From contig CAWDOY010000025.1 of NCBI GenBank assembly GCA_963803975.1, positions 91,106 through 155,105 on the forward strand: a stretch of 64,000 bases of DNA, written 5' to 3'. Position 1 is the stretch's first letter; every line of letters starts with the position of its first letter. Origin of the DNA: an uncultured delta proteobacterium (GTDB taxonomy: Bacteria > Desulfobacterota > WTBG01 > CAIYCZ01). This document shows, piece after piece, positions 1 through 64,000 of the stretch. The position numbers and the translations under genes are program-made. A model generated the notes under the pieces. It worked only from the letters and a program-made list of their open reading frames with translations, made no database searches and was not told the origin of the DNA.

Positions 1-117
1 GCTATCTGAGGACATATATTAAAAATCTGGAACTCAGAAAATCAGGTTTATGTTTTTCGTAACCCATTACGCGGATTTAGTGGCTCGGGGTTCGGGGTTA
101 GTGAAACGTGACTATCT

Positions 118-243
118 GAAAGGTCAAAAGGCTAAAAGGCCAAAAGGTTAATAGGCTAAAAGACTTAATACCTCTTTACCTATTTACCTATTCACCTATT
201 CACCCATTCACCGTCCCCTTGGACCCTCGAATCCTTGAACCCT
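118..243. repeat. Degenerate 8-mer tandem arrays
   Basis: AAAGGyyA-type units, then TTyACCyA units, then TyGrAyCC units. Confidence 0.8.
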
Positions 244-248
244 GCATC

Positions 249-1110
249 TTAAATGCCCCTTCTCGTGTCCCGCGACTGCCTGAACAGGCCCTCAAGCCTG
301 CTGCCATTGCTTTCCTGTATGGCATCTTTCAGCTCTCCGAGCGAGCGCAGGAAAAAATCTATGGTTGTGAGCAGGTTATCCCTGTTCATCAGGGCAATGT
401 CCCGCCACATGACCGGATCACTTGCTGCTATGCGGGTAAAATCCCTGAAGCCGCCTGCTGAGTACTGGAGGATGTTCTGCTCAAAGTCCTTCATCTCGAC
501 CAGAGCATTGACCAGGGAAAAGGCAACCATGTGCGGCAGATGGCTGATGGCGGCGATAATTTTGTCATGCGTCTGCCACATCCATTACTACCACCCGGCT
601 GCCGGCCGCGGTCCACAGGTTCTGAACAAGTTCCAGGGCGCGGGCATCGGTATTCCGGGTGGGCGTCAGTATGCAGACCCGGTTTTCAAACAGCCCGGCG
701 CATGAGGCTTCATAGCCTGAATTTTCCGTACCCGCTATCGGGTGCCCGCCGATGAAAAGCAGCCCGTCCGGCATGCGCGACTCAAGCGCGGAAACAATCG
801 GCCCCTTCACGCTGCCCACATCAGTTATGACCGTTCCCTTGCGCAGATATGGCGCCAGCGCCAGGGCCTGCTCCGCAATCATGCCAACCGGCGTTGCGAT
901 GACCACGGCATCGACATCTGCAGTGCCGTCTTCAAAGCGCTCGTAACATGCATCTATCAGCCCGAGGTTCCGGGCCGCCGTAAGCCGCTCGATATTGCGG
1001 CCATAGGCGCTGATTCTATGCGCGAGCTTTTTTTCTTTAACGTCGCGTGCCAAAGAGCCGCCGATGAGGCCGAGGCCGACAATTGCTATATGGTTAAAAA
1101 TAACATTCAC
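249..1110 (-). CDS. tyrA: Prephenate/arogenate dehydrogenase, split by one frameshift near 570
   Basis: IVGLGLIGGS Rossmann motif, ITDVGSVK, GGHPIAGTE, then HDKIIAAISHLPH and GGFRDFTRIA in a second frame. Confidence 0.92.
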
Positions 1111-1124
1111 GTGATTGATTTTTT

Positions 1125-2230
1125 CTATGCTTTATTAATGGGTTGCAGAACTTTTTTGAGAGACCTGATAAACCGCTCATTCTCCTCAGGAAGGCCAATG
1201 GTAACCCGCACGTAGTTATCCAGCCCGTAGCTTGCCATGGAGCGGATGATGACGCCTTCCCGGAGCAGTTTCTGATAGACATTTTCCGCCTTCGTCCCCA
1301 GGTTCACCAGCAGGAAATTGGTGTGCGTCGGGATATAGGCCAAGACCCATGCTCTTCAGCTCAGCGTATATATAGCTAAGGCCCGCCTGGTTATTGTCCT
1401 GTGAGCGCTCGACGTGCTGCTCTATCATCAAGCGCTGCCAGGGCTGCCACCTGCGCCAGATAATTCACATTAAACGGCACCCGCACCCGCTCCAGGTAAT
1501 TGACCAGCTGGGCCGGACAGAGCGCATAGCCGATCCGTAAACCGGCCAGCCCGTATATTTTGGAGAAGGTGCGCAAAATAATAATGTTTCTTCCCTGCCG
1601 CAGGTATTCAAGTGAATCAGGATACGCCGGGCTCGCGACATATTCACCGTACGCCTCGTCCAGAACCACCAGCACGTCCCCGGGAACCCGCTGCATAAAT
1701 GTTCTCAAGGCATCCGCGTCCACCATGGTGCCGGTGGGGTTATTCGGATTGCTGATAAAAATTATTTTTGTTTTACCGGTAATCTGACCGGCCATGGCCT
1801 CCAGGTCATAGGTAAAGTCTTTGAGCGGGACCTCTATCACCCGCGCGCCCCGGGCATTGCTCATGATGGGATAGAGGATGAACGTCTGCTCGGAGGTTAT
1901 CACCTCTTCTGCCGGCGTGAGAAAGGCAAGCGCTATGAGCTGGATAATTTCATTGGAACCATGACCGAACAGCACCTGGGACTGCTCTATGCCGCAGTGC
2001 TGTGCCAGCTTTTCTCTGAGATAGTAACAGCCGTTGTCCGGATAGCGGTGTATGTCTGCCAGCGCTGCCTGCAGCGCCTGCAGCGCTTTGGGAGACGGCC
2101 CCAGGGAGTTTTCATTTGAGGCAAGCTTAATGATTTCGTCTATGCCGAATTCGCGCTTCACTTCGTCAACAGGCTTGCCGGGCGGGTAGAGCGGCAGTTG
2201 TTCTATGTAATCCGGTACCAGCTTTTTCAT
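1125..2230 (-). CDS. hisC: Histidinol-phosphate aminotransferase, frameshifted near 1400-1420
   Basis: KLASNEN, NPNNPTG, LDEAY, RTFSKIYGLAGLRIGY; C-terminus VRVTIGLPEEN in ORF 1125..1343. Confidence 0.93.
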
Positions 2231-3355
2231 CGCGTGCAATTTTTTTCCGGGGATTCGTCGTCCGTGCCGATGGTCTTTTTCTTTCCTTTCGGATAGGACC
2301 CCAGCACCTTCATAAACTGGGAGTTCCGGGTAACCATCTCCAGCGCCTTTTTTATATTCGCGTCTTCAATGTGTCCTTCAATATCGATAAAGAAAATGTA
2401 TTCCCAGGGCTTTTTTCTGAACGGCCGTGATTCTATCTTGGTCAGGTTGATACTGTTTTTAGCAAACGGATCAAGCATCTCAGAGAGGGCGCCAATCCCG
2501 TCCCGGATTGAAAACATGAGTGATGTTTTATCATCACCGGTCCGGCCCGGCGATTGCTTGCCGATCACCCAGAACCTGGTGACATTCTGCGGGTTGTCTT
2601 CGATCTTTTTCTTCAGCACCGGTATCCCGTATATTTTGGCGGCAAACTCGCTGGCAATGGCGGCCGTTTGCTTCTCTTCCAACGCCAGCTTGGCAGCCAT
2701 GGCCGTGCTGAATACTTCCTTCACCTCCGCATGGGCAAGATTTTTACTGAGCCAGCTGTAGCACTGGGCAAGTGCCTGGGGGTGTGAATAAACCGTGCGG
2801 ACATCTTCCAAGACGGTCATGCTGGGACAGCAATGAGTGTGATATCTCAAGCATCACCTCAGCGCATATCTGCAGGGGTGACTCGATAAACATATCAAGG
2901 GTCAGATTGACTACCCCTTCGGTTGAATTCTCAATCGGTACCACACCGTAGTCCGCACGCTCCCGCTCAACCTCGTCAAAAATATCAGCGACACTTTTTG
3001 TGTGTATGAATTGGGCGGCCTGCCCGAACTGCTGGATGGAGGCGATATGGGAAAACGTAGCATCCGGCCCGAGGCAGGCGACGTTCAGGCCCTTTTCCAG
3101 GGAGAGGCATGCTGACATGATCTCCCGAAAAATAGGGCGGATTGACAGCGAGGGGAACGGCCCCCTGTTTTTGCGCACCAGGCGCTGATATATCTCCTCC
3201 TCGCGCTCCAGCACATGAAACCTGCTCTTTTTTTCCTTCTTTATAGCGCCTACATCCATGACCAGCGCTGCCCGCTCGTTGAGGAGATCAAGAAGCCGGT
3301 TGTCCACTTCATCAATTTTTTCTCTTAATGCCTGGAGCTTTTCTTTTTTTTCCAC
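2227..3355 (-). CDS. pheA: Chorismate mutase/prephenate dehydratase (P-protein), frameshifted near 2820
   Basis: N-terminal LREKIDEVD chorismate mutase domain, VVPIENSTEG, SHPQALAQC, NVTRFWVIG, LTKIESRP ACT domain. Confidence 0.94.
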
Positions 3356-3740
3356 CAGTAGTCCTTTAGCAGAGTGTTACTGATTTGCATTATACTCTGA
3401 CTGCAGGGGATCAATGCACCTGCAACCCGTTGTTCGCTGCTGGTATCCGGATGTGATTAGAATCTTCTACTCACTGTTATAGGGATGTACGTGACGTGTG
3501 GATAGGAAATCGTATCAGGAAGAGGGTTAGTGGTTACTAGTAAGAAACAAAGTACCCCTTGTTTATCCCTGTTGTTATTCTCCGTTAGTTTCGCTTAAGG
3601 CCAGTCCCCCTTTGCCAGAGAAAGTTTTGTTATCGTATATATAGTAAATTTCCAGCTCTAAAGCAACCCTTTTTTATGCCCGAATCCTGCGGATAAACGT
3701 TTTGTTTTTTTGCGGATTCAATGGTACTGTTCCGGTATCT

Positions 3741-4470
3741 ATGAAAGTAGCACTGCTATCTGATATCCACAGCAATCTGGAGGCATTCCAGGCTGTTCAG
3801 GCATCGCTTGCTGCGTACCAGGCAGAAGAGATTATCTTTCCTGGGTGACATTGTCGGCTACGGGGCTGACCCGAACGAGTGCATTGCATTGCTGCGCAAC
3901 CTGGCCGACTGCAGTATCGCCGGCAATCACGATTTTGCCGCTGTCGGAAAAACCGATATCCAATATTTTAATCCCCTTGCCAGGGAAGCCATTGTCTGGA
4001 CACAAAAGAAACTGGGCACGGAGAATGCCCGGTTTCTCTCTTCCCTGCCGCTCCATGCAGTACGGCACGGTTTTTTCTGTGTCCATTCCACACCGATGCA
4101 TCCGCAGCTTTGGGATTATATTGTAACGCTTAAAGATGCTGGCGTCAGTTTTGACAATTTTACCGGGCCGCTATGCTTTGTCGGCCACTCCCACCATCCG
4201 GCCATCTTCATTGAGGACAGCAGCGGGGAACGTTCAGCAGCAGGGAACTCTGCCATTACCCTGGAAAATGATAACCGCTATATTATAAACATCGGCAGTG
4301 TCGGCCAGCCGCGGGACGGCAATCCCCTCGCCTCCTATGGTCTGTATGACACGGAAACAAAAAAGTATCGCCTCATCCGCGTCGCGTACGATATAGCTGC
4401 TGCCCAGCAGAAGATAGTTGATGCCGGACTGCCGTCGTTTCTGGCCGCACGTCTAGCGCTGGGCAGATGA
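3741..4470 (+). CDS. Metallophosphoesterase (calcineurin-like), frameshifted near 3838
   Basis: ATG 3741 reads MKVALLSDIHSNLEA; second frame has LGDIVGYG, GNHD, GHSH, NIGSVGQPRDG. Confidence 0.88.
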
Positions 4471-4552
4471 TCAGGGATTCGTGGTTGGGGATTCGGGATC
4501 AGGGACACTACTTTCGTTTCACTTTTCACCTTTCACGTCTGCGTTCTCGCGG

Positions 4553-5290
4553 TTAATATTTTACTTTTTTCAAAAACAGCCCCTGGGGCGGGGCGGTTAT
4601 CCCGGCACGCGTCCGGTCTTTCTGATTTAAAATATTTCTGAAATCATCTGCGCTTATTTTTCCTTTCCCCACGTCCACCAGTGTCCCCACGATATTTCTC
4701 ACCATGTGCTTCACAAAAGCACTGCCCGTAATTGAAAATAGTATAAGATGCTTTCTAATCTTTTTAAAATGAACGCTGTTCACTTCCCGCACCGCATGCC
4801 CGTTTTCCCGGTCCGCTCCCTGGAATGACGCGAAATCCTGCATGCCCACCAGGCACCCGGCAGCCTGCCTCATTGCCGCAATATCAAGTGGTGACGGTAT
4901 GTGCCATGCGTAGCGCTGCAGGAACGCCGATTGCTGCGGGCAGTTCCATATGAGATACCAGTAGGTGCGGCTTCGGGCGTTAACGCGCGCGTGGAATGAA
5001 AGATCGACTTCCGCAATATCTTTAATCACTATGTCAGCCGGTATCAGCCTGTTCAGCGCCGTGCGCAGCGCCTCTACATCCATGGAATTATCTGTTCTGA
5101 AATTTGCGACCTGCCCCAGGGCATGAACGCCGGCATCGGTTCTGCCCGAGCCATGCAGCGTGACCGGGCTGTTGAGCACCATGGAGATGGTGTCCCGCAG
5201 CACCTGCTGCACGGTCGGCGTTTCCCGCTGTATCTGCCAGCCGTAGTAACGGGTCCCGTCGTATGCAATGGTAATCTTAATATTGCGCAT
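4553..5290 (-). CDS. truA: tRNA pseudouridine(38-40) synthase
   Basis: IAYDGTRYYGWQ, GSGRTDAGVHALGQ, HMVRNIVG, TAPPQGLFL. Confidence 0.96.
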   Translation of the reverse strand: MRNIKITIAYDGTRYYGWQIQRETPTVQQVLRDTISMVLNSPVTLHGSGRTDAGVHALGQVANFRTDNSMDVEALRTALNRLIPADIVIKDIAEVDLSFHARVNARSRTYWYLIWNCPQQSAFLQRYAWHIPSPLDIAAMRQAAGCLVGMQDFASFQGADRENGHAVREVNSVHFKKIRKHLILFSITGSAFVKHMVRNIVGTLVDVGKGKISADDFRNILNQKDRTRAGITAPPQGLFLKKVKY

Positions 5291-5545
5291 GTTAATAGCT
5301 AAAAAGCTTTCAGCGGTCAGATTTAAACAGAGGACAGACAACAGACTTTCAGAAGACAGACTACAAGTGATTAGTGGCCCGTCGCTCGTGACTCGTGACT
5401 CGCACTCATCGCGTCTTTACTTCGTTCCGCAGTCTCTGCTGCCTTTGCCTTATGCCTCTGTGCCTTATCTTCCACTTTTCCCTTTCCACTTTTCCCGTTC
5501 CATGCTAATTTATCATAACTATTTAAACTAAAGGAGGATTTTATT

Positions 5546-6418
5546 TTGCAGAAGCTGAAAATCGGCATACCCAAAGGAAGCCTGGAAAATGCGACCATTG
5601 AACTGTTCAAAAAATCCGGCTGGAAAATAACTACCAGCTCCCGCAGCTATTTTCCCAGTATTGATGATGATGAGCTTACCTGCGTGCTGGTGCGCGCCCA
5701 GGAAATGCCGCGCTTTGTGGAAAACGGCAGCCTTGATGTCGCCCTCACCGGCAAGGACTGGATACTTGAGAACAACTCTATAGTGGAAGTGGTGTGTGAC
5801 CTTATCTATTCCAAAACCACCGCACGGCCTGCCCGGTGGGTGCTGGTGGTGAAAGATGATTCGCCGATCAAACGGCTTGAAGATCTGGAAGGGAAAAAGA
5901 TTTATACCGAGCTGGTCGGCTTTACCAGGAATTATTTCAGCTCAAGGAATATCAATGTTGAAGTTGAATTCTCATGGGGGGCAACTGAGGCCAAGGTGGT
6001 TGAGGGGCTTGCCGATGCAATTGTCGAAGTCACCGAGACCGGCAGCACCATCAAGGCCCACGGCTTGAAAATCCTCTATGATCTTCTGGAAACAAACACC
6101 CAGCTCATTGCAAATAAAGAATCATGGCAGGACCCGTGGAAGAAAGAAAAAATCGAGCAGATCGCTCTTCTGCTCCAGGGGGCTTTGCGGGCAGACGGCA
6201 TGGTCGGCCTCAAGATGAACGTGCCCAAAGACAAGCTGGAAGCAATTGTCAAGCTGCTGCCGAGCATCACCGCGCCGACCATTTCCAACCTGTATCAGTC
6301 TGATTGGTTCTCTGTTGAAACAGTCATCGCGGAAAAGCTCGTTCGCGAGCTCATGCCGAAGCTTTTGAAGACCGGCGCGGAAGGCATTATAGAATACAGC
6401 CTGAATAAGATTATTTGA
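5546..6418 (+). CDS. hisG: ATP phosphoribosyltransferase (long form)
   Basis: [29 protein letters not shown]-terminal regulatory domain; AGGAGG RBS upstream. Confidence 0.95.
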
Positions 6419-6424
6419 AATAAA

Positions 6425-6590
6425 ATGGATAAGAGCGTCCGAAAATTAACCTGCAAGATGCCGACCAGCACGATGTTGTCTACTGGAAATCACAAAGTCC
6501 AGAGGAGAAGCTTGATACAGTACAGTCACTCAGGAAATCTATTTGCGTATTCAAATGACCTGCCGCCCCATAAAACCTGACACCCAATGA
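6425..6590 (+). pseudogene. Small frameshifted/truncated ORF (..DVVYWKSQSPEEKLDTVQSLRE..)
   Basis: ATG right after hisG; the YWxxxSPEExL pattern resembles small proteins that precede nucleotidyltransferases (from memory, unverified). Confidence 0.35.
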
Positions 6591-6595
6591 ATTGA

Positions 6596-8067
6596 TCACG
6601 TAACTCTCTTGAAGTCGATAAAACCCTGCTCCGCGTCAGTATGAACCAGTTGCACGCGCATCCTGTGGCCCACGTCCATTCCTTCGAAGCCATGCACCAG
6701 TTTCCCTTCAATCGGAGGGTGAAGAAGACGGACCCACGTGCCTTTTGCGGCCGCACCGGTAACGATGGCATCAAACTTTTCCCCGATTCTTGACTCCAGC
6801 AGCAGTGCTGCTGCGGATTTTGCGACCTGCCGTTCGACCTTCTTGGCTGCATCCTCCTCCTCTGTGCAGTGTTTACCGAGCACCTCCAGGCTATCTTTGT
6901 CATAGGGGGTGGGACGCTCAGCCAGCGCAGCCTTCAGCATCCGCTGCGTAATAAGGTCCGGGTAGCGACGGTTAGGGGCTGTGGAATGGGCATAGTCCCT
7001 GACCGCAAGACCAAAGTGCCCCTGGGCAGTGTCTCCGGGAATTTCTGCAACATATTCACCGGGTCCCATGAGTTTGATAATAGAGAGCGAGAGGTCGGGG
7101 AATCTCAGGGGATCGGCTGCTTGCTCCTTACTCAGGAACTCCTCGAGTGCCCGAGAATCTGGATTATCAGGAAGTGTGAACCCGTGTTCCCCGGCAATAT
7201 CGACAATTCGTTCCCAGCGTTTTGGTGTTCGAACCACACGGCGCAGAGAAGGAAACTTCTTTTTGAGAGATACCGGGCAGCCACGCCGTTTGCCGCAATC
7301 ATGAAATCTTCAATAAGGTCCTTGGCGCGGTTCCTGTTTTCAACTTCGAGTTCACGGATTTCATCGCCATCAAATATCGGCCGTGCCTCAATGGTTTCAA
7401 AACTAAGGGCACCGTTCACATGCCGGAAGTTCTTCATGCTTTGTGCTGCCCGGTCCTGCATACGCAGATTCTCATCAAGTCCCTGGACCGAAGCGACAGC
7501 CTCGGGCACCATGCCACTCCCTTCCAGCCATGCTCCAACGCTGTTATATGCGAGCTTTGCATGATTGCGGACAATCGCCCGGTATAGATCCGAACCCTGC
7601 AGGGATCCGTCACTTCCAATCACCATTTCGACGCCAATTGCTAATCGATCCTCATTGAAGTTTAAGGATGTGAGGTTGGTGGAAAGTTTTTCCGGAAGCA
7701 TCGGGAATATCGCGGCAGCCGTATATACCGAGGTAGTATTATGAAGAGCGTGATCATCGATTGCTGAGCCCTTCTTAACAAACGAATCCACATCAGCCAC
7801 AGCAACAAGAATCTTTATTTTGTCTCCAGGCATTGCCTCGGCAACGGTAAGCTGGTCCAGGTCGCGGGAGTCATCGTTGTCAATGGAAACCCACAGAAGG
7901 TCTCTAAGGTCACGAACCTTTTCTCCATCCATCGTTGCGGGAGCCTGAACTCCGGCAAGTTCGGCGAGTGCCTCGACAGAAAAGTCGGGCAGTAATCCTC
8001 TCTCAAGCATCGCCCTCCGGGCGATTCTCTGCAGAATAGCACGGTGCTGTTTATCAGTCGCGTTCAT
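6596..8067 (-). CDS. RNB-domain (RNase II/R family) ribonuclease, short form, frameshifted near 7260
   Basis: SIDNDDSRDLDQ, PMLPEKLS, LIEDFMIAAN, HFGLAVRDYAHSTAPNRRYPDL, C-terminal S1-like domain. Confidence 0.9.
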
Positions 8068-8437
8068 AGGATATACCTCTTATCTTTGCATACTGGTTTC
8101 AATAGAAAATAAATTCTTATTTTTGTTACATCCAGATGAGGGTTCTCGCTGCACAAAAATAATAATGGAGCGTCCATTCTACATAAGACAAGCACATTAT
8201 ACGGTACTGCAGAACTTGTTTTGGATCAGTTAATACTATCATTTTATGGTGATTAAAAGTCAATCGAAATGAATCCATTGATACCAATATATTGTGGTGG
8301 GCATTAGAGGTAGGAAAGTGTAGACCTTGTATCAGCAGCGAGAGTAGTGAGTCAATTTAAAAACATTGTGGACTTTATCTGGAAAGCGTCAGTGGCAGTT
8401 TAAAAAAATCAAACGCTATCTTGCGACAGATTCTTTA

Positions 8438-8466
8438 TTGACACATAATTCTTCTCATCCTATACT
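8438..8466 (+). promoter_or_regulatory. sigma70-type promoter for the alpha/beta hydrolase
   Basis: TTGACA-17 bp-TATACT, about 140 bp upstream of ATG 8604. Confidence 0.7.
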
Positions 8467-8603
8467 CGCCTCATCTCACAGCGAGTTCCTGTCAATAGAA
8501 CATGCTGCCGGGGATAGTCAGATAAAATTAAAGCCACAAGAATGAGATATTGTTATCAGCAAGGCAGCGTTATCATTTACATAGAAGACAACGGGAGAAC
8601 ACT

Positions 8604-9618
8604 ATGCGCAGAATGCTGAGGGTGCTGCAATTAATTATGTGTGTTTGTACCATTGTGTCTCTTAGCGCCTGCGTAAAACGCCTGGACACCAGAGTTGTCA
8701 TGCATCCCGCTGCGCATGATAAATTTGTAAAAATTAATACTGATGTGCGGGATGTTAATATCCATTACCTCGAGTATCCCGGGGAGGGCGGGGATGTTGT
8801 TCTGATCCACGGATTTGGATCATCCACATTCACCTGGGAAGCGATGGTTCCAAAACTTCAGAAAATATTTAGAGACCGCCGTAGTCCTGCTCCCCATGTG
8901 TGGGCTGTTGACATGAAAGGGTTTGGCTGGTCCGACAAGCCGTTTAATGCAAAGTACGACCCTTTTACCTTAACGGAAGACGTGTATGCCTGGATGGATA
9001 AAATCGGGATTGATAACGCTACGGTAGTGGGCAATTCACTGGGCGGGGCAATTGCCTGGGTACTGGCGCTTGATCATCCTGAAAAAGTCGGGCGGCTGGT
9101 GCTGATTGACGCGGGCGGCTATCCGCCGGACAAAAACAATTTTGCCTCATTTGCATGGGTTCCATTTACGGATTTCTGGGTAAACCTTTGTTTTTAACCG
9201 CGGGCTGGTAAGATGGGGCCTGCATAAAGCTTTCTACGATGCAGGGAAAATAACCGACACCAGGATTGACGCATATTTTAACCGGCTGCGAACCAGAGGC
9301 GGCATTGATTCGCTGGTGGCAGCGGCAACATCTCTTGATCCGAAATTGGCACTGACGTATGCAGGACGCATCCATGACATTAAACAGGAAACCCTCATTA
9401 TATGGGGAAGAAATGACAACTGGATTCCCCTGAAAGATGGATGCCGGTTTAATCACGATATAAAAAGATCAACGCTGGTTGTCATTCCACAGTGCGGCCA
9501 TGTGCCTCAGGAGGAAAAGCCGGACGATGTTGCACAGATCCTGTATCAATTTCTTACCGGCACCCTGCACGTGCCGGTTGGCAACCAAGGGAGGATTGAT
9601 AAAGATTACAGGGTATGA
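8604..9618 (+). CDS. Alpha/beta hydrolase, probable lipoprotein, frameshifted near 9195
   Basis: LSAC lipobox, LIHGFGSS, GNSLGG nucleophile elbow, IIWGRNDNWIP, CGHVPQEE. Confidence 0.88.
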
Positions 9619-9676
9619 TTTAGGAACTCAACGTAATTTCTGCCTGTGATACACCAAATTATCGCTGTTCAATGAG

Positions 9677-9705
9677 CGATGCGATACTTCTCCGGTATCG
9701 CATCG
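9677..9705. terminator. 11-bp hairpin between convergent genes
   Basis: CGATGCGATAC-N7-GTATCGCATCG; no clear U-tract. Confidence 0.45.
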
Positions 9706-9786
9706 TCATGGGAAAAGACCGCAGTGAAGAGTTCGTCTGTCATTGTGATGGCTCCATTTTGACCAGCGTTCAGGTTGAACGGATTT

Positions 9787-10167
9787 TTAAGGAACCTCCG
9801 TAGTAGAGCATAGCCAGTCTATCGCATCCTCATAAGACGTAAATGCATGTATTTGATACCCTCTATTGTGAGAGCATAATTCAAAAAACTTCGCTTGATC
9901 AAAACGTTCACGGGGACAGATAACGGCAGTTTTTCTTCTTAACTTTTCTCCGAAGGTACTAATTTCTTTGGCAAGCTGCCACAGATTTGTTGGCGACATA
10001 ACAGAGTGAGCTTTACGCGTATCGATTATTAGCTGGTAATTATCTTGTGGAACAACAACAGACGCGATTTCCAGGAGTATTCTTTTTGATTCTTCAAAAT
10101 CCAATTCTCCTTCAGGCGTTGCCTTAAGAAAGTCCTGGGCGTGGATGATCCTTATTGTTGCGGCCAT
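9787..10167 (-). CDS. STAS/SEC14 (SpoIIAA-like) small protein
   Basis: LIIDTR, RKTAVI, and C-terminal FTSYEDAIDWL typical of SpoIIAA-like domains; GGAGG RBS. Confidence 0.6.
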   Translation of the reverse strand: MAATIRIIHAQDFLKATPEGELDFEESKRILLEIASVVVPQDNYQLIIDTRKAHSVMSPTNLWQLAKEISTFGEKLRRKTAVICPRERFDQAKFFELCSHNRGYQIHAFTSYEDAIDWLCSTTEVP

Positions 10168-10235
10168 ACTTCGACCTCCCTTCATGTCGGTAATGATCCA
10201 CCTCCAGCGGCGGTGGCAGTATTTCAATCCTGCAT

Positions 10236-10285
10236 AGGTTTTACCTCCAGGCCCTCTTGCAGGGTTTTTCCATGAGGTAAAACCT
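10236..10285. repeat. 12-bp perfect inverted repeat
   Basis: AGGTTTTACCTC-N26-GAGGTAAAACCT. Confidence 0.7.
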
Positions 10286-10333
10286 GTTTTATCCGTATGC
10301 TTATTGAAACGCTCTAAGCCTTGCGAACCGCCT

Positions 10334-10552
10334 TTATTTCCGGGGCGGATCTTCTGATTTTATCTCTTCACCCCGAATCTTTTTCTCAAGGTTTTCCAGA
10401 ATATCCGCTGTCTTGCTTCTGAGTGTTTCCGTCGTGACGCCGAGATCTTCAACTTTGCGCTTCATCTCTTCGATTGATCCTCCGCTTTTTGTGTATGCAA
10501 GATATGCAAGTATCAGCGCTACTATTGAAATAATGAGTGATAGTACAATCAT
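10334..10552 (-). CDS. Small membrane-anchored coiled-coil protein
   Basis: N-terminal hydrophobic helix, charged tail. Confidence 0.65.
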   Translation of the reverse strand: MIVLSLIISIVALILAYLAYTKSGGSIEEMKRKVEDLGVTTETLRSKTADILENLEKKIRGEEIKSEDPPRK

Positions 10553-10594
10553 GATTACCCCTTTCTTAAAAATAATTTACTGAAACGATTTTAT

Positions 10595-10816
10595 TTACCC
10601 TTCTTTTGCCTTGTTGCTCTTCCTGCGTGCAGTAAGAAGTGAAAGTGAAAGACCGATAATAATGCCGGTAAAGAGTACTATCAGCAGCATGAGACAAGCA
10701 GACATGGAAACAGACCAGAACAGAAATTTCAGCTGCAAAACAGCCGTATTCTGGTAAATAAAAACTGCAGCAAGCGCAAGCAGCACTACCGTGCAGCTGA
10801 TTTTGAAAGTACGCAT
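10595..10816 (-). CDS. LapA/DUF1049-family small membrane protein
   Basis: FIYQNTAVLQLKFLFW motif between two TM helices. Confidence 0.75.
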   Translation of the reverse strand: MRTFKISCTVVLLALAAVFIYQNTAVLQLKFLFWSVSMSACLMLLIVLFTGIIIGLSLSLLTARRKSNKAKEG

Positions 10817-10843
10817 ACTAGTGTTCCTCTGCTTTTTTTACCC

Positions 10844-12089
10844 TTATTCAAGGTTTCTCAAGAAGGACGCTAAATCCAAATAAAACTTCTTCAGCTTTTT
10901 AACTTGCCAGGGGAAAGTTATAACTGCCTTTCCGGTAATCTCGCCATGATCCCATTTCAACTTACCCAGGTAAGTTCCACACCCCTTTTTGCGGCGTCCC
11001 TTTGTACATGCGGACACCGTCACTGCAGCCTAATTGTGGCGCTATCATGGAAATGGTGTTAACCCCGCCGTCATTTTCCCGCCAGCCGTCACCAAGCCCG
11101 AACGGATCACCCGGGAGAGAATTCCCATGAAAAACGCATTTGATCTTAATTTTGGATTTATGGTGAGATCCGGCAAATAGATCTGCTTTCCCACGGGAAA
11201 GGTTTTTTCGTTTTCATAGGAAAAGTAGTAAGCATCCGGATCAACGGTTGAAAAGTTTACCGTGCTATTGAGCTCCTGTGCCCCTGCAATTGATATGTCC
11301 CAGGTGCAGATATCTTTTGTATCGCCCAGGGTGTTAAATGCCCTGTTCATATAATCATTGAAGCTTTCATTTTCCTCTCTTTTAAGTCCCCACTGCTCAA
11401 GTTCAAAGCTATACAGCTGCCCTGGAGTAATATCACCTTGCGGGTTTATTCCGGCAAGTGTCATCAGTGATGTCACTATCGTGACCTTGTCGCTAAGAAT
11501 GTCAGACAGTGTAGTGCCGTTATGCGGTGCAGACAAGGTAGTGATGCTTTTTATCCAGCCATTGCCAGGGGTAAACGGTTTGTCATCTTTATCTCTCAGT
11601 ATATTGCGAAACCGGGGGTCCTGTCCTGACAGCAGTGCTGAGAGCACCCGGATGGTCTGCCCACCCATGCTATGGCCGACTAAATGCATCGGGTGGTCTG
11701 CATCCCATTGCGGGTAAAGCGGATGATCATAATGTTTTCCTGCCGGCCGCTGGAGGTGACCAAACTGCTTTGCTGTGTTCAAGCCCAAAGTCGACCTGTC
11801 CGCCTTTAATCTCATAGTAGAGCTCTATTGCGCGATCCCAGTTGCTTGAAAGAGCCCCGACATTGGAAACATAGACCTCATAGCCGTTTTCTTCTAAAAA
11901 CTCTTGCAGGTTAGTTTTACCTCCCCAGTAGTAGTTGCCGGCGAGTTGCTCCGAGCCCCAGCCGCCAAGGCCGTGTACCAGAATGATCGGGCAATGGGGT
12001 TGCGTATCCAGAACTGGTTCTGCCCATAAGGATTGACAGCATGTAATAGGGAATAACAGAAGCATGAGAATGAGGACTGTTTTTTTCAT
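10844..12089 (-). CDS. Secreted triacylglycerol lipase (family I.5/I.6-like), about 3 frameshifts
   Basis: Signal peptide, PIILVHGLGGWG, SSNWDRAIELYYEIKGGQVDFG, GHSMGG, SAPHNGTTL; manual reading gives WRENDGGVNTISM and WDHGEITG to stop at 10844. Confidence 0.85.
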
Positions 12090-12488
12090 TTGGTTTCACA
12101 TTACAGAAAAAGGAGATTTGTTTTTAAAGAAAAGGCGTCAGTTGTTTTTTTATTCTGCTCCAGGCCTTCATCGAATTTGTAGTTCCCGTTTTCTCAGCCC
12201 TGCCCGCTGCGCTCATTGAGGGTGTAGTCATCCTGCTTTAGATGCGTGCCATGCCGTTCTCTGTTTGCATCACTGTTGATTATATCCTCATGATCATGAT
12301 GCTGGCAGGTAATGCCCGTCGTATGGGCCATCTCTGTCAAACCTTAAAAAACAGGAGCTTGTTAAAAGCAGAAGAAAACAAAAAACATACGGCAAAATAC
12401 TAAAGGAGTTTTTTTACATATGTAATCAGGGGTATTCGTTTCAATGAACACTCAAAAAGCTTTGTATTCATCGTATCCTTGGTTGCGG

Positions 12489-13343
12489 TCATTCATCAAT
12501 GCACAGATATTTTGTCCAAGATACTCGGTTCTGCTGGATGTTATGCAACCGGTCCATTTTCATTGCGGAATTTTCTGGACATGCAGGCTGCGCGGTCTCT
12601 GGCATGCCCCCGTGTTCTTTTTCCCCTTGTTGCTGTTGAGGTTTCTGGCCATCATGCTGCTGAGGTTTCTGGCCATTTTGTTTTTTCTGTTTTTGGCTAT
12701 TTTGCTTTTGCTGTTTCTGGGCAGCTGGCTGCTGGTGCTGCGGTTTCTGGACATTATGCTGTTGCGGAGTCTGGACATCCCTCTGCTGACACCCTTGCTC
12801 TTGCTGGTGCTGAGGAGTCTGAACACCCTGCTGGTGACGATCCCTCTCAATACGATTATACCGTTCTCGCCTTGTATCATCCCTTCTCTCATGCTGATAC
12901 CAGTCATAACTGTCCCAATGCCGTCCTCGATCCCATGACTGCCAGTTGCTGTGGAAATCATCGTAGTGTATCCGGTGATATCCGGATGGCACGTAGTGAA
13001 TATATTCCGGCGGTAGAACAATGATGACTTGCGGGACGATAGACGTCTCGATATAGTCCCAGCGCTCGTTGTAGTGGGAAGACCGGAACCAGCGGTCATT
13101 ATAAAACCTGTACCAGTTGCCACCGTAGAAATAGACTCCATCATAATCCGGCACCATATAGACATAGCTTCTTCCACTGGGAACCACGTAGACATCAGGC
13201 GGTGCGGCAAATTGCAAAGGCGGAGGTGCAACGATGTTAATGTTGACCTGCACCTGTGCCGACGCCTGTTTCGTCCCCCCGAGGCCAAACAAGGCCCCGA
13301 AAAGAACGACTAATCCCAATACACTGCACATACTTTTTTTCAT
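12489..13343 (-). CDS. Secreted Pro/Tyr/Trp-rich protein with Gln-rich repeat tail
   Basis: Signal peptide, VNINIVAPPPL, aromatic-rich core, repeated QKPQQH/QTPQHQ units. Confidence 0.7.
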   Translation of the reverse strand: MKKSMCSVLGLVVLFGALFGLGGTKQASAQVQVNINIVAPPPLQFAAPPDVYVVPSGRSYVYMVPDYDGVYFYGGNWYRFYNDRWFRSSHYNERWDYIETSIVPQVIIVLPPEYIHYVPSGYHRIHYDDFHSNWQSWDRGRHWDSYDWYQHERRDDTRRERYNRIERDRHQQGVQTPQHQQEQGCQQRDVQTPQQHNVQKPQHQQPAAQKQQKQNSQKQKKQNGQKPQQHDGQKPQQQQGEKEHGGMPETAQPACPENSAMKMDRLHNIQQNRVSWTKYLCIDE

Positions 13344-13483
13344 TTTCTAACTCCCTTGCGGCCGAAGGCCGCATTACTACGACTTTTCCCATCAAAGAAT
13401 CCACCCTACCCACTGGCAGTGTTTAATCTTCGTTTTGGCTTTGATGGGTATACTCTAATCTTCTCAACCTTATCGACCCATTC

Positions 13484-13711
13484 CTACTTTTTATGCTCGC
13501 CGACTATGTAGCCTGCGACCCCGCCTACGGCAGCACCGGCCGCTGCGCCAACAAGAGGGCTTCCTCCAACGGCTGCGCCAAGTACTGCCCCGCCGACAGC
13601 GCCAATGCCTGCCCCGCTAAGAGTCGTTTGTTGTGTTCTGGACATGCCAGAACACCCGACGAACGTAAAAACAAAAACAAGAATAATGAAGACAACTGCG
13701 ATGCGGTTCAT
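13484..13711 (-). CDS. Glycine-zipper lipoprotein (OsmB-like)
   Basis: FVGC lipobox; GAGIGAVGGAVLG...GAAAGAAVGG. Confidence 0.8.
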   Translation of the reverse strand: MNRIAVVFIILVFVFTFVGCSGMSRTQQTTLSGAGIGAVGGAVLGAAVGGSPLVGAAAGAAVGGVAGYIVGEHKK

Positions 13712-13747
13712 ATCATCTCTCCTTTTTAGCTTATAATGTTGTCAGGG

Positions 13748-14215
13748 CTATTTTTTAAGCGGACGACCAGCGATGCCCGTTTTTATATTTGGTTTGATCA
13801 TTTCATCCCAGAGTACACTCGTCACGGGCTTTTCAATCTGATCCGGATGCATCTCGTAGTACTTGTCCACCCGGGCAACAACCTCATTCATTGGCATATT
13901 AGCCATTCCTTCAACAACCTTTGGGACAAGACTCTCCCGTTTAAGCTCCGGGTACTTTTCCATCAGGTAAAATTCAATTGACACCACATGTCCGAAACCC
14001 CAGATAAAAGCCACCTTGCTATCGTGCGTCATCTTTTGCCAGAGATCCCCTTTTAGAATTGGCATTCCCAGGGAGTCTTGCAACCCTTTTTCAACGGCTT
14101 TTCTGCCGGCCTTTTGCTCGGAAGTTATCCCTGCAGCCAGCACGTCAAACGAGCAGGCCATGAACGCAAGTAAAGGAACGATAATTACGCAACATTTTAA
14201 AAATACTTTTTTCAT
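13748..14215 (-). CDS. Hypothetical exported protein
   Basis: Signal peptide-like N-terminus; co-oriented with cluster. Confidence 0.65.
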   Translation of the reverse strand: MKKVFLKCCVIIVPLLAFMACSFDVLAAGITSEQKAGRKAVEKGLQDSLGMPILKGDLWQKMTHDSKVAFIWGFGHVVSIEFYLMEKYPELKRESLVPKVVEGMANMPMNEVVARVDKYYEMHPDQIEKPVTSVLWDEMIKPNIKTGIAGRPLKK

Positions 14216-14392
14216 ATGCACTTTCCTGGTTAAAAGTTTATGTATTTACCGGGGAGTCTATTCTCGGCTATCGTTCGCCCAAAATGGATCCCAACAGATG
14301 TTCAACCTGCCCCAGCGAGTAAGACGCCTGCCCTGCGCATCTGCGGAAATATCAGCAGGGCTTTGGCTTGTTGAAGTTTCGGTGAAGCCATT

Positions 14393-14575
14393 TTATTGCT
14401 TTATCGCTGTATAGCCTTTGCATAGTTGACAAGACTGGTGCATGTTTTTTTGAAATTTATTATGCTCCTGCCGAGTTCTGCACCAGTGTCTCCACCCCTC
14501 CCAGAACCACATAATTATCAGTCCAATTATCAGTGACCATAGGAGATGCATTGGCTGAAAAAGACCATCAAACAT
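14393..14575 (-). pseudogene. Degenerate TatA/E-like gene
   Basis: MFDGLFQPMHLL start; a shifted frame reads GAELGRSIINFKK (TatA amphipathic helix). Confidence 0.6.
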
Positions 14576-14596
14576 TTTCATTCCTCCGGTTAATTG

Positions 14597-14797
14597 TTAG
14601 TGTTCTTCAGCAGAGGCGATAGGGCTGTTTGCCTGCTTTGGAGTAAATAATAAATTATTACCCCGGTGTTGGGCGCCCTCTTTTTCTTCAAAAAGCATAT
14701 ATTCATCAAATACGTCACAAACCGGGTTGAAACACAACCTCCCATAAGCTGTGTCTATCAATTCATTATTGCAAACCGGGCATCTATTCTCAAACAT
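14597..14797 (-). CDS. Small Cys-rich (zinc-ribbon-like) hypothetical protein
   Basis: CPVC...CFNPVC; purine-rich RBS. Confidence 0.45.
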   Translation of the reverse strand: MFENRCPVCNNELIDTAYGRLCFNPVCDVFDEYMLFEEKEGAQHRGNNLLFTPKQANSPIASAEEH

Positions 14798-15069
14798 ACG
14801 TACCCCCTATCCCTTATTTGATCCTGCCATCGGTATAAAGTGATTGGCGAGTCTGAGAAAGAAGACCAACCACGATCAGAACCACTACGAAGTGAATTAA
14901 ATGCATACTGCACCTCCCTGTTCTCTGAGGAATACAGATTTAGGGACAGTTCCGGTTCTGCTCTGTTGAGTACCGTCGATTTCAGATGTACGTTAACCGC
15001 TATACTTTCAAGCGCTTGGCAGTGTCTGCGGCGACGTGACACCAAACGGGCGCAACCCGTGGCTGCATA

Positions 15070-15225
15070 TTAAATCCGACCCATCAGCAGCAGGATGACT
15101 AAAATAATAAGGACCAATCCAAGTCCACCGCTGGGATAGTACCCCCATTGCCGGCTATGTGGCCAGGTGGGCAAAGCGCCCAACAGCATTAAAATTAAAA
15201 TGACAAGCAAAATTGTTCCGAGCAT
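15070..15225 (-). CDS. DUF3309 family small membrane protein (not in ORF track)
   Basis: MLGTILLVILILMLLGALPTWPHSRQWGYYPSGGLGLVLIILVILLLMGRI; AGGAGG RBS. Confidence 0.85.
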   Translation of the reverse strand: MLGTILLVILILMLLGALPTWPHSRQWGYYPSGGLGLVLIILVILLLMGRI

Positions 15226-15242
15226 ATCGTTCCTCCTTCTAA

Positions 15243-15394
15243 CAGGTTGTTGAAAAAGTTGTTTTTCCCGGGCTGGTCAAAAATGCACAGTTGCAAGGCT
15301 CCCGAAATCCTCCGGAAGTGAGGCGTACTTCAGGGTACGCCGCAACGACGAAGGATAAGGGAAACGCCTCAGATGGGCGTTTTTCAACAGCCTT
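15243..15394. mobile_element. 152-bp MITE-like element
   Basis: TIRs AGGTTGTTGAAAAA / TTTTTCAACAGCCT; flanked by CTAA direct repeats (15239-15242, 15395-15398). Confidence 0.7.
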
Positions 15395-15441
15395 CTAAAT
15401 AGCGCAATTGGTGACACCGTCTCTTTAAGCGCGAAGCTTCA

Positions 15442-15639
15442 TTACTTGTTCTTTTCCTCGGCTTTCTGTGCGGCATCATCCATTGCATTTTTAGCTTTAT
15501 CAACGCTTTCATCAACCTTCTTGCCCGCCTTTTCCATGGTGCCTTCTTCCTTTTGGCAGCCCGAGACGGTGACGAAAAATACCAGAGCAACTATCACGGA
15601 AAGAATCCCCTTGAGAAATGTTACCATTGATCTTTTCAT
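15442..15639 (-). CDS. Small lipoprotein
   Basis: VSGC lipobox, EKAGKKVDE motif. Confidence 0.75.
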   Translation of the reverse strand: MKRSMVTFLKGILSVIVALVFFVTVSGCQKEEGTMEKAGKKVDESVDKAKNAMDDAAQKAEEKNK

Positions 15640-15706
15640 TGTGACCTCCTTTTTAAGTAACAGTTTATACTGTAACCAACATTATGGGAAACTTCAGCAT
15701 GCAGCG

Positions 15707-16282
15707 TTACTTTTTGATCTTCGTGAACTTTGCACCCTTCAGGGAAACGTCAAGCATGAGGCCCTTGGCACCAAAAACAAACGCTACGACCGGGTCCTTT
15801 AATGTAGTGGTGTCGAGCCGCTTGCCGCCGCCTACGTCAATAAGCGCCACGTTGCCGGTTACCCCTACTTCCCAGCCATCGATCTCCTTGAACTGCCTGA
15901 GCGCCTCCTCGGTCATGAAGGCTATGATAATATCCATCTGTTCTGCGCCAGCGGTGAATCCATAGGATCCGCCGACAAGATTATAGTACCCCTTCGACTT
16001 GCCTCCAATTCGAAGTACGCCCTGGCCGTACTCCCCGCCGACAATGAATCCTGCCTTGGTAACGCCGGACATCACCAGGAGCGCTTTCGCGGAAGAGGTA
16101 AGCTCTTTGGCACCATTGACCTCTTTATAGAATCGCTTCAGCGTCTGGTTGGCGTCTGCGTTGATCTCAGCAGCTGTCTTCGCGTACGCATTGTTGGAAA
16201 ACGTGCCGAAGGTCGCTATCATTAAGCCGATGAAAATTAACAGTACTGTTTTACCCGAGTTTCTTTTTGCAAATGTTTTCAT
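15707..16282 (-). CDS. YSC84/SYLF lipid-binding domain protein
   Basis: Signal peptide; KAGFIVGGEYGQGVL, GLMLDVSLKGAKF. Confidence 0.85.
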   Translation of the reverse strand: MKTFAKRNSGKTVLLIFIGLMIATFGTFSNNAYAKTAAEINADANQTLKRFYKEVNGAKELTSSAKALLVMSGVTKAGFIVGGEYGQGVLRIGGKSKGYYNLVGGSYGFTAGAEQMDIIIAFMTEEALRQFKEIDGWEVGVTGNVALIDVGGGKRLDTTTLKDPVVAFVFGAKGLMLDVSLKGAKFTKIKK

Positions 16283-16423
16283 GGTTTTCTCCTTTTTAAG
16301 TAAAACGTTTTGTTTTAAAAAATTGGTTATTTGAAAAATGAAACGTGTTGCTTTTGACCACTACCTTTCTCCAACCTTCCTGCAACCTCCTTCTAATTCA
16401 GCCCTTTACTGCCTGAACTGGGT

Positions 16424-17444
16424 CTAAGGGTTGACTCCTTCGTTCAGGATAATAACATCAACCCGCCTGTTCTGCTCTCGTCCTGCCGCGGTATCATTGC
16501 CGGCCACCGGGGATTCTTCTCCAAACCCCTTGGTTGTAATACGACCCTTGCCGATCCCCTTAGCGACCAGCTTATTGCTCACGGCATTGGCCCGGTTCAG
16601 GGAAAGGTCGAGGTTAGTTCCCTCCGCCCCCGTACTGTCGGTATAGCCCTCGATGAGCACGCTGCGATCAGGGTATTCCCTCATAAAGGCAGCCAGCCTG
16701 TTTATTTCGTTATCAGCCATGGGAGACAGGGTGGCCGTGCCGGTGGCGAACAGCACATCGCCTATCGTCAGGACGATGCCCCGCTCAGTCATCCTGCCCT
16801 TCAGGGCGGCAATCTCTTGCTGCAGCTTATCCGCCTTGTCCGTGGCCTTTTCAGCCTTCTGTGTTTGGGACCAGGCTTCCGCGTTCGACTCTCTGGGCTG
16901 CCGCCTTTGACTCTCTGGCCGCAGCGTTCGACTCCCTGGCCTCCATTCTCGCTATTTGAGCCTCTCGGGTTCGGGACCAGGCTCTCGCGTTCGACTCTCT
17001 GGCCGCCGCATTTGACTCCCTGGCTTCCGCGTTTGACTCCCTGGCTTCCATCCTCGCTATTTGCTCACGCCCACGCCCCTGAACTACCAACCGTTCGGTT
17101 TCCCTGCTGAGAGCCTTTTTCTCATTTTCTGCCATCTGCTCCTCAGCGGTGGCAACGGCGATCCGGGTTTTCATTTCCGCCAGGTAGGCCAGGTGATCCA
17201 TTTCATCATACTCTCTGGCCTGCTCAGCAGCATCGACAGCCCTGCCGGCATCCATCAGGGGAATCTGGGCATTGATTGCCACATTAGGATTCGCCCTGGC
17301 TTGGGCATACGCTGCTTTGGCGTTCGCCAAATGGTCCCTTGCCATCATTTCCTGCTGGGAGGGGCCGCATCCCGCAAAAATCATTAAGACCGGGATGAAA
17401 AACCCGAACCCGATTTTAATCACACTGTGTATTTTGTTAGTCAT
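16424..17444 (-). CDS. DUF4398-OmpA family lipoprotein with heptad-repeat linker, one frameshift near 16896
   Basis: FAGC lipobox, HLAYLA DUF4398 motif, ARESNAx repeats, OmpA-C IEGYTDSTG..NLDLSLNRA..NRRVDV. Confidence 0.85.
16870..17065 (-). repeat. 21-bp tandem repeats encoding ARES(N/K)Ax
   Basis: Six units in two blocks, each block preceded by QIARME. Confidence 0.85.
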
Positions 17445-17485
17445 TTTCTGTTCCTCCTTAAAGGGTTGTTATCTTGGATATGCGC

Positions 17486-17869
17486 TCAAGGTCTTGGCGG
17501 CAGGTTCCGGATGTTTTGACGCATCTGTTCAGCGTCCTTTTTTGCTTTCTCGGCTTTAGCCTCGATGCGAGCACAGTCCGCGTCGACCGTCGCTTTCTCT
17601 GCCAAACGGGTGGCCCTCAGGTACTCAGCGTCTGTAAACGCCAGATTAGCCTGCGAGAGTTTATCCTCGGCAGTCCTCAAATCCACGGGGGTGTTTGTGC
17701 TCGCATTGCTTTCCCTGGCGACGCTGATGGCCTTCTCACTCTCGGATATTTTCATGGTTGCGGTGGAAAGGCTGCCGCTGGATGCGCAGCCCACCGTCAG
17801 CAACATGGCGAGGGCCCCCATGAAAAATAAAGGAAAAAACATCTGCCTGTTTGAAGTTTTGTGTTGCAT
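17486..17869 (-). CDS. DUF4398 domain lipoprotein
   Basis: TVGC lipobox; AEDKLSQA..ATRLAEKATVDA; precedes the OmpA gene. Confidence 0.8.
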   Translation of the reverse strand: MQHKTSNRQMFFPLFFMGALAMLLTVGCASSGSLSTATMKISESEKAISVARESNASTNTPVDLRTAEDKLSQANLAFTDAEYLRATRLAEKATVDADCARIEAKAEKAKKDAEQMRQNIRNLPPRP

Positions 17870-17943
17870 GTGCTTACTCCTTTCTGCGACTGATTACAGT
17901 GCACAATTGAAATCTTGTTGATGAATATTCACTTAAATTGTTT

Positions 17944-18402
17944 TTACTTTTTTGTGCCAAAAAAGAACGCCTTGGTCTCATCCTGTTTATCATAACCACT
18001 TATATTGAGCTGAGAATAGGTAACATTCATCTGGCCGATAATAATGGTATCGATAAGATTTATTCCTTTGACATCAAATGTATATTTATCTAACGAGTTC
18101 TCAGTAATAACTTCATAGTTTGCAGTAAAAGAGATTCCGTCTTCATTAAACGCACCACTGCCTCCCACACCCACGACACCGCCATCAAAGCTGTCAACTA
18201 TGAAGTTATCATCATCTTCAAATGTAAACGCATCATGTTTAACATCCCCTTTGCTGCAATAGTCTCCGGCATCATCTCTACAGAACGCCGTTATCTCATA
18301 GTCATTTCCATTAAGAGATACAAGCGTTACAGCATATGATGCTGAAGAGAATGTTAAAAACAAACCAGTAACCATGATTGCTATCATCATTAATTTTTTC
18401 AT
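17944..18402 (-). CDS. Hypothetical secreted protein
   Basis: Signal peptide ending ASYA; AT-richer than neighbours. Confidence 0.65.
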   Translation of the reverse strand: MKKLMMIAIMVTGLFLTFSSASYAVTLVSLNGNDYEITAFCRDDAGDYCSKGDVKHDAFTFEDDDNFIVDSFDGGVVGVGGSGAFNEDGISFTANYEVITENSLDKYTFDVKGINLIDTIIIGQMNVTYSQLNISGYDKQDETKAFFFGTKK

Positions 18403-18574
18403 ACATGATTCCCTTTCTTATCTTGAAATTTCTATTACGTGGGTCCCCACCATCCTGTTTTCTCATGGTCAAGCATCAGGTTCGATCTCATGAGCCCGCA
18501 GCTTTCTGCCATTCTGCAGGAGCCTTTCGGCGCTGCGCAGGATAAACTCTGCGGTTAAAACATTTTGCCTCTGG

Positions 18575-18796
18575 TCACCCCTTTCTGTTCCCCACGACCA
18601 GCAGCACGATGCCTCCCACGAGCGCAATAGCTCCGAGGATCGGCGGCAGGGGAAACGTTTTCGTTTTCTCAGCAGTCATCTGGATAGGACCGAGATCGAC
18701 GACCTTCTCTCTGGTTGTATACGTGATGCCCTGGTACGTGAACACCACGACGCCTACAGCGATCAGTATGATTGCAATTATGGTTTTTGTACTCAT
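18575..18796 (-). CDS. DUF3185-family small membrane protein
   Basis: YQGITYTTREKVVDLGPI..LPPILG. Confidence 0.75.
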   Translation of the reverse strand: MSTKTIIAIILIAVGVVVFTYQGITYTTREKVVDLGPIQMTAEKTKTFPLPPILGAIALVGGIVLLVVGNRKG

Positions 18797-18834
18797 CTCG
18801 AACCTCCAATTTCCTTTTCTCGGTCAAGTGCTTC

Positions 18835-18984
18835 TTACACTGCTCGTCGGCCCTGAATGATGTTGACCAGCACCATGATAACGGCAACCACCATCAGGAT
18901 GTGAACAAACCCTCCCATCGTGTAACTGGTCACCAACCCCAGCAGCCACAAAACTATCAGTATCACGGCAATTGTCCACAGCAT
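18835..18984 (-). CDS. lmo0937-family membrane protein, copy 1 (not in ORF track)
   Basis: MLWTIAVILIVLWLLGLVTSYTMGGFVHILMVVAVIMVLVNIIQGRRAV; AGGAGG RBS. Confidence 0.85.
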   Translation of the reverse strand: MLWTIAVILIVLWLLGLVTSYTMGGFVHILMVVAVIMVLVNIIQGRRAV

Positions 18985-19070
18985 ATGATCCTCCTTTCAG
19001 TTTGCTCTTGGATTCACTGCCGGTTGGTTCAGTCCCGCACCAGCCGGCAGAGATCCAGAGTCTATTGACA

Positions 19071-19868
19071 CTACTCGATGGTCATCTGGTTGTTTACGCT
19101 CTTCACGCCGTGAACGTCTTTCACGAATTTAGTGGCCAGATCCTTCTCGGACTCGTTTTTGGCCTTGCCACTCAACGTGACCGCTCCATCATTCGTCTCG
19201 ACCTTGGTGTTGAGGGCGCTGGTCGAGCGATGATACAGCAACGTCATCTTGACCAGGGCGGTGATGGACGCGTCATCAACCGATTCGCCCACGTCATCAA
19301 TCTTTTCGCCCATTGTTTCGCCCGGTTTTACTGAAGTCTTAGCTACTGTCATCTTGTTTATCACGCTTTTGACGTCTTCTACATCCTTGGCGTATTCGGT
19401 CGTCAGTTCCTTTTGTGCCTGGCTGGAGGCATTGCCGCGCAGGGTTACGATGCCTTTTTTGGCGGAAACCTTGGTCTGGTAGGCGCTCACGTTGCGATGG
19501 AACAGGAGCGTGGCTTTCACTTTTGCACTGAGCCACGCATCTGAGTTAGCGGCGGCGCGTACCCCTTTGATTTCCAGTTTGTTGTCAACGCTTTTGACCC
19601 CGGGCAGGCTCGCCACGGTCCCCTGAGCCAGCGCGCGGTTCATTTCTTCGGCGACAGTACCCGTCAAGGTGACAACGCCATCACTGGACTGGATTTTAAT
19701 ATCATCATCCTTGAGGTAGGTCTTGAACACATAGGACTTCCTGGCTGTTGATTCGATGCGGTCATCCGTCTCGGATGCGCGCAGAGGCACGCTGCTTACC
19801 AGCAGAGCGACCACAGCCACCATCAGTGGCACAAAATACATTGCTTTTATTGCTTTCATTGTTCTCAT
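19071..19868 (-). CDS. Triple BON-domain (OsmY-like) protein
   Basis: Signal peptide; three GxVTLxG...GVKSVxN repeats. Confidence 0.9.
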   Translation of the reverse strand: MRTMKAIKAMYFVPLMVAVVALLVSSVPLRASETDDRIESTARKSYVFKTYLKDDDIKIQSSDGVVTLTGTVAEEMNRALAQGTVASLPGVKSVDNKLEIKGVRAAANSDAWLSAKVKATLLFHRNVSAYQTKVSAKKGIVTLRGNASSQAQKELTTEYAKDVEDVKSVINKMTVAKTSVKPGETMGEKIDDVGESVDDASITALVKMTLLYHRSTSALNTKVETNDGAVTLSGKAKNESEKDLATKFVKDVHGVKSVNNQMTIE

Positions 19869-19974
19869 GGTACTCTCCTTTATGTTGTTGTATGTTGTTA
19901 CGTTTATTTTCGTTTCTGTCTCCCTTGAAAAGAATATGAGCTGCCCCTTCACGCCTTTCTTCCGAGCATCTTCT

Positions 19975-20166
19975 TCACCTGCCCACATAAATCCCGGGGA
20001 AATTGGTTAAAACACCAAACACCCGCAATAGCCACAGAATCACTACAATAATCACGACGATATTCAGTATTTTCTTTATATTAGCATCCATCGGTATGTA
20101 GTTATTAACCAGCCATAGAAGCACCCCAACGATAACCAGAACAAGAATTAATTGAATTAACGGCAC
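19975..20166 (-). CDS. Thivi_2564-family small membrane protein
   Basis: LVIVGVLLWLVNNYIPMDANIKKILNIVV. Confidence 0.8.
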   Translation of the reverse strand: MPLIQLILVLVIVGVLLWLVNNYIPMDANIKKILNIVVIIVVILWLLRVFGVLTNFPGIYVGR

Positions 20167-20323
20167 AGTGTTTCTCCTTTCTTATTTGTTGCAATGTTCA
20201 CAAATTATGTATGCGCGCTGGGTGGTGTCCCACTGCTGATACAATTTTTACATTGCTGGTTACCCGTTTCTCACTCTCATCCTTCATGTCGTCAGCGCGG
20301 TTTTGGTCATGATCTCCCGCTTA

Positions 20324-20473
20324 CTACACGGCACTCCGGCCTTGAATGATGTTGACCAGCACCATGATAACGGCAACCACAATCAGGATGTGAATAAACC
20401 CTCCCATCGTGTAACTGCTCACCAACCCCAGCAGCCACAAAACTATCAGTATCACTGCAATCGTCCACAACAT
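20324..20473 (-). CDS. lmo0937-family membrane protein, copy 2 (not in ORF track)
   Basis: MLWTIAVILIVLWLLGLVSSYTMGGFIHILIVVAVIMVLVNIIQGRSAV. Confidence 0.85.
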   Translation of the reverse strand: MLWTIAVILIVLWLLGLVSSYTMGGFIHILIVVAVIMVLVNIIQGRSAV

Positions 20474-20828
20474 ATGATCCTCCTTTCACTTGTTTAAACT
20501 GGCACAATCCGCACAGCGCCACTTCCCCTGCAATGATCCCGTATGCTGATATGCCTTTGCCCTGCTTGCACACCAAACACCTCATGATTTACGGGGTGCC
20601 GGGTTCGTAATGGATTGTTAATTAGGGCACATAATGTTGTAATAAATTGTCGCAGCGACTATTAATAAAATGACTTGTTCCATGATTACCCTCTCTTTGC
20701 TATTTCTCTTTTTCTGCACATATCACTCTCCTTTGAAAAAGCCTCAGTCAGCAAAAAAACTGAAGGGAACGTTTAGAATTGGGTTGTTCGATTGAATAAA
20801 TCTTAGCTTTAAATATCCCCATTGTCTG

Positions 20829-21173
20829 TCAGGAAAGTTTGACATTTTGTGTAGGGAATGTTTGATTGATTAAGCCCTCCATTCCCGTTGGGTGGAAAAC
20901 GGTGTGGAACAGCATTTCATAGGGCTCTTGGAGAAGGCTCATCGCTCCCCGAAGTACCCTGAAACGCCCTGACTTCAGGTAGCTCTTAAGGTTCTTTTGG
21001 GTATCCCATTCCTCAAGAAGACAGAGTTCATTTTCATTCTCCATACTCTGACAAAAGTCGCAGCGCCTGCATCCCTTCTCCGCTCGTATGGAGCCGATCA
21101 GTGAAGCAATCGTCTGTGACAGCTCCATGCGCTTCTCAGAAAGAACCTTCATTCGTATCATGATAAGTATCAT
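20829..21173 (-). CDS. Antibiotic biosynthesis monooxygenase (ABM) family protein, copy A
   Basis: IRAEKGC..LCLLEEWDT; near-identical to 27871..28236. Confidence 0.8.
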   Translation of the reverse strand: MILIMIRMKVLSEKRMELSQTIASLIGSIRAEKGCRRCDFCQSMENENELCLLEEWDTQKNLKSYLKSGRFRVLRGAMSLLQEPYEMLFHTVFHPTGMEGLINQTFPTQNVKLS

Positions 21174-21185
21174 GAAGACTCTAAT

Positions 21186-21202
21186 TGCAAAGGGGTTGCC
21201 AA
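21186..21202 (-). promoter_or_regulatory. sigma54 -24/-12 promoter, copy A
   Basis: TTGGCAACCCCTTTGCA on the minus strand. Confidence 0.75.
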
Positions 21203-21450
21203 CAACCGTAAAAAACAAAAGTTTTGAATTAATCCTTTAATAACAGGGGTTTGGATTGATAGAAGAGAATTAGAGAAGTAAGAAACGATCTGGTTGGCCA
21301 CTATATTTAGTGGAACCTCAGCATATTGAGGGATACTTTGAAGGGAGGAGGACCGTCTAATCTGGTTCTTTTGTCTCCGGGCAGACCCAGGAAGAGCGCA
21401 AATGAAAATAATAATTAGAACCGTCCCCTTTTACTTTTAACGAATCGAAT

Positions 21451-23325
21451 TTAAACCATGATCGCGTGGCCGCAATCCGGCTGCAGTTGCTCCCTGGGTC
21501 GAAGCAAGAGCGGCTGGATCAGGAGGCGGATCTGTTCTTGAGCGTCTGCCAACGTCCCAACAACATGAGTTGCTGCGCCGCAACCGATGCGTTCTTTCGC
21601 CTTGTTCAGGTCGCCTTGAACGTTCCACAATCCCACGATCAGATGCGCTTCCGGAAAACGACCACGAAGACGCTTGCACAGGTACCGAGCATGCGTCGCG
21701 GCGGCGGGAGGCATGGCGGAAATACAAACCACATCGGCTTTACGCTGTTCGACAAGGTCAACCATCTCGCTGACCAGAGCCGTCACCGAGACGGCTTGCA
21801 CAAGGCATCCCGTCATCTCCAATACTTGCGCGAGCATCATTCCAGCGATTTCATCCGCCGCGTCGCGAGCGGGCAGGCAGAGGATGCAAAGCCTTGATGA
21901 GTCAGTCGCATTAACGAGACTGGAATCTGCGCATATCTTACGTGTATCATTCTTATCTTCTTGTAACTTCAATTCCTGCTGGCGCTCACCCAACTCTTCA
22001 ACCGTCTCCTTCAGGCTCTGGAACATGAACTTGTGCCTATCCTCGTTGAGGTCGCCGCGATGCCAATGCGTCTCGGCCATGGCCAGTGCCGGGATGAGCA
22101 CCGTGTCGTAGACTTCGACGAGGGGCCGGTGTTCAAGGTCATCCAGGACCAATTCGGCCGCCTCTTCCTGATCTCCCGCCAAAAGCCGCTGATAGACGCG
22201 CGTCTTCAGGTCAAAGACCGGTTCATTGCCCAGCAGCGTGTCCAGGAAGGACAGTTGCGGAACGTGCTTGCCGATCACCAGAAGGCACAGGGTCAACGGG
22301 GTCGCGACGAGCAGCCCTATAGGTCCCCATAACCAGGTCCAGAAGACAGCGGCTACCAGGATGGCCGTGGATGACATACCGGTGTTCTTGCCAAATATCC
22401 ATGGCTCCATGACGTTGGCGACGAAAAGCTCCAGAACCACAAACAGCCCCAACGTCAGGAGAAGCGTTACCCAGCCCGTAGAGATGGCCATGGCCAGGCC
22501 GAGCGGCGCTGCCGCAGCGCTCCACGCGCCGATGTATGGAATAAACCTCAAGGCAGTGGCCAGGATCCCCCACAGGATGGCGCTGGGCAAGCCGATGAAG
22601 TAAAGCCCGATGGCGATCGAAAGGCCGAAAGTGATATTGATTAACAATTGCGTCAGGAGAAAGCGGCTGACCCGCGTAATGGCGTCTTCCAGTGTCTGCG
22701 TGGTCACGGTCACTTGACCTCCCCCAATCAGGCGAATGAAGCGATCGCGCAAGTCCTCACGCCGGATCAGGAAAAACACCACCAGCACGATGACGATGCC
22801 GGTCGAGCACATCACCACGAACATCGAGCCGAACGTGCCTCCAATAACTTGCAGGGGGCTCGGTGGCGAGAGGACCACGCGAACCGGCTGGGGCTTTTCC
22901 TCGCGTCCCTGTGGCTCGTCGGCCGGCTCTGATGGCGGCACACTCTGGCCAATGTCTTCGGCTGTTGTTCTGACCTTGTTCAGCGCGGCCCTGAAATAGT
23001 CGTTGACCGAATGCAGCTTCGTTTGAATGTTCCTCTGGTATGCGGGTATTCTTGGGGCCAAGTCGATCATTTGAACCGTTATTGCCCATGCGCCTGTGCC
23101 CAGCAGCGTGAAAGCCAGAACAGCCGTAACCAACACGGACGGGATTCGACCCAATTTCCGCCGCTCCAACCAGCCACACACGGGAGCCAGAAGAAAGCTC
23201 AGCAGCACGGCCAGCGTCAATGGAATCAGAACGCCCCTGGCCAGGTAAAGAGCCGCCACCACGCCGGCGAGCGACGCCAGCGTCAACATCCACGACGACT
23301 TAATGAAATGGTCCGAGCTGCTCAT
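21451..23325 (-). CDS. AI-2E family transporter with C-terminal cytoplasmic domains
   Basis: Multiple TM helices, LRFIPYIG, FWTWLWGPIGLLVATPLT; C-terminal B12-binding-like Rossmann region. Confidence 0.85.
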   Translation of the reverse strand: MSSSDHFIKSSWMLTLASLAGVVAALYLARGVLIPLTLAVLLSFLLAPVCGWLERRKLGRIPSVLVTAVLAFTLLGTGAWAITVQMIDLAPRIPAYQRNIQTKLHSVNDYFRAALNKVRTTAEDIGQSVPPSEPADEPQGREEKPQPVRVVLSPPSPLQVIGGTFGSMFVVMCSTGIVIVLVVFFLIRREDLRDRFIRLIGGGQVTVTTQTLEDAITRVSRFLLTQLLINITFGLSIAIGLYFIGLPSAILWGILATALRFIPYIGAWSAAAAPLGLAMAISTGWVTLLLTLGLFVVLELFVANVMEPWIFGKNTGMSSTAILVAAVFWTWLWGPIGLLVATPLTLCLLVIGKHVPQLSFLDTLLGNEPVFDLKTRVYQRLLAGDQEEAAELVLDDLEHRPLVEVYDTVLIPALAMAETHWHRGDLNEDRHKFMFQSLKETVEELGERQQELKLQEDKNDTRKICADSSLVNATDSSRLCILCLPARDAADEIAGMMLAQVLEMTGCLVQAVSVTALVSEMVDLVEQRKADVVCISAMPPAAATHARYLCKRLRGRFPEAHLIVGLWNVQGDLNKAKERIGCGAATHVVGTLADAQEQIRLLIQPLLLRPREQLQPDCGHAIMV

Positions 23326-23583
23326 GCGGTTCTCTAATAAATCGGGATAGTTATTTATTTTGCTTCTCCTCAAACTGTGAATAAACTATTTGGGTGATTA
23401 TGTATCGTTATTGTTCATTCGTATTATATCCTGACGAGTTTTTCTGCTTTTCCCTACCTTCGTTTAGCGCCAGCACCTTTGCCGCCACCAGGCCCGATAC
23501 CCATATTGCACCCCGGAGGCAACTGAGCAATTTGTCCGGCTTTTCCTGATTTTTTCGATTGCTTTTTCCAGTAACAGAACGGA

Positions 23584-23853
23584 TTAACGGAAAAACGCCA
23601 GAGCAATGTCGGAGAGCGCGTTGACCACGGGTTGGGCAAACCGGCCGATACGCGAGCGACGAGAGCTTACACCAAAGAGAAACCCCAGTCCTGCTCCTAT
23701 CCCTAATGAGATAAGAATTGTCTTGCCCGGATTTTCGCTGCTAAAACTCTTGGCCTGCGCATACGTTTCGCTTACCGCCTGGGCTGTTTTATCATAAACT
23801 TCATTTACCGTTTCCTGCTTGGGGGTCTCGTTTTCGTTGTGTTCGACATCCAT
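23584..23853 (-). CDS. DUF883/ElaB-like tail-anchored protein
   Basis: ENPGKTILISLGIGAGLGFLFG. Confidence 0.65.
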   Translation of the reverse strand: MDVEHNENETPKQETVNEVYDKTAQAVSETYAQAKSFSSENPGKTILISLGIGAGLGFLFGVSSRRSRIGRFAQPVVNALSDIALAFFR

Positions 23854-23903
23854 GGTATCCTCCTAAGAAAGATTAAACGTTATTTCTTATTTTTAATAAC
23901 TTT

Positions 23904-24377
23904 TTACGTATCCACTCTCGGGCTACTGGTTGAACCACGTCCTGTCTGCGGTCGTGGCCCGAGGCCATTGCTTGCCATAGCTGTCGAGGTTGCGTTCTTT
24001 ATCCAGCTGGCGGCAGCCTTCGTGGCAATAGCCAGCAGGGTCAACTTGATTAGGCCGGGTCCAGTGGCTCCGGCAAGGCCACCGAGTGAGTCGTGAACTT
24101 CCTCGGCAATGGAACTCATGATTCGCTCCATGGGAGTAGCGCGTGTTATGAACATCCATGAGGCAAGATAGCCAATGCCGGCGGCAGCCCCCAGCGCCCA
24201 GTATGGAGAGTCCTTCACATATTCACGCCAATCCAGTTTCTCCTTGATACGATCGCCGATTTGCTCGACGGTCTGGGAAATGTTCTCTTCTCCTTTAGCT
24301 ATATCCTCACGTATATCTTCGGCACTGCGCTCGGCATCCGCCTCCTTTGTGTTATTTATATACTCTCTTTCAGCCAT
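23904..24377 (-). CDS. DUF3618-like protein
   Basis: SAEDIREDI..ISQTVEQIGDR..DWREYVKDSPY. Confidence 0.65.
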   Translation of the reverse strand: MAEREYINNTKEADAERSAEDIREDIAKGEENISQTVEQIGDRIKEKLDWREYVKDSPYWALGAAAGIGYLASWMFITRATPMERIMSSIAEEVHDSLGGLAGATGPGLIKLTLLAIATKAAASWIKNATSTAMASNGLGPRPQTGRGSTSSPRVDT

Positions 24378-24412
24378 TCCTTGTCCTCCTTTTCAACTGT
24401 TTGAATTGTCTT

Positions 24413-24769
24413 CTATGTTTTAAGGATCGATTTCTTCAATTGCTTGTAGCCGATGAAAACAATGACGAGACCGATTAAAGCAAGCGCCGCTCCAGTAACA
24501 AGCGCCGCAATGACGGGGGCCATATAAGCAGTGAGTCCGATGATCAATGCAGCGCAAAGAGACATGAATGCGGCAAAACTGATGACCGCTCCTGTCGCGA
24601 CGGTTAAGACTCCGCTGCGAACAGCCCTCACCTTTTCGCGAATTCCCTGGACCACGAGCTCAATTTCGTCGCGAAACATCGCGGTTGCGTTGTTGACAAG
24701 CTGTCCCAACAGTTCAGTGAAGGATTCGCGTTGTGTTGCAGGGTCCTTGTTTACCACGTTGTTGTTCAT
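24413..24769 (-). CDS. Holin-like (YqjE/Phage_holin_3_6) membrane protein
   Basis: SFTELLGQL..FRDEIEL then two TM helices; sits between DUF883 and DUF3618 genes. Confidence 0.75.
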   Translation of the reverse strand: MNNNVVNKDPATQRESFTELLGQLVNNATAMFRDEIELVVQGIREKVRAVRSGVLTVATGAVISFAAFMSLCAALIIGLTAYMAPVIAALVTGAALALIGLVIVFIGYKQLKKSILKT

Positions 24770-24786
24770 TGGGAAAAACCGCCTCC

Positions 24787-25140
24787 TTACCGGCGTCGCA
24801 CAAGAGCTCCGATAATCAGGCCGACCCCTCCTGTTATCAAGAGGCTGCGCCCCGGGTTCTGCCTGACGTATTCTCGTACCCTGGCATCTGCCTGCTCATA
24901 GTCGAACTGCCGAACGTACGTGGCTGATTGGTCCAACCACTCGGATGCCTGCTTTCCGTACTGAGCTATGCTGGATTGCGCGTCCTGATCTGCCGCTTTT
25001 TCGCCTAAAGCCTCAGCAACAGTATGCAACTTATCAGCAATAATATTTTTGACATTATCGAAGCCGGTTGACTTACCCGAACCTTGAGACTCTGCCGCGG
25101 GTTCTCCCGTTTCATCAACTACCCGATTGTTTATTCCCAT
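24787..25140 (-). CDS. DUF883/YqjD-like protein
   Basis: YVRQNPGRSLLITGGVGLIIGALVRRR C-terminus. Confidence 0.75.
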   Translation of the reverse strand: MGINNRVVDETGEPAAESQGSGKSTGFDNVKNIIADKLHTVAEALGEKAADQDAQSSIAQYGKQASEWLDQSATYVRQFDYEQADARVREYVRQNPGRSLLITGGVGLIIGALVRRR

Positions 25141-25185
25141 AGTTCACCTCATAAAAAGTTAAAGGGCGATGCTTGCAAAGCGACC

Positions 25186-25267
25186 TCATGTTTTAAGGAA
25201 TGCCAGCAGGTCGGCGTTGAGCTGGTCTTTGTGCGTGTCCGCGAGGCCGTGGGGTGCGCCCGCGTAG
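25186..25267 (-). pseudogene. 3' remnant of a non-heme haloperoxidase-like alpha/beta hydrolase
   Basis: Reads [26 protein letters not shown]. Confidence 0.7.
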
Positions 25268-25356
25268 GGGTTGCTTGCCCTCTTTGTCCCGTATTCCGAG
25301 CTCTTGTTATATCAACTCTTTGCTGATCATTAGCCTACCCCCCGCTGTGGATCGAC

Positions 25357-25569
25357 TCAGGTGCACCCACGCAGGAAAAATAGCACCAATAAGATCGGGA
25401 CCGGAACTCCCAATGCCCAAAGTAAAATCCACCCCACTTTCCCTTTTTCTGTTTTGGGGCGCCCTTTACTTTCTTTTTGTTCGCCCGACCCGCGATCATG
25501 GGACTTGCCGCGTGCCCTCTGCTGAGAATCCCATGCCTTCAGTAGTTCTTTTTCTTGTTGTTTTGTCAT
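25357..25569 (-). CDS. Small membrane protein
   Basis: C-terminal GWILLWALGVPVPILLVLFFLRGCT; start uncertain. Confidence 0.55.
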   Translation of the reverse strand: MTKQQEKELLKAWDSQQRARGKSHDRGSGEQKESKGRPKTEKGKVGWILLWALGVPVPILLVLFFLRGCT

Positions 25570-25606
25570 GATGCTTCTTCTTTATGATGATTTCAAAAAA
25601 ATCCTT

Positions 25607-25786
25607 CTACTTGCCCACCACTTTCTTTACCTGGCCTATCTTTTCCTGAACTTTACCGCCTAAATTTTCTCCCTTGCCTTCGGCTTCCAGATCGCGATTC
25701 CCGGCTATTTTCCCGACGACCTCCTTTATCTTACCTTTTGCCTGGTGCATCTTGCCTTCTGCGTTGTCTTGTGTGCTTGATTTCAT
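25607..25786 (-). CDS. csbD: CsbD family general stress protein (not in ORF track)
   Basis: MKSSTQDNAEGKMHQAKGKIKEVVGKIAGNRDLEAEGKGENLGGKVQEKIGQVKKVVGK; AGGAG RBS. Confidence 0.9.
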   Translation of the reverse strand: MKSSTQDNAEGKMHQAKGKIKEVVGKIAGNRDLEAEGKGENLGGKVQEKIGQVKKVVGK

Positions 25787-25992
25787 GGTATTTCTCCTGT
25801 TTGATTCTGGTTTGAGTCTTTTTTATCTATTTCTTTTTTTTCATGGGATCTTTGCCAGGTTTACTTTTAAACCGCTCCATCATCATCTGCCTGCCTTGAT
25901 CGCCGTCTCATATCTTCTATCTTGTCCTGCTTTCGATTTTGCATCATGCAGCTATAAAACACTGTCAGGTCGCTCTCAACATTGAACACGCG

Positions 25993-26442
25993 TCACCTCT
26001 TTACCACTAGAACCGGGATTTTGGTATCTTCGTGGATCACACCATAGGTAACACTGCCAAGGATCGCAGCTGCTAAAGCGCTTTGTCCATGGGAACCCAT
26101 AACAATAAGGTCTACCTTTGACTTCTTGGCCTCTTTCACAATCTCCGCAACAGGGTGTCCTGGTTTTATAACAGCCTTCGATTGAACATTTTTTGTTTCA
26201 CACAGTTTCGTTATTTCTCCAGCATACCCTTCAGCAGCCTCTCGCAGATAATCCTCGATAGGTTCTATTACATGCTTTGCCGTCTGCGCGGCAGGAACTG
26301 TCTGGCCCATAAATGAGCGTTGATCAATAACGCTCAGAACAATTACCGAAGCTTTCAACTGTTTTGCAAGATCAACCCCATACCTTGCTGCCTTTTGCGC
26401 TGTCTTTGACCCGTCTGTCAGCACAAGAACCTTTGAAATCAT
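25993..26442 (-). CDS. Universal stress protein
   Basis: KVLVLTDGS, DLIVMGSHG..ILGSV..PVLVV. Confidence 0.92.
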   Translation of the reverse strand: MISKVLVLTDGSKTAQKAARYGVDLAKQLKASVIVLSVIDQRSFMGQTVPAAQTAKHVIEPIEDYLREAAEGYAGEITKLCETKNVQSKAVIKPGHPVAEIVKEAKKSKVDLIVMGSHGQSALAAAILGSVTYGVIHEDTKIPVLVVKR

Positions 26443-26496
26443 GATCACTCCTTTAAAATCTCCAAATTTAATCTGCAAACAATTTGACTCGTGGCC

Positions 26497-27174
26497 TCAT
26501 GAAGGACATTTTTCCGGCGGTTCTTCGCAATAATTTCTTGTATCTATTCCCCCCCCAAACAAACGCTGTCTTCCACATGACGCGCTAAGGGGTATTGACA
26601 GCATACTCACTATTTCCTGCTTGGTGAGCGGAAGGTATATATTGACCTCCGTAGCTTGTCCCAGCCGTCTCTCTATTTTCATGCTCCCCTGATGCTGTTT
26701 GATAACGCGGTAACCTATCGGGAGAGCCGGACCCTTGCCCTGATTACCGGTTATATAGAATGTCTCAAATATTTTATCTTTAATCTTCTCATCAATAACT
26801 ACGCCTCTATCTGCAAGGGAAATGAATGCGCATGCACCTACCATAGAATCGTCCCCATCGAGAAGAGATTCGATTTCAAAATTGACCTGGTTGATATTCA
26901 GTGAAAATTTGCCGCTGCCGGGCATTGCATCCATTGCATTCTTTAAAAGGTGTGTCACTGCTTCTTTCATAAGGGCCATGTCTGCCATGATCCTCAGGTT
27001 TTTTTCTAAAAGTGTTATTGTTATGTCAATATCCCGGTCAACATACTGTGGCAACAAACCCCCCACCATTCTCGTAATCTCGTTGAGATCCGTCTCCTTC
27101 AACCGCTGTTTCTCGTCAAGGCTGAAAGCGGGGAGGATTTTAATTTGGGGTTGTTTTTGATAACTCGCTATCAT
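26497..27174 (-). CDS. Stand-alone degenerate HATPase_c domain protein
   Basis: HLLKNAMDAM N-box, DRGVVI, KIFETFY, GKGPAL; no HisKA H-box. Confidence 0.65.
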   Translation of the reverse strand: MIASYQKQPQIKILPAFSLDEKQRLKETDLNEITRMVGGLLPQYVDRDIDITITLLEKNLRIMADMALMKEAVTHLLKNAMDAMPGSGKFSLNINQVNFEIESLLDGDDSMVGACAFISLADRGVVIDEKIKDKIFETFYITGNQGKGPALPIGYRVIKQHQGSMKIERRLGQATEVNIYLPLTKQEIVSMLSIPLSASCGRQRLFGGGIDTRNYCEEPPEKCPS

Positions 27175-27392
27175 TTCACACCTCCAAAGCTATTTAGTTG
27201 GACTCGTTGAATAAGCAAGCCTGCCCCGCAGTCCTTCAAGAGCTTCAGCACTGCCGGAGTAAGCAAATACTCCTCGTCCGTTGGCACCTGCTCTGAAACC
27301 GCTTCAATAAGATCATACAGGGTTGTTGCGACATGAACTGATGGTCTTTGCTTTTGCCGGTACTCCAGAAAGTTACTCGTAACTGTCAGCAT
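27171..27392 (-). CDS. Small hypothetical protein
   Basis: GGAGG RBS; 4-bp overlap with the next gene. Confidence 0.6.
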   Translation of the reverse strand: MLTVTSNFLEYRQKQRPSVHVATTLYDLIEAVSEQVPTDEEYLLTPAVLKLLKDCGAGLLIQRVQLNSFGGVK

Positions 27393-27525
27393 TTTTCCTC
27401 CCTTTAATCCGGGCTACGGTAAGTAATCCGGAAGCTTTTACAGCAAATTTACTGCTATTGTCATGAACATTCATATACGTATTTTGCAGGAGCACTGGGT
27501 ACAACTCTCATGATCTATTCGATGA

Positions 27526-27783
27526 TTATTCAATGTTCCCCGCATACCCCTGGAACATCACGTGAGCATTCTGCATAACCTGGGTTATTGGAACAATCCT
27601 GCCGTCCTCAACAATGACGGGCAAAGGCCCTTTTCCATATAAACGTATCAGTTCATTAAATCCCGCTTCATTTTTGCCGACATCCACCTCTCTGTAGTCA
27701 ATGCCTTTTTCATTAAAATACTGTTTTATAACGCTGCAGTAGGTATCTGGGGACGTCGTATAAATTTCTCTTTTTCTGCACAT
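27526..27783 (-). CDS. Glutaredoxin-like protein lacking CxxC
   Basis: IYTTSPDTYC..KGIDYREVDV..LPVIVEDG. Confidence 0.7.
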   Translation of the reverse strand: MCRKREIYTTSPDTYCSVIKQYFNEKGIDYREVDVGKNEAGFNELIRLYGKGPLPVIVEDGRIVPITQVMQNAHVMFQGYAGNIE

Positions 27784-27870
27784 ATCACTCTCCCTTGAAA
27801 AAGCCTCAGTCAGCAAAAAAACTGAAGGGAACGTTTAGAATTGGGTTGTTCGATTGAATAAATTTTAGCT

Positions 27871-28236
27871 TTAAATATCCCCATTGTCTGTCAGGAAAGT
27901 TTGACACTTTGTGTAGGGAATGTTTGATTGATTAAGCTCCTCCATTCCCGCCGGGTGGAAAACGGTGTGGAACATCATTTCATAGGGCTCTTGGAGAAGG
28001 TTCATCGCCCCCCGAAGTACCTTGAAACGCCCTGACTTCAGGTGGCTCTTAAGGTTCTCCTGGGTATCCCATTCCTCAAGAAGACAGAGTTCATTTTCAT
28101 CCTCCATACTCTGGCAAAAGTCGCAGCGCCGGCATCCCTTCTCCGTCCTTATGGAGCCGATCAGTGAAGCAATCGTCTGTGACAGCTCCATGCGCTTCTC
28201 AGAAAGAACCTTCATTCGTATGATGACCAGGATCAT
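27871..28236 (-). CDS. ABM family protein, copy B
   Basis: MILVIIRMKV..IRTEKGC..LLEEWDTQENLKSHLKS. Confidence 0.82.
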   Translation of the reverse strand: MILVIIRMKVLSEKRMELSQTIASLIGSIRTEKGCRRCDFCQSMEDENELCLLEEWDTQENLKSHLKSGRFKVLRGAMNLLQEPYEMMFHTVFHPAGMEELNQSNIPYTKCQTFLTDNGDI

Positions 28237-28248
28237 GAAGACGGTAAT

Positions 28249-28265
28249 TGCAAATGGTCTGCCAA
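28249..28265 (-). promoter_or_regulatory. sigma54 -24/-12 promoter, copy B
   Basis: TTGGCAGACCATTTGCA, immediately downstream of a sigma54 activator gene. Confidence 0.78.
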
Positions 28266-28364
28266 CAACCGTGAAAAAATCAGAAGTTTTGAATCATCCT
28301 TTAATAACAGGGGGTTAGATTGAATAGAAGAGAACAGCAGAGAAGTATGAAATGATCTGTTTGG

Positions 28365-28398
28365 CCTCAATATTTGGTGGAACCTCAACATATTGAGG
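28365..28398. promoter_or_regulatory. Tandem 16-bp palindromes, candidate upstream activator sequences
   Basis: CCTCAATATTTGGTGG and CCTCAACATATTGAGG; copy A 21298-21331 has CCACTATATTTAGTGG and CCTCAGCATATTGAGG. Confidence 0.55.
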
Positions 28399-28423
28399 GA
28401 TACTTTGAAGGGAGGCGGACAGT

Positions 28424-30403
28424 CTAATCTGGTTCTTTTGTCTCCGGCCGGACTATCCCGAGCTTATGCATCCTCGCTCTCAAGGTGCTCGGGTGGAGGC
28501 CCAGGATCGCTGCGGCCCCGTCCTTTCCCTCGATGCGCCATCGGGTTTCCGAAAGGATTTTAAGAATTTGGTTTCGCTCCGTCTCTTCCAGGGTTCTCAC
28601 GGCGGATGAAAGCGGGGGGGATGAAATCTCCAGTTTATCTGCCAGCTGCAAAACCGGCCCGGGGCACAAGATCACGGCCCGTTCAATGATGCTTTCCAGC
28701 TCCCGGACGTTCCCGGGCCACGGATAATCCTGCAGCGCCTTCATCGTCTCCTTCTGGATCGACGTGATCTGTTTGCCCAATTTCCTGGAATACCGCTCTA
28801 TGAAGGCCTGGACCATCAGCGGGATGTCTTCTTTCCGCTGCCGTAGTGGCGGGACAGTGATGGGGAAGACGTTGAGCCGATAGTAAAGGTCCTGCCGAAA
28901 CCGGCCCTTGCGGACCTCTTCCTCAAGGTTTCGATTGGTCGTTGCCACGATCCGCACATCGACTTTGATGGTATGGGACGAGCCCAGGCGCTCAAACTCG
29001 TTATGCTGGATCACCCGGAGCAGCTTGGCCTGCATCTCCAGCGGCAGCTCCCCGATCTCGTCCAGGCAAAGGGTGGAACCATTGGCGATCTCGAACCGGC
29101 CTATCTGCCGGGTATCGGCCCCGGTAAATGCCCCCTTCTCCCGGCCGAACAATTCGCTCTCGATCAAATTGCCCGGCAGGGCAGCACAGTTGACGGTGAT
29201 CAGCGGCCGATCCTTGCGGGGACTCATGTTGTGGATGGCGGCAGCGATCAGCTCCTTTCCCGTACCGGTCTCACCGAGGATGAGGACCGTTGTGTTCGCA
29301 GGAGCAACCTGCTCCGCTCGATAGAGAACATACTTGAGACCATCACTTTGCCCGATAATATGCTCAAATTGATGTTTCATTTTGATCTCTTGACGGAAGT
29401 AAATATTCTCGGCCTCGAGTTGGTCTTTCATTGTTTTGATTTCAGAAAGAGCCGTCCGAAGTTCGACAGCTTGTCGTTCCAGTTCGTTGTGAGATTTTTG
29501 TAAAGCCTCTGCTGTAAGTTTCCGTTCAGTGATATCGCGGATGTTACACTGAATCACTTTATGATGATTAACCAGATAGACATTACTGACAAATTCCACG
29601 GCAATTGTCCGCCCGTCTTTCGTCTCCAGCGGTAAATCATGGTAGCGAACATATCCTTTGCTCTTCAATTCCGAAGAGGTGGCTTTCGATGCTTCAATAT
29701 CTCTAAAGGTGCCAATTTCCCAGAGTTTCTTCCCTAAGAGCTCCTCATGTGAATAACCCAACATTTCTACCAAGAATGGGTTAACATCCGCTATTTGTCC
29801 TGTCTCGGCATCGAGGATTAATATTCCATCTTGGGCTGCTTCAAAGAGACGGCGGTAGCGAGTTTCAGAATTCTTTAGCGCCTCCTCCATCTTCTTGCGC
29901 TCGGTGATGTCCACCATTACGGCGCACACCGCACCGGGCATATCCGTGTGCTGAAGGGCACTTATGGAAAGTAAGACAGGTACGGAATTTTCACCTCCGG
30001 TCTGTAAGGCCAGTTCCCCCTTACTGTTCCCCTTTAAACCCTGCTCAACCAATGCCTCAAATAATTGAAGGTCTGTTGATGAAATGTATTGGTAGATTGA
30101 AGATCCTATTACTTTTTCCAGAGACTCTTTGACGATATCTGCAAAACGTTGGTTACAGAAAAGGATCGTGCCGTCGGAGGCCAGGGTGACGGCCCCTTCG
30201 TTCATGGTTTCGACCATGACCCTGTAAGGATGATCGGCGCCCGATAGGGTAAAGACCCGATCTCCTTCCGCCGTTGAGACAACCAGACCATCCACCTCAC
30301 CGCTTCGGATAGCGCGCAGCGTTTCCTCGGCTTCCATCATCCGCGATGTGAGTTCCTGCAACTCATCCAAAAGTTGCTGGCGTGTTCTATCCGATTTGTT
30401 CAT
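28424..30403 (-). CDS. PAS-PAS sigma54-dependent transcriptional activator (FhlA/HyfR-like AAA+ and HTH)
   Basis: Two PAS domains, [51 protein letters not shown]; no REC domain. Confidence 0.95.
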
Positions 30404-30413
30404 TGATTCGTAC

Positions 30414-30752
30414 TCATGAATTCTTGGGTTTCAGATCGATGCCTACAAGAAACCTTTCCGTATCCGACATGTCGCCGATGAGCTTCCGGAGCGGCAGGGG
30501 GAGTTTCTTGATGAGCGTTGGGGTGGCAATAATCTGCTCTCCCTTGGCCAGCTTGGGCTGCTGGTAGATGTCTATCACCTCGAGTTCGTAGCGGCCTGCC
30601 AGGTATTTTTCACAGAGTTTCTGGACATTGGCGATTGCCAGGGTTGACTTTGGGGTCATCCCTGTAACATACAGCCGAAGAACGTACTTTGCCCGGTCTC
30701 GCTTCGCTGCCGCTTTTTCGAATTCCTCAGTGCTCGTTTTCCCTCTTTTCAT
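30414..30752 (-). CDS. kaiB: KaiB family protein (second copy)
   Basis: [46 protein letters not shown]. Confidence 0.93.
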
Positions 30753-30784
30753 TCTCCATCGCTGTTACTCCAAAATTGATTTTA

Positions 30785-31117
30785 TCATCCGGAGACAGAA
30801 CGAATGTCGAGTCCCACCAGCACGCGCTCTGTGTTGGCCAGATCTCCGATAATCTTTTTAAGCGGTTCAGGAAGCTTCCTGACCAGTGTCGGTATGGCAA
30901 TAATCTGGTCCCCTTTGGCAAGCTGGGGATTCTTTAAAAGGTCTATCACTTCAATGCGGTATTTCCCCGCAAGGTGCTCTTCGCAGATCTTCTTTAAATT
31001 GGCAAAGGCCGTAATCGATTTCGGGGTCTGACCGGCTACATATAACCGGAGATTCCAGATTTCTTCTGTCGCATCGGTCTTTGCTTTCTTCCCCTTTCCT
31101 GGTGAGACAGCTTTCAT
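30785..31117 (-). CDS. kaiB: KaiB family protein
   Basis: [44 protein letters not shown]. Confidence 0.95.
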
Positions 31118-32869
31118 CTTACTCTCCTTTCCCTCTTCTTTTTCGAGCGCTTCGCCGGCGGAGCTGAAGGTTTCCCCTTGCGAAGATGCGCCATTTCCAA
31201 ACGGTCTTCTGCCAGGACAGCTTGTCTTTTTTGCTCTTCTTCCGCCATCAAATGCACCTCTTCAGTTTCCACATCGAACTCGGCACGCAGCGCTGCGATC
31301 TTTGTTTCCAGGGCATTCCTCTTGCGCTCCTGCTCGCGGAGCCTGCGATCCGCCTCACGCCGGCATGCCAGCTCAGAGGCCTTTTCCCCGGCTTCCTGGG
31401 CTGCCCGGGCACTGCCGGTTAATACCTCGCCGGAACCGGTATAGATGTCGATCAGGTCAATGCCCTGGTTCGTGAGCAGGAACTCTTGAATCTGGTTGGA
31501 GTGGGCCATGCCGCGGGACTTCAAAATGTAGAGGCCCCGGTTGCGTTCCCCGTTGAGTTCGATATCCCGGAGGAGAAGCCACGTATCGATCAGAGAAGAT
31601 ATCTCTTCGCTCGTGTGTTCAAGGCTGCCTCCAAAATGGGTGAGGTCCGTAAGGAAAGTAGAGATCTTTTTCATCTTCAAATAGTCGATCAGGCGCGTTA
31701 AGATGGATTTGACCTCTGATGCTGTTCCCGCGGCGCTCAGGTTGCTGATCGGGTCTACAATGAAAACCTGGGGATTGAACTCCTCGATCACCTTGTGGAA
31801 GGTGACAAGATGCATCTCAAGGCCGTAAAGCGAAGGCCGGGCTGAATGAAACTTGAGAAGCCCCTTCTTCACCCACCGGGCGAGATCGATGCCGATGGAG
31901 CCCATGTTCCGGATGATCTGGCTGGGCGATTCCTCGAAGGCAAAATACAGGCAGCGCTCACCACGCCGGCAGGCGGCGTCGGCAAAGGTAGCCGACAAAC
32001 TTGTTTTGCCTGTGCCCGCCGTACCGGAGACGAGGATGGTGCTGCCCCGGTAGAACCCCTTCCCATCAAGCATTGCATCCAACTTGGGGACGCCCGTGGA
32101 GATGCGCTCCGTGGAAACGGGGTAGTCGAGCCCCAGGGAAGTGATGGGCAGGATAGAGAGGCCGCTCTCGTCTATCAGGAAGGGATACTCGTCGGCGCCG
32201 TGAGATGAGCCGCGGTACTTGACAATACGCAGGCGGCGGGTGGAAATTTGCTCCTCGATGCGGAAGTCGAGGAAGATCACGCAATCGGCCACGTATTCTT
32301 CGAGCCCGTAGCGTGTCAGGAGTCTTGTCGCCGCTTTCCCCCGTAACGATGGCCGTCACACCGCGGTCTTTCAACCAGTGAAAAAGCCGGCGAAGCTCTG
32401 CCCGAATGATAGCGGCATTAGACAGCCCGGAGAAAAGTGCTTCTATGGTATCCAGGACAACCCGCTTCGCTCCGATGGAATCAATGGCATTCCCCAGGCG
32501 GATGAACAATCCTTCCAGGTCGTACTCACCCGTCTCCTCAATCTCGCTTCGCTCGATGTAGACGTGGTCCGTTGCGATGAGACCACGCGACATCATGTCA
32601 GGGAGATCAAAACCAAGGGAGATGAAGTTCTTCGCGAGATCCTCCGGCGTCTCCTCGAAGGTCATGAAGACCCCGGGTTCTCCGTAATCCATGGCGCCCC
32701 GCATGAGAAACTCCATGGCGAAAAGTGTTTTGCCGCAACCCGCACTGCCGCAGATCAGGGTTGGCCTGCCTTTCGGAAGCCCTCCCTTCGTGATCTCATC
32801 GAGACCCTTGATGCCCGTCGGGCATTTTTCAAGAACATCAACATCATGTTTTGCCTTAACCATCGTCAT
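31114..32869 (-). CDS. kaiC: Circadian clock-like double RecA ATPase/kinase KaiC, frameshifted near 32320
   Basis: [52 protein letters not shown]. Confidence 0.95.
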
Positions 32870-33182
32870 CTCCCAGCACCTTTACTAATCTGAAGTAATA
32901 CCTTTAAGAGTAAAATACTATTAAGACTGCTCAATAAAAACGCATTACAGAAATCATAATCCCCCCATCCGCCGCTGCCTTCTTCAAGGGGGGAAAGTGA
33001 GGGGAATGATGTCATTTTATTTATTGCGTTGTATTAATTTATCAAAAATTCCATTATCTCGCAATATAAAATGAATGCAGAAATATCAAACTGGTGGTTG
33101 CCTATGCTGTAGATAAACTTTCCTTCTGTTTCTTTGACGGTCACTTTGAAGGTCGCTATGTTGTTGTTGCCTTGGAGGAACC

Positions 33183-33384
33183 ATCGTGCAGCCGGGCAGT
33201 CTCCGCTTCTTCTCCTGTTATTCAGTCTCTTCTGCTATACCCGTTTGCCATCCGGTTCTATAGATGCCGTACTATCCATTCTCTGAATGTAAATCTACTG
33301 CTGCTATATGTTCGATCGTTATCCCCCCTGTAAAGTTTTTTACGGTACTTCCATCTTTATAGGAATTTTTAACGAATGGTAACT
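33183..33384 (-). mobile_element. Degenerate IS110-like transposase 5' fragment, copy 1
   Basis: Direct repeat of 34145-34345; reads IAAVDLHSENG*YGI. Confidence 0.55.
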
Positions 33385-33476
33385 TTTAGATTGATTCTCA
33401 GTTTGTTATATGAAATAGGGAGATGTAGTTCCTTAACCACTTTCCAACCCTACATGCTGCAATAGGAGGTTCGACT

Positions 33477-34097
33477 ATGCGCCAGATATGGGCTGCGGCC
33501 TGGCTTGCGACATTCCTTCTGGTGGACCAGGCGACCGCGGCTGACCAGGCCCAGAAGGCGGAAACCGCCAAGAGCAAGGCGGAGGTGCTGGAGAAGAAGG
33601 CCGCGCCCGATGGCAGTAAGGTGCTACCGACTCCGGCCCAGATCATCACTAAGCCCCAAGCGCAGGCGGTCGATTCGACCGGCAAAGAGCTCTTGGACGA
33701 TGCGATCACCTGTCTTGCCCGCAGCATCTACTGGGAGGCCAAGGGCAAGAGTGATGCCGGCATGGAAGCCATCGCCAATGTCGTTATGAACCGGGTCGGC
33801 CATGAGGGCTTCCCAAACACCATCTGTGGAGTTGTCAAGCAAGGCCACGAGCAGGGTGCCTGCCAGTTCTCGTGGTGGTGCGATGGCCGTCCGGATGACG
33901 CAGAGGAGAAAGAGTCCTACTCGCGCGCCAAGGAAATCGCCCGCAAGGCCCTCAACCGCCAACTCAAGGACCGAACCGGTGGTGCCTTGTATTTCCACAA
34001 TCGGAAAGTAGCCCCCAATTGGTCCAAGGAATATATCAGGACGGTCGAGGTCGGCGAGCATGTCTTCTACAAACCGGCTGGCGGCGAGGCCAAATAG
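33477..34097 (+). CDS. Cell wall hydrolase, SleB/Hydrolase_2 family
   Basis: CLARSIYWEAKG, VVMNRV, FPNTICGVVKQ, CQFSWWCDG, GALYFH. Confidence 0.92.
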   Translation: MRQIWAAAWLATFLLVDQATAADQAQKAETAKSKAEVLEKKAAPDGSKVLPTPAQIITKPQAQAVDSTGKELLDDAITCLARSIYWEAKGKSDAGMEAIANVVMNRVGHEGFPNTICGVVKQGHEQGACQFSWWCDGRPDDAEEKESYSRAKEIARKALNRQLKDRTGGALYFHNRKVAPNWSKEYIRTVEVGEHVFYKPAGGEAK

Positions 34098-34144
34098 GAG
34101 GAGGATTTGGATTTGGGGTCACCCATTAAAGGTTCCTTGTCAAG

Positions 34145-34345
34145 ATCGTACAGCAAGGCAGTCTCCGTTTCTTCTCCTGTTATTCAGCCTCTTCTGATAT
34201 ACCCGTTTGCCATCCGGTTCTATGATGCCGTAATATCCATTGTCTGAATGTTAATCTACTGCTGCTATACGTTCCATCGTTATTCCTCCTGTAATATTTT
34301 TTATGGTACTTCCAGCTTTACAGGAATCTTTAACGAATGGTAACT
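34145..34345 (-). mobile_element. Degenerate IS110-like transposase 5' fragment, copy 2
   Basis: AGGAGG RBS and ATG 34277: MERIAAVD*HSDNGYYGIIEPDGKRVYQKRLNN, resembling the DEDD N-terminus (GIDLHSNN..VYQKRLPN). Confidence 0.6.
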
Positions 34346-35702
34346 AATAATATTGCTCAAAGCATCGTTTCAGGGACGGCGAGTGTTTTAACTTGGCAAG
34401 CGCCTTGTCTTCAAGCTGCCGTATCCGCTCCCGCGATAAATTGAATCTGTGCCCGATCTCCTCCAGGGTATGCTCTGCGTCGATTCCGATACCGAACCGC
34501 AGTTTGATGATTTCCTGTTCGCGGGGGGCAAGTATTTGCAGAGCCAGCTCTGCAGTTTGCAGACGCTGGTCCTTCAATATCTCATCAAGCGGTGAGGTGT
34601 TTGAGGGATCTTCAATAAAATATTTTAAGGGGCCGTCTACTTTTCCCACGGGGGTTTCCAGTGAAATGGTATCCTGCAATATCTGCTGTATCTCATCAAC
34701 ATGTCTCGAGGAAATACCCATTGCTTCAACAAGCGATGACCGCACCGGCGCTTTGCCGGTGTCCTGTACGATCTGCCGGGTTATTTTTTTCATTTTTTTC
34801 AGCCGTTCATTTATATAGACCGGTAAGCGGACGCTGCTTCTCTGCCCGTCGATGCAGCGCACTATTGCCTGCCGTATCCACCAGGACGCATAGGTGCTGA
34901 AACGGGCACCCAGGCGATAGTCAAACTTTTCTGCCGCCCGCATCAGGCCGATGTTTCCTTCCTGAATAATATCAGCAAGCGGCATCCCCCAGTTTAAATA
35001 CCGCCGGGCAAGGCCCACCACCAGCCGCAGGTTTGATTTCACAAGCCGGGCGCGTGCTCCCTGTGACCGTGCTTCGGCAGTTTCTATTGCCTGCATCATG
35101 CGCAGTATTTCTTTTTCAGCTTTCACCTTCTGCCGCGCGTTTACACTTGCCAACATGCTTAATTTCTCTGAAGAATTGTGCGGTCTTTGAGCGCGCGAAG
35201 GTCGACCTGCGAAACAACCGCGCAAAACTCACTGACGATTTTCGCTTTGCTGCGGTTGAGCTTCCGGCGCTCATAGGAGCCGGGAACGCTCTTCTGTATC
35301 GAGCGCTCCAGCGTCTTTATTTTTTTCTGCAATGATAGCTGCTGTCATGCATGCCCGCACTATCGGATGCGCATCCGTTGCGGCAGTCAGGAAGCGCCGC
35401 TTATCAATGAGCTGCGCAACGTACAGCAGGAGCTGCCCGGTCAGCTCCTGCTTGTTCTTCTCCTGCTCCACGCTTTCTTTGCCCAGCGTAATTTCTTCCT
35501 GTGGTGTGAGCAGCACGCTGGTGCGCAGCTCCTTTAAGTAGGCTGACAGTATATCTTTATCCCGCGCCTCTCTGGTTGACTGAGCGGTTGAATCATCCGC
35601 TGTATCTGCAGCCGCATCATGGCCGCTATTGAGCAATGGTTCATTCTCTTCAACGCTTATGATTTCTTCCAAGTGTGTATCCAATGCGTAAACAGTTTCC
35701 AC
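34344..35702 (-). CDS. sigma70-family group 2 (RpoD/RpoS-like) sigma factor, frameshifted near 35230-35290
   Basis: Region 1.2 AYLKEL..LLTPQEE; SNLRLVV, QEGNIGLMRAAEKFDY, FSTYASWWIRQ, TLEEIG..SRERIRQLE; no region 1.1. Confidence 0.9.
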
Positions 35703-35748
35703 GTTCGCACCCCCTTTGAAAATGTTGTTGTCTCTTGTCTGTCCTCTG

Positions 35749-36201
35749 TCATCTGTCTTTGTGATGCGGTGCGCGCAGCACCAGCACCGGACAGGTTGCA
35801 AGTCTGATGACTTTCTCTGCTACTGAGCCGAAAATGAAATGGTGAAAGGCTGATTCCCCGTGAGTGGCAATGATAATAAGGCCCATGTTATTCTCATCAG
35901 CACATTTCACTATCTCTGCCGCAGGGCTTCCCATTTTGAGTATGGGATGAATCTGCAGCTCGCCCCCACCATGCTCTGCGGCAATTTTTTGTAATGCAGT
36001 GCGGGTAGACTCAATAAGTTCCTGCTCGAACGCGGGCAGGCTGATGGTCAGCTCAGCACTGAATGCGGTAACAGGCTCTACGACATGAATCGCCCATACT
36101 TCACTGGATAATCTGGCAGCAAGCTCTTTCACTGTTTCAAGTGCTTTGTACGACGCCTCACTGAAATCAGTTGGCCAGAGTATTTTTTTTAACGGCAACA
36201 T
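35749..36201 (-). CDS. Universal stress protein
   Basis: KILWPTDFS, IIIATHG..FGSVAEKVIRLATCPVLV. Confidence 0.93.
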   Translation of the reverse strand: MLPLKKILWPTDFSEASYKALETVKELAARLSSEVWAIHVVEPVTAFSAELTISLPAFEQELIESTRTALQKIAAEHGGGELQIHPILKMGSPAAEIVKCADENNMGLIIIATHGESAFHHFIFGSVAEKVIRLATCPVLVLRAPHHKDR

Positions 36202-36324
36202 GCGCTGCGACTCCTTTCTTTATTGGCGCTCACTTCTGCATCTGGTAACGAAAGCTAATGGTAAAAGCTGTTTTATCTGCCCCCTAATTTACAAATTCCC
36301 CGCAGCAAATGCAATTTGCAGAAA

Positions 36325-36380
36325 CACCCATTTTTATATGGTTAAAATACGTATTTTTCGTATGGGTAGAAATACGTATA
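36325..36380. promoter_or_regulatory. Array of TACnnAT heptamers (NarL/LuxR-type operator candidate)
   Basis: CACCCAT..ATGGTTA..TACGTAT..ATGGGTA..TACGTAT; 21-mer identical to 37289-37309. Confidence 0.55.
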
Positions 36381-36628
36381 AGGAGTTAGAGGAGTTGAGG
36401 AGTTGGAGTTGAGTAGCTGGGGAGTGAATCGGCTGAGTCGGTCGACAGCTGGCCTAGGCGACAGCCAGGCATGAGGCACGACGCTTCGCACAGGCTACGG
36501 TGAAGCAGGTGAAGAGGCATAACAAAAGGTAACGAGTTTAATAGGTAACTATAGCTTTTTTCCTCTAGCCATTTTCACGTTCCACTATTCACGTATTCAC
36601 TGTTCACTATCCACGGGCCACTAATCAG

Positions 36629-37081
36629 CTACACCTCGTGTTTTTCCTTAAAGCCGGGGGATAAATAAAAGTCTCCGTTGCGGACAGTTTTGATGGCGGA
36701 AAATATTTCCGAGTCCATCTCTCCCTTCAGCAAATACCCTTCAGCCCCGCCGGCAATGGCGTATTCGAGATATTCTTTATTGTCGTAGATGCTCAGAAAC
36801 AATACTTTAACTGACGGGTACACCAGCTTAATCTGCCGGGCGGTTTCAATCCCGCCGAGGTACGGCATGGATATATCAAGGATAACCAGATGCGGCAATG
36901 CCTGCTGCTGAGCATTCAGCTTATATAAATAACCAAGCAGCTCCAGGCCATTGCCCGCCTCTCCGCAAATCATTAATTCGGGGTCTTCCTCGATGTAATG
37001 TTTCAGCTCTTCCCGGATCAGCTGGTTGTCGTCAGTCAGGACAATACTGTATGATTTCTGCGCAGACACCTTTGGCGACAT
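36629..37081 (-). CDS. Single-domain NarL-type response regulator (REC only)
   Basis: LTDD, ILDISMP, GYLLK; no HTH. Confidence 0.88.
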   Translation of the reverse strand: MSPKVSAQKSYSIVLTDDNQLIREELKHYIEEDPELMICGEAGNGLELLGYLYKLNAQQQALPHLVILDISMPYLGGIETARQIKLVYPSVKVLFLSIYDNKEYLEYAIAGGAEGYLLKGEMDSEIFSAIKTVRNGDFYLSPGFKEKHEV

Positions 37082-37277
37082 ATAATAGTTATTCCAGCTG
37101 ATTGTCGAATCCCTGCCTTAAAAGCCCCGTCCCGCTCAGACGGGATTGGCTGGGATTAAAAAGCAGGCATCGTATAATATAATTAATTGAGCACATGCGC
37201 CGTGCCAGGCACGGACTGCGTTACTTGTTTTGTAGTAAGTGTAGCAACACGATACAAACAATTTCAATAAGCAGTAA

Positions 37278-37309
37278 TACTCATTTTAGTATGGGTAGAA
37301 ATACGTATA
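37278..37309. promoter_or_regulatory. Second heptamer array
   Basis: TACTCAT-N6-ATGGGTA-N4-TACGTAT. Confidence 0.55.
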
Positions 37310-37858
37310 TAAGAGTTGAGAGTTGAGGAGTTGCGGAGTCGGTGAATGGGTGAGTCGGTCTACATACAGGTAAAAAGGTGAAGAGGCAACCACCTTCGAA
37401 GGCTACGGTGGGCAGCACGCAAAGGCATAAGGCCAAAGGTGAATGGGTGAATCGTGATAGGCAAAAAGGTTAATAGGTTTAGCCTTTTAGCCTCTTGACC
37501 TTTCAGATAGCCACTGTCCACTGATTTAAGCAGAATGGGTAACTCACTGTTTTTATGCTTGAACTTGAATGTGCATGTATGTAATATTGATTAGCAACTA
37601 TCGTAATCATTGCTAAGCAGGGTGATATCAATATGGTTGGATTACAGGCGCTTGAATCCAGACAGAATATTACGGGCAAAAAATCCATTGGTTTTGCTTC
37701 TTTCACACCGTTTTCTCACTTCTTGTTAAAGTCTTTCCTCCGTATCTCCAGGCCAGCAGCACAGCTATGTATTTCTGGTATTCGGTTGAGCAGAGCATAG
37801 AAGAAAGGGTTGCGATTTATCATAGCCGGCACTCTTATTGTTTGGAGGCAATAAGACC

Positions 37859-39991
37859 ATGAAGAAAAACAAATCAGTTTCCGGGAAGGTTCATGCGCAT
37901 CGGGAGGAAGCCGAACAACGGCTTGCTGCAAAAGGCACAGCCGCTGAACAACGCTCAGATGTTGATGCCCGGCTTGCGATTCACGAGCTGCAGGTGCACC
38001 AGATTGAGCTTGAGATGCAGAATGAAGAGCTGCGCAGAGCCCAGGCTGAGCTTGAAGAGTCGCGCAGCAGGTATAGCGACCTCTATGACTTTGCCCCGGT
38101 CGGCTATTTCACCTTTGATCAGCAGGGTCTCATCCTCGAAGTGAACCTTACCGGCACCACGCTGCTGGGCGTAGAGCGAAGCGCTCTGAGCAAAAAGCCC
38201 TTTGTCCTCTTTATCGCCCCGGAGCACCAGGACACATTCTATCTGCACCTCCGCCAGGTCATGCAAACCGGGACCCAACAGAGCTGCGAAATCAGGCTGA
38301 TCAGAAAAGACGGCACCTGGTTCCATGCGCAGCTTGCAAGCATAGCAGCAGATGATGGAAAACAGAATACCAGCCTTTGCCGGACCGTAGTGACTGATAT
38401 TACGGAGCGCAGGCAGGCGGGGGAGTCGCTGCGCAGAGCAAAAGATGATCTGGAACTGCGGGTGCAGGAGCGCACGGCAGAGTTGGCACGTGCTAATGAA
38501 TTATTGCTGGAAGAAATCCAGGAGCACAAGCGGATGCAGGAAGCCCTGCAAGCCGCTGCTCTTTATGCCCGGACCCTGCTTGAGGCAAATCTTGACCCGC
38601 TGGTCACCATCAGCAGGGACGGGAAAATAATGGATGCAAACCTGGCGACAGAGCAGGCAATAGGTCTTTCCCGTGAGCTGATAATCGGCAGCGACTTTTC
38701 AGACTACTTTACAGAGCCGATAAAAGCCCGCACGGGATACGAGCAGGTATTCAAACAAGGATTTGTACGAGACTATCCCCTCGCTATCAAGAGCCTGTCG
38801 GGCATGGTCATGGAGGTGTTATACAATGCCACGGTATTTAAAAACAGCGCCAATGAAGTGGAAGGTGTATTGGCCTCAGCCCGGGATATCAGCGCTCGTA
38901 AGCGCATCGAGAGAGAGCTCAGCCAAAGTGAGCAGCGCCTTAAAGATGCTCAGAAAATTGCCCATCTGGGCAGCTGGGAATGGGACGTTAATAGCGACGA
39001 GCAGCGCTGGTCGGAGGAGCTGTACCGCATTTTCGGCTACGACCCGCACAAAATGGCCATGACCCATGAAATTTCTTTTAACGCGATTCATCCGGAAGAT
39101 CAGGAGTATGTTACGCGGATGGTTTGGGAAGCATTGGAAACGAATGATGACTACAATATCGATTTCAGGGTTATTCGTGCCGATGGCACTATGCGCTTTT
39201 TAAATTCCCAGGCGAGACTATACCGGGATAATCAGGGCCGCCCCCAGAGAATGGTGGGGTCGGTGCTTGACATCACTGATAGAAAAAATATTGAAAGAGA
39301 ACTGCAGGAATCAGAGCAGCAGCTCCGCCGCCTGACTGCTGAACTCCTGATCGCCCAGGAAGCAGAGCGCAAGCGCATTGCCGGAGAGGTGCACGATGAG
39401 CTGGGCCAGTCCATGACCGTGCTCAAGCTCAGGCTGCGGACCATCGAGAAGCAGCTGCTCAAAGATCAGATTAAACTCAAAGGGGAGTGTCTGGACCTTT
39501 TAGGGTACGCGGACGGAATCCTGAAAAGTGTGCGCCGGATTTCCCGCGACCTGACCCCCTCCATACTTGAGGACCTCGGCCTGTCTGCCGCAGTGCGCTG
39601 GCTGGTTGATAATTTCAAGGAAAATCTGGATGTGAACATAGCATTGCAGGCGGTACCTATAGATTCTTTGGTGCCCAAAAACCTGCAGATTAATATCTAC
39701 CGCATCCTGCAGGAATGCCTGACCAACAGCGGAAAGCACGCCGAGGCGCAAAATATAACGGTGTCAATCCGGCAGCAGCAGGACGCGATGCTGTTCACGG
39801 TGGAAGATGACGGCAGAGGGTTTGACCCGGAGCAGCTTTTCAGCGAGAAGGCCCCGGCACAAGGTTTAGGGTTTACAACCATGCGGGAGCGTGCTTTATT
39901 ATTGAATGGAAAGCTCGACATATCGAGCTTTCCAGGAAGGGGAACCAGAATAACCCTGCAGATCCCCATGGACAGTGAAGGAGCGCTGTAA
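37859..39991 (+). CDS. Cytoplasmic multi-PAS histidine kinase (HisKA_3)
   Basis: Three PAS domains, QEAERKRIAGEVHDELGQ, YRILQECLTN, EDDGRGF. Confidence 0.93.
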   Translation: MKKNKSVSGKVHAHREEAEQRLAAKGTAAEQRSDVDARLAIHELQVHQIELEMQNEELRRAQAELEESRSRYSDLYDFAPVGYFTFDQQGLILEVNLTGTTLLGVERSALSKKPFVLFIAPEHQDTFYLHLRQVMQTGTQQSCEIRLIRKDGTWFHAQLASIAADDGKQNTSLCRTVVTDITERRQAGESLRRAKDDLELRVQERTAELARANELLLEEIQEHKRMQEALQAAALYARTLLEANLDPLVTISRDGKIMDANLATEQAIGLSRELIIGSDFSDYFTEPIKARTGYEQVFKQGFVRDYPLAIKSLSGMVMEVLYNATVFKNSANEVEGVLASARDISARKRIERELSQSEQRLKDAQKIAHLGSWEWDVNSDEQRWSEELYRIFGYDPHKMAMTHEISFNAIHPEDQEYVTRMVWEALETNDDYNIDFRVIRADGTMRFLNSQARLYRDNQGRPQRMVGSVLDITDRKNIERELQESEQQLRRLTAELLIAQEAERKRIAGEVHDELGQSMTVLKLRLRTIEKQLLKDQIKLKGECLDLLGYADGILKSVRRISRDLTPSILEDLGLSAAVRWLVDNFKENLDVNIALQAVPIDSLVPKNLQINIYRILQECLTNSGKHAEAQNITVSIRQQQDAMLFTVEDDGRGFDPEQLFSEKAPAQGLGFTTMRERALLLNGKLDISSFPGRGTRITLQIPMDSEGAL

Positions 39992-40638
39992 TGGCTGTTT
40001 ACCGTATTATACTGGCTGATGATCATCCGCTGCTGCGGCAGGGTTTAAAGAAGATCATTCACGAAAATGGCGGGATGAAGATCATCGGAGAAGCAGGTGA
40101 CGGCATGGAGCTGTTAAAGCTCCTGCCCAAAACAAACCCTGATCTGGTTATTATGGATATATCCATGCCAAAGCTCAGGGGCATCGAGGCCATCCCCAGG
40201 ATCAAAACGATTCATCCGCAGGTAAAAATTTTAATCCTTTCCATGCACGGGGATAAGGAATATCTCTGTCAGGCGATCTCGGCCGGTGCTGACGGGTACC
40301 TGTTAAAAGAAGATGCGGACAGCGAATTGTTTACTGCCATCGAAACTATTTTTCAAAATAAAATTTACATATCACCCATGCTCGCTGATATCAGCAGGGA
40401 GGACTGGGCCGAGCGCTGCCGCCAGAAGGACAAACCCTTTACGGTAAAAACCATGTCGCCCCGCGAGCAGGAAATTATAAAGCTTATTGCAGATGGAAAA
40501 ACCAGCAAAGAGATTGCCGACATTCTGTTTATCAGCTTCCGTACTGCAGAACGGCACCGCGCCAATATTATGAGAAAATTCGGCTTGAAAAAAACCGCCG
40601 ACCTGGTAAAATTTGCCATTGAAAAGGGTTATGTGTAA
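39991..40638 (+). CDS. NarL/LuxR family response regulator
   Basis: LADDHPL, MDISMP, SPREQEIIKLIADGKTSKEIA. Confidence 0.95.
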   Translation: MAVYRIILADDHPLLRQGLKKIIHENGGMKIIGEAGDGMELLKLLPKTNPDLVIMDISMPKLRGIEAIPRIKTIHPQVKILILSMHGDKEYLCQAISAGADGYLLKEDADSELFTAIETIFQNKIYISPMLADISREDWAERCRQKDKPFTVKTMSPREQEIIKLIADGKTSKEIADILFISFRTAERHRANIMRKFGLKKTADLVKFAIEKGYV

Positions 40639-40789
40639 AGGGGCTTCGAGTTTAAGGAGTTTAGGAGTTGTGGAGTTTAGGAGTTGCAATAAATGTCAAA
40701 ATCCAAATGACAAATGAATGTCAAATACAACAGACAGCACAGATGACAGACAACAGATCACCTCTTCACCTTTTTACCTCTTTACCTTT

Positions 40790-41020
40790 TTACCCCTTCA
40801 CCGGTAACAGCGTGCCCCTGACAACCTCTTCCGTTACCCCCTCAATCCGCAGCACTTTGTGACGTGAGGTTTTTCCCCGGATAATGGCAACCTGCCGACG
40901 CGCAATTCCCAACTGTTTGGCAATAAATTCACAGCACTGCTTTATGCGGAGGGAGTTGTTGTGGATGCCGGCGATCTCGCAGCGTGAAGAGCGGGGAACC
41001 ACGGAGACGGTTAGTTCGAC
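40790..41020 (-). pseudogene. Truncated duplicate of DUF167 (yggU) with an internal 36-bp deletion
   Basis: Near-identical to about 42465-42685; lacks the N-terminus and LTSPPVDNEANK. Confidence 0.85.
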
Positions 41021-41208
41021 GCTCTATCTGTTGGAAATATAGGGAGCCACTTGGAACACTATCGACAATCAAATCAAATTATATATTATTTTTTAAATTT
41101 CCGGGCTGCTGGTGATTAAAACTAAGCAGCCGGCATCTGCCGCGCCCGCAACTGGCAGGCTGGTAAAATCTGCTTGCTATCTTGTAATTTGAAAGCTATA
41201 CTTGCAAT

Positions 41209-42414
41209 ATGCAAGGTAAATTATTATCCAGAAAATTACAGACCGAAGTTCTTGACTGTCTTCGGAACTTCCCAGCCGTTGCCATTTTGGGGCCCCGCCA
41301 GTGTGGCAAATCAACGCTGGCTCATATCATAATCGCCAAAGCCATGGAAAGTGTATACCTTGATCTTGAAAAGCCTTCAGACTTGAAAAAAATCAGTGAA
41401 CCAGAGCTTTTTTTTGCCCTTTACCGCAACAAGCTTATCTGCCTTGATGAAATCCAGCGCGTCCCGGAACTGTTTACTGTATTAAGAAGCATTATTGACG
41501 AGAGAGGCACCAATGGGCAGTTTCTTATTCTGGGCTCTGCCTCCCGAGACCTAATACAACAAAGCTCGGAAACACTTGCTGGAAGAATCGCCTACCTTGA
41601 ACTTACCCCGTTTCTTTTGTCCGAAACTGCTACAGAAGATAAAAGCATTGAAAGCCACTTATATGCGTACTGGCTGCGTGGTGGCTTCCCCCGTAGTTAC
41701 CTTGCCGGGAGCAATCAAAGCAGCGCACGCTGGAGACATAATTTTACGCGCACGTTTCTTGAACGGGACATTAGGCAGCTTGGATTCCAGATTCCCTCTG
41801 AGACTCTCATGAGGTTATGGAAAATGTGCGCCCACAGTCACGGGCAGCTATTAAATTCTTCTAAACTTGGGGAGTCAATAGGCGTCAGCCACACAACCTT
41901 CCGTTCATACCTTGATCTGTTATCGCAGACATTTATGCTGCGGGTACTTCCGCCCTTTGTTGCCAACCTTAAAAAACGGCTGGTAAAATCTCCCAAGCTA
42001 TTTATCAGGGACACGGGCATACTCCATGAATTGCTTGACATAGAAACGCATGATAATCTTATGGGGCATCCGGTGTTTGGTGCTTCATGGGAAGGTCTGG
42101 TTATCGAAAATATCCTGGATGAATTCTGCGGATGGAATGCAGGATTTTATCGGACATCTGCGGGAGCAGAACTCGACCTTATCCTGGAGAAGGGTAAAAG
42201 AAGGATAGGGATCGAATGTAAAGCTTCTGCAGCTCCCCAGGTGTCAAAAGGATTCTGGAATGCGCTTGATGATCTTCAGATTAGAGAGGCATATATCATA
42301 GCTCTGGTAAAAGAGCCGTATCCGATACACAAACAGGTAACCGTGATGCCGTTGCCATATTTTCTAAAACATTGCGCACAGCAGCCTTTGGAACATCACA
42401 GCATAAAATCATAA
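41209..42414 (+). CDS. AAA+ ATPase (AAA_14 + DUF4143)
   Basis: GPRQCGKST, LDEIQRVP, ETLAGRI, RGGFP, KSPKLFIRDTG, ELDL..IECK. Confidence 0.9.
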   Translation: MQGKLLSRKLQTEVLDCLRNFPAVAILGPRQCGKSTLAHIIIAKAMESVYLDLEKPSDLKKISEPELFFALYRNKLICLDEIQRVPELFTVLRSIIDERGTNGQFLILGSASRDLIQQSSETLAGRIAYLELTPFLLSETATEDKSIESHLYAYWLRGGFPRSYLAGSNQSSARWRHNFTRTFLERDIRQLGFQIPSETLMRLWKMCAHSHGQLLNSSKLGESIGVSHTTFRSYLDLLSQTFMLRVLPPFVANLKKRLVKSPKLFIRDTGILHELLDIETHDNLMGHPVFGASWEGLVIENILDEFCGWNAGFYRTSAGAELDLILEKGKRRIGIECKASAAPQVSKGFWNALDDLQIREAYIIALVKEPYPIHKQVTVMPLPYFLKHCAQQPLEHHSIKS

Positions 42415-42419
42415 TTCTA

Positions 42420-42755
42420 TTATCTGTCTTTTCTTAAAAGCTTCTCCTGCACCTCCTGTTCCACTACCCCCTCAATCCGCAGCACTTTGTGGCGTGAGGT
42501 TTGTCCCCGGATAATGGCAACCTGCCGACGCGCAATTCCCAGCTGTTTGGCAATAAATTCACAGCACTGCTTATTTGCCTCGTTATCAACCGGAGGGCTG
42601 GTGAGCTTTATGCGGAGTGCGTTATTGTGGATGCCGGCAATTTCGCAGCGTGAAGAGCGGGGGACCACGGAGACGGTTAGCTCTATGGCTCCAGGTTTGA
42701 CCGAGATGATTTCATTGATGAGGCTGTGCTGGGCGTGACATATTTTTAATTTCAA
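42420..42755 (-). CDS. yggU: DUF167 family protein
   Basis: VVPRSSR, SPPVDNEAN, GQTSRHK; start uncertain (possible ATG 42741 plus frameshift). Confidence 0.85.
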   Translation of the reverse strand: MKLKICHAQHSLINEIISVKPGAIELTVSVVPRSSRCEIAGIHNNALRIKLTSPPVDNEANKQCCEFIAKQLGIARRQVAIIRGQTSRHKVLRIEGVVEQEVQEKLLRKDR

Positions 42756-42802
42756 ATGTCAAAATCCAAAGGCCAAATGAATGAATCCAAATGCCAAAAC
42801 TG

Positions 42803-43372
42803 TTAAATTATTTGAATTTTGAATTCATTTGACATTTGAGCTTTGTCATTTGACATTGCAAGGCTATTCTCCGCCTTGCGACGTTCCCCTCCGAGCATGC
42901 CAAGGTAGGTTTCAAGAAGTGATCTGAGGGAGGTTTCAAACTGCGCCCGCTTCTGCATCATGCCGTTAATCTCCTGCTGCAGGACCGCGCACTGCTGCCG
43001 TACCTCGGCAATGACCTTGTCCGCATCGAGCCGGGCACCGGAGATAATCAGCGACGCTTCGTTCCGGGCATTTTCCTGCATAGCGCCGCCTATTTGTTTC
43101 GCCGCGGCAAGCGCGTCATATAAGGTCTTTTCATTCTCCCGGTATTCGGTAAGCTCCTGCTGCAGGGCATGCGCCGCTTCTTTTAACTGCGTATTTTCCT
43201 CCAGTACCTGATTGAGCTCTTTTGCAAGTTCTTCCAGGAAATTATCAACCTGATTGATATCATAGCCTCTGAAACGGACGGAAAATTCTTTTTGCATGAT
43301 ATCAGTGGGTGATATTTTCAGAGTCTGTATTGGCGAATCTTCATCATCAAACAGTATCTTTTCGTCAACCAT
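42803..43372 (-). CDS. DivIVA domain protein
   Basis: ISPTDIMQKEFSVRFRGYDINQVDNFL plus coiled coil. Confidence 0.9.
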   Translation of the reverse strand: MVDEKILFDDEDSPIQTLKISPTDIMQKEFSVRFRGYDINQVDNFLEELAKELNQVLEENTQLKEAAHALQQELTEYRENEKTLYDALAAAKQIGGAMQENARNEASLIISGARLDADKVIAEVRQQCAVLQQEINGMMQKRAQFETSLRSLLETYLGMLGGERRKAENSLAMSNDKAQMSNEFKIQII

Positions 43373-43374
43373 GG

Positions 43375-43677
43375 TTATCGCAGCCTTATGGCAATTTCCT
43401 GGAGGGTCCCAACCAGAAAACTGTCGAGAAAGATGATTATAATAAATACGATAATCGGCGTAATATCGATTGCTCCCATCCTCCCGAACGGCAGCAAGCG
43501 CCGTACGCGATACAGTACCGGCTCGGTGGTCTGGTAAAGAAAATTAACTATCGGGTTGTACGGGTCCGGGCTCACCCAGGAGATAACAGCACGGGCCACT
43601 ATCAGCCACATATAAATCTGCAGCACATAGTGAATAATAATTGCTATGGCATTGAGAAGGTTGGAAAAGATGAACAT
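43375..43677 (-). CDS. yggT: YggT family membrane protein
   Basis: ISWVSPDPYNPIVNFLYQTTEPVL..IDITPI. Confidence 0.92.
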   Translation of the reverse strand: MFIFSNLLNAIAIIIHYVLQIYMWLIVARAVISWVSPDPYNPIVNFLYQTTEPVLYRVRRLLPFGRMGAIDITPIIVFIIIIFLDSFLVGTLQEIAIRLR

Positions 43678-43687
43678 AAAAACTCCA

Positions 43688-43810
43688 GATAAAGGCCAAA
43701 AGGTTAAGAGGCTAAGAGCATTACAAAGGTTAAGATGGCTGAAGGTTAAGAGGCTAAGTGGTTTCACTCTGTTAACTTTTGACATTTTAGCCTTTTTACC
43801 TTGTTCACCT
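43688..43810. repeat. Degenerate 8-mer arrays, same family
   Basis: AAAGGCCA AAAGGTTA AGAGGCTA... followed by complementary TAGCCTTT/TTACCTT units. Confidence 0.7.
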
Positions 43811-44570
43811 TATTCCTGTCATAAATAATCTTCAGCCCCTTGAGCGTCAGCAGTTCATCAACCTCATTAATGGTCTCGGAGTGCGCCGCGATCAGGGTTG
43901 CAAGGCCCCCGGTTGCAACCACATAGGGATCAGTCTGAACTTCTTTTTTCATCCGGGTGACCAGGCCGTCCACAAGGCCAATGTAGCCGTAGACAAGGCC
44001 GGACTGCATACTGCTCACCGTGTCTCTCCCCACCACCTGCCGGGGGCTGGTAAATTCCACGCGCGGCAGCTTCGAGGCTTTCTGGAACAGCGCCTCGCTT
44101 GATATGCTGATCCCGGGAGCGATAGCGCCGCCCAGGTACTCGCCCTGCGGCGTGATATAGTCAAAAGTGGTTGCCGTGCCAAGGTCAATGATAATAAGGC
44201 TGCGCCGGTATTTCGCATAGGCAGCCACGGCATTGACAATGCGGTCTGCGCCCACTTCTTTGGGATTATCGTATTTAATGGGCATGCCCAGGTTTATATC
44301 AGGCCCGACAAACAGGGGCTCAATATTAAAATAGGTTTTGCACATCTGCTCCAGCGTTGGCACGACCGGAGGCACAACACACGATATGATGATCGCCGTG
44401 ATGTCTTCACGCACTATGCCGCGTGACGCAATAAGACTCTGCAGGAGCATGCCGTACTCATCGGTGGTCTTGTCCCGGTCGGTCATGACCCGCCAGTGCG
44501 TCACCAGCGTGTCGTCCTTATAAATGCCCAGTACGATATTGGTATTGCCGACGTCGAAAACGAGTACCAT
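43764..44570 (-). CDS. coaX: Type III pantothenate kinase
   Basis: [29 protein letters not shown]. Confidence 0.94.
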
Positions 44571-44589
44571 ATGTTATAAACCTCAAATT

Positions 44590-44740
44590 CGAAAATCAAA
44601 ATGACCAGTCAAATTATATTAATGTCAAATGACAAAGCTCAAATTACAAATGAAACCCAAATGTCTAAAGCTCAAATTTAATTTTCATCATTGAAGGCTT
44701 TGACATTCATTTGGCCTTTGAGCTTTGACATTTGACATTT
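44590..44740. repeat. Degenerate 7-mer arrays in inverted arrangement
   Basis: TGTCAAA/GCTCAAA units then TTTGACA/TTTGAGC units; same pattern at 42745-42860. Confidence 0.75.
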
Positions 44741-45611
44741 CATCCTGGCATTCATTGGTCACTCGCAATTCAATTTCCATGCTGATATCAACCGCGCGTG
44801 CTGAATGGGTAATGGAGCCCACGGAGATATAATTAACTCCCGTCTGCGCAATCTCTTCAATATTCTCAAGTGTTACATTGCCTGACACCTCAAGGGGAAT
44901 GCCGCCGCCGGCAATTTCGACCGCTTTTCTGATGTCATCGATTGCCATGTTATCGAGCATTATCATATCAGGCCCGGCATCAAGCGCTTCGATGAGCTCC
45001 TGGATGGTGCACACTTCCACTTCAATCTTGAGCAGGGGGTTCCTGGCTGCCTGCGCCTTCTTGACCGCCTGGGTGATGCCGCCGCAGGCAGCGATGTGGT
45101 TATCCTTGATAAGGATGCCGTCAAAAAGTCCCACCCGGTGATTTATGCCTCCCCCGACATGCACTGCTTCTTTTTCAAGCATCCTCATGCCGGGAGCTGT
45201 TTTCCTGGTGTCAAGAAGTGCGACCTCATACGGCTTGATTCGTTCCACAAACTGTGCGGTACGAGTTGCCACTCCTGACAGGTGCTGAAGAAAATTGAGT
45301 GCTGTCCGTTCGCCGGTCAGCAGTATGTCAAACGGGCCCTGCAGCTCTGCTATGAGCGCACCTTTCTCAATTAATTCTCCCTCCTGTTCAGCAAAGAGAA
45401 ACTCTACCCGGGAGCTTAAGATCTGAAAGACTCTCCTGAACGGCACCATGCCGGCTACCACCAGTTCTTCTTTGGCGATCACGGTTGCCCTGCCCTGCAG
45501 GCCGGGTTCAACAAGATACGCCGTGGTTTTATCACCGGGCCCGATATCTTCTTTCAGGGCCATGACGATAAGCTCGTCTAATTGTACTGTTTCAACAGTG
45601 CCTTCTATCAT
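44688..45611 (-). CDS. nadC: Nicotinate-nucleotide pyrophosphorylase
   Basis: ERTALNFLQ, DTRKT, NHR, ILIKDNH, IEVEV, MLDNM. Confidence 0.95.
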   Translation of the reverse strand: MIEGTVETVQLDELIVMALKEDIGPGDKTTAYLVEPGLQGRATVIAKEELVVAGMVPFRRVFQILSSRVEFLFAEQEGELIEKGALIAELQGPFDILLTGERTALNFLQHLSGVATRTAQFVERIKPYEVALLDTRKTAPGMRMLEKEAVHVGGGINHRVGLFDGILIKDNHIAACGGITQAVKKAQAARNPLLKIEVEVCTIQELIEALDAGPDMIMLDNMAIDDIRKAVEIAGGGIPLEVSGNVTLENIEEIAQTGVNYISVGSITHSARAVDISMEIELRVTNECQDEMSNVKAQRPNECQSLQ

Positions 45612-48263
45612 GCGCTCAGCCTTGCTATCCTGTCTATGTTTTCCTGCAGCCGGGATTCTTTTTCTTTTAGCGTTTGTGCCCGTGCTCGCTCTTTTTCTAT
45701 GACCTCCTGGGGGGCACGGTCCATAAAGTCCCGGTTCGCCAGCTTCCTGTTAATAAACGTGAGGTCATCTAAAACTTTCTTCATCTCCTTCTCGAGCCGC
45801 TTTTTCTCCTCGCTGCAATCAACCAGCCCTTCAAGCGAGAGAAACAGCTCTGCGCCGTCAATAACTGCCGCCACTGCTGACGGGGGCTTTTGAAAGGCCC
45901 GGTGGACGGCAACAGACTTTAAGCCCTGCCAGCGTGCACATCATCGGGGTATGGGCCTGCAGGGTGCTCATGACCGCATCGCTGTGGCAGAGCATATCCG
46001 TATGGGGCCGGCCGGCCGGAGACAGATTCATCTCGCTGCGCAGGTTGCGTATGGCAGTTACCGCCTGAATGATGGTTTCCATCTCTTTTTCCGCAGCAGC
46101 GTCAAATTCCCGCGCATCAGCCTGCGGAAATGGTGCTACGATTATGCTTCCGGAACACCCCGGGAGCTGCTGCCATATCTCTTCAGTCACAAACGGCATG
46201 ATCGGATGAAGCAGCTCAAGCGCGGTTTTCAGTACGCGCACCATGCAGCCCTGCACCATGAACCGCTCGGTCACATGTTCCTTCTGGTACAGCGACGGCT
46301 TTATCATCTCCAGGTACCAGTCACAGTACTCGTGCCAGATGAACTGATAGAGGTGGTGTGCAGCTTCATTGAATTTGTACTCGTCCAGGGCGGCAACGAC
46401 ATTCTCGATAAGATGATTCATCCTGCTGATGATCCACCGCTCCCTGAGCCCCGGAGCGGATATATCAACACCATCGGGCGTATAATCACTCAAGTTCATG
46501 AGCACAAAGCGTGCTGCATTCCAGATCTTGTTAACAAAGTGGCGGTATCCCTCAATGCGGTCTTCAGCAAGGCGTATGTCCCGGCCCTGCGCTGCCATTG
46601 CCGCCAGGGTAAAGCGGAAGCTGTCGGTGCCGAATTTGTCTATGATCTCCAGCGGGTCAATAACGTTGCCTTTGGATTTGCTCATCTTCTGGCCTTCCAC
46701 GTCCCTGACCAGCGCGTGGATGTACACATCCCGGAACGGCACCCGTCCCATGAATTTCAGACCCATCATCATCATGCGCGCCACCCAGAAAAAGAGGATG
46801 TCAAACCCGGTAACCAGACAGGAGGTGGGATAAAAAGTCTCAAGCTCAACGGTCTTTTTCGGCCACCCAAGGGTTGAAAACGGCCACAGGGCAGAGCTGA
46901 ACCAGGTATCAAGGACATCACTTTCCTGTTCAATGTTCTTGCTTCCGCAGTGGCTGCAGGCGGACGGATCATCCCGCTCAACGGTGATCTCCCCGCAATC
47001 CCCGCAGTACCAGGCAGGTATCCGGTGTCCCCACCAGATCTGCCGGGAGATGCACCAGTCTCTAATGTTGTTCATCCATTCGAAATAGGTCTTCTCCCAT
47101 GACTGGGGGATGATCCTGGTCTGTCCTTTCTCAACCGCTGCGATGGCCTGTTCCGCCAGCGGCTTCACGTTGACAAACCACTGCATGGAGAGGTTCGGCT
47201 CAACAATTATTTTGCACCGGTAGCAGTGTCCGACAAAATGGCGGTGGGGTTCTATTTTGAGCAGCAGCTTCTGCAGTTTCAGGTCCTCGAGCACCCGCTT
47301 GCGGGCATCAAAGCGGTCAAGCCCCTGGTACTGCCCGGCCTCTTCGGTCATGGTGCCGTCTTCGCCGATAACCTTGACCAGCGCCAGGTTATGCTTCTGG
47401 CCGATCTCAAAGTCATTGGGGTCATGGGCAGGTGTTATCTTCAATGCGCCCGTACCAAACTTCAGATCCACATACGGATCGCCGATCACCGGTATGTGCC
47501 GGTTCATCAGGGGAAGCATTACCTCAGTTCCTATCCAATCCTTATAGCGCTTGTCTTCAGGGTTTACCGCTATCGCCGTATCCCCAAGCATGGTCTCGGG
47601 CCGCGTTGTTGCCACCGTCAGAAATCTGTTTCCATCCGGAGACGGATATTTAATGTAGTACAGGTTACCGTCTATCTCATCATGCTCCACTTCCAGGTCG
47701 GAAAGCGCGGTGTGACAGCGGGGGCACCAGTTGATAAGCTTTTTGCCGCGGTAGATGAGCCCTTCCCGGTACAGGCTGACAAACACCTCACGCACTGCCT
47801 GCGAGAGGCCTTCATCCATGGTGAACCGCTCTCTCGACCAGTCGCATGACGCGCCGAGGCGCATGAGCTGCCGGATGATGATCCCGCCGTACTGCTCTTT
47901 CCATGTCCAGACCCGCTTTATAAATTCTTCCCTGCCCAGGTCAAAGCGGCTTTTGTTTTCCGCGGCAAGCTCGCGCTCCATCACGTTCTGGGTGGCGATG
48001 CCGGCATGGTCGGTGCCGCACTGCCAGAGGGTTTTAAAGCCCTGCATGCGCTTAAAGCGTACCAGGATGTCCTGCAGCGTATTATTTAATGCATGTCCCA
48101 TGTGCAGCGACCCGGTCACATTGGGCGGCGGGATAACGATGCAGTACGGCTGCGAGCTGCTGTTCATGTCAGGCTTGAAATACCCGTTGTCGAGCCAGAA
48201 CTGGTACCACCGGCTTTCAACCTCATGCGGTTCGTATGATTTAGGTAAAACACTATTTTCCAT
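45608..48263 (-). CDS. valS: Valine--tRNA ligase, frameshifted near the 3' end
   Basis: PPPNVTGSLHMGH, ATTRPET, DWCISRQ, KMSKS; C-terminal coiled coil in 45608..45874. Confidence 0.96.
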
Positions 48264-48462
48264 GGAAACCTTTTTAAGAGATGACAGAAAACAGACTATA
48301 AATCAGTGGCCTGTGACTCGTGAAAAGTGAAAAGTGGAAAGTGAAATTCCGATTCACTGATTCACCAACTCACCCATTCACCCGTTTCCCCTTGCACCCT
48401 CGAACACTTGGACCCTTGAACCCTATCTTTGCCTTTGTGCCTATTGCCTTCAGCCTTCTGCC

Positions 48463-50116
<1,654 letters not shown>

Positions 50117-50337
50117 AAATCCTCCCTCGCTATTGAATTCCTCAATGTTGGCAGCTTTCAGTACTCATCAATGGTATCTTTTTAAAATTTATTGTTTTGT
50201 GCGTATAAACTAAAGATACTATCTATAAAAGGAGGTAAAAGTCAAACGCCTTTTTCTTAACAAAAAATTGTGTTTTATCTCATTTTAATAACGAGTATAA
50301 TCCGTATGCTAATTTCATAACTCTCTAAAAAATATAA

Positions 50338-51685
50338 ATGAAACAAAGCAGAATCCATGTAATCAATGCCGCCAGGAGCGATAATACCGGCCCGGTTGTC
50401 TACTGGATGAGCAGGGATCAGAGGATACATGACAACTGGGCACTTTTGTTTGCGCAAAAACTGGCTATTGAGCAAAAAGTGCCGCTCACCGTTATCTTTT
50501 GTCTGGTGCCGGAGTTTTTAAATGCCACCATCAGGCACTATGGGTTCATGATACAGGGACTGCGCGAAATAGAAGCAGCGCTCGTTAAAAAGAACATCGG
50601 TTTTTCCCTCCTTATTGGCTCGCCTGCCAAGGAGGTCCCCGGCTTTATTAATAAACATCAGGCACACACCCTGATAGCTGATTTTGATCCTTTGCATATT
50701 AAAAAACATTGGAAAGATGAAGCAGTACATCACATTGCTATCCCCTTTTTTGAAGTTGACGCGCATAACATTGTCCCCTGCCGGGCTGCCTCCCTTAAAC
50801 AGGAATACGGTGCTTATACGCTGCGGCCCAAAATCAACCGGCTGCTGCCGGAATTCCTGGATGATTTTCCTCCGCTGAAGAAACACCCGTTCACGCTGTC
50901 CGCTCCGGCAAAAAAAATTGATTGGGAACGGGTCCTTGGATCGTTACCAATCAACCGGGATGTCGGAGAGGTCAGCTGGCTCAAGCCCGGAGAGAATGCC
51001 GCGCGCAATGCTTTGAACTCTTTTCTGAACAGCCGCCTGCAAAACTACAACGACCAGAGAAACGATCCCACCCTTGACGGCCAGTCAGGCCTGTCCCCGT
51101 ACCTTCATTTCGGCCAGCTTTCCGCCCAGCGGGTGGCTCTTGAGGTGAAAAAGCGGGCGGGAAGAACAGAATCAGCCACAGCATTGCTGGAAGAGCTGGT
51201 GGTCAGGCGGGAGCTGTCAGACAACTTCTGTTTCTATAATCCAAACTATGACCGGTTTGCAGGATTTCCTGAATGGGCACGCAAAACACTCGATGCACAT
51301 CGCACAGATCGCAGAGAGTACATTTATTCTCTTGAATAATTTTGAGAATGCCGCAACGCATGATGACCTCTGGAATGCAGCTCAAATCGAGATGACGGTA
51401 AAGGGCAAGATGCACGGCTATATGCGCATGTACTGGGCAAAGAAAATTCTTGAATGGACTGAAACGCCCGAAGATGCCATGGAGATTGCCATATATCTCA
51501 ATGACAAATACGAGCTTGACGGACGCGACCCGAATGGCTACACCGGCATTGCCTGGTCAATCGGCGGCGTGCATGACCGGGCGTGGGGTGAGCGGCCGGT
51601 GTTCGGCAAAATCCGCTACATGAGCTATAACGGCTGCAAATCAAAATTTAATGTTAAGGCATATATAGAGAAATATATAAAATAG
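50338..51685 (+). CDS. Class II CPD photolyase, frameshifted near 51340
   Basis: [48 protein letters not shown]. Confidence 0.93.
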
Positions 51686-51746
51686 CTGTCAGCTTTCAGC
51701 CTTCAGCAGACGTTCTTTATTAGAATGGGAGGGGTTTAAAAAAACC

Positions 51747-52544
51747 ATGATCAGGATTTTTAAAAACTTTTTTTCTCTTTTTACCGGTAAGCCGCAGGTC
51801 GCTGAAAAACAGCGCTCCCAGGAAACAATGAATCTCATCCTCAGCCGCCGCAGTTGCAGGTCGTTTACTGACGAGGAGATTGATAAGGATGATTTTCTGG
51901 CGATTCTTGAAGCCGGCCGCTTTGCACCAAGTACCGTAAACCTCCAGACCTGGAGCTTTATAACCTTTACCAGGGCGCAGTGGCGGGAGGTGTTTGACCG
52001 GCCCATCCCGTTCAACGGCATGCAGGCCATAGTCATATGCGCTGACATGTTCCGCCTTAAAAATAATTTCCCTGATTTAAAAGACACGCCGTATGTAAAT
52101 ATCTCTTTTGCATTGTTCAACGCGGGCCTTGCCGCCATGAACATGACTATTGCGGCAGAGGCGCTCGGACTGAAAAGCATCATGCTTTCCGAAACCGGCA
52201 AAACCGGGCTGCTTGATTTTTCATATCTCAAGGAAAAGCTGCGCCTGCCTGACAAGGTGATACCAATGACAACGCTGGTGGTCGGTAAAGCAAAAGGCGA
52301 AAAGGCGGGCATCCCTCCCCGCCAGCCGTGGAAGGCCAATGTGATGGAAAAAGTTTATAATGCTGATAATTGTGAGATGCTCGAAGACTGGCAGCAGCAG
52401 ATGTTTATCGGCTTCAAGCTCACCCATCCGCTGTCAAACTTCCAGAAGCAGCTGGAGATGTATAAGAAGAAGATGGTTGAGGCGGAAGAGGAGATTAAAG
52501 AAGCAGTACAGAAAATAAAGTGTTGCAGAGAGCCACGGAATTAA
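51747..52544 (+). CDS. Nitroreductase family protein
   Basis: RRSCRSF, APSTVNLQTW, IAAEALGL. Confidence 0.88.
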   Translation: MIRIFKNFFSLFTGKPQVAEKQRSQETMNLILSRRSCRSFTDEEIDKDDFLAILEAGRFAPSTVNLQTWSFITFTRAQWREVFDRPIPFNGMQAIVICADMFRLKNNFPDLKDTPYVNISFALFNAGLAAMNMTIAAEALGLKSIMLSETGKTGLLDFSYLKEKLRLPDKVIPMTTLVVGKAKGEKAGIPPRQPWKANVMEKVYNADNCEMLEDWQQQMFIGFKLTHPLSNFQKQLEMYKKKMVEAEEEIKEAVQKIKCCREPRN

Positions 52545-52680
52545 GGTCTCAAGAGGACGCTGTTAAATTGTCAACTTTTTCAACGGCAAAAAGTGTATGC
52601 ATGAGCTTTATAACAGGCTGATTGATTTAAGTAACCTGTCCGTAGAATTCCCTGTCTATTAATTGTTGTGCTGGTAACAA

Positions 52681-52914
52681 ATGAAAACATTTTTTGCAGT
52701 CGCTTGCGAAAGAAACACTATAGCCACGTCGGCAAGGGTTGCGTTGTGCGTCGGAACTATCCTCGCACTGATCAACTATGGCGACCGCATTTTACTGCGT
52801 TACGACATGCAAGACATGGATTGGTTCAAGCTCGCCGTTACGTACTGTGTCCCCTACTGCGTGGCCACGTACGGTGCCGCCAGGTACGCCCTGAGGCATG
52901 ACAAAGATAATTGA
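52681..52914 (+). CDS. NrtS-like small membrane protein
   Basis: VALCVGTILALIN..TYCVPYCVATYGA. Confidence 0.7.
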   Translation: MKTFFAVACERNTIATSARVALCVGTILALINYGDRILLRYDMQDMDWFKLAVTYCVPYCVATYGAARYALRHDKDN

Positions 52915-53044
52915 ATTTTGGGTCAAGCCTGTCTTTGATTGCCAGTCTCAGATAATCACGTGATGCAATACAAATTTATTAGCCGCGAACCGCTCTATCA
53001 GCAATGTTTCACCAGGTACGGATAGAAGTAATCCAAAATCATAT

Positions 53045-54842
53045 TCAAACCGTAGTTAATCTCTTCTCCAGCTCATGCAGTTCATCCCACAATTCTGATG
53101 GCAGCCGCTCGCCAAACTTGCTGAAATGTTCTTTAATACGGATAACTTCGCTCTGCCACTGCTCAGGATCGACCCTGAGGAGTTCTTCCACATCATCTGC
53201 TGAAACAGGTAAGCCTGACATCTCAAGCGCTTGTTTTGCTGGAACATACCCGATGGGAGTGACAGCTGCATCAGCGATGCCTTCTATTCTTTCATAAATC
53301 CATTTGAGCACCCGGCTGTTTTCTCCGTAACCCGGCCACAAAAATTTACCCTCATCATCTTTTCTAAACCAGTTCACATAATAGATTTTCGGCAGGCAGG
53401 CACCCTCTTTCCCCTCAATCGAGAGCCAGTGCGCAAAGTAATCACCCATGTTATATCCGCAGAAAGGCAGCATGGCAAAGGGGTCACGCCTGAGTTCTCC
53501 AACCTTTCCTGCTGCGGCAGCCGTCATTTCAGAAGCCATAATAGAACCCATAAACACACCATTCCTCCAGTTGAATGATTCAGTAACAAGAGGGATAAGG
53601 GATGAGCGTCTGCCGCCAAAGAGTATTGCTGAAATGGGCACCCCCCTGGGATCATCCCAGGCAGCATCAACAATGGGGCATTGAGAAATGGGAGCGGTAA
53701 AGCGCGCATTGGGGTGAGCAGCATTTTTACCACAGTCCGGGGTCCAGTCTTCGCGAGTCCAGCTCAGGAGCTTTTCCGGCTCTTCATCAGTCATGCCTTC
53801 CCACCAGACATCCCCGTCTGCAGTTAAGGCAACATTGGTAAACAGGGAATTTTTAGTAATGGACAGCATAGCGTTTTCATTGGACTCCAGTAGACGTTCC
53901 GGGTGCGACACCGAAAAATCCGGCCTCCGGGTTTATGGCATAGAGCCTGCCATCCGGTCCGAATTTCATCCATGCAATATCATCTCCCACGCATTCCACT
54001 TTCCACCCCGGGATTGTAGGAACCAGCATGGCAAGATTAGTTTTTCCGCATGCGCTCGGGAATGCGGCTGCTACATATATTTTCTTTCCTTGAGGTGAAA
54101 CAATGCCCATAATCAGCATATGCTCGGCCATCCATCCATCATCACGGGCCATGGCGGAGGCAATCCGTAATGCAAAACATTTTTTACCCAGCAGTGCGTT
54201 CCCCCCATACCCCGAGCCGTATGACCAGATAGATTTTTCCTCCGGAAAATGGACAATATATTTATTGTCAGAGTCACAGGGCCAGGGCACGTCTTGTTGA
54301 CCAGGGGCAAGAGGAGCTCCCACAGAATGGAGGCAGGGAACAAAGGCACCATCACCAAGCACATCAAGCACCGCTCTTCCCATTCTCGTCATAATTCTCA
54401 TGTTGCACACTACATAGGGGGAATCAGTAAGCTCCACTCCGATATGAGAAATCTTTGAACCGAGGGGGCCCATGCAGAAAGGAATGACATACATAGTCCG
54501 GCCTTTCATACATCCGGCAAAAAGACCTTTGAGGGTTGCTTTCATCTCTTCGGGGTCTTTCCAGTTATTGGTGGGCCCGGCGTCGATCTCTTTTTTTGAA
54601 CAAATAAAGGTCCGATCTTCAACCCGTGCTACATCGCGGGGATCAGAAAGACAAAGATAACTGCCGGGACGCTTTTCTTCGTCTAATTTTATAAAGGCCC
54701 CGTTTTTTACCAGCAGTTTACATAATCTATCATATTCCTCCTGTGATCCGTCACACACCTCAATGTTGTCCGGCTTGCACATTCCAGCCACTTCGCTAAT
54801 CCAGTTTTTCAGTCTTGTGTTCTGTACATTTTCTAATTTCAT
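53045..54842 (-). CDS. pckG: GTP-dependent phosphoenolpyruvate carboxykinase, frameshifted near 53890
   Basis: [48 protein letters not shown]. Confidence 0.95.
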
Positions 54843-54855
54843 ATAAACCCCTTTG

Positions 54856-56580
54856 TTATGATGGCATTCTTTTGATGAGCTCAAAATTACACAATCTAAT
54901 TTCTAAATTGCCGTCTCCATCCCTCATAAGCTCTTTCCGGGGACTTAAAGAAAGCAGAATGTGATTGCCTTTCAGCCAAAGACTTTCAAACCCGCAGGCT
55001 AAAAGCCTCTGTTTCGCGTTCTGCACCAGATTAAAATATTCCTGTTCGCTTATAAGGCCCCTTCGATAGGCGTTCAATGCATTAATACCCGTAAAGTACT
55101 CTCCATCATGCTCAGCAAGAGATGCATCAAGTCCGTTCCAGAATCCCCAGAGGGTAATATAATCGTGGTCTTTTCTGAGAACAGGAGACCCGTCAGGGTT
55201 TAATATTTTTCGGTGTGATTTGAACCGGCTACCATCCGTACTATAGTCAATTATCTCTAAGGTCTGGCCGGTCACATAGATTGCCCGCGGATATACCGTG
55301 GGAATCCCTTTTTCACTCATGGCAAAGGCAAATGCAAATTCCTCAAACGGGCTGTTAAAACCGTATGCAAGAATTCGTTGCCCCTGTTCATCAGAAACAA
55401 CATCCGGTCTCTCCCCTACTTTTGAAACCTTCCATACGAGGTTTATGCTATCCTTGGTCTTGGTGTAATAAATAGCGCTGTTATGAGACAGGCTGGTTCG
55501 GGGCGTTTTGCGCCACCGTTCAGGTTGGAAATAATCAAAAAGGTCCGGGTCATTGCCCACCACCCACAAAGAACCGCTGGTGCTTTCTGTCGGACCGTAA
55601 ATATAATCAACGCCCATTATCTTGACCGGATGTAAATGCTGAGGACACATTGTAGCATTATCTTTTTTGAAACGGTCCCGCTGTTTTATGAGATACTTGA
55701 CCCGCCGTGAAGCTTTTACTTCTGCCTCATGCTCAGGGGTCCGTTCTAAAAGCTCAAAGTCAATAAGGGTGTATGCTATTTCGTTCTTTTTTGTCTTCAT
55801 AATGCCCGGGGGTTTCAGCCGCACAATACAATGGGCTGGTTTCTGATCCAGCACCCGGAACCCTCTTTTCTTGAGATCACGAATTGCCTGCCTGGTAATC
55901 GCAGCAAGCTCCTCAGCGGGTAATCCCACCTGTTCAAAGGCCTCAACAGCATTTAATCCCTCCACCCATTTATAGATAAGCAGGTATTGTCGCAAAATAT
56001 CTATTTCAACTCCCGGGTGTTTTGCTATCTTTTTTATTATTTTATGTTTTGAACGGCCCGTCTGCCAGAGCTGCAATTTTTCGGGAGGCACATAAATGCC
56101 CACGGGCTTCTGCAGCAGTATGGTGACACCTGCATCACCGTACTGCCTGCTCCGCAATTCCTCCACTAATGAAATTTCTTCAAAAGGACTGTTGAACTCA
56201 GCCTTGAGAACATCTTCAATAATTTTTGTCTCTATGGGTACATCCTGTCCGACACGGCTCCACTTAACCACCAAATCTATGCTCTTCCCGTTCACTTTTT
56301 TAGTAGTTACTTTGTAAACCGTACTTGTTCCCGGCAACCGTTCCCGATGGGTCTTAAACCATCGTCTGCCATACCAGCTTTCAGGCTTTAGTAAATTAAT
56401 GAAAGGCAGGCCGTGCCGCGTTACATAGAGGTCTCCACCATCAGAAGTCTTTAAATGCACATACTCCACATTCAGAAATCCCGTAAGTGCTATGTCTGGA
56501 TACTCGTCTAATCTTAATCCGGTCAGATCTGAATCTGTGGCATCGTTAAAATCGTCTTCAGGGTGGTCATTAGCTTCCAT
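54856..56580 (-). CDS. Hypothetical protein with two tandem kinase-like repeats
   Basis: Internal duplication [25 protein letters not shown] twice, DQKPAH..DFELL vs WLKGNH..NFELI. Confidence 0.7.
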
Positions 56581-56633
56581 AAATTACCTGGATGATATCG
56601 CGTTTCTTTCTTGCCTTAGACCTTTTATTAACA

Positions 56634-58380
56634 TCAGCCCTTCCCTCCTTTGCCACCTTTTTCAATCTTCGCCCATTCATCTTTCAGGGTCACGGTGCGG
56701 TTGAAAACCATCCTGCCGTCTTTTGCATCAGGGTCAACGCAGAAATATCCCAGGCGCTCGAACTGATAGCGGCTGCCGGGAACAGCCTTTGCCATGCTTG
56801 GTTCAACAAAACAGCCTTTCAGCACTTCCAGTGATTTCGGGTTGAGGAAGGTTTTATAATCAGCATTTTCATCTGCCGAGGAATCAGGCGTGTGGAAAAG
56901 ATGGTCATACAGGCGCACCTCTGCAGGTATTGCATGGCTCGCTGAGACCCAGTGCAGGGTTGCTTTAACCTTCCTGCCGTCGGGGGCATCGCCCCCCTTT
57001 GTCTGCGGGTCATAGGTGCAGCGGATTTCCGTTATCGCGCCGGTCTTTTCATCCTTAACCACTCCGATGCATTTTATAAAATATGCATAGCGCAGGCGCA
57101 CTTCGCGCCCCGGCGATAATCTGAAATATTTCGGCGGCGGGTCTTCACGAAAATCATCCTGCTCAATATAGAGCACCCGCGAGAACGGAACTTTTCTTAT
57201 TCCGGCATTCTGGTCTTCAGGATTGTTAATGGCGTCAAGCTCCTCAGACTGGTTTTCAGGATAGTTTTCAATGACAACCTTCAGCGGCCTGAGCACTGCC
57301 ATCACCCGCACTGCACGCTTGTTCAGGTCCTGCCTGATGCAGTGCTCAAGCAGCGCGATGTCCACCGTGCTGTCACGCTTGGCAACACCTATGGTATCGC
57401 AGAAATTACGTATTGCTTCAGGCGTATATCCTCTGCGGCGAAGTCCTGCAATGGTCGGCATGCGCGGGTCATCCCAGCCCCGGACATTGTCTTCCTGTAC
57501 CAGCTGAAGAAGTTTGCGCTTGCTCATCACCGTATGGGTTAGATTAAGGCGGGCAAACTCGATCTGCCGGGGCCGGGCAGGAACCGGGAGCTTTTCTATA
57601 AACCAGTCGTAGAGCGGACGGTGGTCTTCAAATTCAAGGGTGCAGATGGAATGAGTAATCTTTTCGATGGCATCAGAGATCGGGTGGGCATAGTCATACA
57701 TGGGGTAGATGCACCACGCATTTCCGGTGCGGTGGTGCTCTGAGCGCATAATGCGATACAGCACCGGATCACGCATGTTGATATTGGGTGATGCCATATC
57801 AATCTTTGCCCGCAGCGTCCGGGAGCCATCCGGAAACTCGCCTGCCCGCATGCGCCTGAACAGGTCAAGATTTTCCTCAACTGACCGGTTGCGATAAGGG
57901 CTCTCCTTGCCCGGCTCGGTAAAAGAGCCGCGGTACTGCCCGCATCTTCATCAGCGGCTCAGATCGCAGACATATGCCTTGCCGGCCTTGATGAGCTGCT
58001 CGGCATATTCATAGATCTGCTCAAAATAGTCTGACGCATAGTACCTGCGGTCTTCCCAGTCAAACCCCAGCCAGCGCACATCCTCCTGAATCGAGTCCAC
58101 ATATTCCACGTCTTCCTCTGCTCGGATTGGTGTCGTCAAACCGCAGGTTGCACAGGCCGTTGTACTGGGCGGCAATGCCGAAATTGAGGCAGATGGATTT
58201 GGCGTGGCCGATATGCAGGTAGCCGTTCGGCTCCGGCGGGAATCGGGTATGCACGCGGCTCTGATGCTTGCCGGTCTTGCGGTCTTCTTCTATAATGTCC
58301 CTGATGAAGTCCCTGCGCCCGGCTGCGTCTCCGGCATCGTCACCCGCATTCATTCGTTCGCTGTCATCTTTCGCTGTCAT
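56634..58380 (-). CDS. glnS: Glutamine--tRNA ligase, two or more frameshifts
   Basis: [28 protein letters not shown]. Confidence 0.95.
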
Positions 58381-58478
58381 GTCTCACGTTCCTTAATAAT
58401 CTGCTTGTCAGGTTAACTGCGCATCCTCAGTACCATCCAGATGTTTTATTAGCATATCATTCACTGAAAATAAACGGT

Positions 58479-59372
58479 CTAACTGTAACCCAGCTTCCTG
58501 AACGCCTTGATTTCTTTGCGCCAGCTTTTTTCCACCTTAACATGCAATTCCAGATAGACCTGATAACCCATAAAATCCTCAATCTCGCGGCGCGCCGCTT
58601 CTCCAATTTTTTTAATCATCTGCCCGCCTTTGCCGATGATGATACCCTTCTGGGAATCTTTCTCCACATAGATGGTGCTGCATATATAGGCGCCCCCTCC
58701 CTCCCGCTCGGTCATATCATCAATCACTACCGCGGTGCTGTAGGGTATTTCCTGAAAGGTATTCATAAATATCTTTTCCCGTATAAACTCCGAGATGAAC
58801 TCCCGCTCGATCTGGTCTGAAGTGATATCTTCCGGAAAATAGGGCGGGCTCTTCGGAAGAGAGTCAATGGTCATTTTCAGCAGGGCATCAGTGTTATCGC
58901 CGTCGAGTGCGGATATGGGAAGTATTGCACTGAAATCCATCGTCGAGCGGTAGGCATCAATCACCGGTAAAACGGACTCCTTCGTTACGAGATCCACTTT
59001 ATTAATGAGCAGAAATATCTGCTTGTTCGTCGTCTGCAGGTCTTCAATGAGCTGCAAATCCATTTTCCGCGGCAGGGTATTTTCCACCATCAGGTATATA
59101 ATATCAGCATCAAGAAAGGTTTTTTTTGCCGTGCTGACCATATATTCACCGAACATGTCCCTGGGCGTGTGAATGCCGGCCGTATCCATGAAAATGATCT
59201 GTGCCTCAGCGGTCGTGAGAATGCCGCGGATGGTGCTGCGGGTTGTCTGCGGCTTGGGCGTAACAATGGAGAGTTTTGTGCCCACCAGCCGGTTAACCAG
59301 GGTAGACTTGCCCACATTGGGGCCGCCAACAATTGCAACATATCCTGCTTTAAACTGTTGTTGTTCATTCAT
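58479..59372 (-). CDS. era: GTPase Era
   Basis: GGPNVGKST, KPQTTR, NKVD, KH domain GIIIGKGG. Confidence 0.96.
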   Translation of the reverse strand: MNEQQQFKAGYVAIVGGPNVGKSTLVNRLVGTKLSIVTPKPQTTRSTIRGILTTAEAQIIFMDTAGIHTPRDMFGEYMVSTAKKTFLDADIIYLMVENTLPRKMDLQLIEDLQTTNKQIFLLINKVDLVTKESVLPVIDAYRSTMDFSAILPISALDGDNTDALLKMTIDSLPKSPPYFPEDITSDQIEREFISEFIREKIFMNTFQEIPYSTAVVIDDMTEREGGGAYICSTIYVEKDSQKGIIIGKGGQMIKKIGEAARREIEDFMGYQVYLELHVKVEKSWRKEIKAFRKLGYS

Positions 59373-59376
59373 AAGA

Positions 59377-59886
59377 CTATGTCGTTATTTGTTTCTCTGT
59401 TCCGCTATCCTTCTGCCGAAGGCTGAACTCTTCCAGAATATCAAACTGCTCCTGGGTTTGCGGCTCCGAGCCAATCTTGAGAACCATGTTCAGAGCATCC
59501 TGCATTGCTTCACCCTTATACATGAGGTATGCGGTAAGGATGATCCCGGTTCTTCCAATCCCCGCAAAGCAGTGTACCAGCACCCGTTTCCCTTCGCAAA
59601 TCTCCCGGTCAATCCATTGTACAATAGCTTGCAGCTGGTCCAGTGTCGGTGCACACATATCAGGTATTGGTGAGTGCAGCACCTTAAACCCCTGCCTGAA
59701 CTCCTGTGTAACAACATCCTCATAATATGATTCAAGCAGATTCACGACTGACTGAATACCCGCATGTTGCCACGCAAGGAGATCTGTATTATCAGGTATA
59801 TATGATTTTGCCAGTTGCGCTGGTATCAGCCAGCTGACTGGCTGCCGGTTGCAATCCTGCCTGCCCATAGTACCATAATTCCGCAT
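59377..59886 (-). CDS. Dual-specificity protein phosphatase
   Basis: VHCFAGIGRTG (CX5R), PIPD acid loop. Confidence 0.9.
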   Translation of the reverse strand: MRNYGTMGRQDCNRQPVSWLIPAQLAKSYIPDNTDLLAWQHAGIQSVVNLLESYYEDVVTQEFRQGFKVLHSPIPDMCAPTLDQLQAIVQWIDREICEGKRVLVHCFAGIGRTGIILTAYLMYKGEAMQDALNMVLKIGSEPQTQEQFDILEEFSLRQKDSGTEKQITT

Positions 59887-60055
59887 GTTTCGTTCGGAGA
59901 TCGTTTAAGCAAGTGCCTGGTGACCCGTGACTCGGTCCTGCGGTGAGCCTGTCAAACCGTGACCAGGGAAACTCAGATGACAGCCAACAGAAAACAGACT
60001 TTCAGAAGACAGACACAATTTTGCACTCTAAAATCTGCAATCCCGACTCACCTTT

Positions 60056-61062
60056 TTACCTCGTTACCGATTTACCCGTAAACGCCTGTTCCGCCTCCTG
60101 ATACAGTGCTTCAGGGCAGTTTTCATAGCGGGGGGAAAAATGATAAATCTGCAGCACCTTCACCCGGGCCTGCCGCGCTATAAAACCTGCCTGTTCTGCG
60201 GTGAGGTGTCCGCGCTCCTCTGCTTTGGCGCGGTCCTGAGAAAGGAATGATCCTTCACAAAACAGTATATCAGCATTCATGGCAAACCGGATAATCTTCC
60301 GGAGATTATCATCTGTTCCTCTGCAGTCTGAAACATAGACAATTTTCTGACCTTGCGTTATTGAAACTATCTCCCGCTTCAGCTTGCCGAGCGGCAGCCG
60401 TGACACTTCCTTCCCGGACTTATCATGTTCGGATAATTTTTACCTTGAACGTGTCCGGTTTTCCCTCCCACAGGCAATTTTTAAGCTCCCGCAGCCACGG
60501 GCCGACGGGTAGACCCAGCTTGTTCAGACGATCCTTGTTTATATTTATATGAAAGCGCTCTTCCATTGCAAATGCCAGAGACGTAATCTTGTGGTCAAGG
60601 TGCAACGCGTTGACGGTATAGTGAGGATTCTTATCTACCATACCGTTGAAAGGGACGGTCTCGACAGGCGTCGGTTTAAAACCGTCCCGGCAGACAAAAG
60701 AAACTCTGCGCATGGAATGCTTGAGTATTTCCGCGACCTCCAGGATGAACGGGTAGCCACTCACAAGATTCCAGGTGTAGCCCTTCAGCTTCCCCTGATG
60801 TTATTGATAATCCCCGCGGCCCGTACACGCGCAGCGTTGCATCCCGTGCAAGAAATAGCCTCAGGAGATGATCAAAGCCGATGAAATGGTCCATGTGCAT
60901 GTGGGAAACAAACACCCGGGATATTTTCAAAATCTTTCCGGCACGAAGTGTTGTTATATCGCCCAGGTCAAAAAGAAGAGCACTGCGCTCTCCCTTAAGC
61001 TCCACATAGAGCGCGGGGTCGCCGAAGGGCTGATTGAGCAGGTGCGGGTGCAAAAGCTGCAT
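60056..61062 (-). CDS. RNase Z-like MBL-fold hydrolase, two frameshifts
   Basis: LFDLG, SHMHMDHFIGF, HLDH, GHLTA, HFSPRY. Confidence 0.85.
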
Positions 61063-61068
61063 GGTACC

Positions 61069-61554
61069 CTATTGCTCCTCATGCGCGGTTACCAGTTCCC
61101 AGAGCTTTGTCTGAATATCGTCAAGTGCCGCACACAGCCGTTTGAACTCTTCAATCTCCCCCCGCTCTTCAAGCTCCCGGTTGAGTGCGGGACAATTCAC
61201 TTTCACGCAGGCAAGCGGCCGCATATCCTCGGGCAGAGAGCATCCATCCGGATGAAGAAACGAGCAGCTGCCCCAGATCGGCGCTTCTGCCTTCAATGCT
61301 GCCGGCATATCATAGAGCATCCGGTAGGCAAAGTAATCCTCGGCAGTAAACCACCCTTCGATCGGCATTCCTGAGCAGCATTTTGTCGTACACGCTGAAC
61401 AGAGCGCCGGAGCTATTGGCGCAAAAAGCCTCCTCATCTGTTGCTGCAGTTGTGCTATCTGCTGTGCAAACTCCCTCAGCTGCGGAAGATGCAGTGGATG
61501 CTGCAGCGAATAGCTTTGAAATTTTTTTTCTAGAATCTCAATACCCATAACCAA
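61069..61554 (-). CDS. Cys-rich hypothetical protein (CxxCxxxCC, YkgJ-like)
   Basis: CSACTTKCC..CSFL..GCSL..RPLAC. Confidence 0.65.
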   Translation of the reverse strand: MVMGIEILEKKFQSYSLQHPLHLPQLREFAQQIAQLQQQMRRLFAPIAPALCSACTTKCCSGMPIEGWFTAEDYFAYRMLYDMPAALKAEAPIWGSCSFLHPDGCSLPEDMRPLACVKVNCPALNRELEERGEIEEFKRLCAALDDIQTKLWELVTAHEEQ

Positions 61555-61640
61555 ACCTTTATACAGGTTTAAAAATCAGGTATGCTCCCTGCTGATGCAG
61601 AAAATGTATCCAATGCTCGCTGTGGCTCACGCAGTAAAAT

Positions 61641-61669
61641 AAAAAACCTCCACCACGGCAGCGGAGGTT
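61641..61669 (-). terminator. Intrinsic terminator-like hairpin
   Basis: AACCTCCGC-loop-GTGGAGGTT followed by a T-run on the minus strand. Confidence 0.6.
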
Positions 61670-62081
61670 GTGACGGTTAACACAGGGATACAGGAATACC
61701 AGGATGACATACGGTTGTTGTTTTTAAGTATCTACCACATGGGGTTTATTGTTTCATAGCTCGTACACTGTTTCTACTATACCATAGGCGATTTTAAATT
61801 AACATTACTTTTGGGTCTTCTCCATCCTGAGCGGTTGAACAAAAACACCGCAGGCTGCCATGTGAAGCTCCCCGACGTTACGGCGCGGCCGGCGAAGCTT
61901 AAAAACCGGGCCCCGGCTTGATGAAAAGATGGCCACCTGCTTTAAAATACCTGCATGCATTGTATTATTCTCCATCTCTCACGGCTGATAAAGATATTTT
62001 TATTGACACCAGCAACTATTTAGCATAACAATATTTTAAATTGTAACTATTATATTTATTTCTTTTTCCAAGGAGGCTGTC

Positions 62082-62576
62082 ATGCGTTTACCAAAACCAG
62101 AGAAACCGATACCCATCGAGGTACAATTAGAAAAACTGCGGGATCAGATGGTAAGTGAAAGGATTAATCTGTATCTTGACCTGAAAAAAATTCTGGGTGA
62201 TGAGAAGGGAACAGATATTTTTAAAAAGCTCTATGATGAGGGAATGAAGCGCATCAGGAAAAATTTCCCCGGCGGCAAGCTGCCGGTCGGCGAGCTCATG
62301 AAGCGCGAACTGGTGAGCTTTCCGGTCCTTGGCTTTGAGCTCCACATTGATCAGGAAGTGGAAAACGGTGAAGAAGTATACTACGAGCACCTGACGAAGT
62401 GCCCGTTCCTCAACATGGCAAAGAAGATGGGCATATCCGAGCTGCCCTGCGATTTTATCTGCAATTATGACGTGGAAGTTGCAACACGGGACAAGCGGGG
62501 CAGATGGGAGATCATTTCCCGCATGGGGGATGGCAAGCAGGAATGTCAGTTCAAAATTCGGGAGTGGAAGGATTAG
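62082..62576 (+). CDS. ATC-hydrolase/V4R-like Cys-containing protein
   Basis: KCPFL..CDFICNYD..MGDGKQECQF; AGGAGG RBS. Confidence 0.6.
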   Translation: MRLPKPEKPIPIEVQLEKLRDQMVSERINLYLDLKKILGDEKGTDIFKKLYDEGMKRIRKNFPGGKLPVGELMKRELVSFPVLGFELHIDQEVENGEEVYYEHLTKCPFLNMAKKMGISELPCDFICNYDVEVATRDKRGRWEIISRMGDGKQECQFKIREWKD

Positions 62577-62618
62577 AAGTAGATTTAAATCTGCAGGGGT
62601 TTAGTGCATCACGAAATG

Positions 62619-64000
62619 CTACAGGGGGGTTTGTTTTTCACGTATATTCGGTGAGATAACTATGCCACTTGTTTGCTCCTGGTTGGACTGCTGGAGAATT
62701 TTGATTTCTTTATCGTCGGGGTGTATGTCGAGATAGTTTTTAATTTTTTTCTCCGCCTCGCCGAGCGAGTCGCCTTTAGGAGAAAGTGCTATCCACTTTT
62801 TTAATGCCTCCCTGTAACCGGGAGAGTTATCAAGAGCAGTTCCAAATGCCTTTTTCGCCAGATCGGTTTCTCCTCGCATCTCATGAGCAAGCCCCAGATA
62901 ATAACTATATTCAGCAACAGTTGGATTTTCACTGACCAGCAGACGCAGTTCTCCAATGGCGGGAAGCGCTTTTTTTTCCTGTATATATATCTTGCAAAGA
63001 AGAAACCGGGCATCACGGTCACGCCGGTATTTACTTAATATTTCTTCTGCATTTATTTTAGCCTTCTCATGCTCACCGCTTCTGAAGTAGAGATCTGCAA
63101 GTATATTTTGGAATTCAATATAATTTGTTGTATCTTTTGGATATTTTACGCAACATCTCCTCAGTCTGCTGATAAGCCTTCTTCATCTGTCCCGACTGCA
63201 CAAACAAATCAATGCGCATCTTTTTTAGTTGAATATTTTCGGGCTGCTTATTTATCTCTTCATTGAGAAATGACTCAGCCTCGCCCGTTCGATTATAGCG
63301 AATGAGAAAATTCATATAATCTGACTTCACCTGAAGATTGTCCGGGTAGCTTTGCAGCATTTCCTGGAGTAGCATGTCCTCCATCTCTGCCTTGCCTTGC
63401 CTGCGGTATATGTTTGCAAGTTTTGCTGATAGGGAAGTTTGTTTGGTGCCTGTTCAATCATCTTTATATAGATTTTTTCCAGGGCTATCGTAATTTCCTG
63501 CACTTCTAAATTGGTCGATAATCAGCTTCATGGTCTTCATCCAGTCAGGGGTATGAGGAAAAGTGTTTTAAGGCAATATCCTCGGCTTCAGAAAATTTAT
63601 TCTTTTTAAGATTGAACTGCACGAGAACTGCATAGAAATCTGAAGTTTTCTCTCCGTTGCGCAAGAACCCCTCTATCATTTTCTCAGCTTCAATGAAGTT
63701 TATTATCCGCCACGTAATATCTCAACAACAAGATTCGTGCATCACGGTTTTTATCTGCAAGAGGTAATATCACAGCTTTAAAATAGATCTCGCTGATTAA
63801 CCGCTTTTCCCTAAGTTCTAAGTATTTATATAGCATTCTGCAATTTTCAACTTTAGCGGTATATCTTCTTTTCGTTCTGTTAAAACGATTAGAAAAGAAT
63901 TTAGAGCATCAGCATACTCCCCGAGCGTGTACTTGCTCATGCCTGTCATATAGTGTGCATCAATATATCCCTCATCAATTTGAAGCGGCTTTTCCAAATT
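62619..64000 (-). CDS. TPR-repeat protein, heavily frameshifted, runs off the window
   Basis: Helical TPR-like fragments (DAHYMTGM, YHLGLAHEMRGETDLAKKAF) across several frames. Confidence 0.55.

Follow-up and report, generated by a model that had tools for sequence, protein, structure and literature searches.

The window, i.e., the whole stretch of 64,000 nucleotides that was analyzed, contains on its minus strand four genes in the order kaiC, kaiB1, kaiB2 and activator. The string claimed in the preliminary description is real: kaiC and kaiB1 overlap by 4 bp, 32 bp separate kaiB1 from kaiB2 and 10 bp separate kaiB2 from the activator. The features are the following.

31114-32869, minus strand: kaiC of the KaiC-RS (KaiC2) clade, with two ATPase domains, SS phosphosites and a C-terminal tail of ~100 residues, split by an extra base.
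30785-31117, minus strand: kaiB1, 110 aa (PF07689), of the type nearest KaiB-RS.
30414-30752, minus strand: kaiB2, 112 aa (PF07689), a second conserved KaiB type (IYQQP, N-terminal xxFE segment).
28424-30403, minus strand: sigma-54 enhancer-binding protein (EBP), 659 aa, organized as module-PAS-PAS-AAA+-HTH (domain matches).
30218-30403, minus strand: Kai-associated module without a name (activator residues 1-62), a predicted Kai-docking element (conservation, kaiB linkage).

KaiA (PF07688) gave no match in the genome, which is 98% complete, while the Synechococcus control did; the absence of kaiA, previously noted for the window, thus extends to the genome. The cyanobacterial KaiABC arrangement (kaiA present, kaiB ahead of kaiC) is not found here, and the KaiB score is under the TIGR02654 cut-off. 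The presence of kaiB and the absence of kaiA are those of the KaiBC-RS (KaiC2-type) systems. The two KaiB types differ at 9 positions fixed differently in B1 and B2, and KaiB-RS itself scores 136 bits on the B1 profile vs. 122 on the B2 profile. The order B1-B2 is kept among the loci and kaiB2 is the usual gene immediately ahead of the module. The GC content of the region does not differ from that of its flanks, and the scan for sigma-70 promoters and terminators gave chance level only.

kaiC is not the single ORF it was first taken for. An additional base near 32321-32323 leaves it in two pieces: a 267-aa ORF, which departs from the KaiC frame past about residue 183, and the remainder in another frame. 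The Walker A, EE and R-finger motifs of double-domain KaiC are found on the two halves. The intact relative L078 matches KaiC-RS (8DBA) at 1e-192 vs. ~1e-97 for cyanobacterial KaiC, with an alignment extending through residue 553 (ISSL vs. LSSL); the ISSL-type SS motif and the 100-residue tail are present in the window's kaiC too. The extra base is probably an assembly error, since most close relatives have intact kaiC ORFs (579-597 aa) and three housekeeping genes of the same window (pheA, methylmalonyl-CoA mutase and PEP carboxykinase) show splits of this +1 kind too. Contigs from sequencing runs have one base fewer at the break in 8/8 runs, these runs deriving from relatives. Programmed frameshifting was considered and rejected: the site is in frame in 17/17 relatives compared, and the other splits lie elsewhere.

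kaiC carries a frameshift in the assembly, and this strain may therefore have a dead system. kaiC would then be a true pseudogene in a decaying system, and the activator would be constitutive or silent. Besides the frameshift and the origin from relatives of the reads across the break, this alternative draws on 4 further split kaiC genes among 85 loci and on L070 and L076, which retain kaiB2 and activator without kaiC. It is nevertheless unlikely: the +1 pattern is shared by the housekeeping genes, the other four splits are at different places, and each kaiC half has 91-94% identity to an intact relative. A pseudogene in this strain would be without effect on the reading at the family level.

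The activator is composed of two PAS domains (residues 65-170 and 182-293), Sigma54_activat (349-515), an AAA lid and a Fis-type HTH. All the AAA+ motifs are present, i.e., Walker A, Walker B (LCLDEI), GAFTGA, R-finger and sensor II; together with the HTH and the single rpoN copy of the genome, they characterize a sigma-54 EBP. Response_reg gave no match at E≤0.001, i.e., there is no NtrC-type receiver. A KaiB-like domain of the SasA type gave no match either, the model being helix-hairpin-PAS, and the LOV cysteine motif is absent. The best NCBIfam score is that of the FlhA/FhlA model, far under its cut-off, and the protein stays below every NCBIfam equivalog cut-off. The intact GAFTGA AAA+ domain, the two PAS domains and the lack of REC are as first described; the N-terminus has in addition a separate conserved module, residues 1-62, which had been overlooked.

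The region downstream of the activator contains its predicted targets.

28365-28398: two tandem 16-bp imperfect palindromes of the CCTCAA-N4-TTGAGG type, predicted activator binding sites (conservation).
28249-28264, minus strand: sigma-54 -24/-12 promoter TGGCA-N6-TTGCA, 13 nt ahead of the ATG of the next gene (conservation).
27871-28236, minus strand: ABM-domain protein, predicted first target gene (domain search).
27526-27816: glutaredoxin-like gene, then a HATPase fragment, 3' of the ABM gene (domain search).
25993-26478: universal stress protein, after the HATPase fragment (domain search).
20702-21386, minus strand: second cassette copy (92.5% identity, 691 bp), with activator 3' tip, palindromes 21298-21331, sigma-54 site 21186-21201 and ABM paralogue.

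Relative to the predicted start, the palindromes lie about 135 and 150 bp upstream; they have the top two PWM scores of the genome. At least one palindrome site is found in 73/74 ABM upstream regions with 200 bp available. The sigma-54 motif alone is not above chance (5 matches in the window at ≤1 mismatch vs. 13 expected) and its support is conservation: GG-N10-GC is located 12-13 nt ahead of the ATG in 78/79 regions. An SD-like word within 20 nt is found in 0/79, and a nearly leaderless transcript is predicted. Cognate upstream sites and a -24/-12 promoter, as go with a sigma-54 EBP, are predicted by conservation only. The second cassette is likely a further target of the same activator.

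These features are not strictly tied to Kai. Among the Kai-linked EBP loci with an HTH at least 75% identical and room downstream (n=29), palindrome and sigma-54 site are found in 20 and the site only in 1; 6 have neither palindrome nor promoter and 2 more have a weak palindrome match only. Conversely, a Kai-type activator is found in only 2 of the 21 metagenome ABM loci with more than 1.7 kb upstream, while in most others another N-terminus precedes an AAA+ domain that is 91-95% identical. The targets are thus not Kai-specific and, to judge from the sequences, the AAA-HTH/promoter cassette is interchangeable across inputs. Only one other locus of the genome resembles the activator HTH (56%). 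The palindrome PWM gave 12 matches genome-wide; 8 of them, outside the two cassettes, lack a neighbouring sigma-54 site. As shuffled sequence yielded 3 and 6 matches per 1.5 Mb, we do not propose a larger regulon. Autoregulation was rejected, no palindrome match at PWM≥14 being found upstream of kaiC.

The module consists of a long helix, a GEVDGLVV beta-hairpin and a short helix. The AF2 model (H8-34, E39-44, E47-52, H57-66) has a pLDDT of 58-87 in the module part, i.e., moderate confidence only. No Pfam match covers residues 1-62 and no PDB match to the module was found. Its mean top-residue frequency (59 rows) is 0.78 for residues 23-56 vs. 0.54 for the PAS core; PAS1 is weakly conserved. 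The GEVD-type motif is missing from the 6 weak phylum matches without a kai gene nearby and retained in the 2 weak matches beside kai genes; one orphan, L137, has an intact motif. No relatives were found in viral contigs, and the 12 plasmid records are all from Alphaproteobacteria. A complex prediction with KaiC CI (L078), KaiB1, KaiB2 and activator residues 1-172, run without folded controls, gave a score of 0.07 (mark 0.32), which counts neither for nor against docking.

The linkage of this module to kaiB was surveyed, with counts that include kin and hence are not independent. In 401 genomes of the phylum, 24 of the 25 module matches at E<1e-20 directly follow a kaiB located on their contig; the remaining match stands at the start of a contig, and the kaiB pair of that genome ends another one. 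The module comes next in 20/20 readable clusters with two or three kaiB and in 0/9 kaiB-then-kaiC clusters. In the GTDB loci, a set biased toward the query, kaiB is within 331 bp in 75/79, the other 4 being two with too little upstream DNA, one tandem second activator and one true orphan. The module is behind kaiB in 12/13 loci of the Pseudomonadota sample (phylum of L126; the miss had 111 bp upstream) and in 8/8 loci of the Acidobacteriota sample (phylum of L131). The link spans bacteria and archaea, and in the sample of about 1000 genomes the module is nearly absent from other settings. The HWE kinase behind KaiB-RS in R. sphaeroides KD131, RSKD131_RS21470, also carries it (51 bits).

Five output types carry the module (kinase, EBP, HD-GYP, GGDEF and LuxR), among which it is interchangeable on sequence grounds. 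In the even phylum sample (n=23), 16 are kinases, 4 sigma-54 activators, 1 HD-GYP, 1 LuxR and 1 of unknown type. The linkage between Kai and the sigma-54 activator is conserved, but the conserved unit is Kai plus the 60-residue module, the usual output of which is a histidine kinase (16/23 vs. 4 EBPs). Members of the EBP clade from many families share roughly 75-98% identity in the module, and a search of 3 genomes of the same family gave no match to this clade. The number of origins is only indicative, because the quick LG+G4 tree gave long-branch warnings.

Co-transfer of an adjacent cassette could be enough to produce operon linkage. The module would then be a helix and hairpin for generic dimerisation, acquired along with a mobile kai cassette; the genes would share a promoter without any contact between the proteins. 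The patchy distribution and the high identity across families point to such transfer, and a long N-terminal helix ahead of PAS is common. We regard this as improbable, as the module is nearly confined to Kai loci in the genomes sampled, is more conserved than the PAS fold that follows, decays where kai is absent and keeps its link in both bacteria and archaea.

According to PMC9478674, the KidA PAS domains bind fold-switched KaiB and alter the period, the enzyme domains being dispensable. The module could likewise bind KaiB to adjust the timer, or feed in a redox signal sensed by PAS, and PAS ligands would then set the AAA+ domain independently of the Kai state. The R. sphaeroides kinase has indeed been proposed as a redox input (PMC5520375, PMC10931921), and the second PAS and AAA+ domains occur in non-Kai activators too. 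Such an input or tuning role is the less expected one, though not a negligible one: the module persists on five types of output, some of them transcription factors that have no catalytic means of acting back on KaiC, while PAS1 shows poor conservation and the LOV cysteine motif is lacking. Being fused to DNA-binding outputs (EBP, LuxR), the module fits an output role better than an input one.

The explanation toward which we lean slightly is that of a KaiC-KaiB-KaiB operon without KaiA, similar in type to Rhodobacter KaiBC, in which the module likely docks on the Kai complex and gates the sigma-54 activator of the adjacent promoter and stress-type genes. KaiC would phosphorylate without KaiA and bind KaiB according to the ATP/ADP ratio, by analogy with KaiC-RS (PMC10076222). 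In a sediment anaerobe, KaiC-KaiB may be an energy-state switch or an hourglass rather than a light clock. The module and the first PAS would bind KaiC-bound KaiB, as genomics suggests and as the KidA PAS does on fold-switched KaiB; the candidate partners are KaiB1, KaiB2 and KaiC. From general EBP biology, docking would shift the helix-PAS dimer and license AAA+ oligomerisation on the palindromes, after which the GAFTGA loop would open the sigma-54 promoter (28264-28249) and its copy (21201-21186).

The one-component route from Kai to sigma-54, proposed in the preliminary description, is plausible, given the conserved linkage and the conserved sigma-54 target promoter immediately downstream; it needs correcting in that the module is the conserved unit, kinases are the usual output, the targets are mostly fed by non-Kai activators and kaiC has a frameshift in the assembly. 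As to the novelty then claimed for it, the sigma-54 form was found in no paper, nor was a description of the module, while published neighbourhood figures or supplements may include an EBP and operons of kaiBC with PAS proteins or kinases are already in print (PMC4794148, PMC3164672, PMC9478674).

Taken more broadly, it is an even question whether non-cyanobacterial KaiC-KaiB timers have in the GEVD module their missing general output adaptor, i.e., the functional counterpart of the KaiB-like domain of SasA. In thousands of protein clusters it would be joined to kinases, cyclic-di-GMP enzymes or transcription factors, and the sigma-54 fusion would be its shortest form, passing the Kai state to transcription without phosphorelay. 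According to PMC5520375, KaiBC systems outside cyanobacteria must deliver their signal by another output, for which the module is a specific and mutable candidate. Its presence on the kinase adjoining the structurally solved KaiBC-RS makes this testable at once. If the adaptor reading is true, the sigma-54 fusion is a ready reporter for a KaiBC hourglass: since a binding site and a promoter are predicted for this form, the Kai state could be read directly with a five-part reporter. A further suggestion from the locus is that in sediments, which are dark and anaerobic, Kai proteins serve as switches for energy or stress.

Four known systems can be compared. (i) KaiBC-RS of Rhodobacter (Cereibacter) sphaeroides is an hourglass with a downstream HWE kinase (PMC10076222; PDB 8DBA, 8FWJ), and Rhodopseudomonas palustris has a kaiC-kaiB-PAS/HK operon (PMC4794148). 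Both resemble the present locus by the order kaiC-kaiB-PAS protein, the lack of kaiA and the long C-terminal tail and SS sites of KaiC; KaiBC-RS moreover gives the top PDB matches of KaiC and KaiB2, and the KD131 kinase opens with the same module. Both differ by one KaiB instead of two distinct ones and by a kinase instead of a sigma-54 AAA+ activator, and the host here is likely an anaerobic Desulfobacterota, judging from its nearest named relatives. (ii) KidA of Synechococcus elongatus is alike in the N-terminal PAS region of a signalling protein, but it has GGDEF-EAL, depends on PAS-A to C and adjusts a clock of the KaiABC kind; the same source (PMC9478674) suggests that KaiB binding is possibly general for PAS genes beside non-cyanobacterial kaiBC. 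(iii) In SasA-RpaA also, an N-terminal element is thought to couple the Kai state to transcription, but SasA works through phosphotransfer and a thioredoxin fold resembling KaiB, while a helix and hairpin and no receiver domain are found here; non-cyanobacterial systems must use a different output (PMC5520375). (iv) One-component EBPs of the FhlA/NifA kind share the GAFTGA AAA+ domain, the Fis-type HTH, palindromes at about -135/-150 and a -24/-12 promoter. The palindrome differs from that of FhlA, and the present activator has PAS rather than GAF input, with a predicted protein-partner input from Kai.

The kai operon with its activator (a sigma-54 enhancer-binding protein, EBP) and the adjacent DNA sites comprise the following features.

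32869-31114, minus strand: kaiC
31117-30785, minus strand: kaiB1
30752-30414, minus strand: kaiB2
30403-28424, minus strand: activator, 659 aa
28365-28398, downstream of the activator: two palindromes, candidate activator sites
28264-28249, downstream of the activator and before the ABM-domain gene: -24/-12 sigma-54 site

The spacing given for this four-gene operon in the preliminary description is confirmed, i.e., a 4-bp overlap followed by gaps of 32 and 10 bp. So is its view of the activator: the domain order is PAS-PAS-AAA+-HTH, all sigma-54 motifs (AAA+ included) are intact and the domain and motif check finds no receiver (REC) domain. The genome (98% complete) contains one kaiC, two kaiB and one rpoN, and no match to kaiA, whose absence had been noted for the window. 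On the contrary, kaiC had been taken as an unbroken gene and is not: a single extra base near 32321-32323 splits it. The same +1 split occurs in three other genes.

2227-3355: pheA, split by +1 shift
48463-50116: methylmalonyl-CoA mutase, split by +1 shift
53045-54884: PEP carboxykinase, split by +1 shift

The assembly seems rich in indel errors. At the kaiC break, one base fewer is found in 8/8 runs, in contigs that belong to relatives rather than demonstrably to this strain. Among 85 loci (most of kaiC present, identity of at least 50%, at least one duplicate), kaiC is split in 5, each time at a different place. The break is most likely an assembly indel. A true pseudogene, i.e., a locus dead in this strain, would agree with the break as read and is compatible with the family-level reading, and is unlikely. 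A sigma-70 family factor (34344-35801) is also interrupted, in frame (two ORFs, one frame); its neighbours are a USP and a NarL-type kinase/regulator set (36629-40638).

Residues 1-62 of the activator form a module (a helix and a GEVD hairpin), predicted to dock on Kai proteins. Pfam has no match over these residues, and PDB sequence and fold searches match the PAS part only; the Atlas search gives a cluster without name at 0.96. The AF2 model has a helix (8-34), a hairpin (39-52) and a helix (57-66), then PAS, with pLDDT of 58-87 over the module part. Conservation is higher over residues 23-56 than in the PAS core (0.78 vs. 0.54). A 65-position profile, which also takes in the first PAS helix, retrieves 4217 clusters at E<=1e-10.

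In 401 genomes of the phylum, 24 of 25 strong module matches lie directly behind kaiB, the remaining one being at a contig start. Seen from kaiB (49 clusters spread over 48 loci, with a single borderline KaiB match left out), the module is present in 20/20 readable multi-kaiB clusters (a contig edge cuts off a further 3), in full in 3 single-kaiB clusters, as a short GEVD-type form (by motif) in 11/14 divergent single-kaiB clusters and in 0/9 kaiB-then-kaiC clusters. This second architecture (L020-L026, L030, L050, L054) has receiver-like and kinase-like flanking genes. Among the best 79 of 431 confirmed GTDB loci, kaiB lies <=331 bp from the module in 75; the taxa include Acidobacteriota, Planctomycetota, Chloroflexota, Actinomycetota and methanogenic archaea. 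Two further phylum samples, each counting its own centre genome (one unpublished genome excluded), show this linkage at 12/13 and 8/8 loci examined. As controls, six weak matches without kai genes nearby lack the GEVD motif, and one orphan (L137) has an intact module. Co-regulation only is an unlikely reading.

The expected conservation of neighbourhood holds for module-bearing proteins and not for EBPs as the usual partner: 23 full modules (even phylum sample) carry 16 kinases, 4 EBPs, 1 HD-GYP, 1 LuxR and 1 truncated protein. Module-GGDEF fusions are found in Gammaproteobacteria, HisKA_3 replaces the sigma-54 domain in 9 of the 120 nearest proteins, and the HWE kinase behind KaiB-RS in R. 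sphaeroides KD131 bears the module. A quick tree built from 106 module-PAS sequences places 38 of the 39 EBPs in a single 45-row clade (SH-aLRT 100). Because this clade also contains 4 kinases and 1 LuxR, one EBP lies outside and some AAA+ domains within it share only 57-70% identity, exchange of outputs probably took place more than once. L014 has a second copy (3880-6122; kaiB1 remnant, kaiB2, module-HisKA_3 kinase) at a distance of 6 kb from its EBP copy, a recent output swap inside one genome. A search of 3 genomes of the same family did not recover this kaiC, a result that suggests a mobile kai cassette. L092 (3018-9272) has kaiC-B-B, two tandem module-bearing proteins and a gene CheB-like by eye. 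L070 (1110-3444) and L076 (4504-8268; Planctomycetia, activator interrupted) have kaiB2 and the activator without nearby kaiC or kaiB1.

The sigma-54 site is followed by genes for ABM-domain, then glutaredoxin-like, universal stress, DUF883, holin-like YqjE-type, AI-2E and BON proteins. The site lies just 13 nt ahead of ATG at both 28264-28234 and 21201-21171. ATG stands 12-13 nt past it in 78/79 homologous regions (77 metagenome loci of 80 and both window copies), none with an SD-like word; a nearly leaderless transcript is predicted from sequence. A palindrome is found in 73/74 regions. All these loci are close kin, thus the conservation holds within one lineage. The 38 Kai-linked EBP loci, less 5 without readable HTH, 3 with divergent HTH and 1 short, leave 29: both elements in 20, promoter only in 1, weak palindrome only in 2, neither in 6. 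A 691-bp duplicate of the cassette (activator 3' part to ABM-domain gene) lies at 20702-21386. Only 2/21 ABM loci with >1.7 kb upstream have a Kai-type activator; in most of the others a nearly identical AAA-HTH carries another N-terminus, or a mere activator remnant is left. This counts against Kai specificity of the target cassette. The minus-strand run 12489-27816 is of stress/envelope type (USP, DUF883, holin-like YqjE-type, AI-2E with a B12-binding-like tail, triple BON, DUF4398, Ysc84); similar small genes lie behind the cassette in L116 and L015.

The Kai-sigma-54 feature is real, and what is observed directly is the anatomy of the Kai-module-activator system, its linkage and modularity, and the conservation of its DNA sites. 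As to mechanism, we favour, with modest confidence, a chain in which the KaiC/KaiB state would track energy charge, the module would bind the Kai complex and thereby gate AAA+, and the activator would fire the adjacent promoter. According to published work, PAS binds KaiB, perhaps generally (PMC9478674), and the output of non-cyanobacterial Kai systems is unknown (PMC5520375). Input to the timer, or its tuning, instead of output is rather unlikely; a kinase has been put forward as redox input (PMC10931921). As a discovery the module is the broader of the two; its fusion to a sigma-54 activator is the form that lends itself best to testing.

Literature search, most subscription papers and supplements being outside its scope, gave no apparently related paper on a Kai-sigma-54 link and none naming the module. 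Published accounts describe kaiC-kaiB-PAS/HK operons (PMC4794148) and kinases near kaiBC in Nitrospirota (PMC10278575); almost every kaiBC outside cyanobacteria is reported to be followed by a kinase or GGDEF/EAL gene (PMC3164672). KaiB1 and KaiB2 are separate conserved types, always in the order B1-B2; B1-B1-B2 operons occur in L044, L108 and L120, two being archaeal records. The best PDB match of KaiB2 is KaiB-RS of R. sphaeroides. The intact KaiC of a close relative (L078) matches KaiC-RS at 1e-192 and cyanobacterial KaiC at about 1e-97. Its match to KaiC-RS extends over the C-terminal coiled coil, and the SS phosphosites are kept. KaiBC-RS is an hourglass driven by ATP/ADP (Pitsawong 2023, PMC10076222).
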